Below are positions 1-64,000 of a DNA stretch of 64,000 bases, piece after piece. Within the stretch, counting starts at the first letter, position 1. The number at the start of each line of letters is the position of its first letter. The notes beneath the pieces are model-generated. The model ran no database searches, was not told the DNA's origin, and worked only from the letters and a program-made list of their open reading frames with translations. Source of the DNA: Candidatus Nanoarchaeia archaeon (GTDB lineage: Archaea > Nanobdellota > Nanobdellia > Pacearchaeales > GW2011-AR1); NCBI GenBank assembly GCA_041501125.1, contig JBGQNO010000001.1, positions 37,981-101,980 of the forward strand. The letters are read 5' to 3'. Made by a program: the position numbers and the translations under genes.

Positions 1-298
1 AACCCGCATCAAGATGTTTTGATGGCATCTTTGCCAAGAAAGCAGTCATCTCCTCCGCAGTAAAGCCATTAAGTATTCCGCCTTTCTTCTCTACCTCGCT
101 TGCAAGTTGCTTGTTGCTCCTTGTTTTTGTGCCTTTGAAAACCATGTGCTCAATCACGTGATGGATTCCTTTTTCCTTTTCTGTTTCAAACTCGCTGCCA
201 GAATTAATATTCACTGAAAGTGAAATTACTGGAATATTTCGCTTTTCAAACAGCACAGTTACTCCATTTTTCAGCACTCTTTTGTAAAATTCGGTCAT
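1..298 (-). CDS. M16 family zinc peptidase (insulinase-like), N-terminal part; CDS continues beyond the window start
   Basis: Reverse-strand translation from ATG (complement of 296-298) reads MTEFYKRVLKNGVTVLFEKRNIPVISLSVNINSGSEFETEKEKGIHHVIEHMVFKGTKT. It contains the inverted zincin HxxEH motif (HVIEH) of M16 peptidases. The frame is open to the window edge. Confidence 0.7.
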   Translation of the reverse strand, partial: MTEFYKRVLKNGVTVLFEKRNIPVISLSVNINSGSEFETEKEKGIHHVIEHMVFKGTKTRSNKQLASEVEKKGGILNGFTAEEMTAFLAKMPSKHLDAG

Positions 299-990
299 AT
301 TATTCTTGTTATTTTTATGAAATGTCGGTATTTATCCTCACTGTATACATCAAACTCTATTTTTATTTCTTTGCTAAACTCTGGCATCCACAAAACCGCA
401 CTTTCTGCCTCTCCGCCTTCAAAGTCCAGCCTGAATTTGTATTTCTCAGACAATTTCTTCAGTTTGTCAAATTTCTTTTTAATTATAACTTTCCCGATGA
501 ATTCCTTAGGAATGCCTTCGCATGCAATTTTAGTTATTACAACTTCAAATTTCTCATCTAGCAACTCTCGCCAGAGCTGCTCAGCACTATAATTCCATAA
601 TGGCGCAAATACTCCTAACTCGAGCTCATTTGCAAGACTGTTTATTCTTGTTCCTTGATAACTGCTTGCAATTCCTCCAATTACAATTGTATCAAATTTA
701 TACTTCTTTTTTGCACCAGCCAGCAATGCCTTCATGTCATCTAACTCTTCTGACTCATTTCTTGCCCGTGTTTTTCTTGTCATTAACTCAATTCCAAGCA
801 TATCTGCCTGCTTTTTCAATAGTTTTTCATCTGGAGTATGAAACATCATGCTGTCCATGCTGTCTGGAATAATTGAAAGCAGCACGCTAATCTTCATTCC
901 ATTCTTTATTGCCTTGTGCAAAGCTAAGCACGAGTCCTTGCCCCCTGAAAATAAAACTCCATAATTTGCCATGTCAAAGAGAAGAAACAT
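295..990 (-). CDS. Diphthine-ammonia ligase-like PP-loop ATPase (Dph6/MJ0570 family)
   Basis: 231 aa. N-terminal SGGKDS PP-loop motif (FSGGKDSCLA). Size and motif are typical of the archaeal MJ0570/Dph6 N-type ATP pyrophosphatase family. Confidence 0.65.
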   Translation of the reverse strand: MFLLFDMANYGVLFSGGKDSCLALHKAIKNGMKISVLLSIIPDSMDSMMFHTPDEKLLKKQADMLGIELMTRKTRARNESEELDDMKALLAGAKKKYKFDTIVIGGIASSYQGTRINSLANELELGVFAPLWNYSAEQLWRELLDEKFEVVITKIACEGIPKEFIGKVIIKKKFDKLKKLSEKYKFRLDFEGGEAESAVLWMPEFSKEIKIEFDVYSEDKYRHFIKITRII

Positions 991-1022
991 AGCTTTTTAA
1001 AATTTAATAGCCTCAAAATTTT

Positions 1023-1934
1023 ATGGCAACCAACGCATCTTTAGAGTATACTCTTGCAGAAAAGCGCTATGATGCAGCCAAGACTGATGAGGAGAAGCTT
1101 GCAGCCTTAGAAGAGATGATAAGCCTGATGCCCAAGCATAAAAGCGCTGAGAATCTCAGAGCAAATCTGCGGCAAAGATACAAAAAATTCAAGGAGAATC
1201 TTGAAGTTAAAAAGAAAAAAGGCAAAAAGTCTGGCAAGCCTGGAATAAAGAAGCACGAGTTGCAGGCAGTCATTGTCGGCTTGACACAATCAGGCAAGTC
1301 CTCGCTTCTTGAAGCACTAACAAATTTCAAGCCTACGATTTCTCCTATTCCTTACACAACTAAAACAATAAATTTAGGCATGATGTTATATGAAGGCGTT
1401 CAAATACAAATAGTTGACCAGCCTGCAATTGATTCTGAAAACTTTGACCAGGGAGTTGCAAATGGTGCAGACGTTTTGCTGGTAACAATTACAACACCTG
1501 CGGAGATAAATGAGATTTCCTCATTTCTTAAGCGGGCAATGGGCGAAAGAATAATTGTCCTGAACAAAATCGATTTGCTTGATGAAAACGAAAAAAGAAA
1601 GCTTTCTGCATTCATGCAGTCAAAAAAGCATAATTTTGTTATGACATCTTGCAAGACAAATGAAGGGCTTGCAGAGCTGAAAGAAAAAATTTTCAAAAGC
1701 TTCGGCAAAATACGAATTTATACAAAAGAGCCAAGAAAGCCTTCAAGCAGCATGCCAATGATACTGCCCAGAAATGCAACTGTAAAGGACGTCGCTGAAA
1801 AAATCCATGCAGGTTTCTCAGAAAAAGTCAAAGAAACGCGAGTTACAGGGCCATCAAGCAAATTTCCAAACCAAAAAGTCGGACTAGAGCATGTTTTGAA
1901 AGACAAGGATATTATAGAATTTTATTTTGATTAA
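1023..1934 (+). CDS. DRG/Obg-family GTP-binding protein with C-terminal TGS domain
   Basis: 303 aa. P-loop GLTQSGKSS, NKxD motif (VLNKID), C-terminal TGS-like segment (IRIYTKEP...VTGPSS). The G3 motif is degenerate (DQPA). Confidence 0.55.
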   Translation: MATNASLEYTLAEKRYDAAKTDEEKLAALEEMISLMPKHKSAENLRANLRQRYKKFKENLEVKKKKGKKSGKPGIKKHELQAVIVGLTQSGKSSLLEALTNFKPTISPIPYTTKTINLGMMLYEGVQIQIVDQPAIDSENFDQGVANGADVLLVTITTPAEINEISSFLKRAMGERIIVLNKIDLLDENEKRKLSAFMQSKKHNFVMTSCKTNEGLAELKEKIFKSFGKIRIYTKEPRKPSSSMPMILPRNATVKDVAEKIHAGFSEKVKETRVTGPSSKFPNQKVGLEHVLKDKDIIEFYFD

Positions 1935-2223
1935 CATGCCAAAAAATAAATCTCTTAAGCTTTGTCTGGCAGCGTCGATATTTTTGACACTTCTTCTTTT
2001 CATTATCTTCAGGAACATTTCACCTGTTGAACTCAAATCAGTCTCTGAGCTGGACAAATTAAATGGCAAGTACATCAAAGTTGACGGAGAAATTAAGAAC
2101 TACCATCTTCTTTTTGGAAATTCAAGCATTGAGCTTTATGGATGGAATCTTCCAACAGGAAGGCTTACAGTTTACGGAATTTATGAAAACAGCAAGTTAG
2201 AAGTTTTCAGGATAGAAAAATGA
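1927..2223 (+). CDS. Hypothetical small secreted/membrane-anchored protein
   Basis: 98 aa ORF with N-terminal hydrophobic signal/TM segment (LCLAASIFLTLLLFIIF). Overlaps the preceding gene end by 8 nt. Confidence 0.35.
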   Translation: MINMPKNKSLKLCLAASIFLTLLLFIIFRNISPVELKSVSELDKLNGKYIKVDGEIKNYHLLFGNSSIELYGWNLPTGRLTVYGIYENSKLEVFRIEK

Positions 2224-2259
2224 ATCAAATATTTTATTACTTACTCTGCGTCTCAAAAG

Positions 2260-4896
2260 TTATCTGGAATAATGATGTCTTTCTTGTGATTTTTTCCTTA
2301 TAATCAAGACAACTACAATTGCGATTATTAAAACAGCAATTACAGCAATAATAATATATTTTGTCATGTTTGCTTTTGAGACTGCTTCTGGCGCGCCTGG
2401 CGTTGGCTGCGCTTCTGGCGCAGCAGACACAGGCACAGCCTGCATTCCTTTGATTGTGACATTTGCCTTGCTATTTGCTATTCCATTAAGCTTGATATAG
2501 ACATCATAGTAGTTGTCAGCATTAACATCAACTTTCCATTCATCTCCGATTGAAAGTGTCTTTTGTTGTGGAATACTTGAAACATTTATTGTAGCAGTCT
2601 TATTTGTCAGTTTGAATATGCCTACAGTATGCAATGTATTGTTTAGCTTGAATTCAAATCTCCATTTCTCTGCAAGCTCTTTTGTATATCCATCCTTGAA
2701 GCTTGCATCATTCGCAAAGAATGTTGCTATCCAGAATTCGCCACCGCCAGCAGCACCTCCACCTCCTCCAGCTCCACCTGTTGTTGTGCCTCCTGTAGAT
2801 GCTACAGATGTTGTGAAGTTATAAGTGCCATTAGTTGCGCAGTTTCCAGCCTGGTCGCATACAGTTGCATTGTAATAATAAAGAGTGCTTGCACTTAATC
2901 CGCTGATATCAACGCTTCCGCTGGGAGCGTAAGAGCTTGAAGTGGCAGATGAACCAAGCGAAGCTGATGTCCCGTAAGTTACATTAATGTTCACTGACTC
3001 ATTTGAAGTATATGAAATTGTTGCTCCGCTTGAAGACACTGATGAAATTACATTGGGCACAGCAGGAGCCTGTCTATCTACTGTAAAATTTGTTGTCACA
3101 CTGTTATTTAAGTTTCCAAGAGTATCATTGCAATAATATCTTGCGAGATAATTGCCTTCGGCTATAGAACTTGTGCAATTGAAATTATCGCCTAATTTAG
3201 TCATCGTGGCATTATTACTTCCATTGTTTAGAGTCATCCAGCATGCAGCAGAGTTTGCTACATCAGTAGAGTTTATATTAAACATTATGCTGACAGAATT
3301 TGTATAGGCTGACGATGGTGAAATTACAGTTACTTCCGGACCAACTGTATCAATAACAATGTCTGCCACTGATTGATTTGTATACTCGTTTCTGTTGTTT
3401 GAAGTGTCATAAGCTATAATCCACAAACCCGTCCCTTGCACTTGCCCCGCAGTTATGTAAGAAGAAACATCAATCAATCCATCCCACAATCCTGTTAAAT
3501 TATTATAAGACAGGTTAGAATAACAGTTACTTGGCTCGCAACTGCCATTGTTGATTCCATGTAAATCTGCCTGCACTAAACTTACATTTTGATCATCTGT
3601 AACATTTGCACTGATATTGATTACATTGTCAGAAAATGAAAAGAAGTTGTCTGGATTGTTTATTATTACATTATTTACAACCGGCAATTCATTGTCCACA
3701 TAAATATTCCATGACCTCATACTGCCCCACCAGTAATCATTAGCAGAAAAGGCAAATTGATAATTTCCAGAAGGCATATCTTGCGTCAAATTAACATTTC
3801 TCAAATCCCCTGGGTTATAAAGAGTTCTTGGTGTTAAATTATTCTGAGACCAGTTTCCTGTCTCAAAGTTAAAAGAATCTTTTTGTGGAACAAATTTACT
3901 TGCCCCAGAATGTATCAAACTAGTACTAATATTACATCCACTTTCATTGCACCAATCATCTCTTACTAAACCAAGCAGTCTTCCTGTCCAGATACTTCCT
4001 GTAAAGTTTGAAACATTATAAACAAGATGCCATCTCCATTCTCGGCATGATGGCATCATGCCTTCGCAAGTTTCATAACATGAATAATTACTTCCTGTTT
4101 CATTCTCATCAAAACATCCTGGAACAGAAACATAACTTGTTTTGTTATTTAAATTAAAATTGAAAACATAGTGCGCAGAAACATTTTCTCCATTAATGGA
4201 ATACTTCTCTGCATGCCATGTTTTATTAAACATCCCGCTTCTTGATTGATTGCAATTATCGCTGTCGTTTTCATTGCAGTGCTGTCCCCATTCTATAACT
4301 GTGTTATTGCCATTGTCCAGAACGTATACTCTAACATCTCGTAAATAAGTGTCTAAAATGTTTACTCTTGCATTCCATTGTTTCATAGAATAAAGACCGC
4401 CCATATTGCTTGTTTCTAAAGTTAATGTTGCATTCGGATTAATGAAAGGAGGAACATTATCAATCAAAATATTGCTAATATTGCTTTCATTGGAGTTGCC
4501 TGCTGTGTCATACGCAATTAATTGCAAAGAATAATTCCAGCATTCAGAATCAGGACAAGAGACATTAGTATCCCATGTACAAAGATAATCCTGATTAATA
4601 TTGTTTCCGCTGGCATCGAAACAAGCTGCATTCACAAATCCGCCAGTTTTATTATAAACATTAATGCTCCAATTTGCTAAGTTTCCTGCTGAAGCATTTA
4701 CAGTTCCGCCAATGTCAATAGTACTTCCGCCAACAACAGTCATGTTTGTTCCATTAATTTCATTTATCTTAACGTTGCCTTCTCCAATAACGACTTCAAA
4801 AGGAGTGGCTACTGCAAGAACAAAAGATATCACAATAAGAGACAAGAATATTAAGACTGCACCTAGAAATAAAACCGATTTTGCTTTTTTATTCAT
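2260..4896 (-). CDS. Large cell-surface glycoprotein (S-layer/adhesin-like). N-terminal signal/TM, dozens of N-x-S/T sequons, poly-Gly/Thr linker, C-terminal TM anchor with basic tail
   Basis: 878 aa ORF. N-terminal hydrophobic segment (VLFLGAVLIFLSLIVISFVLA). Extreme Asn/Ser/Thr richness with more than 50 N-x-S/T sequons. Internal GGTTTGGAGGGGGAAGGG linker. Pro/Ala/Glu-rich stalk (APEAQPTPGAPEA) followed by a C-terminal TM helix (YIIIAVIAVLIIAIVVVLII) and RKKSQERHH tail. Confidence 0.7.
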   Translation of the reverse strand: MNKKAKSVLFLGAVLIFLSLIVISFVLAVATPFEVVIGEGNVKINEINGTNMTVVGGSTIDIGGTVNASAGNLANWSINVYNKTGGFVNAACFDASGNNINQDYLCTWDTNVSCPDSECWNYSLQLIAYDTAGNSNESNISNILIDNVPPFINPNATLTLETSNMGGLYSMKQWNARVNILDTYLRDVRVYVLDNGNNTVIEWGQHCNENDSDNCNQSRSGMFNKTWHAEKYSINGENVSAHYVFNFNLNNKTSYVSVPGCFDENETGSNYSCYETCEGMMPSCREWRWHLVYNVSNFTGSIWTGRLLGLVRDDWCNESGCNISTSLIHSGASKFVPQKDSFNFETGNWSQNNLTPRTLYNPGDLRNVNLTQDMPSGNYQFAFSANDYWWGSMRSWNIYVDNELPVVNNVIINNPDNFFSFSDNVINISANVTDDQNVSLVQADLHGINNGSCEPSNCYSNLSYNNLTGLWDGLIDVSSYITAGQVQGTGLWIIAYDTSNNRNEYTNQSVADIVIDTVGPEVTVISPSSAYTNSVSIMFNINSTDVANSAACWMTLNNGSNNATMTKLGDNFNCTSSIAEGNYLARYYCNDTLGNLNNSVTTNFTVDRQAPAVPNVISSVSSSGATISYTSNESVNINVTYGTSASLGSSATSSSYAPSGSVDISGLSASTLYYYNATVCDQAGNCATNGTYNFTTSVASTGGTTTGGAGGGGGAAGGGEFWIATFFANDASFKDGYTKELAEKWRFEFKLNNTLHTVGIFKLTNKTATINVSSIPQQKTLSIGDEWKVDVNADNYYDVYIKLNGIANSKANVTIKGMQAVPVSAAPEAQPTPGAPEAVSKANMTKYIIIAVIAVLIIAIVVVLIIRKKSQERHHYSR

Positions 4897-4995
4897 CTCT
4901 TTTCTCGCACCTCATTTTACCCTGCTAATAGTAACAAAAAGCTGCTTATAAATATTACCAAAAACAATTTACCAAAGAAAAAAATATAAACAACT

Positions 4996-6189
4996 TTGCC
5001 AGATACTTGTATGCTGCTGGAAATAACACTCGCAATTCTTCTCGGCACTTTACTTGGAACTTTTACAGGCCTCACTCCCGGCATCCACATAAACCTTGTC
5101 TCAGTTTTGCTTGTCGCATTTATTCCGCAATTCTCAATATTTCTTATAGTAATGATTGTTGCAATGTCAATCACCCACACATTTCTTGATTTTATTCCTT
5201 CAATCTATTTGGGAAGTCCGGATGAAGATACTGGATTAAGCATCCTGCCTGGACATCGTCTTTTGCTCGACGGCAAAGGACACTCTGCAGTCATGCTCAC
5301 AGTTTATGGCGGAATACTTGGACTTGGAATTATTTTCCTGTTCGCGCCGTTTATAGTCCATGTTCTTCCGAACCTTTACCCTAAAATTGTTCCATACATG
5401 TTTTATATTTTGCTTGCTGCAGTTTTCCTCCTTGTCTGGAAAGAAGAGCATTCGCGCTGGTGGGCAATTCTTATTTTTGCCTTGACTGGAATTCTTGGTT
5501 TGATAACCTTGAATCTTCCATTAAAAGACCCTTTGTTTCCTCTGCTCACAGGCTTGTTTGGTGCATCTTCTCTTGTAACTTCAATAGCAAAGAAACAGAA
5601 AATTCCAAAACAAAAGTTTGCAGAAGAAAAAATTGAAAACAGGACTCTTGTCAAGACAGGCTTGCTGTCAGCAATTGCCTCTCCAATATGCAGTTTTCTT
5701 CCATCCCTCGGCTCTGGGCAGGCAGCTGTCCTCGGCTCAGGCATTAGAAAACTTGACACAAAAGAATTTCTTGTCCTGCTCGGCTCAATTAACACAGTTG
5801 TCATAGGACTTTCTTTTTATGCTGCATACTCAATCCACAAGGCACGGACAGGAGTTGCAGCAGCAGTCATGACTCAGGCTTTTCCACAAAACTATGTTTA
5901 TCTTATAACCCTTGCAATTCTGTTCTCAGGAATTATTGCAGCATTCCTTGCATCAAGAATTTCAAAACTTTTTGCCAGAAACATCAATAAAATAAATTAC
6001 AGCATACTCTCGGTGATAATCCTTGGATTTTTGACGCTTCTTGTTACAATTTTCTCAGGCTGGCTTGGATTTCTCGTTTACCTGGCAGCGACATTCACTG
6101 GACTTGTAACAATACTTTCAGGAATCCGCAGAACGCACATGATGGGCTCTTTGATGTTGCCCTCAATTCTTTTCTATCTGCCGATATAA
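4996..6189 (+). CDS. Polytopic membrane protein, TctA/DUF112-like family
   Basis: 397 aa, about 10 predicted TM helices. Duplicated G-rich motifs GLTPGIH and SLGSGQAAVLGSG resemble the two DUF112 repeats of TctA-family transporters. Confidence 0.45.
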   Translation: MPDTCMLLEITLAILLGTLLGTFTGLTPGIHINLVSVLLVAFIPQFSIFLIVMIVAMSITHTFLDFIPSIYLGSPDEDTGLSILPGHRLLLDGKGHSAVMLTVYGGILGLGIIFLFAPFIVHVLPNLYPKIVPYMFYILLAAVFLLVWKEEHSRWWAILIFALTGILGLITLNLPLKDPLFPLLTGLFGASSLVTSIAKKQKIPKQKFAEEKIENRTLVKTGLLSAIASPICSFLPSLGSGQAAVLGSGIRKLDTKEFLVLLGSINTVVIGLSFYAAYSIHKARTGVAAAVMTQAFPQNYVYLITLAILFSGIIAAFLASRISKLFARNINKINYSILSVIILGFLTLLVTIFSGWLGFLVYLAATFTGLVTILSGIRRTHMMGSLMLPSILFYLPI

Positions 6190-6214
6190 GTTTAAAATAA
6201 AAAAGAAAAAAGAT

Positions 6215-6412
6215 TTATTTTTTCTGCTGTTTCATCAGTTTTGAAACAATCCATATCCACAGATATGCCTGTGCAAGAATAACCACTGCGCTTAATAACA
6301 CGCTAGACATGCTTATAGCATAGTAATTCTTGATGGTCATATACAACGATGCCAGATATGCAAGCAGAAGAATGCCTAAAGAAACAATCGCAATCGTATT
6401 CCATGCTTTCAT
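6215..6412 (-). CDS. Small membrane protein (2 TM)
   Basis: 65 aa hydrophobic ORF, convergent with the upstream gene. No recognisable family. Confidence 0.3.
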   Translation of the reverse strand: MKAWNTIAIVSLGILLLAYLASLYMTIKNYYAISMSSVLLSAVVILAQAYLWIWIVSKLMKQQKK

Positions 6413-6456
6413 AAATATAAAAGAACAAAGCAGTATTTAAATTTATCAAAAAATGG

Positions 6457-9400
6457 TTAAAACCATTTTTTTAAGTCTTGCTGCTTTTCTTTCTCCTTGC
6501 CGAAAATGCTTTCAATATAGCTTTTTGTAAGTTCAAGGTTTTGCGTGAGATACTCAGTAACCTGGTATTTCTGCGCGAGCTGCAAAGCAGGCTCAAGATA
6601 TTTTACAATGCTTCCTTCTGAAATTGTAAATATTATGTTTCCTCCGCACTCAAGACACTTGCCCAAAAGCGGCGGCCTTCTGTATTTCTGGTTGCACTTG
6701 CTGCATCTGAATTCCTGCTGCGAGAATTTTCTCAAGTTTCCTCTTATGTCTCTGATAAAATGTCTGTCAATTACAAGTCTTGCCACATCATTTGCGTCTA
6801 CAGCTCTTAATTTCTCAGCAAGTTCCATTTGTTTCTGAACCTTGTCTCGCATTGTCACAAGCCTCTTGTAATTTGAACACAAAACTCCGTGATTAATATC
6901 ACTTGTTTCATACTCATACCATAAATTAGTAAATTCTTCTTTGCCAACTCTTGATTTTATCTGCTCAATAGAAATCTTTGACGGATGCTCTCCAGCTCTT
7001 GCCTTCTCATAAAGTTCTAGTGGCAGCTCTCGCACAATATCAACATCAAATATCATGTCATCAACTTCTCCTGCTCTTATTCTGGCATTTAATACAAGCG
7101 GCGCATCCTGCGTTCCACCACGATGCGCAGGCAAAAACTCCCTTGAAAAATTTAGCAGCATGTCAAGCAGCAGCATAAATCCTGCTTCATCACCGTCGCA
7201 ATCACGCCTCATTGCAGCATGCATATACGGACTTGCCACAAATGCCTGGCTCTTGCTGAATCCAATTATCCTGCCAACAACACTCGCGCAATTATGCGGT
7301 GCAATGCAGGAAATCAAATGTCCTATCAAGTCCTCCCTGCCTTTGACTCGGTAAAAAGGCTCCAGTCCGTACAATCTCACTAATAAAGAATCAACAAACC
7401 CTGCTATTCTCACAAACACATCATCCGCTTTCTCATCCCCAGAAACCGGGCATGCTGGTAAAATAACATCATGCGGAAAAATTTCAAGTATCTGCTCCTC
7501 ATTATCAAGTTCATTGCCATTGACGTCCTTTGTATAGCCCAGTTCCCTAAGCTTTGCAACACTCGCTGAAACTTCCTTTGGCTTAAAATGAGTCAGTGGA
7601 AGCTCTGTAGCATCAAATCTTATTGTGCCATCCTTGTTTACCTGCAGTTTGAACATTGTTCTCAAGATTCCCTTGGCAAGATTTTCCAAAGCATGATTTT
7701 TATTCGAAGTTCCGCGAACACCTTTAATCAAGCTTGGAATTTCTTCAGGTGTTAAGTCCAAGGACTTGATAGCAGAATTAAAATAATGCTTAATATCTAC
7801 TTTCTTAGACATGTAATTCTGTCCTTGATTATGTACATTGCATTTTTCACCAGCCATTGTGGTTCTGCATTCAGGACAGAAATATATTCTCCTGCATTCG
7901 CTCTTGCAACTCTCACATCTCTTGTAAACAGTTTCCTTTTTGCATGCTTCACAATAAAACAATGGAAAGTCTGCCTTAACAAAACCTTTTTCGCATGCTT
8001 CGTTCAGACTTCTCAGTCTTCCACCTTCTTCTCCGACAGGAAATAAGACATTAGGACTTCCAACAAGTTTTCTCAGCTTAGCTTTCTCAGGCCTTCCCAT
8101 CCTCGAGCCAATGAATGTTCCTGCCTTGTCTCTTATCTGAATGCCTGCAAGCTTATTAATAATTGACAATACCTTTTTGTCCTCTTCTGAATTTACAATT
8201 TTCATTATCCTGTCAATCTCCTGCTCTAAATTCTCGCTTTCAATTCCTAAGCTAAAAAGCAATGCCTGACTGCTTTCAATATCTGATAAAACATTCTCAG
8301 TAGTCACTTCATGTGGAACGCCAAGAATTTCCAAAGCTCTCTTGCCTTTGAGAAATCTCTCGCTTTCTGTTTTGTTGTATGGAAAAAGTATTTTCTTCTC
8401 AAAAATGTTTGAATGCGCAAGCCAGTCAAGCAAAGAAATCAAGTCGTCATATGAAATTTGCGTCCAGAAGAAAGTATGCTTTGGATGCAATGGTGTTCCT
8501 GTTTGCTTGCTCAGACTTTTAGCGACAGTAAATGGAACATCGTATATGCTTTCCAGCTCAGACATTGTCTCACCCTTTGCATTTTTCTTTAACTCCAGAA
8601 ACCATTCCTGTTCTGTATAACCCGCAGGCACTAACACATGATTTCTGTTTGCAAAATCTCCAAAAGGAACTAACAAGTCTCCTGTATAAAGAATTTGTTC
8701 AACATCATCATAAATATTTCTTGCAGTGTCAGCATCCTGTATTCTGCGCACAGAACCATTATATAATTTAACAATCGGTCCTTCAATACTGTCGCAAGAC
8801 ACAATAGCCGCACCCTTTGTTGGAAGCTCAATTTTTATCTGTGTGCCTATGCCAATAAATCCTCCAAGCATGTGCATTGTCGCAGGATGAACAGCCAGAC
8901 AGCTGTAACCAGTATTTCTTGCTCTTCCATATCTTAATCTGAATGCTCCTGCAGCAGACGGATGCCCTAAAACTGGCCTGCCAGCAACTAAATCTTTGAT
9001 AAATGTCGGACTTTCGTTTGCTTTTCCTTTTTCCCTCTTTTCATGAAGTTTATTATACTCTTCAAGGAAACTCCAGTCAGTAAGCTTAAACCCCTTCTCT
9101 CTTAATTTTTTAATCATTCTTTGTATTTTCGGTGCTTTCTGCGCAAGCCCTTCTGCAAAAACAAGGCAGAATCCTCCTCTGATCATGTTTGTTTCAATTC
9201 TTTGAACATCTTTGTAATTGCTGACTTCTCGCTGCTCGCTCGCATCTCCAGTAACCTGCACTGGAATATTTTTCGCAAGAAAAATTGCTTCTTCTTCTGT
9301 AGGCAGATATTGCAAATTATTGACTTTTTCGTGATAATCAAACATTTCAGTCACCATTCTTTTCACTTCTATTTCTGTTGGGTCATATTTTGCATATCCC

Positions 9401-9915
9401 AAAGTCTCTCGCAGATAATCTGCAATGACAAGTGAAAAAGCTGCGCCTGTTCCTCCCGCACTTCTTATCGGCCCAGAATAATAAATCATAAAATATTCTT
9501 TATTGTCCATTGTTTTGCCAAGTTTAAATTCTGTAAAACCCTCAATTGGCGACGACACAACTCCAAGAGTGATGTATGCCATTCCAACCCGTATTCCAGC
9601 ATCAATTCCTTCATGCAGGCTGCGGAATTTGCAGAATTTTTCTTTTGCAATCTCTTCTGCAATTATCAAGCAGATAGCAGGATCAAGATTTCCATACTGC
9701 TTTTCAAGTTCAAGAATCCTGTTCACAAGTTGCGGATTATTCAACTGCGGATAAACCGCAGATATAAGTCCGGCAACCCTTCCAGCAAGGCTTGTTGCCA
9801 GAGGTATTTCTACTTTATCAATAGGGTCAAGTCCTTTTTGCCTTGCAGCCTCGGCTACAACATAGCTTTTTTTAACCTGCTCTTCAAGCTCCTTGAAATA
9901 TTGGTCGATTTTCAT
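6457..9915 (-). CDS. polC: DNA polymerase D (PolD, DNA polymerase II) large catalytic subunit DP2
   Basis: 1152 aa. Cys4 zinc-finger clusters (CEACKKETVYKRCESCKSECRRIYFCPECR; CSKCNQKYRRPPLLGKCLECGG). Catalytic MRRDCDGDE-type motif. Adjacent to DP1 and orc1/cdc6. The length argues against an intein. Confidence 0.92.
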   Translation of the reverse strand: MKIDQYFKELEEQVKKSYVVAEAARQKGLDPIDKVEIPLATSLAGRVAGLISAVYPQLNNPQLVNRILELEKQYGNLDPAICLIIAEEIAKEKFCKFRSLHEGIDAGIRVGMAYITLGVVSSPIEGFTEFKLGKTMDNKEYFMIYYSGPIRSAGGTGAAFSLVIADYLRETLGYAKYDPTEIEVKRMVTEMFDYHEKVNNLQYLPTEEEAIFLAKNIPVQVTGDASEQREVSNYKDVQRIETNMIRGGFCLVFAEGLAQKAPKIQRMIKKLREKGFKLTDWSFLEEYNKLHEKREKGKANESPTFIKDLVAGRPVLGHPSAAGAFRLRYGRARNTGYSCLAVHPATMHMLGGFIGIGTQIKIELPTKGAAIVSCDSIEGPIVKLYNGSVRRIQDADTARNIYDDVEQILYTGDLLVPFGDFANRNHVLVPAGYTEQEWFLELKKNAKGETMSELESIYDVPFTVAKSLSKQTGTPLHPKHTFFWTQISYDDLISLLDWLAHSNIFEKKILFPYNKTESERFLKGKRALEILGVPHEVTTENVLSDIESSQALLFSLGIESENLEQEIDRIMKIVNSEEDKKVLSIINKLAGIQIRDKAGTFIGSRMGRPEKAKLRKLVGSPNVLFPVGEEGGRLRSLNEACEKGFVKADFPLFYCEACKKETVYKRCESCKSECRRIYFCPECRTTMAGEKCNVHNQGQNYMSKKVDIKHYFNSAIKSLDLTPEEIPSLIKGVRGTSNKNHALENLAKGILRTMFKLQVNKDGTIRFDATELPLTHFKPKEVSASVAKLRELGYTKDVNGNELDNEEQILEIFPHDVILPACPVSGDEKADDVFVRIAGFVDSLLVRLYGLEPFYRVKGREDLIGHLISCIAPHNCASVVGRIIGFSKSQAFVASPYMHAAMRRDCDGDEAGFMLLLDMLLNFSREFLPAHRGGTQDAPLVLNARIRAGEVDDMIFDVDIVRELPLELYEKARAGEHPSKISIEQIKSRVGKEEFTNLWYEYETSDINHGVLCSNYKRLVTMRDKVQKQMELAEKLRAVDANDVARLVIDRHFIRDIRGNLRKFSQQEFRCSKCNQKYRRPPLLGKCLECGGNIIFTISEGSIVKYLEPALQLAQKYQVTEYLTQNLELTKSYIESIFGKEKEKQQDLKKWF

Positions 9916-9916
9916 T

Positions 9917-11470
9917 TTAACTGAAATCCATAATCTTTATTTTCCCTGTTTTTAGGTTCATGATTGGCACCTTGCAAGGATCTGGCACATTTCCTACTTT
10001 TTCCTCAAACGGCGTTATTGATTGCCAGCAGCTCGAGCATACAATTGCAGTTCCATTATAAAAATCAACATCTGTCCTGTGGAAATCTGCAGTATTAATC
10101 ACATCAGGCACCTCTGATATTACAAGATAGTCCCTCTTTGTATTTGGAATATAAGTCACGAGAGAGTGCATAGAGCCAAGATGCCTTCTCTTTAAGATTT
10201 CCTTGACAACTTTGCTTGGATTCTGGTGAGCCTTGCTCAGTCTAAGGCTGTCAATTTCATTGACAAAATGAATCATGCTCGCTCCGTGGTACATCAAAAT
10301 CCTTACTCCACGCTTGCCAGGCGTGTTCTTGATTTCAATCAGTGCTGGATTGCTTACTAACAGAACATTCTCAAGCTCATAAAGCGGTGCAGCATAATCC
10401 TGCCCAACAGGCGGCTGGGGTTCAGCAACTCTCACGCAGTCGTGCTGTCCCGGGCACATTATTATCTGCACATCCTTTCTGATTGTTTTCAGATAGCTTG
10501 ATAGTTTCTTGTATTGCTCCCTGATATCCTTAATATTAAGAAGCTCTTCCTGGCCAGGGAATACTCCAACTCCATCAACAGTATCACCAGTGATTAAAAG
10601 ATACTTGACTTTTGCAGCTTCTTGTTTTTGCAGTTCACTATCAGACTCTCCATTCAGCCACCTGACAAATTTTGCAAAATTCTCCTCAAGAAAATTCGCA
10701 GAGCCTACATGCACATCAGAAATAAAGGCAACACTCTCGTCCCTGTCAAGCAAAGTTTTTTCCTGCAAAACCGAATCAGGATAAATTATGTCATTGGCAA
10801 AAATAATTTCCTGGTCGCCAAACCCTTTTACACCAATTATGTCATCTATCAGGACATTTTTTGCCTTGTCATATACTTCTTTCTTGTCCTTGTTAATCAA
10901 AACCGAGATTCTGCCAGTTATATCTTCAATATCCAGGAGAATATTCTTGCTCTTTGATACCCTCTTGCTGTAAACCATGCCAATCACCGATATGCTTTGT
11001 CTGTTGGTCGATAACTTGTTGACAGAAGTCAGATTCTCAAGATTCCTGTCCTTCAAAATATTCTTTATCTCATTATATCTTGCTCTGAAATGCTCTGTAA
11101 AATCCTTTGGTTCTATCTTCTTGCATGCAGCAGGCACAGACATCAATACCCGGACATTTCCAAGCCTGCTTTCCTTTTCTGCCTGTTCTTTCTCCTTGTC
11201 CATGACATACTGCTCTCGCGAAATCTCAAAGCTAAGCCCAAAATTTATCTTTATTTTCTCTACAACTTTCTTGTCTGACAATAAATTCTGAATCTTATCT
11301 ACGTTTTTGAATATTGAATTTCTATTTATGACTTTTTCTTTCAAAAGAATGAATTTGTCAATAATGTCTTTTGCTGTCGCTTCTTCAAATCCAGAAAGAA
11401 AATCAAAACTCTCTTTGTCAAGCAAGACACCTTTTTCAATGCAGAATTTTAATATGCCTGTCATGCACAC
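9917..11470 (-). CDS. polB: DNA polymerase D small subunit DP1 (3'-5' exonuclease, calcineurin-like phosphoesterase)
   Basis: 517 aa. Metallophosphoesterase motifs DVHVGS, ITGDTVDGVG, PGQHD. The 1-nt spacer to DP2 and to orc1 indicates an operon. Confidence 0.9.
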   Translation of the reverse strand: MCMTGILKFCIEKGVLLDKESFDFLSGFEEATAKDIIDKFILLKEKVINRNSIFKNVDKIQNLLSDKKVVEKIKINFGLSFEISREQYVMDKEKEQAEKESRLGNVRVLMSVPAACKKIEPKDFTEHFRARYNEIKNILKDRNLENLTSVNKLSTNRQSISVIGMVYSKRVSKSKNILLDIEDITGRISVLINKDKKEVYDKAKNVLIDDIIGVKGFGDQEIIFANDIIYPDSVLQEKTLLDRDESVAFISDVHVGSANFLEENFAKFVRWLNGESDSELQKQEAAKVKYLLITGDTVDGVGVFPGQEELLNIKDIREQYKKLSSYLKTIRKDVQIIMCPGQHDCVRVAEPQPPVGQDYAAPLYELENVLLVSNPALIEIKNTPGKRGVRILMYHGASMIHFVNEIDSLRLSKAHQNPSKVVKEILKRRHLGSMHSLVTYIPNTKRDYLVISEVPDVINTADFHRTDVDFYNGTAIVCSSCWQSITPFEEKVGNVPDPCKVPIMNLKTGKIKIMDFS

Positions 11471-11471
11471 C

Positions 11472-12677
11472 TCAAAGGCTTAATGTTTCCAGTAAAAGTG
11501 CCTTTACTTTCTTGACTTCCTGTTCAGGTATCGCAAGTTTTATCTCCCGTGTTCTTCCGTGTCTGCCTTTGCTGATTACCATTGCAGTGATTATCCCAAC
11601 CATGTCAAACTCAGCTATGATATCTGAGACTCTTCGTGGTGTCAAAGCCTCGACTTTTGACTTCATGCACAAATCACTGTAGACATTAAACACATCTCCT
11701 GTAAATATTTTCTCGTGTCCTTTCTCTACCAAGTCAATAACAGACAGCAACACAAGCTGAAATTGCTTTGGTGCTGTTTCAACAAAACTTTTTATTTTGT
11801 CCTTGTCAATCTTTTCATTTGCAGTGTCAACATGCTCTATTTTTACTTTCTCGCATCCCTCGCGCTCAGCAATATCTCCGGCAACTCTCAAAAGTTCAAG
11901 TGCCCTTCTCGCATCTCCGTGCTCTCTTGCAGCATAAGCAGCGCATTTTGAAATAACTCCATCCTCAACCACATTTTCCTTGAAAGAATCCATGGCTCTG
12001 CCCCTCAAAATCTCCTGAAGCTGCAAAGCATTGTATGGCGGGAATATAATCTCTTCTTCACCAAGAGAACTTCTTACTCTCGGATCAAGAGAATCAATAA
12101 ATTTTAAGTCATTGCTTATGCCAATAATACTTATCTGGCTCTTTGAAAGTTCAGAATTGATTCTTGTAAGATTATAAAGAAAACTGTCAGACATTTTGTT
12201 GACTGCCTGGTCAATTTCATCTAGTATGAGAATAACGTACTGTTTCTCACTTTCCACAATCTCTAAGAATTTATTATAAACCTGGTCTGTCGGAAGGCCT
12301 GTAGAAGGTACATTTCCACCAAGTTTTTTTATAATCTCTGCCAAAATCCTATATTCAGTATCAGAAACCTTTTTCAACTTACAGTTTATGTATTCCATCC
12401 TCAATGAAATGTTCTCTTTCTTTGCTCTCTTAAGCATTTCATTCCTTACATACAAGGTGCTGAGAGTTTTTCCAGTGCCTGTCTGTCCATAAATAAACAA
12501 ATTGCTTGCCCTCTCACCCCTCAAAGCAGGCGCAAGTATCGTAGCTACCTGTTCTATCTGTTTTTCCCTATGAGGAATATTTTCTGGAGTATATTGTGAC
12601 TGCAAAACCGACTTATCCTTAAACAAGCTTTTTTGCGAGAAAGAATCAAAAATTTTGTCTAATTGCATCACCATCAC
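11472..12677 (-). CDS. cdc6: Orc1/Cdc6 replication initiator (AAA+ ATPase with winged-helix C-terminus)
   Basis: 401 aa. Walker A GQTGTGKT, Walker B ILDEID. Classic position upstream of DP1/DP2 and next to an AT-rich origin-like region. Confidence 0.9.
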   Translation of the reverse strand: MMVMQLDKIFDSFSQKSLFKDKSVLQSQYTPENIPHREKQIEQVATILAPALRGERASNLFIYGQTGTGKTLSTLYVRNEMLKRAKKENISLRMEYINCKLKKVSDTEYRILAEIIKKLGGNVPSTGLPTDQVYNKFLEIVESEKQYVILILDEIDQAVNKMSDSFLYNLTRINSELSKSQISIIGISNDLKFIDSLDPRVRSSLGEEEIIFPPYNALQLQEILRGRAMDSFKENVVEDGVISKCAAYAAREHGDARRALELLRVAGDIAEREGCEKVKIEHVDTANEKIDKDKIKSFVETAPKQFQLVLLSVIDLVEKGHEKIFTGDVFNVYSDLCMKSKVEALTPRRVSDIIAEFDMVGIITAMVISKGRHGRTREIKLAIPEQEVKKVKALLLETLSL

Positions 12678-13180
12678 AATCTACCAGTTTTCCTTTTTAA
12701 AAACCTTTATATCATTTGAAGTATATCTCACACCCTCATTTCTCATGGAAACGTTTCCCGACGGTAAAATGAAATATTGTAACTCATAAGTAAAACATTC
12801 GCAAATCCACCTTCATTTCTTTTGGAGCATTATACTATTATATTATATATATTATATTATAGAAAAGCTTATAAATATATAATAAGAAAAATAAAATACA
12901 TTTCTTTATAAATCTTTTTACCTTTTCCACACGAAACCATGGGGAGAGGGTATTATTAGTCAAAACAGCGTTTAAAACAATGCGAACTTTTGAAAATCCC
13001 AGAATACTTGAAAATTTATGTTTATTCTACTTGATTCTGTTAGTTTGCTTATACACTTAATTCAAAATATTTACCAGGCCAACATTCATTAATTCTCACC
13101 TCTTTTTTTGCAATGTGCTAATAATAAAAATACATACTTTTTTATAGAAAAGTTTATAAACAAATTATCTCTACATCTCT
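12678..13180. promoter_or_regulatory. Putative chromosomal replication origin (oriC): ORB-like elements flanking an AT-rich unwinding element
   Basis: About 500 bp non-coding region directly upstream of orc1/cdc6. ORB-like element TCCACACGAAACCATGGGGAGAGGG at 12926-12950 (resembles the archaeal ORB core TCCA..GAAAC plus G-string). A second GAAAC-containing palindrome GGAAACGTTTCC at 12748-12759 in inverted context. Very AT-rich core 12830-12910. Confidence 0.55.
13141..13160 (+). promoter_or_regulatory. Archaeal BRE/TATA promoter for the PRC-barrel gene
   Basis: AAAAGTTTATAAA with TATA centred about 25 nt upstream of the ATG at 13182. A near-identical copy, TAGAAAAGCTTATAAATAT, lies at 12856-12878. 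Confidence 0.4.
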
Positions 13181-13181
13181 A

Positions 13182-13436
13182 ATGGACAAAAAACCATTCT
13201 CATCACTTCTCGGAAAGCTAATAGTAACAAAAGAAGGCAAAAGATTAGGTTACGTGAAGGATATCACATTCGAAACCAAGTCAGGAGAGCTTATACAGCT
13301 TGTTTTGAAGGACCCTTCAGCCTATACAAAGTCATTGAACCTTGAAAAAACACAAGAAAGCGAAACCTTGATACCATGCAATTCAATAATGGCTATTGGC
13401 GATTTCATCGTTGTTTCTGAAGAAGATATAATCTAA
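13182..13436 (+). CDS. PRC-barrel domain protein
   Basis: 84 aa. Pattern GKRLGYVKDITFETKSGELIQLVL...IMAIGDFIVV is typical of archaeal stand-alone PRC barrels. Confidence 0.5.
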   Translation: MDKKPFSSLLGKLIVTKEGKRLGYVKDITFETKSGELIQLVLKDPSAYTKSLNLEKTQESETLIPCNSIMAIGDFIVVSEEDII

Positions 13437-13437
13437 A

Positions 13438-13857
13438 ATGAAAATCATTGGATTTAACTTTACAAAAATTCTAGCTGAGAAAGAAGGGCCTGTAGAAGGC
13501 AAGGTCAATGTCACAATGGGCATTGATATATCACATATGGAAAAACAGAAGCTTTCTGCTATTGGCCAGGACGTAATCAAGGCAGATTTTAACTTCTCAA
13601 TTAAATATGAGAAGATGGCAAATCTCGATTTCAAGGGCGAGATATACTTTACAGCTGAAGAAGAAAAATTAAAGGAAGTCGTAAAGAAATGGAAGGACAA
13701 AAAAGTTCCAGACGATGTCCGGGTCCCGCTGTATAACTTGATTCTCACAAAATGCAATATTCGTGCTCTTGAGCTTGAAGATGAGTTTGGATTGCCAACA
13801 CACGTGCCTTTGCCAAAGGTTTCGAACAAGCAGCCAGAAACAAGTTACGTCAAATAA
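13438..13857 (+). CDS. Hypothetical protein
   Basis: 139 aa ORF starting 1 nt after the PRC-barrel gene (same operon). No recognisable motif. Confidence 0.35.
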   Translation: MKIIGFNFTKILAEKEGPVEGKVNVTMGIDISHMEKQKLSAIGQDVIKADFNFSIKYEKMANLDFKGEIYFTAEEEKLKEVVKKWKDKKVPDDVRVPLYNLILTKCNIRALELEDEFGLPTHVPLPKVSNKQPETSYVK

Positions 13858-13905
13858 GGTTCTTGACAACATAATTTAAATATAGTCTGTTATTTCTAAA
13901 AATAT

Positions 13906-14010
13906 GCTCCCGTCGCATAGCGGTATTGCGCCGGTCTCGAATTAAGCAAGTTCGCTTTCAAGCGAACCGGTTTCCGAAAGGATCTCCAGGTTCGACTCCT
14001 GGCGGGAGCG
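13906..14010 (+). tRNA. tRNA-Ser (anticodon CGA), type II with long variable arm, carrying a ~23-nt intron
   Basis: Acceptor GCTCCCG/CGGGAGC+G. 3-bp D stem. Anticodon stem CCGGT/ACCGG with loop CUCGAA-[intron]-A. Variable arm TCC-GAAA-GGA. T arm CCAGG-TTCGACT-CCTGG. No encoded CCA. Confidence 0.65.
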
Positions 14011-14220
14011 TGTCATATTGTTAGGCTCGCTGATGCTCGTCTTATTTTAAGAATTAATGTAATAAACGAGAAGAAGCTTGAGCAACCATTCTTTAGCTTG
14101 ATGAGGATTGCTGCTTAACCCAGAAGGGTAAAACGTGTTAACATTAATGAACAGCGAGCCATCAGGCGAGCTAAGAAATCAAATCAAAGATTTTATAAAT
14201 CCTCTAATTCTCGTTTTAAC

Positions 14221-14382
14221 ATGGCAGCAACAGCACCCGGACCACAAAAAAGAAAGCTAGACTATAATGTTGACAGGCAGGTTTACGACGAGTTTGTCAA
14301 AGCATGCACAAGGAAAGGTTATGCTCCAAATGTTATCATTGAGCAGATGATGAAGAAATATAATCAAACAGGCCAAATTTAA
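14221..14382 (+). CDS. Small ORF (53 aa), possible ribbon-helix-helix-like DNA-binding protein
   Basis: MAATAPGPQKRKLDYNVDRQVYDEFVKACTRKGYAPNVIIEQMMKKYNQTGQI. Below the ORF-track size cutoff. Basic N-terminus followed by a helix pattern reminiscent of RHH/CopG. Confidence 0.25.
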   Translation: MAATAPGPQKRKLDYNVDRQVYDEFVKACTRKGYAPNVIIEQMMKKYNQTGQI

Positions 14383-14432
14383 GAATAGTAAGAGGTGATT
14401 GCACCTCAGAAGCAGATTCTGAGAAAATTAAA

Positions 14433-15509
14433 ATGCCGATAGATCCAAGAGCAAGAAAACTTGCGCAGCTAGCAGTAAGATATTCTGTAGCTGTAAAGCC
14501 AGAGCAAAAAGTAATAATCTCTGGAGATACAGAAGCGATTCCTTTTTTAATCGAACTATATAAAGAAATAATTCTCCAGAAAGCGCACCCAATTGTCCGC
14601 ATACATTTGCCCGATGTTAACGACTTCTTCTACAAATATGCAACTAAAGAGCAGATAGAGTTTTTTCCAAAATACTGGTTTGACACAATAAAAAAAGCAG
14701 ACGCTTACATTGGTGTTGATACAGATGTCAATACTCGCGAACTGACTTCCTGCGACCCAGCAAAACAATCACAAAGGCAGAAAATAACAAGCCCGATTTC
14801 ACACTATATCTGCAATACAAGAGACAAAATCCGCAGGGTAACAATTGCATTCCCCTGCATTTCGCATGCACAGGACGCTGAGATGTCTTTGAATGAATGG
14901 GAGAATTTTGTTTACACATCATGCCTCATCGACTGGCATGTGTTTGGCAAGCAGCTTGACAAGATAAACAAAATCTTTGAGAAAGGAAAGCAAGTGCATT
15001 TGCTCGGCGAGAATGTTGACTTAAAATTTTCAATTGAGAACAAGAACTCAATAGCTGACAAAGGCGAGGAGAACATGCCTGGCGGAGAGATTTATATGGC
15101 TCCAGTAAGAACAAGCATGAACGGCTGGATTAAATTTGAATATCCTGCAATTTATGCAGGAAAAGAAGTTACAGACATCTCATTAAAATTCAAGGACGGA
15201 AAAGTTATCGAATACAATGCTTCAAAAAACAAGGAAATGCTTAAGTCTGCCCTTGAAACAGACAAGAACTCATGTTATGTAGGTGAATTTGGCATTGGCT
15301 GCAATCCGAATGTCAACAGATTTACCAAGAGCCTCTTGTTCGATGAGAAAATTTCAGGCACAATTCATCTTGCACTAGGCATGGCATACAAAGATAATGG
15401 CGGAGGCAATGACTCTGCAGTGCATTGGGACATTGTTAAGGACATGAGCAAGGCCAAAATCATTCTTGATGGTAATGTCGTTCAAGAAAATGGCAAGTGG
15501 AAAATCTAA
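14433..15509 (+). CDS. Aminopeptidase, M29 (AmpS/aminopeptidase T) family
   Basis: 358 aa. Overall pattern and C-terminal HLALG...HWD metal-binding region resemble thermophilic M29 aminopeptidases. Confidence 0.55.
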   Translation: MPIDPRARKLAQLAVRYSVAVKPEQKVIISGDTEAIPFLIELYKEIILQKAHPIVRIHLPDVNDFFYKYATKEQIEFFPKYWFDTIKKADAYIGVDTDVNTRELTSCDPAKQSQRQKITSPISHYICNTRDKIRRVTIAFPCISHAQDAEMSLNEWENFVYTSCLIDWHVFGKQLDKINKIFEKGKQVHLLGENVDLKFSIENKNSIADKGEENMPGGEIYMAPVRTSMNGWIKFEYPAIYAGKEVTDISLKFKDGKVIEYNASKNKEMLKSALETDKNSCYVGEFGIGCNPNVNRFTKSLLFDEKISGTIHLALGMAYKDNGGGNDSAVHWDIVKDMSKAKIILDGNVVQENGKWKI

Positions 15510-16225
15510 GAGATTCTTCCAACATCTTTCACTTTTCCTAAGTCATACACTTTGTTGCCAACAGCATAAACTTCAAAATTCTTCAAGTCAAGTTTTAAAG
15601 CAAGATTTGTATCTTCCACATAAACATCGCTTCCCTCTGTAAGCGGAAAGAAACTTGGCAGAATCACAATTTCTTTGTCTTTCCATTTTCCTTTAAGAAA
15701 ACATTTAAACGTTTCTCGCTTCGCGCCTCTTGAAATTGTTATTGCAGGATGCTTATGTCCCATGAAAATTCTTTTTACTTTTTTATCCAGCACTTCAGGA
15801 AACATCTTATGCCCGTGAATAAATGCATTTTCTCCTCTAACGTAAAAGTCAACCAGCTCAAGATTCTTTTTCCTCGCAATCGGCTCAAGGATTGTGTCAT
15901 GATTTCCTTTTACAAGCACAATCTTGTCGCAGTATTTGGCAAGAAACTCTAGGAAATCTGTTACTTCTTTCCATTCCTGCCCAGAAACCGAGCTAAACTC
16001 ATGTTTCAAATCTCCGAGTATGATAATTTCTTTAAGTTTTCCAGTTTCATGAAAAATTCTTTCGCAATCAGCAATTATTTTTTTATACTGCTCTCTGGGA
16101 AGCATGAACCCTGAGACATTCAATGCCTGCTCAAATCCTAAATGCAAGTCAGCTATCGCTGCAATTTTCTCTTTGGAAAAATAAACAGCCTTGTCAATAA
16201 ACTCAAAGTCTTTTGTTTGTCTCAT
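15506..16225 (-). CDS. Metallophosphoesterase (calcineurin-like)
   Basis: 239 aa. Motifs IADLHLG, ILGDLKHEF, KGNHD, and GHKHP. Confidence 0.7.
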   Translation of the reverse strand: MRQTKDFEFIDKAVYFSKEKIAAIADLHLGFEQALNVSGFMLPREQYKKIIADCERIFHETGKLKEIIILGDLKHEFSSVSGQEWKEVTDFLEFLAKYCDKIVLVKGNHDTILEPIARKKNLELVDFYVRGENAFIHGHKMFPEVLDKKVKRIFMGHKHPAITISRGAKRETFKCFLKGKWKDKEIVILPSFFPLTEGSDVYVEDTNLALKLDLKNFEVYAVGNKVYDLGKVKDVGRIS

Positions 16226-16443
16226 CCAAAACGGTTTGCCTCAAACCCTTTTAAATATTGCTGGCACGTGGGTTCATATAAGGGGCATTTCAGGCACGCT
16301 TCATTATCAATCCTTTCAGAGTCATAAAAGCAGCCTAAAGCCAGTTCTGGTTGTTTGCCTTTTCCGGTCTCGTCCCTTTCTTTGAGCCTTTTAAGAACTA
16401 TCTGTATAGCTACTCTCGAAATTTTATAAATATCTTTCTCCAT
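16222..16443 (-). CDS. Hypothetical small Cys-containing protein
   Basis: 73 aa ORF overlapping the downstream gene by 4 nt. No recognisable family. Confidence 0.3.
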   Translation of the reverse strand: MEKDIYKISRVAIQIVLKRLKERDETGKGKQPELALGCFYDSERIDNEACLKCPLYEPTCQQYLKGFEANRFG

Positions 16444-16455
16444 TCTAAAAACTCC

Positions 16456-17424
16456 TTACGCAAACAAGTCGCTTAAACTCTCGCCTTCATTAATCCTGTA
16501 AATTGCCTGCGCAAACAAAGGCGCAAAAGAAATCACTTCAACTCCCGTCTCTTTTAATTTTGGGTTTATAATAGTATCGCCGACTATAACAAAATCAAAG
16601 CATTTTCTGACCTTTTCAGAACCTTCAGTAAATAATGCATGCGTGCAATAAACCCCAACCCTCTTTGCCCCCGCTTCTTTTGCTGCACTGCCCGCCTTAA
16701 TCAATGTATTTCCAGAATCAACCATGTCATCAACAATAAGGACATTCTTGTCCTTTACATCGCCGGTAATTTTTAAGTTGCTTATCTCGCCTGCCTTTTG
16801 TCTTGTTTTATACCCAACCACAATGTCTGCATCAGAATTTATCCTTTTTGCAAATGCTTCTGCTCTCTTGCCGCCGCCAGCATCAGGACTCATTACAACA
16901 AGATTATTGATAAAATCCGGATGCTTTTCTTTCAGATAAGTTATTGCATTAGAAAAACTGTATAGATTATCAAAAGGAATATTATAAAATCCTTGGATTC
17001 TCGGGTCATGAACATCAAGTGTCAATGCCCTGTCAGCATACATTCCAATTACATCAGCAATAACCTTTGCACTTATCGGAACTCTTGACTCATCTTTCCT
17101 GTCCTGTCTGCTGAATCTTAAAAAAGGCAGCACAACAGTTATCTCCTGGCTGGACGAGTTTTTTAATGCCTCAAGTATCAATGCCATTTCAAGAAACCAC
17201 TCTTTTGGCTCTTTGCTGGAATCATGTATAAAAAAGCAGTTTTTTCTTCTTACATTTTTCTCTATTTTTGGCTTAATTTCGCCGTCTCTGAACTTTTGAA
17301 TTACAACTTTATTTAATTCAAACTTGTCAGGTGTTTTCATGCTTAACTCTTGATAAACCTTTTCTGCAAAATTCCATGCGCTTCCATTAGGATCAGCAAT
17401 TATCGAGCACTTGTACATAGTCAT
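16456..17424 (-). CDS. prs: Ribose-phosphate pyrophosphokinase (PRPP synthetase)
   Basis: 322 aa. PRPP-binding PRTase motif VLIVDDMVDSGNTL. Mg/ribose-5-P region VVMSPDAGGGKRAEAFA. Confidence 0.85.
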   Translation of the reverse strand: MTMYKCSIIADPNGSAWNFAEKVYQELSMKTPDKFELNKVVIQKFRDGEIKPKIEKNVRRKNCFFIHDSSKEPKEWFLEMALILEALKNSSSQEITVVLPFLRFSRQDRKDESRVPISAKVIADVIGMYADRALTLDVHDPRIQGFYNIPFDNLYSFSNAITYLKEKHPDFINNLVVMSPDAGGGKRAEAFAKRINSDADIVVGYKTRQKAGEISNLKITGDVKDKNVLIVDDMVDSGNTLIKAGSAAKEAGAKRVGVYCTHALFTEGSEKVRKCFDFVIVGDTIINPKLKETGVEVISFAPLFAQAIYRINEGESLSDLFA

Positions 17425-17483
17425 GCTTAAAACAAAGAATTAAGATTTAAAAACAAATCTGTTCTGCAAAATATAACTTTAAT

Positions 17484-17897
17484 CTATGCATACAATTTAA
17501 TCATGCGCTCATTAGTCTTTGTTATAAACACCTTAGCGCATTCCCTGAATACATCAAAATATTTATTTGGTAAAATATACTTAAAAACATACTTAAAATA
17601 TTCTTCAGAGCCCTCTTTATCAAGCTTAAATTTTACTCTTTCTCTGTTGCTAGTGTCTGTTTCAATAAGCCCGTACGCACAGTTTATTGAGAAGAATTCA
17701 TCTGAGTTCAATAATGAATTCTTTTCATGTGATTCCAGCAATATTCCATTTTCTTCTGCCTTGGCTATTGCTGCCTCAAGTCCTGCAATCACAGGATTGA
17801 TAACTGCTGTAAAATCAACAAGACCTTCAAATCGCAAAGCAGACGCAAGTCCTCTGACAAATTTTGTTTTATCAAGACAAACTTTAGTCGGTGGCAT
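17484..17897 (-). CDS. Hypothetical protein
   Basis: 137 aa ORF with no recognisable motif. Confidence 0.3.
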   Translation of the reverse strand: MPPTKVCLDKTKFVRGLASALRFEGLVDFTAVINPVIAGLEAAIAKAEENGILLESHEKNSLLNSDEFFSINCAYGLIETDTSNRERVKFKLDKEGSEEYFKYVFKYILPNKYFDVFRECAKVFITKTNERMIKLYA

Positions 17898-17945
17898 AAC
17901 TTCTATAAAAATGTATAATATTAAAACATTTGTATAGCAAAAGCA

Positions 17946-20543
17946 TTATTTTTCTCTTTTTTCCTTTATCTGCTTGTACACTCGCTTCAAAAACTCAATC
18001 TTGTCCTCCATTTTCAGCAAATCCATCCTGCCCTGCATTATAAGATTCAGGGAAAACGGCGAAGGAATGCCTGTCTGCACGAATTTAATCTTGATTCTTC
18101 CATCTTTAATCAAATCAACAATCTTTTTTGCATTTTCAATGTCCATTACATCTTCAAGAACTTCTCTTCTTGCTTCTTTTAGTATTGGAAATTCTCCGGA
18201 AATTCTTTTTATAGCATCAAGAATAAAGCCAGACTTGACCTGCTGCCTTCCGACAGAATTTGTTCTGCCCTTGTAATTCCTGAGAATCATCAATGCCCGT
18301 GTCGCGCAATGCCTGAACCTTCTTTTCAGTATTTCTGTCCTGTCAATTGCTTCCTTCAAAACCTCATCAAGATTCTCGCTTGCTAAAAATTTCAGTGCTT
18401 TCTCAATTTTCTGCCTGTCAACATTTTCCCCTGAAACAAAAAATCCATTGTCATTGATTCCAATTTCAATATCCCTGGAGCCAATCCTTGAAACAAGGAA
18501 TGCAAAAGCTCTTGACAGCGCGTCATTAACCCGCCTGCCATAGAGTGTATGGAAAATAAAATAATCCTTGTCTCCTTTGTAATTCTCAACAATAATCTCT
18601 TTCAGTGAAGGAATTCCAATATAATTTTGCTGCTCTTCAAAATACTCATAAATCTCCTTGACACTCTTGTCATGAACATAGCAATGTTGTTTAATAAACT
18701 CCTTGATTTCACATGGACTTAGTTTTTTATGAAATTTTTCTTTAACCAGCTCCCTGAATCTCAATATTTCCAAAGCAAGGTCAAAACTTAATGGCAGCAT
18801 CTCTGAAAACCAGCTCGGAATAGTCGGTGCTCGTTGCACACTTCCCCGGACATATGCATTCATGCCTCTAGTATAAAGAAACTCATACCTCTCGCCTCCA
18901 AGCACAAAAACATCCCGTGGTTTTAATTTCTCGGCAAATGCCTCATCTATCGCTCCAACTTTATGCCCTTTTCTTTCTCCACCAGCAATCACCACATTAA
19001 CAAAAGACTCATCCGGAATTGTTCCAATATTAGTCATATAAATGACTCTTGCAAGCTTTCCCCTCTTTCCAATCTGTTTTGTTTCAGAGTCATACCATAT
19101 CTTTGCATACACATTTTTAGCTTCAAGAGCATACTCTCCTGCAAGATAACTTATTACTCCAAGGAACTCTGCCTTGCTCAAATCCTTGTAAGAATAACAC
19201 CCTTTAATCAGTTCATAGAGCTTGTCAATGTCCCACACCTGATAGATTGCCATGCCAAAAATCTGCTGGCTCAAGACATCCAAGCAATTCTTTGGAATAA
19301 ACACCCGGTCAATCTTCCTTTCTATAATTGCTTTCTTTATTATGCAGCATTCTACAAGATCATCCTTGTCTAAAACAACAAATCTTCCTATTGCAGTATC
19401 ATGAAGTTTGTGCCCTGCTCTTCCTATTCTTTGCATTGCCCTTGAAACAGCCTTCGGACTTCCAAGCAGTATAACAAGGTCAATATATCCAATATCAATT
19501 CCAAGCTCTAAGCTGGTTGAGGTTACAACAACTTTAAGTTTTCCTTCACGCAATCTTTGTTCAATGTCAAACCTTGCATCCTTGCTTAAGGATGAATGAT
19601 GTGCACCTATGTTTGCAATATACTTTGCCGGAAACATCTCCTTTAGATGGTGGATAACTCTTTCAGTCGCGCTTCTTGTGTTTGTAAAAATAACAGTAGT
19701 CTTATGCTCCTGGACAAGTCTGTCAATCAAGCCATAAAGTGAACTGTGCATCTCCAAGCCAGTCGTGTCCAAAAGACTTTCCACAGGTGTAAGAACATCT
19801 AAATCAAGTTTCTTGTCAAATTTTGCATCAGCCACAAGGCACTCTTTTGTTGAGCCAACCAGGAACTTTGCCATCTCATCCAAAGGGGCAATAGTAGCAG
19901 ACAATCCAATCCTTACAGGAGTAATCTTGCTGATGTGCTGCAGCCACTCTAGACTAAGGCTTAAATGAACCCCTCGTTTGTTTGCAAGCGCATGTAGTTC
20001 ATCAACAATAACAAACTCAACACTCTCAAGTTTCTCAGCAAACTTCTTAGAGATAAGAATAATTCCAAGACTCTCAGGTGTAGTTACTAAAATATGAGGG
20101 GTATTCTTGGTCATTTTCTGCCTTTCAGAAGTGCTTGTGTCACCTGTTCTAAGCCCGACTCGTATCTTTTGAAGTTTTATTCCTTTTTTCTCAGCCAGTT
20201 CATTAATCTGTTTCAAAGGAGTTTCCAGATTAACATAAATATCATTGCTTAGGGCCTTCAAAGGCGAGATATACACTGCATAAACCTTGTCTTCAAGTTC
20301 TTGTCTCTCAGCCAAGCTGACAAGATAATTAATAATGCTTAAAAACGATGTAAGAGTTTTTGTTCCTCCTGTAGGAGCTGAAATCAGAATGTTCTTTCTT
20401 TCATGAACAGGCATTACACCATAGAGCTGTGGTATGCTGAACTTCTCAAATCTCGAAAAGAACCACTCATTCACAAGAGGGTGCATAATTCCAATTATCT
20501 CTTTTGGTTCCCTAAGCTTAGCTTCTCCAATTTTCCAATCCAT
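17946..20543 (-). CDS. lhr: Lhr-like ATP-dependent DEAD/DEAH-box helicase (Lhr-core)
   Basis: 865 aa. Walker A APTGGTKT, DELH box (VDELHALANKRG), helicase C-terminal motifs, plus a long Lhr-type C-terminal extension. Confidence 0.85.
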   Translation of the reverse strand: MDWKIGEAKLREPKEIIGIMHPLVNEWFFSRFEKFSIPQLYGVMPVHERKNILISAPTGGTKTLTSFLSIINYLVSLAERQELEDKVYAVYISPLKALSNDIYVNLETPLKQINELAEKKGIKLQKIRVGLRTGDTSTSERQKMTKNTPHILVTTPESLGIILISKKFAEKLESVEFVIVDELHALANKRGVHLSLSLEWLQHISKITPVRIGLSATIAPLDEMAKFLVGSTKECLVADAKFDKKLDLDVLTPVESLLDTTGLEMHSSLYGLIDRLVQEHKTTVIFTNTRSATERVIHHLKEMFPAKYIANIGAHHSSLSKDARFDIEQRLREGKLKVVVTSTSLELGIDIGYIDLVILLGSPKAVSRAMQRIGRAGHKLHDTAIGRFVVLDKDDLVECCIIKKAIIERKIDRVFIPKNCLDVLSQQIFGMAIYQVWDIDKLYELIKGCYSYKDLSKAEFLGVISYLAGEYALEAKNVYAKIWYDSETKQIGKRGKLARVIYMTNIGTIPDESFVNVVIAGGERKGHKVGAIDEAFAEKLKPRDVFVLGGERYEFLYTRGMNAYVRGSVQRAPTIPSWFSEMLPLSFDLALEILRFRELVKEKFHKKLSPCEIKEFIKQHCYVHDKSVKEIYEYFEEQQNYIGIPSLKEIIVENYKGDKDYFIFHTLYGRRVNDALSRAFAFLVSRIGSRDIEIGINDNGFFVSGENVDRQKIEKALKFLASENLDEVLKEAIDRTEILKRRFRHCATRALMILRNYKGRTNSVGRQQVKSGFILDAIKRISGEFPILKEARREVLEDVMDIENAKKIVDLIKDGRIKIKFVQTGIPSPFSLNLIMQGRMDLLKMEDKIEFLKRVYKQIKEKREK

Positions 20544-20595
20544 TTTAACAAAGAATCCTTTCGCATCTTATTAGCCTTTTGTGTTGCTTATAAAG

Positions 20596-21087
20596 TTAAT
20601 GATATACCCTTTTGCAATCAAATCTTGTCAATTTTTCTTTAGAATACTGCAATATAACTTCAAATACCCCTTCCTGCTGCCCTATTAAATCAAAGATTTT
20701 CCTGTCTCCCTCGTACATTCTTATTTTTGAAATTTCAGAATTTGTAACCCAAACAAGTTTGTCTTCAGGCCTTTCTTCTTTCAATCTCCCGTTAAAGGCA
20801 CTAGCATCATAAAATTCTACTCTCCAGTCTTCAGGATTTTCTTTTCCATTCAAAACCCTGCCCCTGTTAAAGAACGTTGCAATCACCCTAAGCCGAGGAT
20901 CCATCAGCCTTAAGCCAGTCTCTTCTTTAATCTCTCGGATTATGCAATCAATACTCCTTTCACCTTCTTCCAATGTCCCGCCAGGAGCAACATAATACCC
21001 TTGGTGAATGTCCTCTTTATCCCGATTTCTATAAAGGAAAAGTGTTATTCCCCCGCTTGTCAAGAAGCACGCTGTCCCATTTTTCAT
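20596..21087 (-). CDS. NUDIX hydrolase
   Basis: 163 aa. Nudix box GGTLEEGERSIDCIIREIKEETGL. Confidence 0.8.
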   Translation of the reverse strand: MKNGTACFLTSGGITLFLYRNRDKEDIHQGYYVAPGGTLEEGERSIDCIIREIKEETGLRLMDPRLRVIATFFNRGRVLNGKENPEDWRVEFYDASAFNGRLKEERPEDKLVWVTNSEISKIRMYEGDRKIFDLIGQQEGVFEVILQYSKEKLTRFDCKRVYH

Positions 21088-21169
21088 AACTACTGCAAAA
21101 TCTCAGAGTTTTTAATTTTTTATGTGTTTTTACACATATATTTAAAAAGATATTCGGTATTAATTTTCT

Positions 21170-21433
21170 ATGAAGCTCAGCCAAGTAAAAAAAGACAAGA
21201 TTTCAGAGCAGATTCTATCGCATCTTTATCACATCTATCCACAATCTAGGTTTACTGCTGAGATTGCAAGAGAGCTTGCCCGCGATGAAGAATTCATTAA
21301 AGCCCTTATGTTAGAGTTGCAGAAGAAAAGCCTGGTCACAGCAATCAAGAAAAACCCTGCAGGAATAGATTATGAAAGAAGAATCAAATGGAGACTGTCA
21401 AATAATAGTTATTCTGCATATAAATCTTTATAA
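21170..21433 (+). CDS. Small winged-helix DNA-binding protein (putative transcriptional regulator)
   Basis: 87 aa. Helix-turn-helix-like segment FTAEIARELARDEEFIKALMLELQKKSLV. Confidence 0.4.
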   Translation: MKLSQVKKDKISEQILSHLYHIYPQSRFTAEIARELARDEEFIKALMLELQKKSLVTAIKKNPAGIDYERRIKWRLSNNSYSAYKSL

Positions 21434-21455
21434 AAAACACTTCAAGTAAGATTAG

Positions 21456-22121
21456 ATGAACGAGCTAAGAGAAGCTTTTAAGAAAGTAAAGGAGGACATT
21501 CTTCTGCTGAATGACGAAGTCAGCACATTAAAAGACGCTTTCTCAGACATTGGTGTTAAGCTGGATGAAATATCCAGAAAGACAGATATTCTGCAGACTA
21601 AACCAACATACACTCCAACACATCCTTCTTATGAAACAGCAACTCCGACACATACTCCAACAGTTCCACAGGCAACAGGGGGGTTAAAACCCCAGTTTAC
21701 CAGTATCTCCATAGGAAATGAAGGGGTTCCAACAGACAGACAGGCAAACCAACAGACAGGCATCCAACAGATAATTAAACAAGAAAACGCCCTGGAAAGA
21801 GCCCATGAAATACTAGACTCTTTAGACAGTCTTAAGAAAGAAGTTCGCATTAAATTCAAGAGACTTACTGAGCAGGAGATTAAGATATTCTCCTTAATCT
21901 ACCAGCTCGACGCTGACGGAGAAATGGTTGATTATAAGCTGCTCTCCCAAAGGACCGGACTTTCAGAATCTTCAATCCGGGATTATGCCCATAAAATCAT
22001 TCAAAAAGGAATCCCGATTTTCAAGGAAAAACTTAATAATAAGCAGATAATATTACATGTATCCCAGGATCTCAGAAAAATTGCATCCCTTGACACGATT
22101 TTGAAGCTCCGCGAAATCTAG
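21456..22121 (+). CDS. Coiled-coil / Thr-Pro-rich linker / C-terminal winged-HTH regulator (paralog of 22457-23071)
   Basis: 221 aa. N-terminal heptad-like segment (LLLNDEVSTLKDAFSDIGVKLDEISRK). TYTPTHPSYETATPTHTPTVPQATGG linker. C-terminal HTH (LTEQEIKIFSLIYQLDADGEMVDYKLLSQRTGLSESSIRDYAHKIIQKG). Confidence 0.5.
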   Translation: MNELREAFKKVKEDILLLNDEVSTLKDAFSDIGVKLDEISRKTDILQTKPTYTPTHPSYETATPTHTPTVPQATGGLKPQFTSISIGNEGVPTDRQANQQTGIQQIIKQENALERAHEILDSLDSLKKEVRIKFKRLTEQEIKIFSLIYQLDADGEMVDYKLLSQRTGLSESSIRDYAHKIIQKGIPIFKEKLNNKQIILHVSQDLRKIASLDTILKLREI

Positions 22122-22456
22122 TATTTTACCGTCGATAAAACACCTTTTTCCAGCATCAAAGACAAAAATTTAGAATAAGACATTCGTTTAAACGAAAATC
22201 TATTTACTTCTGCCTCTTCTTCAATTCCCACATCGTTTTATGCATTTCCCACGATGTTTGACATTCTTTTTCAAGCAAATTTTTATGCTTATTCTGCATT
22301 TAAAACGAACCTTTGTAACCTCACAAGTTCACCTTAATTTTAACTCTCTCTTCTGGAATCTTTCAACCGCAGCACTCTTTTAGTATGTCTTTTGCCTTCA
22401 TGTCTCTCATATTTCTGCACTCACTTCTTTTTCTTGATGGTTTTACCCTCGTCTTC

Positions 22457-23071
22457 CTAATCTTTCCTGTCTTTTTTACCATTCCTAACTCTCACTTTTA
22501 CACTTTTTAGCATTCTTTCTTTAACATCATCAGGCACAAATACCCTCTTTTTACCGTTTTTCTCTATTATTTCCTCAATCATGCCCTCACTTTTCTGTTT
22601 GATAGCATTTACCTGCCCCCTAATCGTAGCTCTGCTTTTTCCTAGCATCACAGCAAGGTCATCGTAACTCAACTTTAGATCAGAGTTTAACATGATGGCA
22701 AACAACGCGCGCTCCATCATTGAAAAACTATCTAAAACACCTGTTTGAACAGGTGTTTGAACAGGTATTTGAACAGCTTCAACAGCCCGCTGTTGCTTCA
22801 AAACAGCCCTGGGTGTTTTAAACAGCTGTTTAACCACCCTCTCGTCAGCCATAGACATCACATCTTTTAGGCTTTCCAGTTCGCGTTTTATCGTCGACAA
22901 ATCATCTTTGACGCTGTTTATATCTTCCTGATGGCCCTGGTCCTGTTTATGCAGGTGTTTTATCCAGCTGCCAATCTTATCAATGTCATCTTTGACTAAA
23001 GAAAAACTATTCTGAACATCCTCTTCAAGCTTCTCAACACTCTTTTTCTTTCCAAACAACCAATCAAACAT
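22457..23071 (-). CDS. Coiled-coil / Gln-Pro-Val-Thr repeat linker / C-terminal HTH regulator (paralog of 21456-22121)
   Basis: 204 aa. N-terminal coiled coil. IPVQTPVQTGV repeat linker encoded by a tandem DNA repeat. C-terminal HTH (LSYDDLAVMLGKSRATIRGQVNAIKQK). Confidence 0.5.
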   Translation of the reverse strand: MFDWLFGKKKSVEKLEEDVQNSFSLVKDDIDKIGSWIKHLHKQDQGHQEDINSVKDDLSTIKRELESLKDVMSMADERVVKQLFKTPRAVLKQQRAVEAVQIPVQTPVQTGVLDSFSMMERALFAIMLNSDLKLSYDDLAVMLGKSRATIRGQVNAIKQKSEGMIEEIIEKNGKKRVFVPDDVKERMLKSVKVRVRNGKKDRKD

Positions 23072-23170
23072 GTAATCTAATCAGATTTAATCTTTATAAA
23101 CATTACGTCTCCGACGTCACTACTCAATATTTCGACGCTAAAATAAGCATAGATTCGGCATCGGAAATAA

Positions 23171-23252
23171 GGGTGTTTAACCAGTCTTTTCCAAAACAAA
23201 CACCTGTTTAAACCAGTCATTTTTAAAACAAACACCTGTTTAAACAGCCCTA
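23171..23252. promoter_or_regulatory. Operator-like direct repeats upstream of the 22457-23071 regulator gene
   Basis: Two copies of AAAACAAACACCTGTTTAAAC (23193-23214, 23225-23246) plus a partial GGGTGTTTAACC (23171-23182). The same CACCTGTTT(G/A)AAC half-site is tandemly repeated inside the regulator's own coding sequence (22738-22775). Confidence 0.35.
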
Positions 23253-23449
23253 AACAGCGTTTATCGACGCTGACACCAAAAATACCCCATCTCCAACACT
23301 CCTAAACACCCCCAATAGAGCACCTTCCCGTCGCTATTTTTCAGGATTTTCCTCAATTATTTTTCTCAATTTGCAAGGAGAAAGGTTTTTAAACATCTCC
23401 GTCGTAGAGTAATCAATATATAATTAAATTAAAAAGGAGGATAAATAAA

Positions 23450-23617
23450 ATGGCAAAATTGACTGCATGGCTTGTAACCATTATCGGTGTTTTGTTACTG
23501 TTACCTTTGATCGGCGTAACTGCATTAGCTGGAATGAATGACTGGCTTATTGCAATAGCTGTAGTGGTAATCGGTATCGGCAAGCTCATGAGGAACTATA
23601 GCGCAAAAAGGAGATAA
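23450..23617 (+). CDS. Small membrane protein (55 aa, 2 TM)
   Basis: ATG preceded by AAAAGGAGG (Shine-Dalgarno-like) 8 nt upstream. MAKLTAWLVTIIGVLLLLPLIGVTALAGMNDWLIAIAVVVIGIGKLMRNYSAKRR. Below the ORF-track cutoff. Confidence 0.4.
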   Translation: MAKLTAWLVTIIGVLLLLPLIGVTALAGMNDWLIAIAVVVIGIGKLMRNYSAKRR

Positions 23618-23665
23618 TTTTATTATTTCTTTTTTCTTTTTTTTATTATTTTTTGTCATTTTATC
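23618..23665 (+). terminator. Oligo-T tract (archaeal intrinsic terminator-like)
   Basis: TTTTATTATTTCTTTTTTCTTTTTTTTATTATTTTTTG immediately after the small membrane protein gene. Confidence 0.35.
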
Positions 23666-23763
23666 ATGTCATTATAAGCTAAAACATCTAAGCGCTGATT
23701 AAAACTTTCAGCATGAATAAAAATCCAAAAAAGGTCATTTAAACCATTAAAAATTCATTAAAA

Positions 23764-23991
23764 ATGCTATCAAAATTCAGGACAGAATTCAAAAAACAGA
23801 CTCGTTTGGCAATAGCAGCTGCAATCGGATTCATAATTGCATTCGCCTGGAAAGATTATATAACAGCCACAGCCCAAAACTGGCTTTCAGGTTTCTCAGC
23901 ATTCTCAGGCCATATTCTTTTATCATCTGCAGTTCTTTTGACCTTGATTGGCACGATTCTGATTCTAATTGCCTCCTGGGCATTAGAGTAG
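23764..23991 (+). CDS. Small membrane protein (2 TM)
   Basis: 75 aa hydrophobic ORF (LAIAAAIGFIIAFAW...LLSSAVLLTLIGTILILIASWALE). Confidence 0.35.
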   Translation: MLSKFRTEFKKQTRLAIAAAIGFIIAFAWKDYITATAQNWLSGFSAFSGHILLSSAVLLTLIGTILILIASWALE

Positions 23992-24108
23992 TCATTAGAA
24001 TAATAAGCTCGCTAAAACTTCCAGTCATCAGCAGAAAGTTTCAGCATGAGAAAAATTTCAAAAAATGCTTGTTTTCCAGCATAGAAATCATTAAAAACTT
24101 CAGAAAAG

Positions 24109-24486
24109 ATGAGAAATTTTATGAGAACGGGATATCTGGTGTTAGCATTAATGTTATTATACTTCTTAGCAGTATCCTACTTTTGGAATGCATATATTGC
24201 AGCATCTTTGATCTTGTTATTAGGCATTTCAAGTTTTATGATATCACATCCACATCCAATTAGTAAATTAGGTTTAGGCATAGGAATAGGAATATTTGCA
24301 GGATGGATAATTGCCCTTTATCAACATGTATCTTCTAAAGGGTATTCTTTCAATGGACCAGAAGTTGGCTTTTTCTTTGCAACATTTGTTGTGGCCATTA
24401 CATTAATTGCTTTTGATGCTAGGTCATATTCTAGGCAAAATTATCAAGTTAAAACCTTCAATCACCGCTTAAACCTTCCTGCATGA
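24109..24486 (+). CDS. Membrane protein (3-4 TM)
   Basis: 125 aa hydrophobic ORF. No recognisable family. Confidence 0.35.
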   Translation: MRNFMRTGYLVLALMLLYFLAVSYFWNAYIAASLILLLGISSFMISHPHPISKLGLGIGIGIFAGWIIALYQHVSSKGYSFNGPEVGFFFATFVVAITLIAFDARSYSRQNYQVKTFNHRLNLPA

Positions 24487-24599
24487 GTATAAACCTCATC
24501 AAAAACCCAAAGTTTTAGGCTAAAACTTCGCACAACATATATTGTGACTACCCTTGAATTTAACTAAAAATATATAAAGATGTTCGCACAATTTATCAT

Positions 24600-25442
24600 A
24601 TGGACAAAGAGGAGTTTCTTAAAAAGATTGAAGTAGAGCTGAAGATTTCTAAAAACTCAGTCTACACACTCAGAAACTATCTTGCTGCTAATACCCTGCT
24701 TCTTGACTATGTCAAAAAGAATCCAGATGAAATAACCTCTGATGATATCAAGCAGTACATGGCTGACAAGCTTTCTGACAAAGCCGCAGTTTCAGTTATT
24801 ATGTTTCTTGCAGCCATAAGATATGCCTATACAAACCTGCTGGAAAAAGACCCGACCTTAAATATTAAAAGGCCAAAAAAAGAAAAGAAACTGCCAGTTG
24901 TTCTTACCAAAGATGAAGTAAAACGATTGATGGCTGCAATCCAAAGTAAAAAAAGCAGGTTAATGGTAAGCCTGATGTATGCCTGTGGTTTAAGGGTGTC
25001 TGAGTTGCTTAGCCTTAAGCTACAGGACATTGACTTTAATGATAAAGTAGGATATACAAGGCAGTCAAAAGGCAAAAAAGACAGGGCTTTTAATATTCCA
25101 GAATTCATTTTTAAAGAACTCGAAGAGCAGTCAAAATCACAACAGGCAGAAGCAAAAGAATTTTTGTTTACAGGCCCAAAAGGCAGGCTTTCCTCAAGAA
25201 ATCTGCAAAAAATAGTCAGAAAAGCAGCAAAAAATGCAGGAATAAACAAGCCGGTTCATTGCCACACACTCCGGCATAGTTTTGCAACGCATTTGCTCGA
25301 GTCTGGCACAGATATAAGGTTAATCCAGGAGTTGCTTGGACACGAAGATCTTTCAACAACCCAGATTTACACCCATGTTTCTCGGGAAGAACTAAAGAAA
25401 GTCAAGTCTCCATTAGACAATTTAATGGCTGATGTAAAATGA
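24600..25442 (+). CDS. xerA: Tyrosine recombinase, XerA/XerC-like integrase
   Basis: 280 aa. Catalytic R...HxLRH...Y signature (HCHTLRHSFATHLLESGTDIRLIQELLGHEDLSTTQIYTHV). N-terminal SAM-like core-binding domain. Confidence 0.85.
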   Translation: MDKEEFLKKIEVELKISKNSVYTLRNYLAANTLLLDYVKKNPDEITSDDIKQYMADKLSDKAAVSVIMFLAAIRYAYTNLLEKDPTLNIKRPKKEKKLPVVLTKDEVKRLMAAIQSKKSRLMVSLMYACGLRVSELLSLKLQDIDFNDKVGYTRQSKGKKDRAFNIPEFIFKELEEQSKSQQAEAKEFLFTGPKGRLSSRNLQKIVRKAAKNAGINKPVHCHTLRHSFATHLLESGTDIRLIQELLGHEDLSTTQIYTHVSREELKKVKSPLDNLMADVK

Positions 25443-26008
25443 GCATGCAGCAAAACAGCCTGTCTGAAAATTATAGATTTGTGGAAAAAGTTTTGGTTCA
25501 AGGTGATTCAAGATATCTTAATCCTTATCTTACGAAGATTCTTGCTTATTTTATTACAAAGAAAGCGGTGTCTATCAACGAGCGAGAAATTCAAAAAATT
25601 CAAGAGCCAAAAGAAAACGATTTGCATGAACTAACCAATCCTCAAAAATTAGCGAAATATATAGCAAAAACTCTTTTAATCAGCGAGGGCTTTTTAGATT
25701 CCGAAATATTTTTTGAAAGAAATTTTGGAGACAGCAGGCCAGACGTCTCTGCTTTAAATTCAAACAGGGAGATATTTGTTGAATGTTTTTCGTGCAGGAT
25801 TAACAAAGTAATAGATTATCTTTCTCAAGATAGAGAGGTGTGGGTTTTAACATCAGGTTCATACCCCTGGGATAAAAGTCCTCTTACTGAAAAAATTAAA
25901 CTCATTGAATTTAAAAAAGGACAAAACTGGGATTTAATATTTGATGAATACAAAGCAAAACAGAACAAAATGTTAGGTGATATAAAAAATCCTCTTGACA
26001 ATCTGTAG
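25439..26008 (+). CDS. Hypothetical protein co-transcribed with the integrase (possible PD-(D/E)xK-like nuclease fold; C-terminus mimics an integrase C-terminus)
   Basis: 189 aa, 4-nt overlap with the integrase stop. RPDVSAL...EIFVECFSCRINK is loosely PD-(D/E)xK-like. The C-terminal IKNPLDNL matches the XerA-like C-termini SPLDNL and NPLDGL. Confidence 0.3.
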   Translation: MSMQQNSLSENYRFVEKVLVQGDSRYLNPYLTKILAYFITKKAVSINEREIQKIQEPKENDLHELTNPQKLAKYIAKTLLISEGFLDSEIFFERNFGDSRPDVSALNSNREIFVECFSCRINKVIDYLSQDREVWVLTSGSYPWDKSPLTEKIKLIEFKKGQNWDLIFDEYKAKQNKMLGDIKNPLDNL

Positions 26009-26070
26009 TTTTATTTGTCTAATCACGCATTTCCAGACCTTCTGGCATAAGATTCCATATCTTTCCAAGA

Positions 26071-26682
26071 TCATGTCCCAGCAGCTGATGCTGCTTTTCC
26101 GGGTTCTTGTTTTGAAGACTCTGGCTGAATTGACAGAGCTGGCATAGGTGTAGGTGTTGATGAAACATGTTCAGCTTTACTGGATTCTGGTTTTGCAGAT
26201 TCTGCATCTGTTTGTTTTATGTAAGCTTTCAAAATCTGAGTGCTTATAGGGCTGTTAGGGTTTTCTTGTAAAATTTGAGGATATGGTCCAACATAATACT
26301 GTGCGCATAAACCCATGATATATTCGCGGACAACAATATGAGTTTTTGACTCAATCACGCTTCCTGTAACAGTGCTGTCTTTGTCAAGTCCATACCTCAG
26401 AGCCTCGCCAAGATAATGCCTAATCCATCTCTCTTTCCTTTCTATACGATGTTTGTATAACTCTATGTCCAAAACATTATCTTTTTGCTCCGTGACTTTT
26501 TCGCCTTCTTCCGGCTTTTTCTCAACAGGTTCTAAACTTGTTCTTAATATGTTAACATCCCTAATCAATCGTTCTAATGTTCCTACAAGCCATTTTTTTC
26601 TTTCTAATCCGTGCACTAATTCATTAACATTCTGAGCGCTGGTTTTTTCTTCAACTCCCATATCCTGAAAACACATTTTCAA
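26071..26682 (-). CDS. Hypothetical protein with low-complexity Ser/Pro/Lys-rich C-terminus
   Basis: 203 aa ORF. C-terminal AESAKPESSKAEHVSSTPTPMPALSIQPESSKQEPGKAASAAGT. Confidence 0.35.
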   Translation of the reverse strand: MKMCFQDMGVEEKTSAQNVNELVHGLERKKWLVGTLERLIRDVNILRTSLEPVEKKPEEGEKVTEQKDNVLDIELYKHRIERKERWIRHYLGEALRYGLDKDSTVTGSVIESKTHIVVREYIMGLCAQYYVGPYPQILQENPNSPISTQILKAYIKQTDAESAKPESSKAEHVSSTPTPMPALSIQPESSKQEPGKAASAAGT

Positions 26683-26744
26683 TTTATAAGAATTCGTATG
26701 TTTTACCCTAAGCTTTATAAACCATCTTTATATCCATAAGTCTT

Positions 26745-27182
26745 ATGTCAAATAATTTAGGTTCAAGAAGTTCAGACAATGAGCACTCAATTGATGGAAT
26801 TGTAATTCCAGATACACTGAAAGAAGGTTATTCATTAGAAAATATGCAAAATGTTATAGAAATACTCAGAGAGTCAGTTTCTAATCTTCAAGAGCTCACA
26901 AGAGAGCATATAATGCCTGCCAGTGAAGCAGCTAACATTGCACATGCCCTTTATGACAGGACCGAAATTATTGGCTGGCATCTTTTGCATAAAGATAAAG
27001 AGTTTAAAAAGAATGATGAAAGAAAGTACGGCAAGATGATAGACTGTGTTACAGATATCCATACAAATCTTTGCAAATTAATGATTGCTAAGGTTGTATA
27101 CTCGCCTAGCGAACTTGCAGAAAAAACAAGAGAGGAATATTTCCAATTGCATCCAGACCAATACAAAGAAGATGCAGCTTAA
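26745..27182 (+). CDS. Hypothetical protein
   Basis: 145 aa ORF with no recognisable motif. Confidence 0.3.
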   Translation: MSNNLGSRSSDNEHSIDGIVIPDTLKEGYSLENMQNVIEILRESVSNLQELTREHIMPASEAANIAHALYDRTEIIGWHLLHKDKEFKKNDERKYGKMIDCVTDIHTNLCKLMIAKVVYSPSELAEKTREEYFQLHPDQYKEDAA

Positions 27183-27193
27183 TTCTATTTAAA

Positions 27194-27445
27194 ATGAATG
27201 CCACTCAGGAACAGCCATCCACTCTTGTTGAAAGAATAAATTTTCTCAGAGAAGAGATGCGCAACAGAAGAAGACGCGGAGAATACTGCACAGCCCAGGG
27301 CATATTAAAAGACGGCAGTGATAATAAACACATAATTTGTAATTTTCCATACATTGAAAAATATTGTTGGCACAAATGTAATCAAATTCGTGGAGTTCGC
27401 TCAATGCACGATCTTTGCAATTATCGTCCGACACCTTTTGATTAA
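27194..27445 (+). CDS. Hypothetical Cys/His-rich small protein (possible Zn-binding)
   Basis: 83 aa. C..C..H..C....H..C pattern (EYCTAQG...HIICNFPYIEKYCWHKCNQIRGVRSMHDLCNY). Confidence 0.3.
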   Translation: MNATQEQPSTLVERINFLREEMRNRRRRGEYCTAQGILKDGSDNKHIICNFPYIEKYCWHKCNQIRGVRSMHDLCNYRPTPFD

Positions 27446-27494
27446 TATATTTCTTTGCAAGTAAGTTTATAAATTAAAGTTCGCTTTAATATGA

Positions 27495-28055
27495 ATGAGA
27501 AAAGAGGTGGAGAAAGTTTACATAGGTGTAGACGAATCTAATCATGGCAAATATCCAGAATATTTTGCAGCAGTCTTCTCGCCATTTGAATCAGATGTTA
27601 CAGCCAGAAAAATGAAAAAACAAAGAGAAAAATGCAAACATCAAAATCTTCTGTCAATGCTTGCGCGGGAAAGAGATTATTCTTTTTTAAGATTAGAAAA
27701 GCCCGATGATGAAAAATTAGGAAAAGATAAACTTGGAATTGTTATAGCTAGTTTAATCTCTGATTGTGTAGAAGATTATGAAATCAGAGGAAATTATACT
27801 GAATATGCAATTTTTGTCGATGGAATCATAGACAATAAATCAATCGGTCGAGCAAGAAGTATAGTCTCAGATTTGACAGAAATTGAGAAGCAATTTTTAA
27901 TAATCAAACCAAGCAGCGATGAAAGAATTCCAATTGTGAATTACGCTGATGAGCTTGCGCATTTCTTTTTTAGGCATACAACATCTCATGATCAAAATAC
28001 AAAATATTTGTCACACCACAAGGCATTGCTGAGGACAGGAGAAATAGCAGCATGA
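27495..28055 (+). CDS. Hypothetical protein co-transcribed with the second integrase (N-terminal YIGVDES motif, RNase H-like/DUF3800-like)
   Basis: 186 aa, 4-nt overlap with the downstream integrase start. The N-terminal VYIGVDESNHG resembles the first catalytic motif of RNase H-fold/DUF3800 proteins. Confidence 0.3.
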   Translation: MRKEVEKVYIGVDESNHGKYPEYFAAVFSPFESDVTARKMKKQREKCKHQNLLSMLARERDYSFLRLEKPDDEKLGKDKLGIVIASLISDCVEDYEIRGNYTEYAIFVDGIIDNKSIGRARSIVSDLTEIEKQFLIIKPSSDERIPIVNYADELAHFFFRHTTSHDQNTKYLSHHKALLRTGEIAA

Positions 28056-28885
28056 TAAACTACCTTGAAAAAATCTCGATAGAATTGAAGCTGAAAGGCT
28101 TTAGCGAGAAGACTGTAAAAATATATTCCTACTTTGTAAAAAAATATCTTGATAAGCTAGCTTTGGAAAACAAACAGCCTGAGAATGTAATCATTGATGA
28201 TATCAAGAGTTTTTTAGCAAGCTTGATTGACACCTACAGCAATAAATCAAGAGCATTGGCAACATCATCGCTTAGATTCTTCTACAAATCAGTAATGAAC
28301 AAGCCAGAAATTATGATTGGAATAGAAATTCCAAAGTCCGAGCAGTATCTTCCAAGTGTATTGACAAAAGAAGAAATTAAGAAACTTATCGATGCTGCTT
28401 TCACTGAAAAATCAAGATTAATCATGTCTCTTTTGTATTCTTCAGGCATCAGAGTCTCTGAACTTGTAAATATAAAAGTAAATGACATTGATTTTGAAAA
28501 TAAGCGCGGGGTTGTCCATGGAAAAGGAAACAAATCACGTCAGATTTTCCTGAGCGAAAATCTTTGCAAAGACTTAAAGGCATTTTTAGAGAAGAATCCC
28601 AATCAGAAATTCTTGTTCACAAGCAAGGAAGAAGCCCTGACAACAAGAAACATACAAAAAATAATCAAAAAAGCAAAAGAAAAAGCAGGCATAACAAAAA
28701 AAGTCACTCCGCACACTTTTCGCCATTCTTTTGCAACGCATTTGCTTGAAGCCGGCGTCGATATAAGAAAAATCCAGGTTTTACTTGGACATAGCAGGAT
28801 TGACACAACACAAATTTACACAAGAGTTTCTGGAAAAGAGCTTGAAAATATCAAGAATCCGCTTGATGGTTTGGAAAATGTGTGA
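28052..28885 (+). CDS. Tyrosine recombinase, XerA/XerC-like integrase (paralog of 24600-25442)
   Basis: 277 aa. HTFRHSFATHLLEAGVDIRKIQVLLGHSRIDTTQIYTRV. Roughly 40% identical to the first integrase by eye. Confidence 0.85.
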   Translation: MINYLEKISIELKLKGFSEKTVKIYSYFVKKYLDKLALENKQPENVIIDDIKSFLASLIDTYSNKSRALATSSLRFFYKSVMNKPEIMIGIEIPKSEQYLPSVLTKEEIKKLIDAAFTEKSRLIMSLLYSSGIRVSELVNIKVNDIDFENKRGVVHGKGNKSRQIFLSENLCKDLKAFLEKNPNQKFLFTSKEEALTTRNIQKIIKKAKEKAGITKKVTPHTFRHSFATHLLEAGVDIRKIQVLLGHSRIDTTQIYTRVSGKELENIKNPLDGLENV

Positions 28886-28886
28886 T

Positions 28887-29204
28887 TTATTCAATAATTA
28901 ATTCAAGAGTGTCTTTCAATATGATTTGATGCCCCTTAGATTTTTTAACTTCTTTTTTTAATTTCCAATACATATCTTTTGATAAAGTGATATCTGCTGT
29001 TTCAGAATCAGGCGTTAAATATGTGGTTATGTCATTGTCTTGTTTTAATCCAGTAAACTCAAGATGTAATTTCAGCAAATATCTTTTGCTTCGCGGTCTG
29101 TATATCAAATCTCGTTCACGAGCATATCCTGCAACTTTAATTTTCATTCCACGCTTACAATTGCTGCTTTTAAATCCTTTATTGCGCTTAAGAATATACA
29201 ACAA
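28887..29204 (-). CDS. Hypothetical protein
   Basis: 105 aa ORF lying between the second integrase and rps9. Confidence 0.3.
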   Translation of the reverse strand: MLYILKRNKGFKSSNCKRGMKIKVAGYARERDLIYRPRSKRYLLKLHLEFTGLKQDNDITTYLTPDSETADITLSKDMYWKLKKEVKKSKGHQIILKDTLELIIE

Positions 29205-29215
29205 AAGCTAAGAAT

Positions 29216-29626
29216 TTATCTGTATGATTTCTGCATGCTTGCTCGTGCCTTACTGTCATTAGGTTTCCTGTCTTCCTTTCTTCTTGTGTCTGCAATAAGC
29301 AGATTTTTGTCATAAGCAGAGAATGCTTTCTTCAAGTCATTTGACCGTGTTGCCTTGATAAGAGCTCTTGCAATAGCAAGTCTTGCAGCTTCAATGCCTG
29401 CCTCTTGTCCGCCGCCATTCAATCTTATTGAAATATCATAATTCACATTTCCAAGAATGTTCTTGGCAATCCTCAAAGGCTCATCTATCATTAATTTTCT
29501 GAACATCGGTTGCAACTCATATGGCTTATTGTTGATGGTTACTTTGCCAGTTCCTTCTATGATTGTTGCCCTGGCTACACTCGCTTTTCTCTTTCCTGTA
29601 ACTACTATTTTGCTTTTGGTTTCCAT
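29216..29626 (-). CDS. rps9: 30S ribosomal protein S9 (uS9)
   Basis: 136 aa. C-terminal ...KARASMQKSYR is characteristic of uS9. Confidence 0.85.
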   Translation of the reverse strand: METKSKIVVTGKRKASVARATIIEGTGKVTINNKPYELQPMFRKLMIDEPLRIAKNILGNVNYDISIRLNGGGQEAGIEAARLAIARALIKATRSNDLKKAFSAYDKNLLIADTRRKEDRKPNDSKARASMQKSYR

Positions 29627-29627
29627 A

Positions 29628-30044
29628 CTATTTTCCGCCTCTCAGGAATTTTGAAAGTTCTGCAAGCGCAATTCCTTTTACTTCTTCATTTCTTTTGCAG
29701 ATTATTTCCTTCTTGATATTCATGTAAGTTCCAGGCACGCCAGAATAACATTTGATTATTTTGAATGCTATCTTTCCTCGTCCTTCATTGTATTTCAGCA
29801 TTCCTCTTACAGTCCTTTTCATTATCTTCTCTGGCAAAGTCGGGAACAATGGCCCTTTCATCTTCATGTGCTTGCCCTTTTGTCTCATTATAATATATTT
29901 TTCAAAGATGCTATGCCTGTTTCCAGTTATAAATATTTTTTCACAATTCACAATAACAACTTCATTTCCCTGCAAAGCCTGCTTGGCAGCATAGCTAGCA
30001 ATTCTTCCCATAATGCATCCGTCAGCATCAATTACAATTGTCAT
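29628..30044 (-). CDS. rpl13: 50S ribosomal protein L13 (uL13)
   Basis: 138 aa. N-terminal VIDADGCIMGRIASYAAKQALQGNEVVIVNCEK is a typical uL13 motif. Confidence 0.85.
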   Translation of the reverse strand: MTIVIDADGCIMGRIASYAAKQALQGNEVVIVNCEKIFITGNRHSIFEKYIIMRQKGKHMKMKGPLFPTLPEKIMKRTVRGMLKYNEGRGKIAFKIIKCYSGVPGTYMNIKKEIICKRNEEVKGIALAELSKFLRGGK

Positions 30045-30100
30045 TTTATTTCATGAAGCTTGTCCTCCACAAGCGAATGATTGAAAATTATTTATAATTT

Positions 30101-30469
30101 TCATTTTTTGAATATATTAAATTTAGTTCTTTGATTTCTATCAATTTCATCTTTTATCTTTCCAAAATCAATCTTGCTTTTCTTTAATTTATCTTCAGCA
30201 GATTTTGAAAATGAAAAAGCTATCAACCTGACCTTCTTGTTTAAGGCCCCTGTGCCTAAAACCTTTCCAGCAACCACAACAACATCTCCATCCTTGGCTT
30301 TCTTGTCAATCTCGTCCAAGTTTGCATCTATCATCCTTCTTGCTGGACACGAGAGCATTCCTGCAACCTCAACCCACATTCCATTCTTTTTTGCTTTCAG
30401 AATAGTTTCAACTAGTTCAGGATTAACCTTTCTTTGCATTTGTTTATCGATTAGTGTTTTTGATTTCAT
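30101..30469 (-). CDS. rpl18e: 50S ribosomal protein L18e (eL18)
   Basis: 122 aa. Conserved position between rpoD and rpl13. L18e-like N-terminal KTLIDKQMQRK. Confidence 0.75.
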   Translation of the reverse strand: MKSKTLIDKQMQRKVNPELVETILKAKKNGMWVEVAGMLSCPARRMIDANLDEIDKKAKDGDVVVVAGKVLGTGALNKKVRLIAFSFSKSAEDKLKKSKIDFGKIKDEIDRNQRTKFNIFKK

Positions 30470-30665
30470 TGTAAACTTGACAGAAGTCTTGATATCGACT
30501 CCTGCTCAGCGCGATTAACTCGCAGGTTGAAACTTGAATTGGAGTATGCTTTATAAAACTTTCCAAATAATGTTTGATTCACTCTTGCTGCGGCGAACAA
30601 AACAAATGTTTGACATTGCTTACTGCGGACGCCTGATGGCGTTCCTCGTTATCGCAATGCGAACA

Positions 30666-30749
30666 TGCGGGGAGAAGGAATCGAACCCTCGCAGGCACTA
30701 AGCCACTTGGTCCTTAGCCAAGCCCGTTTGACCGCTCCGGCATCCCCGC
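30666..30749 (-). tRNA. tRNA-Leu, type II. Apparent anticodon AAG (anticodon loop CUAAGGA)
   Basis: Reverse-strand cloverleaf: acceptor GCGGGGA/TCCCCGC+A. D arm CCG-GAGCGGTCAAA-CGG. Anticodon stem CTTGG/CCAAG. Variable arm GGC-TTAGT-GCC. T arm GAGGG-TTCGATT-CCTTC. Confidence 0.6.
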
Positions 30750-30795
30750 TTGTATGCAATTTTACAACTCTAAGAAATCAACTGGTTTTAAAACT

Positions 30796-31515
30796 TTACT
30801 CTAGCTCTTTCAAATTCTCTTTCAAAGCCTTTACAGCTTCAAACAGAATTTCCTTGGCAGGCATCTGTCCCCAGGATTCTATGCAGAACACGAGTTCCTT
30901 GCCTGGAGCAATCCTGAAATCAAGATTTTTGTCAGTATCATAAAAATCAGTCTTGTACTTATCAATCAACTTAATCTCTCCGTCTTTGAACTCAAGAATT
31001 CCCTTTGGATATCTTTCAATTATCTTGCTGTCTTTCTTGTTTCCTTCAAGTTCAGCAACATTTCGATAGTAAGCCAATCCAGGCGAATATTTTGTATGCT
31101 CAGTTCCTTTTCCAAGCCTTGCAAATGCAACAAGTTCAAGCTCCTGTCCTTCATTCAAGTACACTAAAGGTACATCGGAATAAACAGGCTTTGCGCTTCC
31201 TTTTAATTCCTTAGAATAAACAAATCCAGGCTCTTTAGCCCCAAGTTTCAATTGTATCGTGCACTTCGAGCAACCCTTGCCCTTGCAAGTGCACTGGTCT
31301 GGCATCTTCATGTCCTTGTCCATCTTCAATGGAAGAAGTCCAAGTCTTAATGCAAGAACTTCATCATAGAGAACAGAATCATTTTTAACAAACTCAACTT
31401 CATCAATTGCAAGAACCGGAATTTCAAGCACACTTCTCCTTATCGCATTCGCCAAGCTTTCTGACATTTCTGCTGCAAAGCAGATTTCTTCATTAGTGTT
31501 TTTTATTATTTTCAT
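30796..31515 (-). CDS. rpoD: DNA-directed RNA polymerase subunit D (Rpo3) with Cys cluster insertion
   Basis: 239 aa. Conserved archaeal position after rps11. Cys cluster CTCKGKGCSKCT typical of Rpo3 domain 3. Confidence 0.85.
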   Translation of the reverse strand: MKIIKNTNEEICFAAEMSESLANAIRRSVLEIPVLAIDEVEFVKNDSVLYDEVLALRLGLLPLKMDKDMKMPDQCTCKGKGCSKCTIQLKLGAKEPGFVYSKELKGSAKPVYSDVPLVYLNEGQELELVAFARLGKGTEHTKYSPGLAYYRNVAELEGNKKDSKIIERYPKGILEFKDGEIKLIDKYKTDFYDTDKNLDFRIAPGKELVFCIESWGQMPAKEILFEAVKALKENLKELE

Positions 31516-31856
31516 TTTTTAACCTCATTCCAGTCTATTTTCTCTCGCTTAGCATTACCTATTGTGAAGCCATTAGGATATCGTTTTTTGAGTTTTTCAA
31601 TATTTTCATTTAATACGTCCTCAAGTTTCCAGCCGAAGAAATTGCAAATCATTGCTATATACCATAAAGTATCTCCCAAGTTTTCTTTTATTCCGGGCTT
31701 TACATCGTTGTCATGGGCAAATGTTTTCTTTATGCAGCCAGCCACATCCCCTGCTTCTCCCGCCATTCCTAAGCCCCATGTAAATATTTCTGCCTGCTCA
31801 CTATCAAATTTCTTTGCAGTTATCTTGCACGCTTCCTGATACTCATTAAGGTTCAT
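31512..31856 (-). CDS. MazG-like nucleoside triphosphate pyrophosphohydrolase
   Basis: 114 aa. Helix pair GMAGEAGDVAGCIKK ... LGDTLWYIAMICNFFGW fits the all-alpha MazG/NTP-PPase fold. Inserted between rps11 and rpoD. Confidence 0.55.
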   Translation of the reverse strand: MNLNEYQEACKITAKKFDSEQAEIFTWGLGMAGEAGDVAGCIKKTFAHDNDVKPGIKENLGDTLWYIAMICNFFGWKLEDVLNENIEKLKKRYPNGFTIGNAKREKIDWNEVKK

Positions 31857-32236
31857 TATACTCTCCTTCCTCTTTTTCCGCCCTTCTTCTTTGGACCGCC
31901 GCGAGGAACGCAGCTTATTTCAACAATATTTAATATTTTTAATCCTTCTTTTGCAAGAGCCTTTACAGCAGAATGTGCTCCAGGTCCTGGACCCGGACTG
32001 TTTGTCTGTGCCTTAACTCGAACATACAGCGATGTAATTCCAAAATCCTTTGCCTGTTCAGCTGCTTTCTTGGCAACAAACATTGCAATTGTTGGATTTG
32101 CCTTTAATCTGTCATGCTTTGTTATCTGTCCGCCAGAAACCCGGCTGATTGTTCTTCCAGCCAGGTCAGTGATATGCACAATAGTGTTATTGAATGAAGT
32201 GTAGATATGAGCAATTCCAGCTATTTCATTTGTCAT
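31856..32236 (-). CDS. rps11: 30S ribosomal protein S11 (uS11)
   Basis: 126 aa. GIAHIYTSFNNTIVHITD...NSPGPGPGAHSAVKALA is the uS11 signature. Confidence 0.9.
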   Translation of the reverse strand: MTNEIAGIAHIYTSFNNTIVHITDLAGRTISRVSGGQITKHDRLKANPTIAMFVAKKAAEQAKDFGITSLYVRVKAQTNSPGPGPGAHSAVKALAKEGLKILNIVEISCVPRGGPKKKGGKRGRRV

Positions 32237-32724
32237 TGCATTTCTCCCTTCTTAGCTGCAACTTCTTTCAGAGGCTTTGCGAGAACTTCTATCTTGTGTT
32301 CCTCAGCAACATCTATAACATAGCTCGGAATATTAACAACTTTTTTATCAACCATAACATGCCTATGAGTTATCAGTTGTCTGGCTTGCTTTGGTGTTTT
32401 AGCCAGGCCTTTTGTGAATACAATTGTCTGCAGTCTTCTGTCAAGCCAGTCTTCTTTCTTCAATGCAAGAATATCAGCTATTTTTTCTACCTTCAGCCCA
32501 ATTTTCTTCAACTTTGTTATAAGAACATTTTTCTCTTCTTCTCCTCCAGTGATAAGCGCCTTTGCAATGTTCCTAAACTCTCGTATTCTGGCTTCTGCTT
32601 TCCAGATCTCTCTCTTCTTTTCAAGTCCGTATTTCTTGACTATTCCCGCTTCTACTTCGAATCGTGCCTTATCAAAAGGCTTTCTTGGCTTGCTGTATGT
32701 TTTTTTCTTTCTAATCCATGACAT
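32233..32724 (-). CDS. rps4: 30S ribosomal protein S4 (uS4)
   Basis: 163 aa. Archaeal uS4 pattern with S4 RNA-binding domain (RRLQTIVFTKGLAKT). Confidence 0.85.
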   Translation of the reverse strand: MSWIRKKKTYSKPRKPFDKARFEVEAGIVKKYGLEKKREIWKAEARIREFRNIAKALITGGEEEKNVLITKLKKIGLKVEKIADILALKKEDWLDRRLQTIVFTKGLAKTPKQARQLITHRHVMVDKKVVNIPSYVIDVAEEHKIEVLAKPLKEVAAKKGEMQ

Positions 32725-32725
32725 T

Positions 32726-33274
32726 TTATTTCTTTATAGAGCTTTTAGTTACCCCAACTGTTTTGTTTTTCCTGAAGTGTGATCTTGTTCTCTGGCCCCT
32801 CACTGGCTGTCCCATGATATGCCTGATACCCTTGTAGCATCTTATCTTTTTCATTCGTTTAATATCAAATTCTTTTTGCAAATCCAAATCACTTCCAATC
32901 AGATGTTTGTTCTCGCCTGTGTCAAAATCTTTTTTCCTGTTCAAAAGGAAAGCAGGCAAATTTGGTTTTGCAATGAATTCAGAAATCTTTGTAATTTCAT
33001 CTTTGCTTAATTGTTCAATCTTCTTTGTCTTGTCAAGCCCAAGCTTATTGAGAACTGCATTTGAAAATGTCCATGAAACTCCTTTAATTCTTGTCAATCC
33101 AGCCAGAACTCTCTTGCTTCCTGGAATATCTGTTGCCAGAATCCTGATTAATGCTTCTGTTTCTTCGGCAATAGGCTCTGGTCTGCCCTTTTTCATTTCT
33201 TCAGGCTTTCCTTTCCTTGCTTCCTGATGCCTTTGCCTGCTTTCTTCTTGTCTTTTGTTTTGCTCTTCAGCCAT
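32726..33274 (-). CDS. rps13: 30S ribosomal protein S13 (uS13) with Lys/Glu/Arg-rich N-terminal extension
   Basis: RILATDIPGSKRV...GQRTRSHFRK core. The start is trimmed to MAEEQNK to avoid overlap with the upstream gene. The track ORF extends to 33304. Confidence 0.8.
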   Translation of the reverse strand: MAEEQNKRQEESRQRHQEARKGKPEEMKKGRPEPIAEETEALIRILATDIPGSKRVLAGLTRIKGVSWTFSNAVLNKLGLDKTKKIEQLSKDEITKISEFIAKPNLPAFLLNRKKDFDTGENKHLIGSDLDLQKEFDIKRMKKIRCYKGIRHIMGQPVRGQRTRSHFRKNKTVGVTKSSIKK

Positions 33275-33275
33275 T

Positions 33276-33815
33276 TTATTTCGTGAACATCCTGTGTCTT
33301 TCATCCGGAGTTGTTAATTCAACCCAGATTCTTTTTTCAACTGCTTTTCGCGGATCAGGAATGTTTTGAATCCTGTTTTTGATATCCTCAAAGCTTTCGA
33401 ACGGCTTTTTCTCCCGCTCATTGATTATGTCCAAGGTATGTTTCTTGCCAAACCCTGGAAGCAGCTCAAGTTGATGCAATCTTGTATTTACTGCTTCTGC
33501 TTTGTTGAAAAAATCAACAAATTCCTTCTCTTTTTCTGTAATCACTGCCTTAATAAAGTCTTCTAATGTTAATTTTGCAGTCTGTGTAAGTTTTTCTGAG
33601 GGCAGTCTGCCAAGGATGTAGGATATCTGGTCTCTCTTGCCTGCACCGATATAAACTTTTTCATTCGGCTTGAGAGAAATTCCCCGCCTTGGAACAAGCT
33701 GTAATAGAGTAAGATTTTTAGTTCCTATAGCCTGGGCTACGGGAAGTGTTTTCCCTTCCAGAGGATATCCGTAAGGAAGGAAGTCTAAGACAATCGCATA
33801 TTCTTCTTTTTCCAT
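33276..33815 (-). CDS. DUF655-family archaeal nucleic-acid-binding protein (HhH-containing)
   Basis: 179 aa. Conserved archaeal neighbourhood (rpl21e-rpoF-DUF655). GKKHTLDIINER HhH-like segment. Confidence 0.55.
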   Translation of the reverse strand: MEKEEYAIVLDFLPYGYPLEGKTLPVAQAIGTKNLTLLQLVPRRGISLKPNEKVYIGAGKRDQISYILGRLPSEKLTQTAKLTLEDFIKAVITEKEKEFVDFFNKAEAVNTRLHQLELLPGFGKKHTLDIINEREKKPFESFEDIKNRIQNIPDPRKAVEKRIWVELTTPDERHRMFTK

Positions 33816-33820
33816 TTTCG

Positions 33821-34117
33821 CTATTTGTATTTCTTAACAACCTCAAGTATTTTATTGATTTCATCCTCGTTCAAACTAACATCAACAAAGATCTTATTCA
33901 AGTCTGATGCGTCTTCAGGCATCAAATCAATGACTTTGACTGCTGTATCTGGTTTCATCTTGATAATTTCAAGTTTGTCAAGCTCGTCTCGCATTTTCTT
34001 TGCCTCGTCAGGTTTCATCTTGCAGAATGTTTTTACAAATTTCTCTACTTCAGGCTTGTCCTCACTGACCATGCTCTTGACTTCTGCCAGACTCAATGGT
34101 TCTTGTTTTAATATCAT
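33821..34117 (-). CDS. rpoF: DNA-directed RNA polymerase subunit F (Rpo4)
   Basis: 98 aa acidic protein. Conserved position downstream of rpl21e. Confidence 0.55.
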   Translation of the reverse strand: MILKQEPLSLAEVKSMVSEDKPEVEKFVKTFCKMKPDEAKKMRDELDKLEIIKMKPDTAVKVIDLMPEDASDLNKIFVDVSLNEDEINKILEVVKKYK

Positions 34118-34118
34118 T

Positions 34119-34373
34119 TTACTTTAATTTCACCAAGTGTATTGGTTTAATTATGTATCTCTTCTCCATTCCTAAGTCTTTAATCTTTATCATGTATGCC
34201 CTGCCGACCTTTTTCTCAACTACACCCGTATTTCCCTGTATCCTTGCTGGGAAACTTCCAGTTTCCGAGAGTTCTCGGAATACAGTAACCCTGTCTCCAG
34301 GCTCCAGTTTCTGAAACATGCGACTAAGTTTGATTTTTCCTTTTTCTCTTGTTCCTTTATGCTTCTTTTTCAT
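34119..34373 (-). CDS. rpl21e: 50S ribosomal protein L21e (eL21)
   Basis: 84 aa. KHKGTREKGK...GDRVTV...GNTGVV pattern is typical of L21e. Confidence 0.75.
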   Translation of the reverse strand: MKKKHKGTREKGKIKLSRMFQKLEPGDRVTVFRELSETGSFPARIQGNTGVVEKKVGRAYMIKIKDLGMEKRYIIKPIHLVKLK

Positions 34374-34376
34374 TTT

Positions 34377-34682
34377 TTATCGTTTTCTGAACATATGCTC
34401 AATCTCTGCAAGGATTTTCTCGAAAACCCCTGCCAGAGCAACATATAGATTATAATCTGTTTCCTTTGAACTGATAATATTTCCTTTCATTATCAAGTCG
34501 CCTTCAATCTCGTGAAGGAAACTCTTTCCATGCATTGACTTTTTCAGTCTCAGTTTTAACTCATCATAGGTCTTTACACGATCTTCTATCTTTCCAAGGT
34601 ACTTTTCCAGTACTTCATTAACCTTCTCCTTTTCAGAGGCATCGAGATTAAATCCTGACAACGACAGCTTTTTATCTTGCAT
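34377..34682 (-). CDS. Hypothetical protein
   Basis: 101 aa ORF in the ribosomal/RNAP neighbourhood. No recognisable motif. Confidence 0.3.
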   Translation of the reverse strand: MQDKKLSLSGFNLDASEKEKVNEVLEKYLGKIEDRVKTYDELKLRLKKSMHGKSFLHEIEGDLIMKGNIISSKETDYNLYVALAGVFEKILAEIEHMFRKR

Positions 34683-34707
34683 TTTTTACACTTTTAAGTG
34701 GTATTTT

Positions 34708-34938
34708 TCATTTAAAAGCTTTTTTATAACTTTCCTTTTCGATTTCCCGCAGGTCTTTATTCTCCAATTGTGAGCCCACAAATCCCTGGTTCAAATCGCC
34801 CTTATCCTTGGCTCTTTCCATGCCGTCTTTTATCGCCTTAAGCATTTTTTCTCCCCATACACCTCTTCCGCATACTTCGCAAAAGTCAATGACACTTTCT
34901 TCTGCTATCTGCTTCTTGCAATAAATACATTTTTTCAT
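34708..34938 (-). CDS. Small zinc-ribbon protein
   Basis: 76 aa. CIYC...CEVC pair. Confidence 0.4.
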   Translation of the reverse strand: MKKCIYCKKQIAEESVIDFCEVCGRGVWGEKMLKAIKDGMERAKDKGDLNQGFVGSQLENKDLREIEKESYKKAFK

Positions 34939-35023
34939 TTCAGAAATAGCTTTAAGCAGTTTTTAAATTTAATCTATATTCATTAATAGTAACCTTTTTA
35001 AATCGTCCCTAATTCAAACAAAC

Positions 35024-35221
35024 ATGATTATTCCAATAAGGTGCTTTTCCTGTGGAAAACCAGTAGCGCAATTGTATGCTGAATACAAGAAACGTGTTGC
35101 CCTTGGCGAAGAACCCGGAAAAGTTCTTGATGAACTTGGCTTGAAGAGATATTGCTGCAGAACAATGTTCCTCGGACAGGCAGATTTGATAGAAGAAATC
35201 AGCCGCTTTAAAAAAGCCTGA
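35024..35221 (+). CDS. rpoN: DNA-directed RNA polymerase subunit N (Rpo10)
   Basis: 65 aa. MIIPIRCFSCGK...RYCCRTM is the Rpb10/RpoN zinc-bundle signature. The overlapping minus-strand ORF 35009-35245 is rejected. Confidence 0.85.
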   Translation: MIIPIRCFSCGKPVAQLYAEYKKRVALGEEPGKVLDELGLKRYCCRTMFLGQADLIEEISRFKKA

Positions 35222-35279
35222 TGTTCTTCGGCTTTTTAAAGCCACAAAAATTCTTAAAATTTTTGATGTTTAAGAAGGC

Positions 35280-35606
35280 TTAAACTTTCCACTTCATCAA
35301 ATTTCTGCATTCTTGGCATTCTACATTCTTTATGCCTTTTTTGATTCCTTTTACTTTCAAATTCGGACTTAAACATTTTTTACAGAATCTTTTTCTCAGA
35401 TCTCCAAGGCGAATATTAAACTTCATCGCCATCTTTTTTATTTTCTTGATGTCAGAAATGTGGTTAAAACCACACCCTTTACGGTGCTGCATTTCTGAGC
35501 ATCCAAAACTCAAGGAGTTTTCGATATCGCTGGCAGATTTTCCATCAAGATTTTTGAAGAAATCATTAATCTTTTCCTGAACCTCTTTTCTTGTTAGCTC
35601 TGCCAT
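35280..35606 (-). CDS. RNase P protein component 4 (Rpp21/Rpr2-like zinc-ribbon protein)
   Basis: About 109 aa from MAELTRKEV. C-terminal zinc ribbon FCKKCLSPNL...VECQECRNLM. Basic composition. Confidence 0.45.
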   Translation of the reverse strand: MAELTRKEVQEKINDFFKNLDGKSASDIENSLSFGCSEMQHRKGCGFNHISDIKKIKKMAMKFNIRLGDLRKRFCKKCLSPNLKVKGIKKGIKNVECQECRNLMKWKV

Positions 35607-35770
35607 AAAATAAAAAAAGCAAGACAGCTTTTTGGTTTCGCCTCTTGTGAAGACTACACCCAAAAACGTAACCAGCTTAACTTCTGTGTTCGGAAAGGGA
35701 ACAGGTGTTTCCTGGTTACTATGGCCGTCTTAACTTTAATCAATATGACTCGCTTTTAAAGTTTTCTATA

Positions 35771-35845
35771 CGCTCCCGATAGGATTTGAACCTACGATCT
35801 TCAGGTTAGGAACCTGCTGCTCTATCCAGGCTGAGCTACAGGAGC
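35771..35845 (-). tRNA. tRNA-Arg (anticodon CCU)
   Basis: Reverse-strand cloverleaf: acceptor GCTCCTG/CGGGAGC+G. D arm GCTC-AGCCTGGATA-GAGC. Anticodon loop UUCCUAA. T arm GTAGG-TTCAAAT-CCTAT. Confidence 0.7.
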
Positions 35846-35884
35846 ATAATGATATGCAGAATCTGAATTTAAAAAATGTATCCT

Positions 35885-36394
35885 TTAATGCTTCCAGAAC
35901 CAGAACCCTTTTTTCTTCTTTTCTTTTGGTCTTATGTAAACTACCTGCAAATCATAAGCTTGGGCTGATTTTGCCTGTACAAGATCTGATGTTATTAATG
36001 CAGATTTTGTTTTCATTGCAATCTCTCTTATCAGCGCATCAATTTCTCCTGATTTCGCAAATTTGATTTGCTGTTCAGTTGGTCTTAACCCATAAAAGTA
36101 AATGTCAATTTGGTATTTTTTCTTCAACTTATGCAGCTCAGCAATCTCATCCAAGCCCCGAAATCCTTCTTCTCTGCCTTTATTTGCTAGGTTTTCCAGT
36201 TCTGCCATCACCGCATTTGGAACTACAATTTTTCCTCGCAATCCCTTTGAAATCAATCTTGGCAGAAATTTGTTTATAACCGCAGAAGTGTCAACAACAT
36301 AGCTTCTTTTCTCTTTAGAAAACTGAGAACTGAGCGTTCTTCTGGCATGTGTCTTTACCTGCTGGCTTACTGATTTTTTTTTGAAAATAAACAT
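35885..36394 (-). CDS. PIN-domain protein (putative RNA-processing nuclease)
   Basis: About 170 aa from MFIFKKK. PIN-like YVVDTSAVI and LITSDLVQA acidic-residue segments. The track ORF start (36541) runs through the adjacent tRNA and is rejected. Confidence 0.5.
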   Translation of the reverse strand: MFIFKKKSVSQQVKTHARRTLSSQFSKEKRSYVVDTSAVINKFLPRLISKGLRGKIVVPNAVMAELENLANKGREEGFRGLDEIAELHKLKKKYQIDIYFYGLRPTEQQIKFAKSGEIDALIREIAMKTKSALITSDLVQAKSAQAYDLQVVYIRPKEKKKKGFWFWKH

Positions 36395-36402
36395 TTTTTC
36401 CA

Positions 36403-36486
36403 TGCGGGAGATAGGATTCGAACCTACGAAGGCACTAAGCCGCAGGATCTTGAGTCCTGCCCGTTTGACCGCTCCGGAACCCCCGC
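36403..36486 (-). tRNA. tRNA-Leu (anticodon CAA), type II
   Basis: Acceptor GCGGGGG/CTCCCGC+A. D arm CCG-GAGCGGTCAAA-CGG. Anticodon stem CAGGA/TCCTG with loop CUCAAGA. Variable arm GGC-TTAGT-GCC. T arm GTAGG-TTCGAAT-CCTAT. Confidence 0.75.
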
Positions 36487-36575
36487 ATGAATATCGAACT
36501 TTAAGGCTATTTATAAATATTTCACAGAATGCTATACACAAAACTTTAAAATGCGATTATTTTAATAGTATATAA

Positions 36576-36660
36576 GCGCCGCTAGTTTACCGGTAGAATT
36601 ACTGCCTTCCATTAGTAAAGAAGTTAGCAGTGGAACTGGGTTCAATTCCCAGGTGGCGCA
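36576..36660 (+). tRNA. tRNA-Gly (anticodon UCC) with a ~14-nt intron
   Basis: Acceptor GCGCCGC/GTGGCGC+A. Anticodon stem ACTGC/GCAGT, loop CUUCCA-[intron TTAGTAAAGAAGTT]-A. T arm CTGGG-TTCAATT-CCCAG. 85 nt in total. Confidence 0.6.
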
Positions 36661-36679
36661 TTTTTAAAAAAGACACAAA

Positions 36680-37597
36680 ATGGAACAACAGCACGCAAAA
36701 CAGCACGAACAGCATCCCGTAGCAATACCTGAAAAGTCATGGTATGACCGATATTATAAAATCCTGATGTTCATTCCAGTTTTGATTGTAATCGCTTCAT
36801 TAGTCTATCTTGGCGTTTTCTACTCCCAGCATGGAGATATCATGCTCAAGGACTCTAGTTTGTCAGGCGGAACAACAATAACTATCTCAGGAGATGTTGA
36901 TGCATCCAAGTTAGATTCATTAAAACAGGATTTTCCAGACTTGATTGTAAGAAAGCTTTCTGATGTAAGGACAGGAAAATCAATTGCTTCTATAATTGAA
37001 AGCTCGTCTCCTCCAGAAACTCTTAAGCCTGCACTAGAAAAAACTTTGGGTTATAATTTGACAGCAGATAACTCAAGTGTAGAATTTTCAGGTCCGACAT
37101 TGAGCAAAGGATTCTATAATCAGCTTATTACAGCATTAATCATCGCATTTGTCCTTATGTCGTTCGTTATATTTATAATGTTCCGGACAGCTGTACCAAG
37201 CATTGCAGTCATCTTTGCAGCTCTTTCAGACATTATTATACCTCTTGTTATTATTGATTATCTTGGAATAAAACTATCTGCAGCAGGAATTGCAGCATTC
37301 CTAATGCTTATTGGTTATTCTGTCGATACAGATATTCTTCTTACAACCAGAGCCATAAAAAACAAAGAAGGTTTTGTAAATGAAAGAATTTTCAGAGCAT
37401 TCAAGACAGGTATACTCATGACACTGACAGCAATCGCAGCTGTTCTTCCTGCGTTTTTCATTGTCACAGGATTGCCAGATTCGTTCAGGCAAATTTTCCT
37501 TATTCTCGCTTTAGGATTATTTGCAGACATAGCAAATACATGGCTTACAAATGCAGGCATAATTAAATGGTATTGCAAAGCGAAAGGCATACAATGA
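36680..37597 (+). CDS. secF: Protein-export membrane protein SecF
   Basis: 305 aa. N-terminal TM, periplasmic domain and C-terminal 5-TM bundle. Immediately precedes SecD. Confidence 0.8.
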   Translation: MEQQHAKQHEQHPVAIPEKSWYDRYYKILMFIPVLIVIASLVYLGVFYSQHGDIMLKDSSLSGGTTITISGDVDASKLDSLKQDFPDLIVRKLSDVRTGKSIASIIESSSPPETLKPALEKTLGYNLTADNSSVEFSGPTLSKGFYNQLITALIIAFVLMSFVIFIMFRTAVPSIAVIFAALSDIIIPLVIIDYLGIKLSAAGIAAFLMLIGYSVDTDILLTTRAIKNKEGFVNERIFRAFKTGILMTLTAIAAVLPAFFIVTGLPDSFRQIFLILALGLFADIANTWLTNAGIIKWYCKAKGIQ

Positions 37598-37718
37598 AAA
37601 ATCAAAGACTTCAAAATTCAAAGAATTTTGATAGCACTCAAAAATTTACATTTTTGATGTTTTTCAAGCATACAAATTTCCAAGATTTCCAAAAAAATGT
37701 GGAGGAAATTTTCATACA

Positions 37719-39248
37719 ATGAAAATAACACTAAGAATATGGATACTAATTATTGTACTGCTATTCGCATTCATAAGCATTGTAAATCTTAATGCATTCC
37801 AGCCAGGAGTACTGGTAAAGTCTGTTGACAAGAACTCTACTGCTTTTAATGAGGGTTTGCGAACAGGAATGATTATAACAGAAATAAATTCAGAAGCGAT
37901 AAAGAATTTAAATGATTACAGTAATGTAGTTCATAATCTTTTCTTAAATTTAAGTAACTCATCTGAAAAAATAAGACTGGACATTAAAACCGATCAAGGA
38001 GAATTTATTTTTTACACTAAAAATACGCCAGAAATTTCAGTCGTCGACATTCCAAAAACTAAAATAAAAACAGGCATGGACCTGCAGGGTGGTTCAAGGG
38101 CACTGGTAAAGCCAGAGAAATCTCTCACAGCAAATGAAATGAGTGATTTGATTGCTGTAACAAGCAACAGGCTTAATGTCTTTGGCATTTCAGATGTAAC
38201 AGTAAGGCCTGTCACTGACCTTAGTGGAAACAGCTTTATGCTGGTTGAGGTTGCAGGAGCAAGTGCAGCAGACATTAGGGAATTAGTTTCAAAGCAAGGC
38301 AAGTTTGAAGCAAAAATAGGAAATGATACTGTATTTGTTGGAGGCAAAAAAGATATTACTGATGTCTGCAGGACTGATGCTTCTTGTTCAAGGATAGAAG
38401 CATGCTACCCTGATCAGAACGGCGGTGAATACTGCAGATTCAGCTTTGTTGTATATCTAAGCGAGGCAGCTGCGCAGAGACATGCAGACATTACAAGCAA
38501 ACTTGGAATAAATATGACAGAATCCGGCAGATATCTTGACAAGAAGCTTGATTTATATCTTGATGATAATCTCGTTGATTCACTTTTCATAAGCGAAGAC
38601 CTGAAAGGACAGGTTACAACACAGATACAAGTGCAAGGTTCCGGTTCAGGTAAAACCCATGATGAAGCATTAAATGATGCGAAAGATAATATGCACAAGC
38701 TTCAGACTCTTTTGATAACTGGTAGCTTGCCTTACAAGCTTGAAATTGTAAAGCTTGATACAATCTCTCCTGCATTGGGAAAAGAATTTGCAATGAATAT
38801 AGCTTATCTGGCAATAGTTGTATTTATTATAATTTCAGCAATACTTTTTGTAAAATATAGAAAAATCAAGATAACATTATCAGTTATACTCACAATGTTT
38901 TCAGAGGCATTCATAACTCTGGGAATTGCAGCATTGATTAGATGGAATCTGGATGCACCAAGCATTGCAGGCATTATTGCAGGAATGGGCACAGGTGTAA
39001 ATGATCAGATAGTAATAGTTGATGAGTCTGTGTCAAATGTGCAACTTGGCTTAAAAGAAAGAATCAAACGCGCATTCTTCATAATCATAGGAGCATTCTT
39101 CACAATCATTGCAGCAATGCTTCCTTTATTTTGGGCTGGCGCAGGAATGCTGAGAGGATTTGCATTAACAACGATAATAGGCGTAAGTGTAGGAATAATT
39201 ATAACCAGGCCAGCATTTGCAGATATAATAAAACAAATACAGGAATAA
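37719..39248 (+). CDS. secD: Protein-export membrane protein SecD
   Basis: 509 aa. N-terminal TM, large periplasmic domain and C-terminal 5-TM bundle (SAILFVKYRK...IAGMGTGVNDQIVIVDE). Archaeal SecDF arrangement. Confidence 0.8.
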   Translation: MKITLRIWILIIVLLFAFISIVNLNAFQPGVLVKSVDKNSTAFNEGLRTGMIITEINSEAIKNLNDYSNVVHNLFLNLSNSSEKIRLDIKTDQGEFIFYTKNTPEISVVDIPKTKIKTGMDLQGGSRALVKPEKSLTANEMSDLIAVTSNRLNVFGISDVTVRPVTDLSGNSFMLVEVAGASAADIRELVSKQGKFEAKIGNDTVFVGGKKDITDVCRTDASCSRIEACYPDQNGGEYCRFSFVVYLSEAAAQRHADITSKLGINMTESGRYLDKKLDLYLDDNLVDSLFISEDLKGQVTTQIQVQGSGSGKTHDEALNDAKDNMHKLQTLLITGSLPYKLEIVKLDTISPALGKEFAMNIAYLAIVVFIIISAILFVKYRKIKITLSVILTMFSEAFITLGIAALIRWNLDAPSIAGIIAGMGTGVNDQIVIVDESVSNVQLGLKERIKRAFFIIIGAFFTIIAAMLPLFWAGAGMLRGFALTTIIGVSVGIIITRPAFADIIKQIQE

Positions 39249-39258
39249 ACAAACAAAA

Positions 39259-39549
39259 ATGATAATCAAAATACTCGGATTTTTTGACATTGTCGCAGGA
39301 ATTCTTTTGTTTCTTACACCGTTTGTTTCAATTTCAAAAACTATTCTTTTAATGTTTGCATTGTACTTTGTGGTAAAAGGCGCATTCTTCCTGATAACAG
39401 GAGGAATTGGAATGTTTGCGCTAACTAACATAGGAGATATTTTTGCCGGACTGATGTTCTATCTTGCTGTTCCATTCGCTTTACCGAAAATTTTACTTGC
39501 CTTAGTCTCGCTGTTCCTGGTGCAAAAAGGAATCTTTAGTTATTTCTAA
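39259..39549 (+). CDS. Small membrane protein (3 TM)
   Basis: 96 aa hydrophobic ORF. Confidence 0.35.
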   Translation: MIIKILGFFDIVAGILLFLTPFVSISKTILLMFALYFVVKGAFFLITGGIGMFALTNIGDIFAGLMFYLAVPFALPKILLALVSLFLVQKGIFSYF

Positions 39550-39550
39550 A

Positions 39551-40033
39551 ATGCTTCCGAAATATCACATTTTGATAGGATTTATTGTATCATCAGCAAT
39601 ATTGCTAATCTGGCCAGACATTGGCTTGTTCAACATTGGAATAATTTTCTTTGTATCATTCTTTGTAGATTTTGACCATTACATTTACTTTATTTGGACT
39701 AAAAATGATTTTTCTCTCTCGCATGCATACAGATGGTTTGTTGCGATGGGCAAATTTATCAGAGGTCTTCCCCAAAACAAAAGAGAAACGTATAAGCATA
39801 CTGTATTGCTATTCCATGGCATTGAATTCTGGCTCTTTCTTTTATTGCTGTCTTTGTTCAATAAAATGATTATTTGGGTGCTTGCAGGAATTGCAATTCA
39901 TATGGTTTTTGACTTTGTCGAACTTGTAGTTCATAAAAACCCATTGTACACAAAGATATCTCAGATTTATGTTCTGATTACCAATAAAAACAAGAAACTC
40001 CTGCCTTCTACATTTAACAAGGTAATTTTATAA
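39551..40033 (+). CDS. Membrane protein, possible YdjM-like membrane-bound metal-dependent hydrolase
   Basis: 160 aa, 4 TM. FDHYIYFIW and LLFHGIEFWLF His-containing segments. Confidence 0.3.
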   Translation: MLPKYHILIGFIVSSAILLIWPDIGLFNIGIIFFVSFFVDFDHYIYFIWTKNDFSLSHAYRWFVAMGKFIRGLPQNKRETYKHTVLLFHGIEFWLFLLLLSLFNKMIIWVLAGIAIHMVFDFVELVVHKNPLYTKISQIYVLITNKNKKLLPSTFNKVIL

Positions 40034-40055
40034 ATTAGTGTTTGCTTGACAAAAT

Positions 40056-41843
40056 ATGGCTGAAAATGAAAAGAGTTTAACTGACAGAATTGTTGATGCC
40101 TGGTTCTCAAAAGACAAAACTTTTGTTTATCTTACAATACTTCTTGTTCTTGGTCTGGTATTAAGAATTATTGCAGCTATGAACCTTGATGTTGCTGCAG
40201 ATGACATGCATTTTGCTCCTGGTGCTATCAATTTTCTTTCGTCAGGCAAGCTTGAATATTGGGACCAGTCAGCCGGACTTTGGTTTGCAGTTACTGATAT
40301 ATCCTATAAAATCCTTGGTGTGACACAACTTGCCTCGAGATTTGCACCAGTCTTGTTCGGCACGCTGCTTATATTTGTAGTATTCCTGCTTGCGAAAGAA
40401 CTATTCAAGGATAATAAAACTGCATTGATTGCATCGTTGCTTGTTGCTATCTCACCTTTCCATATAAAGAGCATGATGGCAGAGATGGATGTGATGGCAA
40501 TGTTCTTTGTTTTCCTTTCATTGTTCTTATTTTTAAGAGCATTGAACAACAATACCGATAAGAGGCTCTTGGCTCTGAGTGCGATTGCCCTTGGCCTTGC
40601 GATTTATACAAAAGTTTATCCTTTATTGTTTATTCCAGGCATGGTAATCTTCTGGTTTTATAAAAATCACAAAGAAAAAATTCAGGAAAGAGGAAGTTTC
40701 TACAAAACTCTTATTTTGTTTCTGGCAGTAATCTTTATTTTCTGTCTGCCAACTTTGACTCATAATTATCTACTTTACAAAGAAAAAGGCATAATGGACG
40801 TAAGATTTTCAGAGATACTTGGAATCAATAAAAGCTTAGATATGTACTCATGGGCAGCAGGTAGTGGAGCCAAGCCAGATTTTGCAGGATTTTTCTTAGG
40901 CAGGTCAGGAGCATATAATGGAATGCCAACTTCCCTGCTTGCTTTGTACTGGGTTTTTAATGCAGACCCGCTTGTCTTTATCCTAGGTATACTTGGTCTG
41001 ATTCTGCTCTGGAAGCGAAAAGATTTGTTGCTATTAATGGGTTTAATGTTTATATTTCCATTTGCATATCTTGCATCTCTTGTATTGCTAATTAAGCATT
41101 ATCTGTTTGTCTCACTTATTTTAACAATTCCAGCAGCAGCAACACTTGCAAGAATTTCAAAATTTGTGAGGCTAAGATACATTGCAGTAATTATAATAAT
41201 ATTCTCCTTAGTTTACTTGAGTTTTCCTAACCAGACAAATGCTCATTCGATTTACGAAAAGAGTACTATTGCCAAATTGATGGACTTTAAACAAAACATG
41301 AACCCAGAAGCTATAGTCCTGGTAGACAGCAGAGTATACAGAGGAGAGATGACATGGGCATTCAGTGATAGGCATTACCTTGAGGCCAGCTATATAAATG
41401 AATTTTTCAAAATGCAGGAAAACCAGACCAAAGTTTCAACACCTGTCTATTATATTGAGTGTGCAAGAGATGACTGTGGCTGGGGAACAGTTTACAACCA
41501 GCCAGAATTTAATGCAACAATGGAAAATATGTCAGCATACTTCAGAAGCATATCAAACAAAGTTGGAGCAATTAGTGATGCACAAGGAGAATACTTTGAT
41601 GTTTACAAAACTGAAATGAATCTTGTTCCGCAATCTGCGTCAATTGTAGATTTGACACATAATTGGTGGCTTTATCCTCTGGGCTACAATAAGCAGATTT
41701 CAACAATCTTTGATGAGTATACACCAAAGTCATTTTCAGGAATCTTGCTTAATAACATAGCCCATGCAATACTTTATTTTTCAATAGCAGCATTCCTTTC
41801 AATACTGGTTGTATTATACCTGCTAATTAAAGAATTATCCTGA
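40056..41843 (+). CDS. GT-C membrane glycosyltransferase (GT39/GT83, PMT/ArnT-like)
   Basis: 595 aa. About 11 N-terminal TM helices with an acidic DD motif in the first extracytoplasmic loop (DVAADDMHF). Large C-terminal soluble domain and a final TM. Confidence 0.55.
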   Translation: MAENEKSLTDRIVDAWFSKDKTFVYLTILLVLGLVLRIIAAMNLDVAADDMHFAPGAINFLSSGKLEYWDQSAGLWFAVTDISYKILGVTQLASRFAPVLFGTLLIFVVFLLAKELFKDNKTALIASLLVAISPFHIKSMMAEMDVMAMFFVFLSLFLFLRALNNNTDKRLLALSAIALGLAIYTKVYPLLFIPGMVIFWFYKNHKEKIQERGSFYKTLILFLAVIFIFCLPTLTHNYLLYKEKGIMDVRFSEILGINKSLDMYSWAAGSGAKPDFAGFFLGRSGAYNGMPTSLLALYWVFNADPLVFILGILGLILLWKRKDLLLLMGLMFIFPFAYLASLVLLIKHYLFVSLILTIPAAATLARISKFVRLRYIAVIIIIFSLVYLSFPNQTNAHSIYEKSTIAKLMDFKQNMNPEAIVLVDSRVYRGEMTWAFSDRHYLEASYINEFFKMQENQTKVSTPVYYIECARDDCGWGTVYNQPEFNATMENMSAYFRSISNKVGAISDAQGEYFDVYKTEMNLVPQSASIVDLTHNWWLYPLGYNKQISTIFDEYTPKSFSGILLNNIAHAILYFSIAAFLSILVVLYLLIKELS

Positions 41844-41852
41844 ATTTGAAAA

Positions 41853-42308
41853 ATGAACAATCAGCCACGATACTCGCTCAAGAATATAACAGACAAAAAA
41901 AACAAGAATGCTTTTGTTCAACTTATTAAATACTTTTTTACAGGCGGCATTGCAGCAGTAATTGACATAGGGTCTTTTTTATTATTCTCAATAAGTTTGC
42001 ATATTGATTACAGAATTTCAATAGTTCTTAGCTTTACCTTGGGCACATTAACTAACTTTTTCATATGCAATGCTTTTGTTTTTGAACGGAAAAGCCTGTC
42101 ACTATTCGCAGCAGCATACAGGCATTACCTATCGAGCCTTGGCGGACTGGTAACCAATGAGATAGTTATGATGTTTCTTATTGAACTTTTGAATTTCAGC
42201 AATCTGCTTATCGCAAAATTAATAGCTACTGCAGCAGCATTCATGGTTAATTTTTTGTTGATTAAATTTTATGCATTTAACAGCAAGATTAAAATACTCC
42301 AAAACTAG
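41853..42308 (+). CDS. GtrA-family polysaccharide-synthesis membrane protein
   Basis: 151 aa, 4 TM. KYFFTGGIAAVIDIGSFLLFS is a GtrA signature. Confidence 0.6.
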   Translation: MNNQPRYSLKNITDKKNKNAFVQLIKYFFTGGIAAVIDIGSFLLFSISLHIDYRISIVLSFTLGTLTNFFICNAFVFERKSLSLFAAAYRHYLSSLGGLVTNEIVMMFLIELLNFSNLLIAKLIATAAAFMVNFLLIKFYAFNSKIKILQN

Positions 42309-42317
42309 CGTTTTCCC

Positions 42318-43355
42318 ATGGAAAAAGTTCTGGTTACCGGCGGAGCCGGATTTTTTGGAGAGCTGCTGAAAAAAGAATTGCTTGAGAAAGGATTCTTTGT
42401 AGTAAGCATCGACTTGGAGAAAGACAGTTGCAAACATAAAAAACTTGTTGCAGTGCAAGGAGATATAAGAGACAAACAGCAACTAGAAAATCTATTCTCA
42501 AGGTATAAATTCAATGCCATTTTTCATATTGCAGCAATTCTTGCCCACTCTGTAAAAGATATTAATTTTTTATGGACTTCTAATGTGGATGGAACAAGAA
42601 ACATTGCCGAGTTTGCCAGGAAATATAAGGTTCCAAAAGTTGTTTTTACATCTTCTAATTGTTTATGGGCTAAGAATTTTCACAGGCCTGTAAAAGAAGA
42701 GGACATTCCAGAGCCAGTAGAAATTTATGGTAAGTCAAAGCTCGAAGGTGAAAAAATACTTCTTAGCTATAAAAAATATTTTAATGCAGTTATAATAAGA
42801 TGCCCTACAATAATTGATGAAGGCAGACTGGGTTTGCTCGCAATTCTTTTTGATTTTATAGATGAAGGCAGGAAAGTCTGGATTGTTGGCAAGGGAGACA
42901 ACAAGTACCAGTTTATTTATGCAAAAGACTTAATTGATGCCTGCATAAGAGCATTAAGGTATAACAAGTCTGATATTTTTAACATCGGCTCTGATAATGT
43001 TAAAACTTTTAAGGAAGTTTATGAGCATGTTATAAAAAAGGCAGATACAGGCGCAAGAACATTTCCATTGCCAAAAGGGTTGGTGATATTTTTAATGAAG
43101 CTTGCACATAAATTAAAAATCTCTCCGCTTGGCCCGTATCATTACAAGATGATTGCAGAGGATTTTGTTTTTGATACTAGTAAAATAAAAAACAAGCTTG
43201 GATGGAAACCAACACTAACAAATGAAGAAATGTTGTGGAAAGCATATCAGTATTATCACCAAAATAAAGCCGAGATACTCGCAAGAAAAGATGTTTCTGC
43301 TCATAAAAAAGCAGCAAGTATGGGTGTCATTAAGCTGGTAAAGTGGCTTTCTTAA
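42318..43355 (+). CDS. NAD-dependent nucleotide-sugar epimerase/dehydratase (SDR)
   Basis: 345 aa. VTGGAGFFG Rossmann motif and catalytic YGKSK. Confidence 0.8.
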   Translation: MEKVLVTGGAGFFGELLKKELLEKGFFVVSIDLEKDSCKHKKLVAVQGDIRDKQQLENLFSRYKFNAIFHIAAILAHSVKDINFLWTSNVDGTRNIAEFARKYKVPKVVFTSSNCLWAKNFHRPVKEEDIPEPVEIYGKSKLEGEKILLSYKKYFNAVIIRCPTIIDEGRLGLLAILFDFIDEGRKVWIVGKGDNKYQFIYAKDLIDACIRALRYNKSDIFNIGSDNVKTFKEVYEHVIKKADTGARTFPLPKGLVIFLMKLAHKLKISPLGPYHYKMIAEDFVFDTSKIKNKLGWKPTLTNEEMLWKAYQYYHQNKAEILARKDVSAHKKAASMGVIKLVKWLS

Positions 43356-44779
43356 CTCTTTTTTTCCTCGTGATACTCAGCATCAGTATTAACCTGCCAT
43401 TGGTCATATTTTCCTTCGCCAAGGATATTTTTTACAGCCAAAAGCGCAGTCATCATTGAGTGATCCGAGTTATTGTATCTGTGCAAGCCCCCTCTTCCAA
43501 TCGGCTGAAGAGAATTATCTTTAAAATTATTTTGCAGGTATGCTTTAATTATATTTACCTTCTCTTCATATCCTACAAGGTAAACTGGATAAACCTCTTT
43601 CAACCTGATAACCTCTGCATCAAAAACTTTTTCCACGCTTGCGAAGCTGAGTCTTTTCAAGTCTTGTTTTGCCTGTTCAATTAATTGCTCTTTAGACATA
43701 TTCCATAATTCATCTCCTTCATTGCAGGCATATTCAAATCCTATGCAGGATTTGCTTGCATCAGGCACCATGAAAGGACTCCAGTTCTTAAAAATTTGCG
43801 CTCGAATCGGCTTCATGCCTTCATCATGAGTATAAACCCAAGTGTCTGGCACAGTTTTGGGCTGGTCAATCATCAAAGCGACAGTTATGAAATCCCTAAA
43901 TCTCAAAAATTTAGCAGCATCAAGTATTTCCTGGAAAGGTTTGGGTTCTAATGAAAAAATTAGTTCTCTCAAAGGCATTGTAGACAGTACATAATCTGCC
44001 CTGAATTTTTTATTCTTCTTGCTGTTCTGTGCAGTCACTGAAACAATTTTGCCATTTTTGTGTTTTATCTTCACGACCTTCCATCCTTTCAGCACCTTGC
44101 CTTTCTTTGCCTCAATCAACCTGGTTACATGTTCCCACATCATGCCAGGCCCGTATTTAGGATATTTGAACTGCTCAATCAGGGACTTTATGTTATTGTC
44201 CTTGACGCCAAGAGATTTCTTTAAAGCATCTTTCAACGCGCTCATGAATGAAATTCCTTTGATTCTCTGACTGGTAAAATCCTTGCTTAAATACTTTGGA
44301 TGCACACCCCAAAGCTTAAAATTGTAGTCAATGAAAAATGGCTTTGCAAGATAATGCCCAAAATTATTAATGCACCAGTCAGCAACACTAATCTCAGGAA
44401 CTATAGGTTTGAGTTTTGCCTTTGCATAGCTCAATGCTATTTTCATTGAGTCAACCAGTCCAAAGACTCCAAGCAGTTCAAGGGGCTTTATTGGATAGTC
44501 AAAAAACTTCTTCCTGTAGTACCACCTTGATAATCTGGGTCTTGTCAAGAAATCTTCGTGCAAAATATTTTCCCACCATGCCTCAATTTCCCTGTTTTTA
44601 GTAAAAAATCGATGCCCTCCAATATCAAATCTGAAACCTTTGTAATTTATGGTTCTGGAAATGCCGCCGACAATGTTGTCTCTTTCCAGCACAGTCACCT
44701 TAAATCCCTTTTTAACAAGTTCATAGCCGGCAGTCAATCCTGCAGGTCCAGCACCGATTATTAAGACTGTTTTAGGCAT
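43352..44779 (-). CDS. FAD-dependent oxidoreductase (amine-oxidase/UDP-galactopyranose-mutase-like fold)
   Basis: 475 aa. N-terminal dinucleotide-binding motif LIIGAGPAGLTAGYEL. Confidence 0.6.
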   Translation of the reverse strand: MPKTVLIIGAGPAGLTAGYELVKKGFKVTVLERDNIVGGISRTINYKGFRFDIGGHRFFTKNREIEAWWENILHEDFLTRPRLSRWYYRKKFFDYPIKPLELLGVFGLVDSMKIALSYAKAKLKPIVPEISVADWCINNFGHYLAKPFFIDYNFKLWGVHPKYLSKDFTSQRIKGISFMSALKDALKKSLGVKDNNIKSLIEQFKYPKYGPGMMWEHVTRLIEAKKGKVLKGWKVVKIKHKNGKIVSVTAQNSKKNKKFRADYVLSTMPLRELIFSLEPKPFQEILDAAKFLRFRDFITVALMIDQPKTVPDTWVYTHDEGMKPIRAQIFKNWSPFMVPDASKSCIGFEYACNEGDELWNMSKEQLIEQAKQDLKRLSFASVEKVFDAEVIRLKEVYPVYLVGYEEKVNIIKAYLQNNFKDNSLQPIGRGGLHRYNNSDHSMMTALLAVKNILGEGKYDQWQVNTDAEYHEEKKS

Positions 44780-44837
44780 TTTGAGGTAATATTAACCTAT
44801 ATAGAAGGTTTAAAAATTTCATTATACTGAAGTTATA

Positions 44838-46343
44838 ATGGAACGTGGCTTGAAGGAGCAAGTTGTTAAGAATTCATTCTGGGCTTTCGCATCTTCTTTG
44901 ATAAACAGGCTTGGAGCATTAATTTTCACAATCATACTTGCACGATTCCTGCTTCCAGAAGGTTTTGGATTATATTCAATTGTCCTATCAACAGCAATGA
45001 TATTCTACACATTTGCAGACCTTGGAATAAACTCAACAATGATAAGGTATGTCTCGCATGCCCTCGCAAATAATAAAAAGAAAGTCTATGCATATCACCG
45101 TTATTTGCTCAAGGTAAAGTTTTTCCTGACACTGGCAGTGTCAGTTGTGTTGCTTGCCCTGTCCTATCCTCTGGCACTTTATGTTTTTAAGAACTCTGCA
45201 TTATTTGTTCCATTCATAACGTCTGCATTTTACATTTTTGTGCTTTCATTTGACACCTTTTATACATCATTTTTCTATACAATTGAAAAAGTGCAGTATG
45301 TCAGCTTTAAGGAGTCATTAAGCCAGATTCTCAGAATTGTTTTTGCACTTGTGGTGTTCTATGTTCTGGCATCTTCATATTATGTTGCAGGAATATTTGT
45401 ATCCTTGGCATTAATTTCATTATTCCTTGTTATTTTTATGTTGTATTACTTGAAAAAGTTGATTCCAGAGATATTCCTGCATCCTGGAAAAGAAATTGGG
45501 ATTGACAAAGCAAGAGTTTTGAAATTTGCAGGTTTCCTGACAATTGCAAGCATCTCTACAATATTCTTTTCTTATGTAGACTCAATTATGCTTGGAATGT
45601 TTTTGAAGCCAGAGTTTGTTGGTTTCTATCGTGCGGCATTCTCGCTTGTTTCAGGAGTTTCAGCCATTATTCTTGCACCAGCAGTTATTTTGTTGCCAAT
45701 GTTCACAAAACTTAAAAAATCCAAAACTGAAAATGCATTAAACCAGATTTTCAAGTATCTTACAATCTTTGCAGTTCCAGCAGCATTCGGCTTGCTTATT
45801 CTTGGAAAATATTTTGTAAGATTTTTCTATGACTATTCATACATTCCAGCAGCCCTGCCTCTTTATTTTCTTTCATTTTTAATAATTCCAGTAGTTTACG
45901 TGTCTGTTTTCCTTCCGCTTTTTTCAGCACGGGAAAAACCGCAGATTTTTGCAAAAATAATTGTGGCAGCAAGCATACTCAACATAATACTAAACTACAT
46001 TTTAATCAAGGCACTTCTTCCAGTATCGTCAATCTGGGCAACTGCCGGAGCCAGCATAGCTACTTTGACAAGCTGGATTTTCTATCTTATTGCAGTTGTT
46101 TATGTCTCTAAAAAAGAACTTGGCATTGCAGTTTCATTTAAGCATTTAATCAGGCCATTTATTGCAGGCATTATTATGTCCGGAGCTGTGCTTTATACAA
46201 TGACCTTCTTCAAGGACATGACTTTTATCTCAGGCACATTAGAGATATTGCTGGGCATACTAGTTTATTTCGGCGCATTGTTCTTGATAGGCGGGATAAA
46301 ACGCGAAGATTTTGAACTTATCAAGTTATTAAGAAGATTATAG
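44838..46343 (+). CDS. Wzx-like oligosaccharide flippase (MOP superfamily polysaccharide transporter)
   Basis: 501 aa, about 14 TM helices. N-terminal polysaccharide biosynthesis protein pattern. Confidence 0.6.
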   Translation: MERGLKEQVVKNSFWAFASSLINRLGALIFTIILARFLLPEGFGLYSIVLSTAMIFYTFADLGINSTMIRYVSHALANNKKKVYAYHRYLLKVKFFLTLAVSVVLLALSYPLALYVFKNSALFVPFITSAFYIFVLSFDTFYTSFFYTIEKVQYVSFKESLSQILRIVFALVVFYVLASSYYVAGIFVSLALISLFLVIFMLYYLKKLIPEIFLHPGKEIGIDKARVLKFAGFLTIASISTIFFSYVDSIMLGMFLKPEFVGFYRAAFSLVSGVSAIILAPAVILLPMFTKLKKSKTENALNQIFKYLTIFAVPAAFGLLILGKYFVRFFYDYSYIPAALPLYFLSFLIIPVVYVSVFLPLFSAREKPQIFAKIIVAASILNIILNYILIKALLPVSSIWATAGASIATLTSWIFYLIAVVYVSKKELGIAVSFKHLIRPFIAGIIMSGAVLYTMTFFKDMTFISGTLEILLGILVYFGALFLIGGIKREDFELIKLLRRL

Positions 46344-46389
46344 CTTCTGTTACATAATCATTTATAAACCGCTTCTTTCAAATAAAGGA

Positions 46390-47745
46390 ATGGCAAAAGT
46401 TCTTTTGATACAGCCAAATTATGATATCAGCACACCGTATAGATGGCAGTCAGAAGCATGGATGCCGCTTGCCCTTGTCTCACTGGCAACTTATGTCAGA
46501 GACAAGAAAGGTCATGAAGTCAAAATTTATGACAGAAACTTGGACTATAACAATAACGGTTTTATTAGCATTTTAAGAAAATTTAATCCAGACATTGTTG
46601 GTTTAACATGTTATACATCACCTGCAATAAAGGATGTTATGCAGGTTTCTAAAATTACAAAGGAAAATTCCAAGGCAATAGTTCTTGTAGGTGGTCCGCA
46701 TGCCACGCTTGAGCCAAAGTCATTGCTTGATTATCAATACATTGATTATGTTGTTCGTGGCGAGGGCGAGCAGCCTCTTCTAGAAATCTGCGACCTTGTT
46801 GACAAGAAAAAAGCTGCAAAAAATAACATCTCAAAATTGAAAAACGTAAACTATAATGAAATGAGGCCCTTCATTAATCTTAACGATGTTCCTATAATGG
46901 ATTACGACCTGATTGATGTCAAAAGATACACAGTAACTACCTTTGCAACCAGCAGGGGCTGTCCGGGAAGATGCAGATTCTGCTACAACCAGGGAAGAAA
47001 GTTAAGATTCTATGATACTGCAAACACAATTGAGATGATGTCAAGAGTGATAAAAAAATACAGGATAAAAGAGTTTACAATAGCAGACGATAATTTTGCA
47101 AACATGAGCAAGAGAACTACGGACATATGCAATGCCTTGGCAAAATATAATTGCTCATTTTTCTGCTTTCTAAGAACTGACCAAGTCTATGACAAGGTAA
47201 TGTCTGAGTTAAAGAAAGCAGGTTGTCTTACAATTCAGTTTGGTTTTGAATCAGGCAGCCAAAGAATTCTTGATTTTATACGCAAAGACAATACAGTTGA
47301 GCAGAATGCAAAAGCTGTTGAGCAATGCAGGAAATACGGGATTTTTGTAGAAGGAAGCTTTATGATTGGACTGCCGACTGAAACAACCCAGGAACTTCAG
47401 CAAACAATCAGCTTCATAGAAAAAAATAAGCTCGATAATGTATTTACAAAAGTCTACAAGCCATATCCATCAACCGAACTTTATGATTATTGCATACAAA
47501 ACAAGCTGATGAAAAAGCCGGAAACACTTGAGCAGTGGATTGAATTCTCAAATCTTTCAGAAGGCAACATAAACGTGAGTGACATTCCCACACAGGTTTT
47601 GCTTAAGGCATTGCAAAGAACCAATAAACACGACGTATTAATGTACATTAAGAAAGGTTTGATAATGGTAAAAAGAGGAAACATCAGCTACGCATTATTG
47701 AGAGCCAAGCAACTGATAACTCAGCAACTTAAGAAATTCATTTAA
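46390..47745 (+). CDS. B12-binding (class B) radical SAM enzyme
   Basis: 451 aa. N-terminal cobalamin-binding-like domain. CxxxCxxC radical SAM cluster motif SRGCPGRCRFC. Confidence 0.8.
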   Translation: MAKVLLIQPNYDISTPYRWQSEAWMPLALVSLATYVRDKKGHEVKIYDRNLDYNNNGFISILRKFNPDIVGLTCYTSPAIKDVMQVSKITKENSKAIVLVGGPHATLEPKSLLDYQYIDYVVRGEGEQPLLEICDLVDKKKAAKNNISKLKNVNYNEMRPFINLNDVPIMDYDLIDVKRYTVTTFATSRGCPGRCRFCYNQGRKLRFYDTANTIEMMSRVIKKYRIKEFTIADDNFANMSKRTTDICNALAKYNCSFFCFLRTDQVYDKVMSELKKAGCLTIQFGFESGSQRILDFIRKDNTVEQNAKAVEQCRKYGIFVEGSFMIGLPTETTQELQQTISFIEKNKLDNVFTKVYKPYPSTELYDYCIQNKLMKKPETLEQWIEFSNLSEGNINVSDIPTQVLLKALQRTNKHDVLMYIKKGLIMVKRGNISYALLRAKQLITQQLKKFI

Positions 47746-48421
47746 ACTTTCTGGCTTTAATGACAAAGAATGAAGAGAAAATATTTGGACTAAGATTTGC
47801 CATCATCAGCCTAAGTCTATAGGGCAGCAAAAGATTTCCTGTCTTTGAAACCAGTCTTCTGGCAAATTCTTTTAGATTTCCAGTGTTGAGCGGCTCATTC
47901 CCATTAAATTTAGGCGAGTAATATGCATACACTATTTCAAACCCTTGACACTCAATCAGTCCTAATAGTTTTTCTTTTCTAAACCACTGCTTGTGGTGCG
48001 AGCCATCAGGCTTTACATTCGGCACGCTTATTATCACTTCACCGCCGATTTTCAAAATGCGTTTTATTTCACTGACAGTAAACTCAGGCCTGTCAAGATG
48101 CTCAAGGACCTCGCAACAATATACAGTATCAAATGAGCCATCCTTAAAAGGAAATTTCTTTTCGACATCACCTTTAACAACATCAAAATTAAATCTTTTC
48201 TTCGCGAATTCCAGTCCAGAATCTGAAATGTCAAACACTATTGCATTCTTGACACCAAGATACGCAAGCATTTGCCCATTCCCTCCACCAACATCAAGAA
48301 TCTTTTTCTTTTCTTTTGGCATTATTGACGTCCTGATTTTGTCATACGCCTTTTCATAATATCTTGTTCTTTTGCGTTCTTCAAACTGGTTTTGCCAATA
48401 GTCAGAGTAATCATATTTCAT
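47738..48421 (-). CDS. Class I SAM-dependent methyltransferase
   Basis: 227 aa. Motif I ILDVGGGNGQM, plus CCEVLEHL. Confidence 0.75.
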   Translation of the reverse strand: MKYDYSDYWQNQFEERKRTRYYEKAYDKIRTSIMPKEKKKILDVGGGNGQMLAYLGVKNAIVFDISDSGLEFAKKRFNFDVVKGDVEKKFPFKDGSFDTVYCCEVLEHLDRPEFTVSEIKRILKIGGEVIISVPNVKPDGSHHKQWFRKEKLLGLIECQGFEIVYAYYSPKFNGNEPLNTGNLKEFARRLVSKTGNLLLPYRLRLMMANLSPNIFSSFFVIKARKFK

Positions 48422-49364
48422 GTTTCAAAATCCTCTTGTAAAGGTCAAGATGCTTTCTGGCGACTTCTTCCCATGTTAATGTAATTTCTTTGCTTAATCT
48501 TGCTGCTCCTTTTCCTATCTCATTCCTCAACTTTTTGTCCTTAACAAGCTCTTTGATTCCTTTTGCAAGGTCATTGGTAAGATATGCAGTTTCCCTATGA
48601 GTCAAGAGATAACCAGGCCTGCCTTGAAAAGCAAGTATTGGTCGTCCAGCCCTTATGTACTCAAAGAATTTGAAGCTGCTGTCCTGGTCAGCTGGATTTA
48701 TCAGAATATCTGCTTGCTTCAAAACAGATGGAATTTCATCTGCAGGAATAAAACCCATGAAGTGAACATTTTTTCCAGCAGTCTTCTGGAATTCAGGATT
48801 CGGTTTTCCGAATAAGTATAGCTCACAATCCAAGCCCTGAACAGCATCTATCATCTTGTCCGTCTGCTTGTATCTTGACTGGTCACCAATGTAAACAACT
48901 TTAACTTTTCCTTTAAGTCTTATTTCAGTTAGCTTGACATTTGGCTGAACTCCATGTGGAATAAACTCTACTTTCTTGCCAAGAATCCCAGCCTTTACTT
49001 GATTATATTTGCTCATTGTCGTTATGTAGTCAGAATTAAGAATTGCAAACATCTCAAGATAGCTAGGCAAAGCTCCCCATTTCTTACCCATCTGCTCCGC
49101 ATAATAATCATCCCACATATGCACAATCGGCGTTCTTAGCAAGCCAATTTTCTTGAAGAATGATGGAATAAAGCCAGCAATTCCTGTAGCTACAACAATA
49201 TCTGGCTTAAATCTAAGATACTCAATATAAAACTTCCAGAAACTTCTTTTTGTTATCACGCGAACTTCATTGCCAAATTTTCTGAAAAAATACACGTCAG
49301 ATGTCAAACCCCATGGAACCTTGTCATATGTGTCCAGGTCAACTGCTACGAATAGGATTTTCAT
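48411..49364 (-). CDS. Glycosyltransferase (GT-B fold, GT1/GT4-like)
   Basis: 317 aa. C-terminal donor-binding region FMGFIP...ADILINPA...FEYIRAGRPILA. Confidence 0.5.
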   Translation of the reverse strand: MKILFVAVDLDTYDKVPWGLTSDVYFFRKFGNEVRVITKRSFWKFYIEYLRFKPDIVVATGIAGFIPSFFKKIGLLRTPIVHMWDDYYAEQMGKKWGALPSYLEMFAILNSDYITTMSKYNQVKAGILGKKVEFIPHGVQPNVKLTEIRLKGKVKVVYIGDQSRYKQTDKMIDAVQGLDCELYLFGKPNPEFQKTAGKNVHFMGFIPADEIPSVLKQADILINPADQDSSFKFFEYIRAGRPILAFQGRPGYLLTHRETAYLTNDLAKGIKELVKDKKLRNEIGKGAARLSKEITLTWEEVARKHLDLYKRILKHEI

Positions 49365-49400
49365 GTTTTGATTTACTTCTAGTGATATATAAAATTTTGT

Positions 49401-50015
49401 TTACTTGATTTTCTTGGCGACAATGTGGAAACTCCAGTAAGCATCCCGGCTTGGATTAAACTCTAATATTTTCATTCCATTTTCATTCAAAAATTTGTTG
49501 ACAACTTCATACGTAGGAATCCATTTGTGATTGTCGCTTACCCACGGGCCATTTGCATTCCACAGTTTCATAGATTTATGAGGAATGTAAAGGAATAATA
49601 TCCCGCCAGTTTTAAGTTTGCTTATCCACAGTTCAAGCGCTTCTTGCCACCTGTCAAGATGCTCAAGGCAATGGGAACTGAACACATAGTCTAAACTTCC
49701 ATCTTTGAAGTTGTCAAGCTTGTAGGCATTTTGTCTAGGTTCATTCTCAATTGGAACTGCTCCAGGAAACGGGAATCTTCCAGCACCAACATCAATTCCT
49801 TTTCCCTTGCAGAAATCTTTTGCCCTATTAAGTATAAATGCCATTGCATTGCTTTTGTTTAAATATTCTGGATATAGTTCGCCCTGATATTTGTAAAAAA
49901 CCTTTCCATTTATCTCAATTCGCTTGATTTGGCGCCTTCTCCACGCATTTAACAAGAAATAAAATACCTTTTTTGGGCTTGCTATGAAGCTTTTGAGTTT
50001 TGATGACAGTTCCAT
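49401..50015 (-). CDS. SAM-dependent methyltransferase
   Basis: 204 aa. GIDVGAGRFPF motif I, plus FSSHCLEHL. Confidence 0.6.
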   Translation of the reverse strand: MELSSKLKSFIASPKKVFYFLLNAWRRRQIKRIEINGKVFYKYQGELYPEYLNKSNAMAFILNRAKDFCKGKGIDVGAGRFPFPGAVPIENEPRQNAYKLDNFKDGSLDYVFSSHCLEHLDRWQEALELWISKLKTGGILFLYIPHKSMKLWNANGPWVSDNHKWIPTYEVVNKFLNENGMKILEFNPSRDAYWSFHIVAKKIK

Positions 50016-50096
50016 TTTAGTGTTTTCTTATAACGCCTGAACTCTTAAAAACCTTTCTGAAATAAACTTTTTAAACAACTTCATACTGTCTAGCCT

Positions 50097-51161
50097 ATGG
50101 CATTTAGCAGCATCAAAAACATATTCACTTCGCATCAGAAGGAAGCAGTCAAAAATATATTGAGAGATTTTGTTTATTACACCTGGAAGTTCCTTAGCCC
50201 CTACAAACAAATACTTGATTCTAAAGACATTAAACATGTGCTTGTGGTAAACAAAGGTGTAATCGGTGACTTGCTTGTTATAACACCGATGATAAAAGCG
50301 CTTGCTAAAAAATACCAGAAAGTAGACATTCTTATGCGGCAGGACATGGCAGAGATATTATCTGGAAATTCCAACATAAACAAACTCATGTTCTACACTA
50401 ATTTTGATGACGTGCTTAAGCAGATTAAAGGCAAATATCAGCTGGCTATACTCTTTAATCCGCCAACCTATGAGATGAAGAATCTATGCAGGCAAGCAGG
50501 CATAAAATACATTGTAGGAAACAGTTTTTCATACTCCTTGTCTGATTTTCTCTTAACAGCCAGAACACGAGAAAATTCCAATGAACATTTTGTCCAGAAA
50601 GCACTGGACCAAGCAAGGCTTGCTAATGCAGACATCAAAAACCCAAAAACAGAATTCTTTTTCTCAAAAAAAGATGAGGCATACGTTGAAGATATGCTGA
50701 AATCAAATAAGATTAAAGACTTTGTAGCTGTTCATGCAGGCAAGCGCGGCAATATTAAAGACCCAAATACAAAAAGATTCTTCTGGCCTTCAGAGAGATT
50801 TGCCCAGGTTATTGATTACATTGTCCAAAAATATAAACTTCCAGTTATTCTTACAGGCTCAAGCATGGAAAAAGAAAGAAACGAAGAAATAATGTCTCTT
50901 GTAAAATCAAAAAATGTTTTTAATTTCTGTGAAAAAACAACTCTTAAACAATGGGCGTGTTTGCTGAAGAAAGCCAAGCTTCTTGTAAGCCTGAATACAG
51001 GTGCAACACATATCGCAGCCGCTATGAACACTAAAACAATTGTAATAAATGAAGAATTTCCAGAACTCTGGCATCCATGGCTTCCAGAATCAAGATATAG
51101 AACTTTGCCTTATCCATCAATTGAGCAAGCCAAGGAAGCAATTGATGAGATGTTAGATTAA
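50097..51161 (+). CDS. Glycosyltransferase family 9 (heptosyltransferase-family)
   Basis: 354 aa. GDLLVITPMIKALAKKY N-terminal pattern and C-terminal LVSLNTGATHIAAAMNTKTIVI GT9 signature. Confidence 0.7.
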   Translation: MAFSSIKNIFTSHQKEAVKNILRDFVYYTWKFLSPYKQILDSKDIKHVLVVNKGVIGDLLVITPMIKALAKKYQKVDILMRQDMAEILSGNSNINKLMFYTNFDDVLKQIKGKYQLAILFNPPTYEMKNLCRQAGIKYIVGNSFSYSLSDFLLTARTRENSNEHFVQKALDQARLANADIKNPKTEFFFSKKDEAYVEDMLKSNKIKDFVAVHAGKRGNIKDPNTKRFFWPSERFAQVIDYIVQKYKLPVILTGSSMEKERNEEIMSLVKSKNVFNFCEKTTLKQWACLLKKAKLLVSLNTGATHIAAAMNTKTIVINEEFPELWHPWLPESRYRTLPYPSIEQAKEAIDEMLD

Positions 51162-51165
51162 CATC

Positions 51166-52274
51166 TTAAATGAAATCTAAGCCACAATAACAATTCTTGC
51201 ATACAGGCAACATCTTGTCTATAAAAGCATTTTTTCTAAATTCTTTAAATTTCTTAGAGTTCCATATGTTATCAATATTATCAGTTAGAATATTTCCCAT
51301 ATTCATTCTAATAAAACCACATGGAATTATGTCACCATTATAGTCCAAAAAAAGCATGTTTCTTGCCGTGCAGATTAGTCTCTTTGACCTTAAACTGAAT
51401 ACATTGTAATTAGACGATTCTTTTAAAATAGGGTTAATCTCAATCCGGGCATCAATATTTTTCATTCTTTTGTATGTTTCAAAAAACTCTTTTATACTAA
51501 TATTATCACTTTGCATACAAGTCGATATCATCCCCCCCCCCCGTCAATAATTTTTAATGTATCTTCAATTTGCCCACTTTTCATATTTTGAATAGGATAA
51601 GTTAACCCAAATGATTTTGTCCCTAGGTCCTTGCACAATTTAATAACTTTTTCTGCATCATGAATGTTCTCTTTTTGCAAAACAAAATTAATACCCACAT
51701 CAAAATTTTTAGTCAAAATTTTTATAGTCTTTACTGTTTTGTTAAAAGCCCCGATTCTTCCACGGATTTTGTCGTGAGACTCTTGTAGTCCATCTAAGGA
51801 TATTGAGACGCCGGTAATCGGATAGTTCTTTAATTTCTCTGCAATATTTTCATTGATAAGAGTACCATTGGTTCCAAATTCTATGTTCATTTGATTGTCT
51901 TTTATACAGTCAAGAATTTGAAACAAATCATCTCTCAGAAGGATTTCACCACCAGTTAAACAAATCTTTTTGATGCCAAACTTCTTTAAAGAGAATATAG
52001 CCTTCTCAATCTCTTTTGAAGACAACTCATCTGCATGCAGTTTATTCAGATTTTTAGCTCTGAACTCTTTTTGATGGCACATCTGGCAATTTAGATTACA
52101 TCTCATAGTAAGAAAAATTAGAGCATTTTTTGGCTTAGGAAAGTCTGCCATATTCTTAATCCTTGAATAATCTACTCTTTTCTTTAATTTTGAATATGCT
52201 CTTATTATATACTCGCCAAAGATGTTACTATCTAATGATTTTATAAGTTTTTCTTTCAAAAGTTTAAAGTTCAT
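51166..52274 (-). pseudogene. Radical SAM enzyme with C-terminal SPASM domain, split by a frameshift inside an 11-nt poly-G/C tract
   Basis: Upstream part 51528-52274: CNLNCQMC radical SAM motif, ends ...IIDGGGG then TGA. Downstream part 51166-51531: SPASM Cys motifs CTARNM...CGF...CKNCYCG. A +1 G (12 G) would fuse the frames. Confidence 0.75.
51532..51542. repeat. Homopolymeric C(11) tract (G(11) on the coding strand) at the frameshift site
   Basis: Read directly: tccccccccccccg spanning 51532-51542. Confidence 0.9.
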
Positions 52275-53089
52275 TTTGTAATCTCTATCCTCTTTGCGTA
52301 AAGAACATTCAGCCCGTTATTTCCAGGATACAGCATCCTGACATCAAACCCGTTTTTCTCAAGAAAGTTTTTCATTGTCTGCACATCTCTTTTCTCGTCA
52401 AGAGCATGAACTTCCATGCTTATCTTGTCAATCCTTTTAAGAAGTTCTGGAGCAGAGAAAAGAATTTCATATTCTGCTCCTTCGCAGTCGCATTTAAGAA
52501 AATTTATCCTGTCTATTTTGTTCATCGCAAAAACATCCTTCAATGAAATTGTCTTTATCGAAAATTTCTGCCTGTTCTCGCCGCCTGTTATGTAAAATGA
52601 ATGCCCTCCGGTGTTTATGCCAGAAACCATTATGTCTTTGTTGCCAGTCTTGTCAGAAACACCAGCATTATATGCAACAACATTCTTCAAATTATTCAGT
52701 TTTGCATTATCCTTAAGCCTGTCAAAATTCTCCTTTACAGGCTCAAATGCATAAACTTTTCCTTCAGAAGCTTTTGATGCAGCATAAACAGTAAAAACTC
52801 CAACATTTGCGCCTATATCCATGATAATGTCATTTTTGTTGATTTCAAATCCCTCTGGATTATACTCTTCATATACCCAAATTTCATTTATCATATTCCT
52901 CTCAAAACTGTCAGACTTTATCAGCAACTGAATGCCATTCCTGAACTTATAGACTAAGTTTGTATCTTTGTATTTGCCAAGAAAATCTTTGAAATATGTG
53001 GGCCAATTTTTTATTAGCTTGATAATCTTGAATCCAGCAGCTATCTGCTTGAGTCCTATTTTAGTGTCGCGATTCCTGCTTAATTTCAT
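52271..53089 (-). CDS. FkbM-family SAM-dependent methyltransferase
   Basis: 272 aa. MDIGANVGVFTVYAAS motif typical of Methyltransf_21/FkbM. Confidence 0.65.
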   Translation of the reverse strand: MKLSRNRDTKIGLKQIAAGFKIIKLIKNWPTYFKDFLGKYKDTNLVYKFRNGIQLLIKSDSFERNMINEIWVYEEYNPEGFEINKNDIIMDIGANVGVFTVYAASKASEGKVYAFEPVKENFDRLKDNAKLNNLKNVVAYNAGVSDKTGNKDIMVSGINTGGHSFYITGGENRQKFSIKTISLKDVFAMNKIDRINFLKCDCEGAEYEILFSAPELLKRIDKISMEVHALDEKRDVQTMKNFLEKNGFDVRMLYPGNNGLNVLYAKRIEITK

Positions 53090-54174
53090 TTTTCACTCAA
53101 ATTAGCGTCTTTTATTAACTTTTCCAATTTAGGCAGAAGAATCTTCCAGTCAAACCTTTTGACATTTTTTCTTGCTTCTTTGCCCATTTTTATTGCAAGT
53201 TTCTTGTTGTCAGCCAAGAAATCAATAGTCTCAGCTATGCTCTCAGGCCTGACTCCATCCAGAAGAAAACCTGTTTTTCCATTTATTACGCTCTCGCGTA
53301 ATCCACCCTCGTTTTCACCGATTATAACTTTTCCAGAAGCTCCTGCTTCCAGAGGCACAAGCCCCCAGTCTTCATTAATGCATATGCTTATCACTCCAAG
53401 GCAATTTGCATACAATCTGGCAAGTTCCTTGTCAGACACGTTTCCAAGAAATTTAACATTGGAATAATTTTTGCACAACTCAACTATTTTGTCCTTGTCA
53501 GGCCCATCACCTACAACATAAAGCTCAATGTCTTTGTTCTTTACAAGCCCCATGCTTTTGATTGCAATATCCACTCGTTTGGCAGGAACAAATCTTCCAA
53601 CAGACAGGATATAATTTTGATAGCTTTTTGGCTTGTAGTCATTATAATTTATTCCATGATAGACTACTTGTGCATCTCGTCCATAATACTTTTTCACTCT
53701 CTCACGTACATTTATGCTGTTAGTTGCTATTGTCTTTATGTTCTGGGCAGCCAGTTTGTCAAGTCCCTGAAAAAGAAGCTTTTTCAGCACCAAGGATATT
53801 TTTCCCAGGAAGCTGGCATTATTCCAGTAATATCTTCGCAAATCATAAAAATCTCTTTTTGGAGAATAACAAACCCAGAATACATTGTCATTTCTTAAAC
53901 TTGCAAAATTTGTCGGCCAGTCATTTGCAATAACAACATCAAATCCATCAAATTTCTTGAACCAAAACACAAATGGCGAGAAGATTTTTGACTTTAGCCC
54001 AAGAAGATTTATCTTCAGTTTCTTGAAACCAGGATATGCTGTTTCGGAATTGTATCTCTGGGTAAAGATTTCAACTTCATGCCCTCTTTTCTGCAGGTAA
54101 AGTGCGTAGGTTTCTATAACTCTCTGGGCACCGCCAATTCCCTCAATATAAGGCTGGAGTATTGCTATCTTCAT
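53086..54174 (-). CDS. Glycosyltransferase family 4 (GT-B)
   Basis: 362 aa. E-x7-E motif region GENEGGLRESVINGKTGFL. Confidence 0.75.
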   Translation of the reverse strand: MKIAILQPYIEGIGGAQRVIETYALYLQKRGHEVEIFTQRYNSETAYPGFKKLKINLLGLKSKIFSPFVFWFKKFDGFDVVIANDWPTNFASLRNDNVFWVCYSPKRDFYDLRRYYWNNASFLGKISLVLKKLLFQGLDKLAAQNIKTIATNSINVRERVKKYYGRDAQVVYHGINYNDYKPKSYQNYILSVGRFVPAKRVDIAIKSMGLVKNKDIELYVVGDGPDKDKIVELCKNYSNVKFLGNVSDKELARLYANCLGVISICINEDWGLVPLEAGASGKVIIGENEGGLRESVINGKTGFLLDGVRPESIAETIDFLADNKKLAIKMGKEARKNVKRFDWKILLPKLEKLIKDANLSEK

Positions 54175-54232
54175 ACATTTTTTAGAATGGTTATATATTT
54201 AAATTCGTTTCTTTATCATAAAATGCCTGAAA

Positions 54233-55369
54233 ATGGAAAGTTTTGCAACGAATTTAGCGACATTGTTTAGAAGACTTGGTGTAATGGCAGATTATATAGC
54301 CTGGCTTCTGCTTGACCCAAGCAAATTTACTATAATAAAAAAAGAAAAAATCAAAAAAGTCTTGGTTATTCATCTGGGTGCTATTGGAGAAGTCATTATC
54401 TCAACCCCGATTATTCCTGCTTTGAAAAAATCATTGAAAGCACAAATAGTATACATGGTTTCCCCTGGCAAGGAAGTTCTTTTTGAAAATAATCCTTATA
54501 TAGACAAGGTTTTGACTTATCAGGACAATTTCTGGAAAAATATTGATGCCTTGAAAAAAGAAAAATTTGACATTGTGTTTATTATTTATCCAAGCTCCCA
54601 GAAACTGGCTCTTGAATGTCTTTTAGCTGGAATAAAATACAGGATTGGAGGATTTAAGGCAGTAAAATCTCCACTTAACCTGCTTCTGACAAGAAAAATG
54701 CTTGACTTCAGGAAAAAACACGCTGTTCACTGCAATCTTGATGTTATAAGAACTATAGGCATTGACAACAAAAATCCAGAGCTTGAACTGCATATTCCAG
54801 ACATTTACAACAGGAAAATCAATAATCTGCTGAAACAGCTTAAGATAAAAGAATTTGTAATTATCCATCAGGGTTCAAGTTTCCTGGGCAAATTGAAATA
54901 TCCGTCAAGGCTTTGGCCATTGGACAGATATGCAAAAGTTGCAGACTTTATTTCTAAAAATTATAATGTCAAAATCCTGATTACAGGCGCTCCTGGAGAA
55001 ACGCCATTTACAAACGAATTAATAAAGCAAATAAAAGATAAAAGAAATGTCATTAACCTTTCAGAGAAGCTGAATCTTGGAGATATGATGGCTCTTGTTT
55101 CCAGGGCAAAACTATTGATTGCACCAAGCACAGGCATTGCTCATATTGCAGCAGCCTTAGGAACTCCGATGGTTCATTTGTCAGGTCCGGACGGTTATCA
55201 CTGGCAGCCATGGGCCAAGAAAGGCAAGTGCATTGCAATACAGCACCTTGAAGTATGCACAGGATGCAACACTATAATCTGCAGAAAGAAAAATACAGAA
55301 TGTTTAAAAGCCATAACTGTCAGCGATGTAACCCAGGCAGCAAAGCATTTCCTGGGGAAAATTAAGTAA
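54233..55369 (+). CDS. Glycosyltransferase family 9 (heptosyltransferase-family), second copy
   Basis: 378 aa. LIAPSTGIAHIAAALGTPMVHLSGP GT9 signature. KKVLVIHLGAIGEVIISTP N-terminus. Confidence 0.75.
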   Translation: MESFATNLATLFRRLGVMADYIAWLLLDPSKFTIIKKEKIKKVLVIHLGAIGEVIISTPIIPALKKSLKAQIVYMVSPGKEVLFENNPYIDKVLTYQDNFWKNIDALKKEKFDIVFIIYPSSQKLALECLLAGIKYRIGGFKAVKSPLNLLLTRKMLDFRKKHAVHCNLDVIRTIGIDNKNPELELHIPDIYNRKINNLLKQLKIKEFVIIHQGSSFLGKLKYPSRLWPLDRYAKVADFISKNYNVKILITGAPGETPFTNELIKQIKDKRNVINLSEKLNLGDMMALVSRAKLLIAPSTGIAHIAAALGTPMVHLSGPDGYHWQPWAKKGKCIAIQHLEVCTGCNTIICRKKNTECLKAITVSDVTQAAKHFLGKIK

Positions 55370-55415
55370 TTCTTGATTACAATAATCTTTATAAATTTCC
55401 AGCGTAAGCTAGAGT

Positions 55416-56906
55416 ATGGCTAAGAAAATTCTTTTGGGCGCAGAATATTCAGTTTTAGAGCCCCTGGCATTGTTCTATCTTTCAGCAGTCGCCAAATCTG
55501 AAGGAGTTGAGTCTAAAATTGTTTTTGGCAGAGGCCCTCAATATCCAGAATGGAGAGAAGCTTTAAGCACATTCCAGCCTGATTTTCTAGGACTAAGTGT
55601 CTATACCGGACACCATGCTGCAATCAAAAAATTCTTAAAAGACGTCGTCAAGCCAAAATATCCAACTCTTGAAGTAATTGTTGGAGGCCCTCATGCAACC
55701 TTCTTTCCAAGACAGGTTTTAGATTTTGCAGATTACGTTGTTGTAGGAGAGGGATTTGGTTCATTAAGAAAAATTTTGAAAGGTGAAGCTCCAAAAGGGA
55801 TACTTCTCCCACTGGATAAGGAACAGTTTCCAAAGTCTGACAGGGATGATTTTTACAAAGAATACCCGGAGCATCTTAAAAATAGAATCAAGAATGTTAT
55901 AGCTGGAACAGGCTGCCCATACATGTGTTCATATTGTTATAATAGTGCAAATTTTGACGAAAATCCTGACTTTGATGAATCACAGAAAAAACTTTTGCTT
56001 GAAAAATATCCTCATAAAAGGTTCTTTCCCTTGGAGCAAAGGCCTGTTCAGGATTTTGTTGATGAAATTTCAGATGTCCTCAGATTATCTCCTGAGACAG
56101 AATTTTTTTATTTCCAGGATGATGTTTTTGGCAGTAACCTGGACTGGCTGAAAGAATTTGTTTCCAAAGCTTCTATAATGGACATATCTTTCCATGCAAA
56201 TACACGATTTGAACATATTGACCCAAGAAAGGATTCTGGAAAAGAAAGAATTGACTTGCTGAAAAAAGCAGGCTGTACAGGGTTTTCAATAGCTATAGAA
56301 TCAGCAGACCCTATTATTTGCAGGGAAGTTTTGTCAAGAAATCTCGACCATGATTTAGTATTTGCTTCAATGAATTATCTTCATGAGCACGGATTCAAAG
56401 TCAGAACCAATAATATGCTTGGACTGCCGCTTGGAGCAACTATGAATCCGACAAAAGTCAATCTTGAAGCAGACCTGGAAACTCTTGAGCTGAATGTCAA
56501 GTTATACAAAGAATTTGGCATTCCAACTTTCGCATGGGCTTCTACACTTGCACCTTATCCAGGAACGCATATTGACAGATACTGCAAAGAGCATGGTTTC
56601 TATGAGAATGTCTTTACAGATTTAACAGGAGAAGAAACCTACAGGATTAAAAGTGTTCTAAGGCATCCAAGAAAATGGGTTGGCTCGGAATTATCATCAA
56701 AAACACCTGAGGTATGGCTGTCCAATTATGAAGAGGAAATGTACAGGAATCAGATTAATACTTTAATGAACTTATTTCCGACTTTTGCGAAAATTCCTGA
56801 TGGGCATAAACTTGCCCGGGAATTTTTAGAACACGATAATCTTAATTTTGAAGTTCTTAATAAAGCATTCAGAACGCATGTATACAATAAAGAACTCTTT
56901 TTATAA
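55416..56906 (+). CDS. B12-binding (class B) radical SAM enzyme
   Basis: 496 aa. N-terminal B12-binding-like fold. Cluster motif GTGCPYMCSYCYN. Confidence 0.75.
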   Translation: MAKKILLGAEYSVLEPLALFYLSAVAKSEGVESKIVFGRGPQYPEWREALSTFQPDFLGLSVYTGHHAAIKKFLKDVVKPKYPTLEVIVGGPHATFFPRQVLDFADYVVVGEGFGSLRKILKGEAPKGILLPLDKEQFPKSDRDDFYKEYPEHLKNRIKNVIAGTGCPYMCSYCYNSANFDENPDFDESQKKLLLEKYPHKRFFPLEQRPVQDFVDEISDVLRLSPETEFFYFQDDVFGSNLDWLKEFVSKASIMDISFHANTRFEHIDPRKDSGKERIDLLKKAGCTGFSIAIESADPIICREVLSRNLDHDLVFASMNYLHEHGFKVRTNNMLGLPLGATMNPTKVNLEADLETLELNVKLYKEFGIPTFAWASTLAPYPGTHIDRYCKEHGFYENVFTDLTGEETYRIKSVLRHPRKWVGSELSSKTPEVWLSNYEEEMYRNQINTLMNLFPTFAKIPDGHKLAREFLEHDNLNFEVLNKAFRTHVYNKELFL

Positions 56907-56943
56907 AATAAGGCTTATAAAGTCAAAAGTAACTTCTTAACTA

Positions 56944-58305
56944 ATGAAAATCAACCTTATCGTTCTTCCATTTGAAGAAAATGTCAAGTCACCGCCGATT
57001 TGTCTCGGTTATATAGCCTCGCTTTTAAAGAAAGACAGTAATGATATCAAAATCATAGACTTAAACTTTGAAACTCAGATTTCTCAGGCAGATTTGAATA
57101 TTGTAACTACAACAACAGTCGATTACTATAACTGCCCTTTATTGAATATGGATGTTATTGACAAATGGCTCTCTGTTATTTCCAAGATAAAAACACCCCT
57201 TGCAGTCATAGGTCCGCATGTTACAACAATGCCTGAATATTTTGAAAAATATGCCCAGTATCTTGTTGTAGGCGAGCCAGAACTCACAATAAAAGAACTG
57301 GTTGTTTCATTAACAGAAGGTAAGTCACTAAAAAATATAAAAGGACTTTATTATAAGCAAGGCAGGAAATTTATCAAGAATAAGTCCCGTGAATTGCTTC
57401 AAAATCTCGATAGTTTGCCTTTTCCAGACAGAAGTTTGATTGATAATTCTCGCTATGTTAATCCAGTATGCAAAAATCATCCTTACACGATGGTCATTTC
57501 AAGTAGAGGATGTCCATACCACTGCACATACTGTTATATGGATGTCTACGGGCATTTTTGGAGAGCAAGAAGCGCTAAAAATGTAGTTCAAGAATTAATA
57601 GAAATCAGAAGAAAGTATAATATAAAAGAAATTGTCTTTCGCGATGATTTATTCTCGCTTGACAAAAAGCGCGTTATAGAAATCTGCAATGGTATTGTAA
57701 AGAATAATCTTGATTTGACATGGACCTGCCAGACCCGGGTTGATTCTGTAGACGAAGAAATAATAAGCAAGATGAAAGAAGCCGGCTGTTACTCTATATC
57801 CTTTGGCATAGAAGCCGGCTTGCAAGAGATGATGAACCGGTTGAAAAAAGGAATTAAAGTCGAGCAGGTCAAGAAAGCAATCTTTCTCTGCAAGAAATAT
57901 GATGTAAGAACAAGAGGATATTTTATAATTGGCTGTCCAGGCGAGACAAAAGAATCAATTCAGCAGACACTTGAACTTGCCAAAGAGCTTGACTTGGACT
58001 ATTTTATGCTTAGTATACTAACACCATATCCTCAGACAGAAATTTATGAAGATGCTTTTAAGAAGCGAATTATTAAAAAACGAAGTTGGGATGAAGCGCT
58101 GAGATGCGCAGGCATTATTGAAACGCCTTTTACATTCAATGAACTTGTGAAAATGAAGCGTGATTTATATTTAAGATATTATTTCAGGCCAGGATACATA
58201 CTGCCAAGATTAGCGCCTGGAAAAATAGACATGCTTTACCATGGCTTCATGCCGTTTGTCAAAAACATGATGATAAGAAAATTCAGAGGCAAAAAACTGG
58301 ATTAA
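56944..58305 (+). CDS. B12-binding (class B) radical SAM enzyme
   Basis: 453 aa. Cluster motif SSRGCPYHCTYCYM. N-terminal B12-like domain. Confidence 0.75.
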   Translation: MKINLIVLPFEENVKSPPICLGYIASLLKKDSNDIKIIDLNFETQISQADLNIVTTTTVDYYNCPLLNMDVIDKWLSVISKIKTPLAVIGPHVTTMPEYFEKYAQYLVVGEPELTIKELVVSLTEGKSLKNIKGLYYKQGRKFIKNKSRELLQNLDSLPFPDRSLIDNSRYVNPVCKNHPYTMVISSRGCPYHCTYCYMDVYGHFWRARSAKNVVQELIEIRRKYNIKEIVFRDDLFSLDKKRVIEICNGIVKNNLDLTWTCQTRVDSVDEEIISKMKEAGCYSISFGIEAGLQEMMNRLKKGIKVEQVKKAIFLCKKYDVRTRGYFIIGCPGETKESIQQTLELAKELDLDYFMLSILTPYPQTEIYEDAFKKRIIKKRSWDEALRCAGIIETPFTFNELVKMKRDLYLRYYFRPGYILPRLAPGKIDMLYHGFMPFVKNMMIRKFRGKKLD

Positions 58306-59498
58306 TTCTTGACAAGTTTTCTGTACATGCTAAAAGTTTCCTTGGCAATCTCTCTCCACGAGAATTTCTTTTCTGCTGTTTTCCTTGCAATCTTGCCAAG
58401 TAAATCTCTTTTCTTTTCATTTCCCAGAAGACTCGTAAGCTGTTTTGCCAGTTCATCAGATTTAATTGGGTTAAAATACAGAATTTCTTTATTCTTGCCG
58501 AGTTCCATGTTTGGTGCAATGTTTGATGATATTATTGCAAGCCCAGACGCCATTGCTTCAAGCAGGACAAGAGGCAACCCTTCTGCAAAACTCGGAAGAA
58601 CAAAAATATCAGCAGCCCGGTAATATTCAGGCATTTTGATATTCTCAACACTTCCAATAAATTTGACATATTGCTGAAGATTGTTTTCATTGACAAAATT
58701 CATAATCTCCTCAAAATATTTTTTATCATCAATTTGCCCGATAAAAATGAATTTTACATTCTTGTCCTTGGACAAAACTTTTGGAATAGCTTTGATTATT
58801 GCCATCTGGTTCTTGATTCTTGAAATCCTTGCAACGCACAATACTATCTTTTCATCAGTCTTGGCAAGCATTTTCCTCACACCAGACTTGCCTGGATAAA
58901 ATTTGATTAAATCAACACCATTTGAAATATGAATAACTTTTTTGGAATCAACACCTGCGCGTTTTTCTATTGATTTTTTTAAGGTTTCAGACACTGCAAC
59001 GACCTCATCAGCATTTTTGAAGCATAGTCTTTCTACTGAAGTTTTCAGCCAGAATGTCTTTGGCAGCATCTCATTGGACAAAGTCCAGAATGGTGTGTGC
59101 AAAGTATAAACAAATTTGCTTTTGTAAAATAATCTGTTCATTAACGAGAGTGCAAAGCCAGTGTACTGGTTATGGCAGTGTATTATGTCAAATTTCTCCT
59201 TACACATCAAAGGAATGAAATTAACCAGTGTCTTGATTGTGTATAACATTCTTCTTGCCACATGTCTTAATGTGCCAGGTGTTGTGTATACATCAGGCCC
59301 CCATGCTTTTGGCATGTCAATATTATGGTAGATAACCCCGGATAATTTATCTCGGTTATTATCCTTAAAATCAAGGATATGAACCTCACAAAGCTTGCTA
59401 AGTTCCTTTGACAGGTTGTATGCTACAGATTCTGTTGCTGTAGCACTCTTGGCAGAAATTGAGGACATTCCAGTCCCGACTTGCAAGACTTTCATGAC
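58302..59498 (-). CDS. Glycosyltransferase family 4 (GT-B)
   Basis: Start trimmed to MKVLQVGTGMSSIS. The track ORF extends to 59786 through low-complexity sequence. FAEGLPLVLLEAMASGLAIIS motif. Confidence 0.7.
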   Translation of the reverse strand, partial: VMKVLQVGTGMSSISAKSATATESVAYNLSKELSKLCEVHILDFKDNNRDKLSGVIYHNIDMPKAWGPDVYTTPGTLRHVARRMLYTIKTLVNFIPLMCKEKFDIIHCHNQYTGFALSLMNRLFYKSKFVYTLHTPFWTLSNEMLPKTFWLKTSVERLCFKNADEVVAVSETLKKSIEKRAGVDSKKVIHISNGVDLIKFYPGKSGVRKMLAKTDEKIVLCVARISRIKNQMAIIKAIPKVLSKDKNVKFIFIGQIDDKKYFEEIMNFVNENNLQQYVKFIGSVENIKMPEYYRAADIFVLPSFAEGLPLVLLEAMASGLAIISSNIAPNMELGKNKEILYFNPIKSDELAKQLTSLLGNEKKRDLLGKIARKTAEKKFSWREIAKETFSMYRKLVKN

Positions 59499-59547
59499 AT
59501 ACAGAAAAGAAAATAATTTATAAAGGTTGCCTGTTTGTCCGATTGCA

Positions 59548-60423
59548 ATGATAAGCGTAATCATAACATCATACAAAGAACCTGGAACCATAGGAAGAGC
59601 TATAGAATCAATTGCTGAACAGAAGCTTCTAGATACTGAAATTATAGTTGTAGCTCCAGATATGGAGACGCTGGCAGAAGCAGGCAAACTCCGGCAGAAG
59701 TATAAGAATTTGCGATTAATACAAGATGAGGGCAAAGGAAAGTCATCTGCACTCAACTTGGCAGTTTCAAAAGCAAAAGGAGACATTCTTGTGCTGACTG
59801 ATGGCGATGTTTACGTTGGCAATGACTCTATACTTCCACTTTTAACACCTTTTACTGACGGCAAGATAGGTGCTGTCTCTGGAAATCCAGTCTCATTAAA
59901 TCCCAAGGATAATAAATTTGGTTTCTGGGCGTATGTTCTGACGAAAGTAGCAGATGAAAGAAGAATTTATGCCTCTGAGCATAATCTCAGATTTTTCTGT
60001 TCAGGATATCTGTTTGCAATCAGAAAAAAACTTTTTCCAAATCTTCCAGAAGACTTGCTTTCAGAAGACGGATATATCTCGCATAAAGTCTATAAAGAAG
60101 GATTCGAAATCGCATATTCTTCAGAATCTAAGGTATTTGTGAAGTATCCTGATAACTTTGATGGTTGGATAAAGCAGAAGAAAAGAAGCGCCGGCGGTTA
60201 CAATCAGATTAAAAAAATGATAGGTGTGGAAATTCGTTCATTTAAAAAAGAATATTCGGGCGCGATTTCATTCTTCAAGTATTTTAAAGGTTTGAAAGAG
60301 CTGTTGTGGCTTTTTGAACTGTTCGCAGCCAGAGTTTATCTATGGATTATTATCTATCGGGATATAGATGTCAAAAATCAAAGCCATCATAAAATCTGGC
60401 AAAGAGTAGAAAGCACAAAATAA
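59548..60423 (+). CDS. Glycosyltransferase family 2 (GT-A)
   Basis: Start trimmed to MISVIITSYKEP. SALNLAVSKAKGDILVLTDGDV DXD region. Confidence 0.7.
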   Translation: MISVIITSYKEPGTIGRAIESIAEQKLLDTEIIVVAPDMETLAEAGKLRQKYKNLRLIQDEGKGKSSALNLAVSKAKGDILVLTDGDVYVGNDSILPLLTPFTDGKIGAVSGNPVSLNPKDNKFGFWAYVLTKVADERRIYASEHNLRFFCSGYLFAIRKKLFPNLPEDLLSEDGYISHKVYKEGFEIAYSSESKVFVKYPDNFDGWIKQKKRSAGGYNQIKKMIGVEIRSFKKEYSGAISFFKYFKGLKELLWLFELFAARVYLWIIIYRDIDVKNQSHHKIWQRVESTK

Positions 60424-60464
60424 AGTATAGAAAAATCTTTATACCTCTCGATTGTCGTTTCGGC

Positions 60465-61856
60465 ATGAAGCACCAGAAAATTTTGTCTAAAGAAAAGCTT
60501 AAGCAGATTATTCGCAAGTATAAATCTAAGGGCAAGAAAGTTGTCTGGACAAACGGATGCTTTGACCTGATACACTCAGGACACGTAAGATACCTTAACT
60601 CAGCAAAAAAACTTGGTGATATCCTGATTGTTGGTTTGAATTCTGACAAATCTGTCAGACAATTAAAAGGTCCAGACAGACCGATTCAGCCGCAGGATCA
60701 AAGAGCAGAAGTTCTTGCAGCTTTGGATTCTGTAGATTATGTTACAATATTTAATGATACTAGAGTTACTAAAATTCTCAATTATCTTAAACCAGACGTT
60801 TTTGTAAAAGGCGGCGACTATACGCTCGAGAAAATGGATCAGAATGAGAGAAAAGTATTGGAAAGCTATGGAGCAAAGATAAGATTCATCCCAGTTGAAA
60901 TAAATACATCAACATCAAAGATGCTTGACAAAATTACCAGCTCAGAAACTAAAAAAGGAGTTAAAGAATTCCTGTCCAACCTTCCTGTCAAAATGCACTA
61001 TGACTACAAGGATTACAACGAGCAAAAATACGAGACTGGTTTCTGGAACATCAACCGCTCAAAATACAAATGGTTCCAGAATTATACAAAACTAAAGATT
61101 TTCAGCAAATGGATAAAGGCTTCTAAAGGCAAGTCAGTGTTCTTGGATGCAGGCGGCGGTGTTGGAAACTGGACATTTTATTTTCTTAAAGATTTCAAGA
61201 AGTGCATAGTTCTTGATATTTCAGAAAACGCTTTAGCGCAGATTCCAGAAAAAGAAATTGTTAAGCTGCACGGCTCAATTCTCAAAATCCCCTTGCCCGA
61301 TAATTCAGTAGACTGCATACTACTTGCAGATGTCTTTGAGCATATTTTTTTGAATGACCTGCCAAAGATGCTTCAGGAACTTGCAAGAATCCTGACAAAA
61401 GATGGCAGAATCATAATTTTTACATCAGAAAATGGATATGGCATTGATTTGATTTTTGATAACTTGTTTGGACAGATGCGCGGAGGATTGACACTGGCAG
61501 ATATAGAGTGCGGGCATGTTAATCGTTTGACACTGGATGAAAAAAGAAAACTCTTCGCACAAGCAGGCTTGAAGCTGGCAGATTATTATAACTACAGTAT
61601 CTTTTTTCAGCAGCTTACTGACTTTGTTAAAGACAGTTCAGCCAAAATCATAGGCAAGCTGTTTGCAAGAAACAAGAGTGAAGAATCCGGCCAGTTTTTG
61701 AAAGACAGGTTCAAAACCCAGAAAGAGCCAAGCATTGTCACAAGAGCATTATTTTCTATTCCAACATTAATTTCATATCTGGATATTTATCTTGGAAGAT
61801 TTATCCGAGGCTCATACATTTTTTTGCTCCTCGAAAAAAGCAATAAAAAGGAATAA
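60465..61856 (+). CDS. Bifunctional protein: N-terminal RfaE-domain-II-like heptose-1-phosphate nucleotidyltransferase (cytidylyltransferase fold) fused to a C-terminal class I SAM methyltransferase
   Basis: 463 aa. N-terminus WTNGCFDLIHSGHVRYL...LNSDKSVRQLKGPDRP closely matches HldE/RfaE domain II. C-terminal half has methyltransferase motif I FLDAGGGVGNW and DVFEHI. Confidence 0.7.
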   Translation: MKHQKILSKEKLKQIIRKYKSKGKKVVWTNGCFDLIHSGHVRYLNSAKKLGDILIVGLNSDKSVRQLKGPDRPIQPQDQRAEVLAALDSVDYVTIFNDTRVTKILNYLKPDVFVKGGDYTLEKMDQNERKVLESYGAKIRFIPVEINTSTSKMLDKITSSETKKGVKEFLSNLPVKMHYDYKDYNEQKYETGFWNINRSKYKWFQNYTKLKIFSKWIKASKGKSVFLDAGGGVGNWTFYFLKDFKKCIVLDISENALAQIPEKEIVKLHGSILKIPLPDNSVDCILLADVFEHIFLNDLPKMLQELARILTKDGRIIIFTSENGYGIDLIFDNLFGQMRGGLTLADIECGHVNRLTLDEKRKLFAQAGLKLADYYNYSIFFQQLTDFVKDSSAKIIGKLFARNKSEESGQFLKDRFKTQKEPSIVTRALFSIPTLISYLDIYLGRFIRGSYIFLLLEKSNKKE

Positions 61857-61880
61857 AAACATCCATTTCTAGAAATAACC

Positions 61881-63476
61881 ATGCCAGAATCAGAGAAACT
61901 TGAAGATAAAAAGAAACAAAGATTGAAAGAATGGCTGTCTGACAGAAGCAATCTTGCACTTATTGGAATCATGATTTTTGCCTTTATAGTAAGGCTGTAT
62001 TATTATTTCTTGACAAAAAATCAGCCCATGTGGTGGGATGAATCAGGTTACATGGCAGCTGCCAAAAGTTATGCAGGCATCGGACACTACCAGCTCGAAA
62101 ACATCAGGCTTCCAGGATTTCCACTTCTAGCCTCAATATTTTTTAGGATAGGATTAACAAGCGAACCATTAATGAGGTTTGTTCTGTTGTTCATTCCATC
62201 AATAATCTTGATTTTCCTTACATACAAGATGATTAAAGAAATGTATCCTGACAAAAGAATAGCATTAATTTCAACGGCAATCATAACAGTCTTATGGGAG
62301 AATCTATTTTACAGCAACCGCTTCCAGACAGAGAATCTGGCAATTGTATTTGAATTCCTCGCAATATTTATTCTGTTCAAATCATATATTAAAAAAGAGA
62401 ATTCTTGGTTTATCTCGCCAAAATACTCTTTAGTATGGGTCACGTTACTTGCTTTTGTTTCAATACTTTTCAGGCCAGGAAACGTAATGTTCGTGCCGGC
62501 AGTCTTCCTTTTTGTAATTATACTGAATAAATCCATAATATTCAGTAAAAAAGGTTTAATTGCCTCAGCAATTTTAGTAGTTGCGGCAATCTTAGCAGTA
62601 ATTTTTATTCCTAAGATTGCCGGTGCGCTCATTAGCTATTACTACCATCCTGAAAGACCCCTGGCACTAAATGTCTTGTCAGTATTTTACGGATTTTATC
62701 AGTCATCAATATCCTGGCTTCCATCATTGTTCTTCTGGGCATTCCTTTTCGGTATATTCTTGTTAATCCTGGACTTTTCTATAAGCTTTGATAAATTCAA
62801 ACAGATTGCAGTTAATGGAGAAAATCTTGACTTTAAGTCAGATGTATTTAATATACTGCTTATTATCTCAATCCTTTTCATTTTTATATTCCTAATGAGA
62901 ACATATGACGGATTTGAGTACAGGTGGTTTTTCCCTCTTCTACCAGGCATGCTTGCATTTACAAGCAAAGGAGTTATAAGCTTCTCACAATATCTTGCCG
63001 GAGCATTTAAAAATAAGAAATTTGCAACCGCTCTGATAGTTATTATTGTTCTGCTTGGAGTTTGCACTCAACTAGTTCATGCTGATAACATCATTCGAGC
63101 AAAACTTGATTCATACTTGCAGGTTAAACAATCTGGCTTGTGGCTAAAAGAAAATTCAAATCCTAATGACATAATAGTCAGCGCATCTGTGCCGCAGCAT
63201 GCATATTATTCTGAACGGCAAATTGAAAATTTCTATGTTAACAATTCTAATGAGAATGAAACTGCATTTGACCAGAAACTTCTAGCACTTAAGCCGAAGT
63301 ATCTTGTTATCTCAGTCTTTGAGCCGGGTTTCCAGCCAGATTGGGCGCTTGCATGGCCTTCAGAACATAATCAAACAGCAACTCTGGTTCAGGCATATTA
63401 TCTGGATTCTGCAAAACAGCAGCTTGCGTTGATAATTTATGAACTGAAATATGGTCAAAACAATAGATTATTATGA
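61881..63476 (+). CDS. GT-C membrane glycosyltransferase (PMT/ArnT/GT39-like), second copy
   Basis: 531 aa, about 11 TM helices. DE motif in the first loop (PMWWDESGY). C-terminal soluble domain. Confidence 0.45.
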   Translation: MPESEKLEDKKKQRLKEWLSDRSNLALIGIMIFAFIVRLYYYFLTKNQPMWWDESGYMAAAKSYAGIGHYQLENIRLPGFPLLASIFFRIGLTSEPLMRFVLLFIPSIILIFLTYKMIKEMYPDKRIALISTAIITVLWENLFYSNRFQTENLAIVFEFLAIFILFKSYIKKENSWFISPKYSLVWVTLLAFVSILFRPGNVMFVPAVFLFVIILNKSIIFSKKGLIASAILVVAAILAVIFIPKIAGALISYYYHPERPLALNVLSVFYGFYQSSISWLPSLFFWAFLFGIFLLILDFSISFDKFKQIAVNGENLDFKSDVFNILLIISILFIFIFLMRTYDGFEYRWFFPLLPGMLAFTSKGVISFSQYLAGAFKNKKFATALIVIIVLLGVCTQLVHADNIIRAKLDSYLQVKQSGLWLKENSNPNDIIVSASVPQHAYYSERQIENFYVNNSNENETAFDQKLLALKPKYLVISVFEPGFQPDWALAWPSEHNQTATLVQAYYLDSAKQQLALIIYELKYGQNNRLL

Positions 63477-64000
63477 ACATTGGAACAAAGTTAGACAGAA
63501 AAGAAATTTTCTTCTAGACAGAGAAAAAGTTGCTTTGAAATTTATTTCTTCTATTTTAAAGCATGACAGTGTTTTATTGGATGCTGGTTGCGGCAGCGGC
63601 ATATTCATGGAGTTTCTCTCTAAAAAATTTCAAGATTTAAAACTTCAGGGTATTGACTTCTCAAAAACCGAAGTAAATGAAGCAAAACAAAAAGGATTTG
63701 ATGTAAAACAAGGAGACTTTGAAAAAGGCATTGCATTTAAGGACAAAGTTTTTGATATTGTGTATGCAGGCGAAATTATTGAGCATCTTTATAATCCGGA
63801 TTGTTTCCTTGCTGAACTAAACAGGATTTTGAAAAATCAAGGCTATCTTGTTCTCTCAACACCAAATTTATGTGTTTGGTATAACCGGATTTTAATGCTT
63901 CTAGGCATACAGCCGCTTTTCTTGGAGCCTTCAACAAAGTCAAAGTTAGTCGGCGCCGGGTTCTTGAAAAGATTCAAGAAAGAAAGCCAGCCTGTAGGAC
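63476..64000 (+). CDS. Class I SAM-dependent methyltransferase (5' part; continues past the window end)
   Basis: Motif I LLDAGCGSGIF. IEHLYNP post-II region. Reading frame is open to the window edge. Confidence 0.65.

Follow-up and report, generated by a model that had tools for sequence, protein, structure and literature searches.

The host is a small-genome DPANN-type archaeon with three differing, uncharacterised radical SAM enzymes of the cobalamin-type-domain kind (here rS1, rS2 and rS3) in a surface-sugar gene cluster. The reading preferred here is that these represent three distinct, functional families of class B architecture which tailor a heptose-type surface glycan; it has about an even chance of being correct. 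Its parts differ in strength. Sugar or glycan tailoring is the probable role of the enzymes; action of rS2 on heptose could as easily be right as wrong; C-methylation as the chemistry is a tentative assignment that leans towards the doubtful. The window is the whole stretch of DNA that was analysed, 64 kb in length.

All three open reading frames lie exactly where the original prediction had placed them, on the + strand, with ATG starts and with the CxxxCxxC motifs that it named. rS1 (46390-47745; 451 aa) is a radical SAM protein with a B12-binding domain and carries CPGRCRFC at residue 191; rS2 (55416-56906; 496 aa) has the same domains and CPYMCSYC at residue 167; rS3 (56944-58305; 453 aa) combines a radical SAM domain with a degenerate Rossmann-like N-terminal domain and has CPYHCTYC at residue 190. 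All belong to the radical SAM superfamily: the motif is located inside the PF04055 barrel, and the Pfam Radical_SAM model gives 81 bits for rS1, 58 for rS2 and 82.5 for rS3 (cutoff 29.5). Since the E-values are 1e-15 to 1e-23, this assignment is not due to chance. As predicted, rS2 and rS3 are direct neighbours read in the same direction, 37 nt apart.

Pairwise identity is 32% between rS1 and rS3, 25% between rS1 and rS2 and 23% between rS2 and rS3. With identities of only 23-32%, the three are separate families, and the earlier description of them as paralogous holds at the superfamily level only. dN/dS relative to strain L174 is 0.10-0.11 for the three genes (0.10 for both rS1 and rS2); they are under purifying selection and their cluster motifs are intact. 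rS1 has 873 homologues, chiefly in Pacearchaeota and Nanoarchaeota. rS2 has only 258, chiefly in Nanoarchaeota and Woesearchaeota, and is a member of a small, divergent family.

None of the three reaches a curated cutoff with the HpnJ, BchE, AprD4, MgmA, PhpK or MiaB models; homology therefore assigns no reaction to them. The best curated matches are HpnJ, BchE, AprD4 and MgmA, all far under their cutoffs. For rS1, rS2 and rS3 respectively, HpnJ (TIGR03471) gives 160.9, 37.3 and 233.3 bits (cutoff 577.6), BchE (TIGR02026) 148.1, 37.1 and 165.3 bits (cutoff 481.35) and the AprD4 family (NF033070) 75.6, 31.0 and 148.1 bits (cutoff 500); bacteriochlorophyll genes are absent. The MgmA family model gives 133 and 126 bits (cutoff 360). 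By these cutoffs, none of the three is a member of the four families. A TsrM-type model matches rS3 with only 37.9 bits (cutoff 500).

An N-terminal cobalamin-binding-like domain had been predicted for all three proteins. This is borne out for rS1 and rS2, which score 76.1 and 61.5 bits with PF02310 (Pfam cutoff 32.1); rS3 reaches 19.0 bits and its domain is degenerate. High-confidence structural models contain a Rossmann domain and a radical SAM barrel, like TsrM, MgmA, CysS, TokK, OxsB and AprD4. The AF2 model of rS2 (pLDDT 92) has a five-strand Rossmann fold, and every PDB neighbour is at or below TM 0.61. The rS3 model is without one Rossmann helix; its top structural match is the cobalamin-free AprD4, with the B12-dependent methylase MgmA nearly equal. 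AprD4 does not bind cobalamin (PMC12931638).

A GGPH(A/V)T-type signature after beta4, common to TokK, CysS and 4Q37, is kept in rS1, rS2 and rS3. DxHxxG is absent from all three; class B radical SAM enzymes bind base-off cobalamin and do not require this motif, so its absence is expected (PMC12931638). The position of the hydrophobic lower-axial Trp76 of TokK is an invariant Gly in rS2 and a Ser in rS1; if this ambiguous mapping is right, these residues would depart from the pattern reported for radical methylases, which counts against such an enzyme. Neither a cobalamin-related gene nor a riboswitch was seen in the 64-kb window. The profile matches and the models support a class-B-like architecture, with a predicted cobalamin domain beside the radical SAM domain.

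By its predicted gene content the locus is of the heptose type: it has an HldE-II fusion, two GT9, GT2, GT4, two GT-C, Wzx and GtrA. Its upstream part consists of a GT-C PMT_2 gene (40056-41843), GtrA (41853-42308), an SDR epimerase/dehydratase (42318-43355), a FAD oxidoreductase of the PRK07208 family (43352-44779, - strand) and a Wzx flippase (44838-46343). rS1 is followed on the - strand by a class I SAM methyltransferase (47738-48421; Pfam Methyltransf_11, 76 bits), a GT1/GT4-like glycosyltransferase ('GT1x'; 48411-49364; Pfam Glyco_trans_1_4) and a class I SAM methyltransferase whose family matches are weak (49401-50015; Methyltransf_11, 30.6 bits). Also on this strand are an FkbM-family methyltransferase (52271-53089; Pfam Methyltransf_21, 78.5 bits; NCBIfam fkbM_fam, 124.9 bits, cutoff 37.7) and a GT4 glycosyltransferase (53086-54174; Pfam Glycos_transf_1, 117 bits).

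Two heptosyltransferase-like GT9 genes are located on the + strand at 50097-51161 and 54233-55369. Their products match Pfam Glyco_transf_9 (PF01075) with 64.6 and 80.1 bits (cutoff 22); the NCBIfam equivalogs for heptosyltransferases I, II and III stay under their cutoffs (e.g. 88.7 bits, cutoff 134.6). Beyond rS3 there are a second GT4 glycosyltransferase (58302-59564, - strand; Pfam Glycos_transf_1, 116.6 bits; Glyco_transf_4, 83.8 bits) and, on the + strand, a GT2 glycosyltransferase (59548-60423; Pfam Glycos_transf_2, 76 bits), a gene that joins a heptose-1-phosphate adenylyltransferase domain (HldE domain II) to a class I methyltransferase (60465-61856; Methyltransf_11, 64 bits) and a PMT_2/ArnT-like GT-C membrane glycosyltransferase (61881-63476; Pfam PMT_2, 28.3 bits).

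The original prediction placed three such enzymes in a glycan locus; the glycan surroundings are confirmed, and a fourth radical SAM gene, with a SPASM domain, had been missed (51166-52274, - strand; Pfam Radical_SAM, 93.8 bits; SPASM, 55.3 bits). At a C11 homopolymer (51532-51542) the gene breaks into a core ORF (51528-52274) and a SPASM ORF (51166-51531); this tract is the sole G/C run of at least 7 bases in the 64-kb window, and one added base in it would join the two ORFs. Unsplit homologues of 341-350 aa are found in L007, L170 and L171. In sister strains the slot of this gene is taken by a methyltransferase. Logan contig L002 terminates within the C11 tract.

In DPANN archaea and CPR bacteria, from sister strains to distant relatives, orthologues of rS1, rS2 and rS3 are repeatedly found in glycan loci. 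rS2 is recurrently paired with GT9 and rS3 with GT4; the pairing of rS1 with the GT1/GT4-like gene is less consistent. The conserved rS2 partner in the window is the GT9 gene at 54233-55369, and of 45 loci with an rS2 orthologue, 14 have a GT9 gene no more than 300 bp away from it and 23 have one no more than 3 kb away. Counterparts of the GT4 gene at 58302-59564, the conserved partner of rS3, are adjacent or nearly so to rS3 orthologues in L004, L005, L173 and L174. The GT1/GT4-like gene is a recurrent neighbour of rS1, with a homologue adjoining rS1 orthologues in L005, L171, L174 and L175 (three of seven lineages); L170 keeps the gene order FAD oxidoreductase, Wzx, rS1. Within 10 kb, rS2-family loci also contain homologues of GT2 (22/45) and of the PMT_2/ArnT-like GT-C gene (18/45, compared to 0/56 control loci).

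In the window, the product of 60465-61856 passes the NCBIfam cutoff for rfaE_dom_II (TIGR02199; 185.6 bits, cutoff 181.5); neither the HldE kinase (heptose-7-phosphate kinase, HldE domain I) nor the GmhA isomerase was found by tblastn in the 64 kb. In other loci, both are present next to rS2 orthologues and pass their NCBIfam cutoffs. At least one of GT9, HldE-I, HldE-II and GmhA is located within 10 kb in 38 of 44 de-duplicated rS2-family loci; after clustering at 70% identity, the same association is seen in 32 of 37 clusters. The 56 control loci, from other B12 radical SAM families, contain GT9 once and HldE-II never (HldE-I and GmhA were outside the control screen); these loci are mostly from other phyla than the rS2 family, so lineage, and not function, may account for some of the difference. 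The rS2 family is tightly associated with genes for ADP-heptose synthesis and transfer; since it is nearly always beside heptose-making or heptose-transferring genes, there is a testable substrate for rS2. Archaea are known to have NDP-heptose enzymes (PMC11461863).

A mechanism can be proposed for the preferred reading. The reduced [4Fe-4S] cluster would cleave SAM, and the resulting 5'-deoxyadenosyl radical would take a hydrogen from a sugar carbon of an NDP-sugar or of a glycan linked to lipid or protein. The most likely sugar for rS2 would be heptose, either as ADP-heptose or as a heptosyl residue added by the adjoining GT9. In rS1 and rS2, the sugar radical would most likely be quenched when methylcobalamin donates its methyl group, a C-methylation like that of GenK and GenD1. 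rS3 may follow the same route; alternatively, it may be a cobalamin-independent radical dehydratase or rearrangase resembling AprD4 or HpnJ. Precedents for carbohydrate substrates among B12 radical SAM C-methylases and their relatives are GenK, GenD1, Fms7, HpnJ and OxsB (PMC12931638).

The original prediction cast the three enzymes as candidates for sugar modification. The glycan context and the heptose genes beside rS2 support this, and the evidence does not show generic maturases unrelated to sugars, the case that would have overturned the prediction. Within the large BchE/HpnJ-like group, sequence does not separate the enzymes that methylate from those that do not (PMC12931638), and C-methylation is therefore one option among several. 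Glycan substrates with a different chemistry are the best-surviving alternative, though a rather unlikely one: at least one of the enzymes would use radical chemistry to rearrange the sugar or to carry out an elimination on it, with cobalamin absent or serving only as an electron sink. The reaction could be epimerisation, contraction of the ring to give a carbocyclic cyclitol, which has been proposed for HpnJ and Cds, or a 1,2-diol dehydration that ends in deoxygenation, as with AprD4 and a reductase.

It is improbable that the targets are not sugars at all. What the enzymes modify might be a lipid carrier, membrane lipids, or else a protein or a peptide (a glycosylated surface protein, for example); a shared target would then explain their place in the locus. 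Related curated families include lipid modifiers (the ladderane-type rSAM model, with 126-130 bits, and HpnR) as well as protein and peptide modifiers (MgmA, with 126-133 bits, ApyD and RiPP methylases), and archaea commonly have radical SAM enzymes that modify lipids (PMC13459092); the GT-C/PMT-like enzymes imply that the donor is lipid-linked and the acceptor a protein. However, the rS2 family specifically adjoins genes for cytoplasmic ADP-heptose synthesis and GT9 in distant lineages, and neither a precursor-peptide-like gene nor a lipid-synthesis gene is conserved next to rS1, rS2 or rS3.

Generic housekeeping enzymes (for example cofactor maturases, or enzymes that modify RNA or protein in the manner of MiaB/RimO) placed in a glycan locus by chance are very improbable: one rS1 orthologue (P0251, 62% identity) lies among housekeeping genes, such as those for seryl-tRNA synthetase and ribosomal protein S10, one database entry labels an rS1 relative as MiaB-type and the structural neighbours include MiaB and RimO, but the MiaB/RimO model (TIGR00089) gives 54.5 bits for rS1, 41.3 for rS3 and no match for rS2 against a cutoff of 251, and a glycan context recurs in nearly all other loci examined.

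A more specific form of the preferred reading is doubtful. Here, the rS2 family would perform an undescribed cobalamin-dependent radical modification of heptose (e.g. ADP-heptose, or a heptosyl residue installed by GT9, would be C-methylated or have its chain extended), conserved in DPANN/CPR surface-glycan synthesis, and the rSAM-glycosyltransferase pairs of the locus would build C-branched or deoxy sugars. If this cobalamin-dependent step is real, hosts with reduced genomes would have to scavenge cobamides for building the cell surface. Reduced-genome DPANN/CPR organisms are generally reported to be without cobamide synthesis.

The locus shares HldE domain II with the bacterial ADP-heptose pathway (HldE, GmhA, RfaC/RfaF) and has two heptosyltransferase-like GT9 genes; related loci add the kinase and GmhA. 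[quoted passage not shown] MgmA/QCMT (PDB 9CCB), the B12-dependent glutamine C-methyltransferase of methyl-coenzyme M reductase, acts on a protein, and methanogenesis genes are absent here. AprD4 (PDB 6FD2), a radical SAM 1,2-diol dehydratase acting on paromamine, is cobalamin-free; the B12-binding domains of rS1 and rS2, by contrast, are well preserved. An AprD3-like partner is not conserved in these loci.

HpnJ, involved in hopanoid cyclitol-ether formation, is the best curated match of rS1 (161 bits) and rS3 (233 bits), both well under 577.6. HpnJ and the calditol synthase Cds, the latter likened by function, are thought to remodel a lipid-attached sugar after a glycosyltransferase has acted, which resembles the rSAM-glycosyltransferase pairs here; both reactions are proposals only (PMC13459092), and hopanoid and calditol pathway genes are absent from this locus. 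GenK, GenD1 and Fms7, cobalamin-dependent radical SAM C-methyltransferases of aminoglycoside sugars, are like rS1 and rS2 in architecture (B12 Rossmann domain and barrel) and in predicted role, tailoring a sugar carbon beside glycosyltransferases; by this analogy, theirs is the most likely chemistry for rS1 and rS2. Unlike these enzymes, which belong to antibiotic clusters, rS1 and rS2 are located in an archaeal primary surface-glycan locus, where the putative substrate is heptose.

Three radical SAM genes are encoded on the plus strand of the glycan locus: rS1 (46390-47745), rS2 (55416-56906) and rS3 (56944-58305). Each starts with ATG; rS2 and rS3 are neighbours and run in the same direction, in agreement with the original prediction. 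The expected CxxxCxxC cluster is found in all three, at residues 191, 167 and 190 respectively, and all three exceed the Pfam Radical_SAM cutoff of 29.5 bits (81, 58 and 82.5 bits). An N-terminal cobalamin-binding-like domain had been proposed for each; Pfam B12-binding (cutoff 32.1 bits) recognises it in rS1 (76.1) and rS2 (61.5) but not in rS3 (19.0). The genes had also been called paralogous. They do belong to one superfamily; however, pairwise identity is just 23-32%, so they represent three distinct families and not recent duplicates. Purifying selection acts on all three (dN/dS 0.10-0.11 against a 511-kb contig of a sister strain).

The window has a G+C content of ~37%, and archaeal PolD, Cdc6 and ribosomal proteins were identified in its translations by eye. 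Source-named homologues of the three enzymes mostly carry Nanoarchaeota, Woesearchaeota or Pacearchaeota labels, and the assignment to DPANN is based on these names. The glycan locus spans 40056 to 63476 and contains two GT-C (PMT_2) proteins, GtrA, a Wzx flippase, an SDR epimerase/dehydratase, an FAD oxidoreductase, one GT2, three GT1/GT4 and two GT9 'heptosyltransferase' genes, and four class I or FkbM methyltransferases. It also encodes a D-glycero-beta-D-manno-heptose-1-phosphate adenylyltransferase-methyltransferase fusion (60465-61856, plus strand), whose N-terminal domain scores 185.6 against the TIGR02199 cutoff of 181.5. The fusion partner is a class I SAM methyltransferase, and the arrangement suggests that a heptose nucleotide or a heptosyl residue may be methylated. 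Neither the HldE kinase nor GmhA is present in the 64-kb window. The GT2 weakly resembles PgaC/IcaA, and no claim is made for a GtrB/ArnC-type polyprenyl-phosphate sugar system formed by GT2 and GT-C.

Two regions outside the glycan locus were noted on reading translations. A candidate S-layer-like surface glycoprotein, the 878-aa protein encoded at 2260-4896 (minus strand) could serve as glycan acceptor; it combines a signal/anchor-like N-terminus with a C-terminal transmembrane segment and is very rich in N-x-S/T sequons. Tyrosine-recombinase (XerC/D-like) genes at 24600-25442 and 28052-28885 bracket a group of small function-unassigned ORFs, which may be an integrated element.

Genomic context supports the sugar chemistry originally proposed, and not generic maturases unrelated to sugars; the assignment of rS1, rS2 and rS3 as sugar-tailoring enzymes is well supported on this basis. 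Orthologues of the three enzymes (55-66% identity) also lie together on a 19-kb scaffold of another organism, syntenic with the window, in the order GT1x, rS1, GT4a, GT9a, rSAM, epimerase, rS2, GT9b, rS3, GT4b, rSAM. Specific pairs recur: rS2 with GT9b (54233-55369, plus strand), rS3 with GT4b (58302-59564, minus strand; four of four lineages) and rS1 with the GT1/GT4-like gene GT1x (48411-49364, minus strand; three of seven lineages). The other window counterparts, GT9a and GT4a, are at 50097-51161 (plus strand) and 53086-54174 (minus strand). More distant rS3 relatives in Patescibacteria likewise lie in glycan loci. As many as five radical SAM genes with a B12-type domain occur in a single related locus (L005, 14 kb), and several such enzymes are committed to surface-glycan loci in DPANN and CPR organisms. 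A second locus, L007 (21 kb), has four, together with three other radical SAM genes; the density in both loci is unusually high for very small genomes. Along 46390-61856, dS against the sister strain L174 varies about ninefold (rS1 0.44, rS3 0.28, GT9b 0.22, the adenylyltransferase-methyltransferase fusion 0.17 and rS2 0.05), which suggests recombination mosaicism.

The most specific association is that of rS2 with heptose genes. The rS2 family has few members: there are 258 matches in a word-seeded search of 5.8 billion proteins, and a profile run against 1.84 billion cluster representatives gives ~45 above 300 bits, most of them nearly end to end. When genome contigs were scanned with the full rS2 alignment and the generic radical SAM motif served as pattern, most hits belonged to unrelated B12 radical SAM families; these loci were reused as a control set. 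Loci of the rS2 family itself were collected by a metagenome search with a family-specific C-terminal pattern and by orthologue look-ups. ORFs were labelled by phmmer against the window proteins, and only loci with flanking sequence of 8 kb or more were counted.

Of 45 de-duplicated loci, 23 have a GT9 gene no more than 3 kb from the rS2-family gene and 14 have one no more than 300 bp away; 24 have HldE domain II within 10 kb. The commonest unlabelled neighbour is the HldE kinase domain, in some cases fused to GmhA, and in related loci both pass their cutoffs (HldE kinase 349.6 against 345; GmhA 213.4 against 209.45). When HldE domain I and GmhA are also counted, 38 of 44 loci contain at least one heptose gene. 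The link persists after clustering of the anchor proteins at 70% identity (32 of 37 clusters) and 60% identity (15 of 17). Among 56 control loci from other B12 radical SAM families, GT9 is found in one, and HldE-II and GT-C in none. The association is seen in DPANN archaea, CPR bacteria and MAGs labelled Deltaproteobacteria, Polyangiales and Methanosarcinales.

This conserved GT9/HldE/GmhA neighbourhood makes heptose a candidate substrate of the rS2 family. The most specific and new inference is that rS2 acts on ADP-heptose or on the heptosyl residue that its partner GT9 attaches. A role as substitute for the missing HldE kinase and GmhA, with heptose made by hexose C-methylation, is rejected as a general explanation because rS2 orthologues co-occur with complete HldE and GmhA elsewhere. 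Other genes absent from the window recur in L004, L007, L012, L171 and other rS2-family loci. Among them are a QueC-like ATPase (TIGR00364, 151 against 150.3) and a protein resembling nucleoside 2-deoxyribosyltransferases, along with carbamoyltransferases, SDR-DegT aminotransferase fusions, sulfatase/PAPS-reductase pairs and a member of the GSU2086 family.

B12-domain radical SAM enzymes form a very large class in which most groups have no assigned function (PMC12931638). None of the three reaches a curated NCBIfam cutoff. The highest scores for rS1 are HpnJ 161 bits (cutoff 577.6), BchE 148 (481) and MgmA 133 (360); those for rS3 are HpnJ 233, BchE 165 and AprD4 148 (cutoff 500); every score for rS2 is at most 53 bits. 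Top matches among PDB sequences are AprD4, MgmA (9CCB), OxsB, TokK and CysS (23-127 bits); the PDB was also the library for a structural-neighbour search with the models.

A GGPH(A/V)T-like signature common to TokK, CysS and 4Q37 is kept in all three. According to a 2026 review, cobalamin is bound base-off in this class and no DxHxxG motif is involved, AprD4 and ArsL do not bind it despite their Rossmann-like domains, and sequence does not separate methylases from non-methylating members, among them BchE, HpnJ and ThnL (PMC12931638). The alignment check originally proposed for a B12 motif therefore cannot settle cobalamin use. The lower-axial residue (TokK Trp76, OxsB Asn186, TsrM Arg69) was discarded as a marker of methylases: an invariant Gly65 in the rS2 family and Ser in rS1 align opposite Trp76, but this mapping is ambiguous, since an OxsB-based alignment moves the equivalent position by two residues. 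At the position of the TokK/CysS loop bearing the lower-axial Trp (CYVWN), rS2-family proteins share a 'YTGNH' motif (residues 63-67; window ~55602-55616; YTGHH in the window protein) with invariant Thr64, Gly65 and His67; His67 is a possible cobalamin contact. A search for regulatory RNAs, cobalamin riboswitches included, found only 5S rRNA and tRNAs.

Cobalamin-dependent C-methylation by rS1 and rS2 is the single most likely chemistry, though it is proposed tentatively; it is favoured because methylation is the most common activity of the class and sugars are among its known substrates (PMC12931638). A serious rival, above all for rS3, is dehydration of the AprD4 type (PMC5461906) or rearrangement of the HpnJ/Cds type (PMC13459092). 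Lipid or protein targets and a housekeeping role (one rS1 orthologue is surrounded by housekeeping genes) are less likely, since the conserved neighbour genes speak against them.

A fourth radical SAM gene, with a SPASM domain, was overlooked in the original prediction (51166-52274, minus strand). It is split into two overlapping ORFs exactly at a C11 tract (51532-51542), the sole G/C run of at least seven bases in the 64-kb window; addition of one base restores a single 369-aa ORF. One contig of an independent assembly ends within the tract. The split may stem from a homopolymer error in sequencing or assembly, or from a phase-variable switch within a strain-variable glycan cassette. In the sister strains L174 (6090-6791) and L175 (6878-7573), a class I methyltransferase fills this slot while the flanking genes are >90% identical to those of the window; the position thus acts as a strain-variable cassette within a locus that is conserved elsewhere.

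Literature searches on B12 radical SAM enzymes with DPANN glycosyltransferases, and on radical SAM enzymes with heptose or GT9, returned nothing relevant. No description was found of primary surface-glycan loci in DPANN or CPR organisms in which multiple enzymes of this kind are paired with glycosyltransferases, nor any report that ties a B12 radical SAM enzyme at family level to an ADP-heptose/GT9 module. If the enzymes are truly cobamide-dependent, cell-surface synthesis in these symbionts would rely on a scavenged vitamin. Their glycans may hold unusual C-methyl, deoxy or carbocyclic sugars, which would bear on host attachment; NDP-heptoses would bear on innate immune sensing. Archaea are known to have NDP-heptose enzymes (PMC11461863), and sugar tailoring by B12-domain radical SAM enzymes is already known from antibiotic and hopanoid pathways.

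Follow-up and report, generated by a model that had tools for sequence, protein, structure and literature searches.

Organization of the locus

The 64-kb stretch of DNA analysed here (the window) was assigned to a Pacearchaeota-related DPANN-type archaeon. The archaeal host assumed in the initial annotation is borne out by genes in the window for DP2 and the small subunit of PolD, for Cdc6/Orc1 and DUF655, and for RNA polymerase and ribosomal components of archaeal type; among named relatives, those closest to the island proteins come from Pacearchaeota, Nanoarchaeota and Woesearchaeota MAGs. Roughly 40–63.5 kb of the window appears to form a surface-glycan assembly island of ~24 kb, which runs past the window end and has the span 50097–55369 as its core. 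This span runs from the exact start of one GT9 ORF to the end of a second, and both motifs originally quoted for it are present, LNTGATHIAAAMN in GT9-1 and PSTGIAHIAAALGTP in GT9-2. The genes are as follows.

40056–41843, plus strand: GT-C/PMT_2 protein, probable start of the glycan island
41853–42308, plus strand: GtrA, probable island start region
42318–43355, plus strand: NAD-dependent sugar epimerase/dehydratase, probable island start region
43352–44779, minus strand: FAD oxidoreductase, PRK07208 family, probable island start region
44838–46343, plus strand: Wzx-like flippase (Pfam), upstream part of the same island
46390–47745, plus strand: B12-radical SAM protein (Pfam)
47738–48421, minus strand: SAM methyltransferase (Pfam)
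48411–49364, minus strand: GT4-like protein (Pfam)
49401–50015, minus strand: methyltransferase (Pfam)
50097–51161, plus strand: GT9-1 (PF01075; 354 aa)
51166–52274, minus strand: radical SAM/SPASM gene, split by a frameshift into two ORFs that carry PF04055 and PF13186 separately
52271–53089, minus strand: FkbM-family SAM methyltransferase (PF05050, 78.5 bits)
53086–54174, minus strand: GT4 glycosyltransferase (PF00534, 117 bits; PF13439), lying between GT9-1 and GT9-2
54233–55369, plus strand: GT9-2 (PF01075; 378 aa)
55416–56906, plus strand: first B12-binding radical SAM protein (PF02310, B12-binding; PF04055; NCBIfam B12-rSAM match below cutoff)
56944–58305, plus strand: second B12-binding radical SAM protein (PF04055; NCBIfam B12-rSAM match below cutoff)
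58302–59786, minus strand: GT4 glycosyltransferase (PF00534/PF13439; orthologues 418 aa), the real start probably internal, near 59495
59548–60423, plus strand: GT2 glycosyltransferase (PF00535; 291 aa with the ATG at 59548 as start), directly upstream of the NTase-MT gene
60465–61856, plus strand: NTase-MT fusion (TIGR02199 plus class I SAM methyltransferase; 463 aa)
61881–63476, plus strand: multi-pass membrane GT-C-like protein (weak PMT_2 match, PF13231, 28.3 bits; ~9 predicted TM segments)

The gene order from 44838 to 50015 is colinear with the related locus L015, and the radical SAM pair at 55416–58305 is syntenic in L001, L002 and L015; the GT2 start was compared with the L001 and L002 gene calls. 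L002/L015 encode the radical SAM/SPASM protein in one gene of 367 aa; the frameshift here coincides with a G11 tract (plus strand: C11, 51532–51542), the only G/C run of at least seven in the window.

Two divergent GT9 glycosyltransferases

Both ORFs are GT9-family (GT-B) glycosyltransferases, confirming the first claim made for this locus: against Pfam PF01075 (Glyco_transf_9, gathering score 22), GT9-1 scores 64.6 bits (E = 1e-17) and GT9-2 80.1 bits (E = 2e-22), and the two share 29–32% identity. GT9-1 matches PDB entries 3TOV and 1PSW, and the AF2 model of GT9-2 (pLDDT 88.9) returns 3TOV (E = 4e-23), WaaF and WaaC as its top Foldseek matches. PF01075 and the GT-B fold are thus held in common with WaaC/WaaF/WaaQ and the uncharacterised Veillonella GT9 protein (PDB 2H1H, 1PSW, 3TOV), the nearest structures being 3TOV (TM 0.76–0.83) and WaaF (TM 0.72–0.81). 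The 'NTGATH' of GT9-1 is kept in its orthologues in L001 (70% aa identity) and L015 (62%), and the DPANN-specific GT9 clade comprises at least 35 clusters with conserved catalytic positions (residue conservation for GT9-2 was scored in 27 DPANN homologues).

Relative to WaaC-type enzymes, the H266 equivalent and the T/S-G of the donor-binding signature are kept, and position D13 stays acidic, as the 'GD' catalytic Asp in GT9-1 and as Glu in GT9-2. The differences are that GT9-2 has Arg for K192, an additional helix at the N-terminus and a C-terminal Cys4 motif specific to its clade, and that the canonical heptosyltransferase signature D(T/S)(G/A)XXH was found in neither GT9: D261 is replaced by Asn in GT9-1 (N-T-G-A-T-H) and by Ser in GT9-2 (S-T-G-x-x-H, WahF-type). 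Neither protein reaches an NCBIfam LPS-heptosyltransferase equivalog cutoff (Hep I/II/III), the scores falling far below. The D261A mutation lowers WaaC activity about 2000-fold (PMC5713226). However, WahF, a heptosyltransferase with S261, has been validated experimentally, so that Ser at this position is compatible with heptose transfer; GT9-2 exactly matches the signature S(T/S)(G/A)XXH, reported to be unique to the WahF group of L,D-heptosyltransferases (Actinobacillus, Aeromonas), and D,D-heptosyltransferases typically have Arg in place of K192 (PMC3559599). WahF works on the outer core of LPS. The archaeal host here has no LPS, so the acceptor cannot be Kdo2-lipid A. Across the GT9-2 clade the D261 position varies between S, G and D, whereas D is kept in the GT9 genes that directly adjoin GmhA in L005 and L014. 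The same Asn and Ser variants occur in a sister genome that has a full HldE and are therefore not linked to loss of the kinase (see below).

A heptose-1-phosphate adenylyltransferase-type domain fused to a methyltransferase

The RfaE-like activator of the initial annotation is real, but it lies about 5 kb outside the span with which it had been grouped, as the N-terminal part (about aa 1–165, nt 60465–60959) of the NTase-MT fusion. Residues 15–158 score 185.6 bits (E = 4e-55) against TIGR02199 (rfaE_dom_II), above the curated cutoff of 181.5 bits, with the HSGH motif at aa 37, and the best PDB match is Burkholderia HldC (5X9Q, 112 bits), compared with 50 bits or less per domain for ethanolamine-P and glycerol-3-P cytidylyltransferases. 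With the second domain of bifunctional HldE, from DPANN and bacteria alike, it shares 50–62% identity, and the fusion aligns to these bifunctional proteins from the interdomain linker onward. An assignment as a heptose-1-phosphate adenylyltransferase-type (HldC/HldE-domain-II) domain is supported by these sequence comparisons. The C-terminal xSTx motif is kept. The STTR5 arginine is absent, which makes ADP, rather than CDP or UDP, the likeliest carrier.

Unlike bifunctional HldE, the window protein has no PfkB kinase domain (that of the syntenic L002 gene is missing here and in L001); it carries instead, behind a linker, a class I SAM methyltransferase (about aa 178–463, nt 60996–61856; matched from about residue 222), which relatives encode in a downstream gene of its own. 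Apart from the window protein, P0001 is the one carrier of this fusion among the best 150 matches from 1.84 billion representatives. It is lineage-specific and under strong purifying selection: compared with L001, the NTase domain shows 16 synonymous and 2 non-synonymous differences (omega 0.03) and the methyltransferase domain a dN/dS of 0.05. Although the sister island is otherwise 89–96% identical, its NTase domain shares only 59% identity with that of the window, which points to a replaced or rapidly diverged allele.

The lost kinase domain, the frameshifted radical SAM/SPASM gene and the fact that outside archaea the nearest homologues are bacterial could suggest that LPS-core genes were once acquired from bacteria and that the two GT9 genes and the truncated RfaE-like gene are what is left of them, decaying and without function. 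With omega of 0.03–0.16 across the NTase, the methyltransferase and GT9-2 (0.14–0.16 against L001 and L002), this is very improbable and, as far as substitution patterns can tell, effectively refuted; the ORFs are moreover intact and syntenic in three independent metagenomes, and the breadth of the GT9 clade argues in the same direction.

Heptose pathway genes in the window and in related loci

In the window, the ADP-heptose pathway is visible only at its last step. A search for the isomerase and kinase/phosphatase, the check proposed at the outset, came back empty within the 64 kb: DPANN queries run by tblastn and Pfam scans covering every larger ORF turned up no GmhA, GmhB or heptose kinase, nor remnants of them. 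Since the HldE of the island no longer has its kinase half, we infer that the genome encodes GmhA, GmhB (or a replacement) and a heptose kinase elsewhere.

Related DPANN loci are more complete. L005 (GCA_043810775.1) reads GT9-GmhA-x-GmhB-HldE-GT-C-GT4-GT2-GT9-GT2-flippase-AglH-STT3; L014 (GCA_043815245.1) has GT9-GmhA-GmhB-HldE-GT-C with a methyltransferase homologue and a second GT9; and L003 has HldE with two GT9 genes. L002/L015 share synteny with the window across the region bounded by the flippase and GT-C genes, both GT9 genes included, and a 5.1-kb block that starts with the first B12-radical SAM gene and ends with GT2 is 88.9% identical in nucleotide sequence; these loci encode a full PfkB+NTase HldE, and flippase-AglH-STT3 follow about 8 kb downstream. 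Of the loci examined, five distinct ones are centred on HldE and span 7.5 kb or more (L002/L015, L003, L005, L006 and L014), and each of them contains a GT9 gene. GT9 genes beside full GmhA-GmhB-HldE sets, sometimes with AglH/AglB, make a strong guilt-by-association case that the surface glycan, probably N-linked, would contain heptose. No published description of DPANN GT9-GmhA-GmhB-HldE modules was found in the literature searched.

The claim of a heptose on a surface glycan accordingly survives in part: the GT9 and NTase identities and the complete modules of relatives uphold it, whereas the kinase domain, GmhA and GmhB missing from the 64 kb and the replaced D261 count against it. These gaps, together with Glu for D13 in GT9-2 and the divergent NTase allele, could also mean that a surface glycan is still made but that the GT9 enzymes use another NDP-sugar, with the NTase activating a different sugar-1-phosphate or phospho-alcohol and the methyltransferase acting on that product. 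GlcNAc-transferase activity is also entered for GT9 in CAZy, which fits such a reading. Set against it are the NTase score above the curated heptose-1-phosphate adenylyltransferase cutoff and its much closer match to HldC than to the cytidylyltransferases, the Asn and Ser variants alongside a full HldE, and the WahF precedent (PMC3559599); we regard it as possible but unlikely.

Proposed route to the cell surface

We favor the heptose-glycan mechanism, at a probability of about 0.55. The paralogous cytoplasmic GT9 pair would each add one heptose to a lipid-linked (dolichol-type) oligosaccharide co-built by the neighboring GT4 and GT2 enzymes. The sugars would be decorated by the island's many radical SAM enzymes and methyltransferases, among the latter the one joined to the adenylyltransferase. 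The product would be exported by the Wzx-like flippase and attached to surface proteins by an AglB encoded elsewhere and/or by the GT-C proteins.

The acceptor could be a different one. Bacterial GT9 enzymes such as WaaC and WaaF act on lipid-anchored acceptors, and the island has two GT-C-like genes (40056–41843 and 61881–63476) and GtrA; homologues of the second lie directly after HldE, or after its trailing methyltransferase, in L001, L002, L005 and L014 (27–85% identity), and a GT-C gene is the conserved immediate HldE neighbor in five loci. AglB/STT3 and AglH were not found within the 64-kb window. Heptose might be made and transferred, with a product that is not an AglB-dependent N-glycan but a membrane lipoglycan, an O-linked glycan or another glycoconjugate, assembled or attached by the flanking PMT_2/ArnT-like GT-C enzymes. 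This is a tentative alternative that we hold to be rather improbable: in L002, L005 and L009, islands syntenic with or related to this one have AglH-like and STT3 genes next to them, and the only archaeal heptose that has been located sits in an N-glycan (PMC11407970).

Heptose was at first considered atypical for archaeal glycans, which overstates the case, as archaeal heptose is already known. D-glycero-D-galacto-heptose is present in the Thermoplasma N-glycan (PMC11407970, PMC12448462), Methanococcus maripaludis strains (KA1/JJ) carry ADP-heptose clusters in their glycan islands (PMC12667266), and assays of NDP-heptose enzymes from archaea have been reported (Tang et al. 2024, as summarized in PMC11573728 and PMC11461863). 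Like those systems, the window places heptose-pathway genes inside a strain-variable archaeal surface-glycan island; it differs in its DPANN host, its explicit GT9 transferases and the local presence of the final pathway enzyme alone. Similar archaeal clusters were therefore known before, and the two GT9 enzymes and the last ADP-heptose enzyme in a surface-sugar island make it probable that this archaeon, too, puts a seven-carbon sugar on its surface.

Genomic context of the GT9 genes

The window is archaeal in content (PolD DP2, PolD small subunit, Cdc6/Orc1, DUF655, archaeal RNA polymerase and ribosomal genes; G+C ~36%), and the closest named relatives of the island proteins are found in MAGs of Pacearchaeota, Nanoarchaeota and Woesearchaeota. 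From ~40 kb to the window end the genes are almost all glycan-related: they encode three GT4, one GT2 and two GT9 glycosyltransferases, two GT-C/PMT_2-like proteins, GtrA, a sugar epimerase, an FAD oxidoreductase and a Wzx-like flippase, together with five methyltransferase genes or domains, three B12-type radical SAM genes and one radical SAM/SPASM gene. No match to STT3/AglB or to an AglH-type transferase was obtained by tblastn in the window, which ends 0.5 kb past the GT-C gene.

Principal features of the glycan island.
46390-47745: B12-type radical SAM gene
50097-51161, plus strand: GT9-1, 354 aa, PF01075
51166-52274, minus strand: radical SAM/SPASM gene, with a C11 run (coding-strand G11) at 51532-51542
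54233-55369, plus strand: GT9-2, 378 aa, PF01075
55416-56906: B12-type radical SAM gene
56944-58305: B12-type radical SAM gene
60465-61856, plus strand: nucleotidyltransferase (NTase)-methyltransferase fusion, 463 aa

The initial annotation had placed two GT9 enzymes and an RfaE-like activator together at 50097-55369. This span runs from the start codon of GT9-1 to the stop codon of GT9-2, and the quoted motifs are present in both ORFs; the activator exists too, but lies outside the span, as the N-terminal part of the fusion at 60465-61856. Between the GT9 genes, a GT4 glycosyltransferase gene, an FkbM methyltransferase gene and the radical SAM/SPASM gene occupy the minus strand.

Two further parts of the island merit description. 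All four radical SAM genes score under the cutoff of every named NCBIfam family, with best partial matches to HpnJ, BchE and PhpK-like proteins, suggesting that sugars undergo unusual C-methylation or rearrangement. The module at 40056-44779 comprises the GT-C/PMT_2, GtrA, sugar epimerase/dehydratase and PRK07208-family FAD oxidoreductase genes, an arrangement reminiscent of polyprenyl-phosphate-sugar pathways; the oxidoreductase, of an uncharacterised family, scores 585 bits against NF005548 and is weakly similar to UDP-galactopyranose mutase.

Family membership of the GT9 pair and predicted fold of GT9-2

Both proteins match the Glyco_transf_9 HMM (PF01075) far above its gathering cutoff of 22 bits (GT9-1, 64.6 bits; GT9-2, 80.1 bits), so that the GT9 assignment is upheld and membership of the family is secure. 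The two are paralogues with 29-32% identity. By sequence, both come closest among solved structures to 3TOV, a GT9 protein of Veillonella, and to E. coli WaaF, with WaaC as a further match for GT9-2. For GT9-1 the comparison with the PDB is by sequence; a structural model was made for GT9-2 with AlphaFold2, using 27 homologues as input (pLDDT 88.9, pTM 0.89). In a Foldseek search of the PDB the model is closest to 3TOV (E = 3.7e-23, TM 0.76-0.83), followed by 1PSW (1.7e-18) and WaaC (~1e-14), and GT9-2 is thus predicted to adopt a GT-B two-Rossmann fold whose nearest neighbours are GT9 structures.

Neither protein reaches the equivalog level of the LPS heptosyltransferases I, II and III (TIGR02193/02195/02201; best GT9 scores 70.9-89.2 bits, cutoffs 134.6-185.3), as expected because an archaeon has no Kdo2-lipid A acceptor. 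Kinship with the TibC/Aah-type (BAHT) protein O-heptosyltransferases was also considered and finds no support: the GT9-2 clade profile retrieved no TibC chain at E <= 1, and the TM scores of the GT9-2 model against TibC are just 0.53-0.55, below those for the LPS-type GT9 structures.

GT9-2 additionally carries a C-x2-C-x4-C-x6-C motif at residues 342-357 (EVCTGCNTIICRKKNTEC), a putative metal-binding knuckle that is kept in 24 of 27 DPANN homologues and missing from 3TOV, WaaF and WaaC. Model confidence drops at this motif.

Signature residues of the GT9 pair

The key residues of WaaC are D13, K192, E222, D261 and H266, the last two within the consensus D261(T/S)(G/A)XXH266 (PMC3559599, PMC5713226). 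This consensus is unmatched in either protein, the corresponding sequences being N-T-G-A-T-H in GT9-1 and S-T-G-I-A-H in GT9-2.

Residues at the key WaaC positions (WaaC residue; GT9-1; GT9-2; GT9-2 clade).
D13; D (IGD); E53 (IGE); E in 26/27
K192; K/R in TKRFFWP, alignment ambiguous; R226; R in 25/27
E222; E (alignment only); E256; E in 25/27
D261; N, same in all three orthologues; S299; S/G/D/N/P across the clade
H266; H; H304; invariant

The glutamate of GT9-2 at the D13 position reads as a conservative replacement. At the K192 position, which contacts heptose O5/O6, the basic residue is provided by R226, and arginine is likewise typical of D,D-heptosyltransferases at this site. Furthermore, the serine variant of GT9-2 exactly matches the S-T-G-x-x-H form of WahF, an experimentally validated heptosyltransferase with the variant motif S(T/S)(G/A)XXH (PMC3559599). 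The same N and S variants at position 261 are found in the sister genome described below, which has a full bifunctional HldE, and are therefore not a consequence of the kinase loss in the window. The GT9 proteins adjoining GmhA in two more distant loci (L005 and L014), unlike GT9-1 and GT9-2, retain both canonical aspartates (D13, D261). Heptose is plausible, but not proven, as the GT9 donor; indirect support for the use of ADP-heptose comes from the gene neighbourhoods alone.

An HldC-type nucleotidyltransferase fused to a methyltransferase

Residues 15-158 of the fusion score 185.6 bits against NCBIfam TIGR02199 (heptose-1-phosphate adenylyltransferase, rfaE domain II), just over the curated cutoff of 181.5, and identity to the second domain of bifunctional HldE proteins is 50-62%. 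Its top PDB match is Burkholderia HldC (5X9Q, 112 bits), well above ethanolamine-P cytidylyltransferase (best single domain, 50 bits) and the glycerol-3-P and choline-P cytidylyltransferases. The HxGH motif is kept (HSGH at aa 37). Heptose-1-phosphate adenylyltransferases share a C-terminal motif, (F/L)XXGXSTT (PMC11573728), which in the window protein reads V-E-I-N-T-S-T-S, with the S-T core retained and the glycine replaced by asparagine. Synthesis of CDP- and UDP-heptose is correlated with an arginine at STTR5 (PMC11573728, PMC11461863); as this position is threonine in the window NTase, a CDP- or UDP-heptose product is disfavoured, which leaves ADP-heptose as the most likely one.

The C-terminal 285 residues form a class I SAM methyltransferase, for which a PDB search returned only generic class I methyltransferases and no clue to the substrate. 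An exact sequence look-up of the fusion gave no match and yielded just a 98% relative, P0001. Neither the best 120 cluster hits nor the 150 best-scoring of 1.84 billion representatives included a further NTase-methyltransferase fusion; the two-stretch matches among the representatives proved to be tandem domains of cytidylyltransferases, fusions to HIT, or ordinary HldE. A reading as pseudogene or relic is rejected on the basis of dN/dS: against the close relative L001, the NTase domain has 16 synonymous and 2 non-synonymous differences (omega 0.03) and the methyltransferase an omega of 0.05, with both domains thus under constraint and the fusion therefore not a product of decay. For GT9-2, omega is 0.14-0.16.

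Kinase loss and the pathway step encoded locally

The PfkB heptose-7-P kinase domain of HldE is absent from the window protein, which starts at the linker between the two HldE domains; the gap between the upstream GT2 gene and the fusion is just 41 bp, with no kinase remnant, and the syntenic gene in the sister island carries the kinase. The NTase is only 59% identical to that of the sister island, whereas the rest of the island is 89-96% identical, and the kinase loss is therefore no simple deletion.

The initial annotation had proposed searching for sedoheptulose-7-P isomerase and heptose kinase/phosphatase. Within the 64-kb window this search came back empty, with no tblastn match of DPANN queries to GmhA, GmhB or the kinase, which leaves the NTase as the sole local step of the ADP-heptose pathway. 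The sugar epimerase at 42318-43355 does not qualify as HldD (86.7 bits, cutoff 274.6; GalE scores higher). A DPANN GmhA query produced no match on the relatives' 511,838- or 111,334-bp contigs among the best 120, which were already mixed with bacterial sequences, and a metagenome scan with the L002 kinase domain yielded three distant loci, with both the window's lineage and L002's own contig absent. As only the NTase is encoded locally, the organism would rely on GmhA, GmhB and a stand-alone kinase elsewhere, or on another source of heptose-1-phosphate.

The second option can be taken further. The HldE kinase half is precisely lost, the fusion and the GT9 genes are under strong purifying selection and no GmhA or GmhB lies nearby; on one reading, such a DPANN archaeon, with its small genome, may have lost the classical heptose-phosphate route altogether, with heptose-1-phosphate obtained from the host or by an undescribed kinase-independent route (e.g. 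a mutase) and used for a methylated heptose glycan. We consider this improbable. More generally, the fusion and the kinase loss together hint at a methylated heptose or an altered precursor supply.

Heptose loci in related archaea

The case is strongest where it draws on the comparative loci. L001, which forms one end of a 511,838-bp JGI contig, contains the same island (92.6% nucleotide identity over the 8.1-kb block that closes it) and the same 463-aa fusion at 98% amino acid identity. The sister island, L002/L015 on a 111,334-bp JGI contig, shares 88.9% nucleotide identity with the window over 5.1 kb, a block that reaches from the first B12-radical SAM gene to GT2; synteny extends from the flippase to the GT-C gene and takes in both GT9 genes. 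Where the window has the fusion, L002/L015 encodes two proteins, a bifunctional HldE of 473 aa (PfkB kinase + NTase) and, after it, a methyltransferase of 288 aa; ~8 kb further on lie a flippase, an AglH-like transferase and STT3/AglB.

More distant DPANN loci extend the pattern. L005 (GCA_043810775.1) has the order GT9-GmhA-(unknown)-GmhB-HldE-GT-C-GT4-GT2-GT9-GT2-flippase-AglH-STT3, and L014 (GCA_043815245.1) the order GT9-GmhA-GmhB-HldE-GT-C with a methyltransferase homologue and a second GT9; L003 combines HldE with two GT9 genes, and the HldE-methyltransferase pair appears again in L006 and L007. The conserved gene downstream of HldE encodes a multi-pass GT-C protein. In L002, L005 and L009, AglH and STT3/AglB are neighbours of an island that is syntenic with, or related to, that of the window. 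Among the loci compared, five distinct ones of 7.5 kb or more are centred on HldE (L002/L015, L003, L005, L006, L014), and each contains GT9. A scan of the GTDB species representatives, which do not include the window's own genome, with a profile of the GT9-2 clade recovered five DPANN loci; just one of these GT9-centred loci has an NTase within 10 kb. The recurrence of GT9 with HldE, GmhA and GmhB indicates that the DPANN GT9 genes are part of a recurrent heptose module in AglB-type glycosylation regions.

In L005, the gene between GmhA and GmhB of the complete heptose operon (L005:8583-9476) encodes a protein of 297 aa that has no confident Pfam assignment. A 56%-identical homologue (L012:4730-5602) lies ~4.4 kb from the central GT9 of its locus. 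The protein, which the window lacks, may belong to the DPANN heptose module as a component so far unrecognised.

Local variability and other features of the window

Among the close relatives, the GT9-1 region (window 50.1-52.3 kb, L001:1-1750, L015:5810-8860) is a divergence hotspot, with GT9-1 only 62-70% identical at the amino acid level between genomes compared with 89-96% for the flanking genes. The neighbour of GT9-1 also varies: a methyltransferase in L001, a methyltransferase plus radical SAM/SPASM in L015 and only radical SAM/SPASM in the window. Together, the divergence and the variable neighbours suggest that genes within the island have recombined or undergone diversifying exchange.

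The G11 tract frameshifts the radical SAM/SPASM gene into ORFs of 248 and 121 aa, and a tract of 9 or 12 nt would bring the two back into frame. The run is the only G/C homopolymer of at least 7 nt in the 64-kb window, in which ~0.001 runs of at least 11 are expected, and the L002/L015 orthologue is a single 367-aa ORF with no tract. Candidate explanations are a homopolymer sequencing or length error and a phase-variable contingency switch in an archaeal glycan locus; the latter, a reading independent of how heptose is supplied, is unlikely.

Three further features lie outside the island.

Features elsewhere in the window.
2260-4896, minus strand: 878-aa protein, sole domain match bacterial Ig-like (Big_13)
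24600-25442 and 28052-28885: tyrosine recombinase (phage-integrase family) genes
35619-35732: stand-alone 5S rRNA gene

The Big_13 protein may be a surface protein and a target of glycosylation. Both recombinase genes are set amid ORFs with no Pfam matches at ~21.4-29.2 kb, which suggests an integrated mobile element. The 5S rRNA gene adjoins tRNA-Arg, tRNA-Leu and tRNA-Trp, with SecF/SecD and then the glycan island following just downstream; a 127-aa TTG ORF that overlaps it (35280-35663) is probably spurious.

A proposed route and its implications

The region is very probably a functional surface-glycan island with true GT9 and HldC-type enzymes, and we put the probability that heptose transfer operates in the organism at slightly better than even (~55%). 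In the route we propose, the NTase domain would adenylylate heptose-1-P, and the fused methyltransferase would act in the same pathway, possibly giving an O-methyl-heptose, as suggested only by the fusion and the conserved adjacency of the two genes. On the cytoplasmic face, where the GT4 and GT2 enzymes also act, a lipid-linked oligosaccharide would then receive one heptose from GT9-1 and one from GT9-2; the glycan would be decorated by further methylation and radical SAM chemistry, exported by the flippase, and attached by AglB, encoded outside the window, or by the GT-C enzymes.

Heptose had initially been considered atypical for archaeal glycans, a view that several precedents show to be overstated: the Thermoplasma N-glycan contains D-glycero-D-galacto-heptose (PMC11407970, PMC12448462), Methanococcus maripaludis KA1 and JJ carry ADP-heptose clusters within strain-variable glycan islands (PMC12667266), and archaeal NDP-heptose enzymes have been assayed and confirmed biochemically (PMC11573728). 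As both heptose in archaeal glycans and ADP-heptose clusters in archaeal glycan islands are already published, the gain from the window is incremental. A full-text literature search found no description of GT9/heptose modules in DPANN archaea; the distinctive points here are the lineage-specific kinase loss with the NTase-methyltransferase fusion, and the divergent DPANN GT9 clade with its Cys4 motif.

Commentaries on the 2024 discovery of non-bacterial heptose-nucleotide enzymes state that why archaea make manno-heptose "remains elusive" (PMC11573728). The DPANN loci suggest a concrete answer: because heptose-pathway genes occur together with genes for GT9 enzymes and flippases, and in some genomes also with AglH and AglB, the most likely destination of the heptose is a surface glycan, probably an N-linked one. 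DPANN archaea such as these are thought to live attached to host cells. In such host-attached organisms, surface glycans could plausibly govern attachment as well as virus or host recognition.

Follow-up and report, generated by a model that had tools for sequence, protein, structure and literature searches.

Introduction

For host-associated bacteria, turning surface glycans on and off by means of repeats is a central form of bet-hedging; to our knowledge, such switching is barely documented in archaea. Poly-G/C contingency loci have been described in bacterial surface-glycan genes, such as the capsule and LOS genes of Campylobacter jejuni and pgtA of Neisseria (PMC8437040, PMC6321876, PMC2193922). 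Several of their traits are found again at the locus reported below: a G/C homopolymer of about 8-12 nt that lies inside a gene of an AT-rich genome, the toggling of a glycan-modifying enzyme between full-length and truncated forms by an indel of one base, and a gene placed within a strain-variable polysaccharide locus. In Campylobacter and Neisseria, length heterogeneity of the tracts is documented within and between isolates, many tracts are present per genome, and they are often conserved among strains.

Two archaeal systems also resemble the present locus. The fucA1 gene for the alpha-L-fucosidase of Sulfolobus (Saccharolobus) solfataricus is divided between an ORF in the 0 frame and one in the -1 frame, with programmed -1 frameshifting as the means of expression (PMC1616953, PMC8211752). 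Common to fucA1 and the gene studied here are an archaeal, sugar-related enzyme, 0 and -1 frame ORFs that meet at a homopolymer-containing site, and relatives that have the gene in full length, with a run that differs by one nucleotide. The second system is that of the split protein genes of Nanoarchaeota (PMC3655853, PMC3491384), which likewise belong to a DPANN lineage, are split at a domain boundary, and have both halves retained and conserved.

The present analysis concerns a stretch of 64,000 nt from a Candidatus Nanoarchaeia archaeon (GCA_041501125.1 JBGQNO010000001.1:37981-101980), called the window throughout; all coordinates are counted from its first nucleotide. A first-pass annotation had proposed that a radical SAM/SPASM gene at 51166-52274, interrupted by a frameshift inside a run of eleven Gs, is a candidate phase-variable switch, and had named a sequencing artefact, a decayed gene and programmed frameshifting as alternatives. 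DPANN archaea live attached to other cells, and retroelement-based diversification of their surface proteins is known. No documented case of a simple sequence repeat (SSR) switch in DPANN archaea was found in the literature searched, where SSR phase variation in archaea or DPANN is treated in genome-statistics papers and passing statements, with no worked example.

Results

A radical SAM/SPASM gene interrupted at a poly-G tract

The run of eleven Cs at 51532-51542 on the plus strand reads as G11 on the coding (minus) strand. It is the only C/G run of at least 7 nt in the window, the next longest being a single G6. Base composition (37% G+C) predicts about 0.001 runs of this length in 64 kb, which makes the tract roughly 1000-fold unexpected. 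Coding needs do not explain it either: GGG makes up 10% of the Gly codons of the window, so that four consecutive GGG codons remain unaccounted for. The longest A/T homopolymer of the window is a T9 run (36374-36382) adjoining a 5S rRNA gene. This 5S gene, at 35619-36660 together with flanking tRNA-Arg(CCT), tRNA-Leu(CAA) and tRNA-Trp(CCA) genes, stands apart from any 16S or 23S genes within the window.

The frameshift occurs at this tract, located at 67% of the gene length, away from the 5′ end, a position that speaks against a switch. Upstream, the rSAM ORF (51528-52274, minus strand, 248 aa) encodes a radical SAM core with the motif C59-x3-C63-x2-C66, and ends with KIIDGGGG-TGA within the eleven Gs, as the first-pass annotation had read it; its exact product is P0002. 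Downstream, the SPASM ORF (51166-51531, minus strand, 121 aa, exact product P0121) encodes a bridging region followed by a Cys-rich domain of the SPASM/twitch type. The SPASM domain had been placed in the +1 frame, which had to be corrected: relative to the rSAM ORF, its frame is -1 (equivalent to +2). The two ORFs share the tetranucleotide ATGA (51528-51531, minus strand), made of the TGA of the rSAM ORF and an ATG of the SPASM ORF. This overlapping ATG was missing from the earlier description, and the N-terminus predicted from it is MISTCMQSDNISIK (MISTCMQ...).

The tract was then modelled at different lengths. With 12 G, a single ORF of 369 aa was obtained, in agreement with the proposal that one extra G would fuse the two halves into an enzyme of about 370 aa; with 9 G, a single ORF of 368 aa resulted. 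Truncation occurred at 255, 248 and 256 aa with 10, 11 and 13 G, respectively. By this in silico frame arithmetic, a one-base change in the tract toggles the protein between full length and truncated. The junction peptide predicted for the full-length enzyme is ...IIDGGGGMISTCMQ... (IIDGGGGMISTCMQSDNISIK).

The fused product is a canonical two-domain enzyme

In current annotation, the gene is called as two separate "radical SAM" proteins. The fused protein matched PF04055 (E 3e-26) and the SPASM family PF13186 (E 1e-13; 51.6 bits for a cut-off of 21.5), and several NCBIfam rSAM/SPASM models spanned the junction, for instance over residues 55-351 and 48-362. The best NCBIfam matches were AhbD/NirJ-like models, all of them far under their family cut-offs (133 bits for AhbD, where the cut-off is 500). 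The best matches in sequence and structure were SkfB, SuiB, BlsE, MoaA and anSME, a generic rSAM/SPASM resemblance; the protein has in common with them the CxxxCxxC radical SAM core and a C-terminal Cys-rich auxiliary-cluster domain; it belongs to none of the characterised rSAM/SPASM subfamilies. A precise enzymatic function was not retained, given equivalog matches so far below cut-offs and structure matches this generic. The three cysteines of the core (C59, C63, C66) are invariant in the family alignment, as are those at fused positions 319, 359, 362 and 364 in the SPASM half. About four conserved cysteines in this half would probably bind a single auxiliary cluster, in a twitch-like arrangement.

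An alignment of 18 family sequences has its most indel-rich segment between barrel and Cys-rich domain, and the junction is located there. In the AF2 model (mean pLDDT 76), the helix 233-243 is followed by a coil of residues 244-249. Given this linker position, the Gly run encoded by the tract should be tolerated as an insertion of four residues in the predicted loop, and a split at the same place would, on the model, separate two folding units.

The split gene ends an operon in a variable glycan island

Both PolD subunits, large and small, and Orc1/Cdc6 are encoded in the window, which identifies the host as an archaeon; the closest named relatives of its Orc1 come from MAGs of the DPANN groups Pacearchaeota/Nanoarchaeota. 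A glycan-biosynthesis island occupies the window from about 40 kb to its end, with genes for PMT-family GT-C enzymes, GtrA, an epimerase, a Wzx-type flippase, B12-radical SAM enzymes, a cytidylyltransferase, FkbM and other methyltransferases, and GT4 and GT9 glycosyltransferases. The glycan-locus setting proposed by the first-pass annotation is confirmed by the neighbours of the gene (GT4, GT9, FkbM, B12-rSAMs, Wzx-type flippase, PMT-family GT-C, GtrA). Judged by its gene content and its divergence between lineages (see below), the segment from about 40000 to 63500 appears to be a hypervariable surface-glycan island of a DPANN archaeon. That the enzyme modifies a surface glycan, and that its putative substrate is a sugar, we infer from gene context.

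The split gene forms the end of a four-ORF operon on the minus strand, which begins with a GT4 glycosyltransferase gene (53086-54174) and continues with an FkbM-type methyltransferase gene (Methyltransf_21, 52271-53089), directly upstream of the rSAM ORF, and then with the rSAM and SPASM ORFs. A 4-nt ATGA overlap is present at every junction (51528-51531, 52271-52274 and 53086-53089); operon-internal genes elsewhere in the window are also often joined in this way. An archaeal-type TATA-box-like element, TTTAAATATATA, located at 54192-54203 on the minus strand, 18-29 nt upstream of the GT4 ATG, is the putative promoter of the operon. Similar elements (TTTATAAA/TTTAAATA) lie about 20-30 nt 5′ of many start codons throughout the window, for instance those of the ORFs at 22457-23071, 24600, 27495, 40056, 46390, 55416 and 56944. 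Shine-Dalgarno-like motifs were found at 9 of the 52 ORFs of the window. The TATA-like elements and the scarcity of Shine-Dalgarno motifs suggest that mRNAs are mostly leaderless or have short leaders. A scan for sigma-70 promoters and intrinsic terminators was disregarded as irrelevant to an archaeon.

Tract length is constant in all readable sequences

Exact-protein look-ups retrieved the same 248-aa and 121-aa products on two other contigs, JGI contig 3300053059 (98 kb, hereafter L001) and NCBI MAG contig GCA_041480385.1 (25 kb, L002), which are 99.95% and 99.96% identical to the window. The tract is exactly 11 G in 3 of 3 sequences, so that no length polymorphism was seen among the three readable consensus sequences. 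They differ by substitutions, some of them clustered, and by one in-frame trinucleotide-repeat indel; over the 14-21 kb compared, no homopolymer differs in length. This constancy, together with the 11 G found in all three, argues against random homopolymer miscalls. The window counts as a third independent sequence, since its GtrA allele is absent from the protein index.

Further contigs carry the exact 248-aa and 121-aa products, which implies 11 G there too. P0002 and P0121 are each the sole member of their cluster; P0121 is indexed on 4 contigs and P0002 on 3. The supernumerary contig, of 50-200 kb, could contain another upstream ORF, possibly with another tract length, or the index could be incomplete. 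The longest contig, of 133,272 bp, is common to both clusters, which favours a gap in the index. No product corresponding to 9, 10, 12 or 13 G was found in a collection of 15 billion proteins. A metagenome-wide pattern scan using flanks conserved with the ortholog described below gave 7 matches, all unrelated and due to chance, and nothing was found in GTDB-representative genomes, by a protein-pattern scan and a length-tolerant exact DNA pattern, or in a scan of IMG/VR.

Strain differences were also observed elsewhere in the island. The ORF of the Wzx-type flippase (44838-46343, plus strand) carries in L002 a C-to-A change (window position 45652, L002 position 9754) that converts codon 272 from TCA to TAA. 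This S272* allele splits the 501-aa flippase into ORFs of 271 and 214 aa; the gene is intact in the window and in the JGI contig. It is a second strain-specific inactivating lesion in the same glycan island. The trinucleotide indel lies in the PMT-family GT-C ORF (40056-41843, plus strand) at window position 41793, where (GCT)2 in the window and L002 corresponds to (GCT)3 in L001 (20483-20485), giving products of 595 and 596 aa; a slippage-type polymorphism therefore segregates in the population. Six substitutions are grouped within 42 nt (61734-61775) of the cytidylyltransferase-methyltransferase ORF (60465-61856), and two affect the single GtrA codon 120 (42210/42212, Ile or Val). Such clusters look like short tracts of recombination or gene conversion rather than independent point mutations.

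A per-run Logan assembly of SRR29605729 matched the window with 100% identity, window-specific alleles included, for 4.5 kb to either side of the tract, and it was broken at the tract itself. Of the two k=31 contigs concerned (_176754 and _29810; L013 and L015), one ends after the tenth G (window position 51533) and the other at 51520, leaving 12 nt unassembled. The gap continues for 11 nt past the tract, more than a pure length bubble would account for; that error-free k-mers were lost near the poly-G is at least as likely a cause of the break as true heterogeneity. Short reads evidently handle this site badly, and the count of 11 could be biased. We take the break as a warning on the count rather than as evidence for switching.

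This raises the question of a tract-length miscall in sequencing or assembly, the real number of Gs being 12 (or 9) and the gene being intact. Long poly-G runs are a known weak spot of short-read chemistry, and the broken assembly indicates that error-free reads across this one are scarce. The three consensus sequences nevertheless have distinct SNP patterns and agree on 11, the other ORFs of the window are intact, and no homopolymer-length difference appeared in the regions compared. One would have to invoke a -1 bias acting systematically in every data set, and we consider this explanation quite unlikely.

The sister lineage has an uninterrupted gene without the tract

A homology search with the fused protein returned only the truncated product P0002 and one close relative, P0001, all other proteins being at most 35% identical. 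P0001 is 78% identical at the amino acid level, has 367 aa, and is encoded by an uninterrupted gene without homopolymer, located in synteny on a 111-kb JGI contig (3300036766; L003) and on a Logan contig. At the junction, its gene reads ATT GGC AGT GGG CAA GTA TCA (GGCAGTGGGCAA; ATTGGCAGTGGGCAAGTA), relative to which the window has a net gain of 5 nt. The 6 nt that follow the tract are unusually diverged from the ortholog, which has CAA GTA at the position of the SPASM ATG; this ATG is therefore lineage-specific. An intact close ortholog without homopolymer, the only one available, is one half of what the first-pass annotation had set in advance as favouring a simple pseudogene, the other half being uniform read support for exactly 11 G.

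Two contigs document the relatedness of this sister lineage: L017, from the same sample as L003, and L016 (512 kb), from another sample. Both encode an Orc1 protein identical to that of the window, and their core genes are 94-96% identical to it in nucleotide sequence. The glycan island of L003 is 75-93% identical to that of the window (83% for the rSAM gene) and differs in gene content, with no FkbM gene between GT4 and rSAM and with an additional 231-aa methyltransferase. The lack of a tract in the ortholog, combined with core genes this similar, implies that the tract is young. It would have arisen within the roughly 5% divergence that separates the sister lineages, inside a fast-evolving island. 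No G/C run of at least 7 nt was found in 63 kb of sister-lineage loci; with G11 standing alone in the window as well, there is no sign of switchable tracts distributed over the genome.

Compared with the ortholog, the rSAM part had a dN/dS of 0.24 and the SPASM part one of 0.14, and no further stop or frameshift was present in the 121 codons downstream of the tract. The SPASM half thus appears not to be decaying, which would fit both a recent event and continued use; dN/dS cannot tell these apart, because most of the divergence predates the frameshift.

These data bear on the possibility of a plain pseudogene, in which expansion of the tract and a slip out of frame would have permanently cost the lineage its enzyme, the downstream half being still intact because the event is recent. 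The uniform 11 G in all readable sequences, the intact ortholog without tract, the presence of other inactivating variants in the same island (Wzx S272* in L002) and the lack of other G/C tracts in the window and in 63 kb of sister DNA all agree with it. Neither half, however, contains a secondary lesion, and the SPASM half has a dN/dS of 0.14, a value with little power for a recent event. Moreover, a perfect G11 is intrinsically reversible, and irreversibility would need later decay, none of which was seen. On balance we regard definitive loss as unlikely.

Could the eleven-G gene still produce an active enzyme?

A functional gene fission, a reading that comes in addition to those of the first-pass annotation, would allow activity in the 11-G state: two polypeptides would be made, the SPASM half by termination-reinitiation at the ATGA, and would assemble non-covalently. 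The downstream half does possess its own start codon overlapping the upstream stop, and a re-initiated SPASM polypeptide is conceivable. The exact overlap is suggestive, as ATGA occurs at only 0.56% of positions, and the same overlap joins all other ORFs of the operon. The ATG is specific to the lineage and accompanied by unusual divergence in the 6 nt past the tract. All strains share the length of 11, the SPASM half is constrained, the break point is in a flexible loop between the domains, and split genes are a hallmark of Nanoarchaeota (PMC3655853, PMC3491384). This has to be set against the fact that the split is confined to one near-clonal lineage (sequences about 99.95% identical), the sister lineage having a fused gene, so that retention over time in more than one lineage was not observed. 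A long-lived split would also be expected to lose its perfect, mutable G run through synonymous changes. The rarity of Shine-Dalgarno-like motifs in the window counts against fission, and a Shine-Dalgarno role of the G run itself was dropped as an argument for it. We know of no two-piece rSAM/SPASM enzyme. Taken together, fission into two cooperating polypeptides seems to us improbable.

Alternatively, recoding could yield a full-length enzyme from the 11-G template, by -1 ribosomal frameshifting or by slippage of RNA polymerase adding a G. The run of 11 nt exceeds the length of the RNA-DNA hybrid, which makes some transcriptional slippage likely. The SPASM frame is the -1 frame, tRNA-Gly can re-pair perfectly on G GGG GGG, and the stop codon comes directly after the G run; an archaeal precedent is -1 PRF at the homopolymer-containing slippery site of fucA1 of S. 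solfataricus (PMC1616953, PMC8211752). In the -1 slippery heptamer X XXY YYZ, Y is usually A or U and Z is not G (PMC8211752). The heptamer at the 0/-1 junction, G GGG GGG, permits re-pairing but is non-canonical in both Y and Z. A stimulatory RNA structure, looked for at 5-9 nt downstream in such sites, was not predicted either: the fold of 51420-51560 (minus strand, 141 nt) was no stabler than that of shuffled sequences, with an MFE z-score of +0.29 and 120 of 200 shuffles folding as well. The interrupted arrangement is, in addition, not conserved in the ortholog, a difference from fucA1 (PMC1616953). We therefore hold recoding to be highly improbable.

Discussion

A recent slippage frameshift in a lineage-specific, hypermutable tract, with the anatomy of a contingency locus and OFF in all populations sampled, is our best explanation for these observations, and we give it about an even chance of being correct. 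A slipped-strand replication error in the young poly-G tract would have made the frameshift, in the segment predicted to code for the loop that joins the radical SAM barrel to the SPASM domain in a putative glycan-modifying enzyme. With 11 G the gene would be OFF, the full-length enzyme not being encoded, and gain of one G or loss of two would restore an enzyme of 369 or 368 aa (ON). That a canonical rSAM/SPASM protein is obtained at 12 or 9 G supports this scheme. Perfect G11 runs, like other simple sequence repeats, are expected to slip at high frequency in replication, and most archaea are without MutS/MutL; the lesion should therefore be reversible, and phase-variable in mechanism. Phase switching at G11 is in this sense plausible.

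Whether the cell makes use of it is a separate matter. The tract may vary in length within populations, and switching may be adaptive, that is, a contingency behaviour. A long uninterrupted in-frame repeat, beyond what composition predicts, was found, and its gain or loss of units switches between full-length and truncated products; conservation of the tract in the ortholog and the presence of other G/C runs of at least 7 nt, in 64 kb of window and 63 kb of sister DNA, were not. The contingency-locus reading of the first-pass annotation accordingly stands in its anatomical part (a G tract in an inter-domain linker, a one-base toggle, a glycan island) and finds no support in the part concerning length variation, with 11 G in three sequences, no variant product, and no tract in the ortholog. 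That this is already a working contingency locus, in which a Pacearchaeota-like DPANN archaeon toggles, by slippage at G11, a radical SAM modification of a glycan from a hypervariable surface-glycan island, is possible but doubtful. The 11-G state might also not be fully null: if re-initiation at the ATGA produced some SPASM half, the switch would be graded rather than binary.

If the switch is real, toggling of the glycan could help the cell to escape viruses or to adjust how it interacts with its host cell. The switch would then be without documented precedent in DPANN archaea, and a second, cheaper route to surface variation in this group. With a tract fixed at 11 G, on the other hand, the locus becomes a dated example of a young homopolymer killing or splitting a two-domain Fe-S enzyme. 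Borne out by reads, the finding would be a modest but real novelty. The locus is also a caution for the annotation of MAGs, where its two halves appear as separate "radical SAM" calls.

Comparison with the known systems helps to place the locus. The island, with its additional strain-level lesions (the Wzx nonsense mutation and the trinucleotide indel), is the kind of place where bacteria are known to vary modifications between ON and OFF. Relative to the many, length-variable tracts of Campylobacter and Neisseria, a single tract of a single length (11) was found here, with none in the ortholog, and the host is a DPANN archaeon. The differences from fucA1 concern the frameshift site: in fucA1 there are rare codons, a heptamer of the sequence A-AAA-AAT, a putative stem-loop, and ORFs that overlap by 40 nt, whereas in the present gene a G run takes the place of the heptamer, no structure is predicted, and the ORFs overlap by the 4 nt ATGA. 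Finally, the splits of Nanoarchaeota are old, common to several lineages, and mostly unlinked in the genome. The split described here leaves its two halves adjacent, belongs to one near-clonal lineage, and was caused by a mutable repeat that is still perfect.
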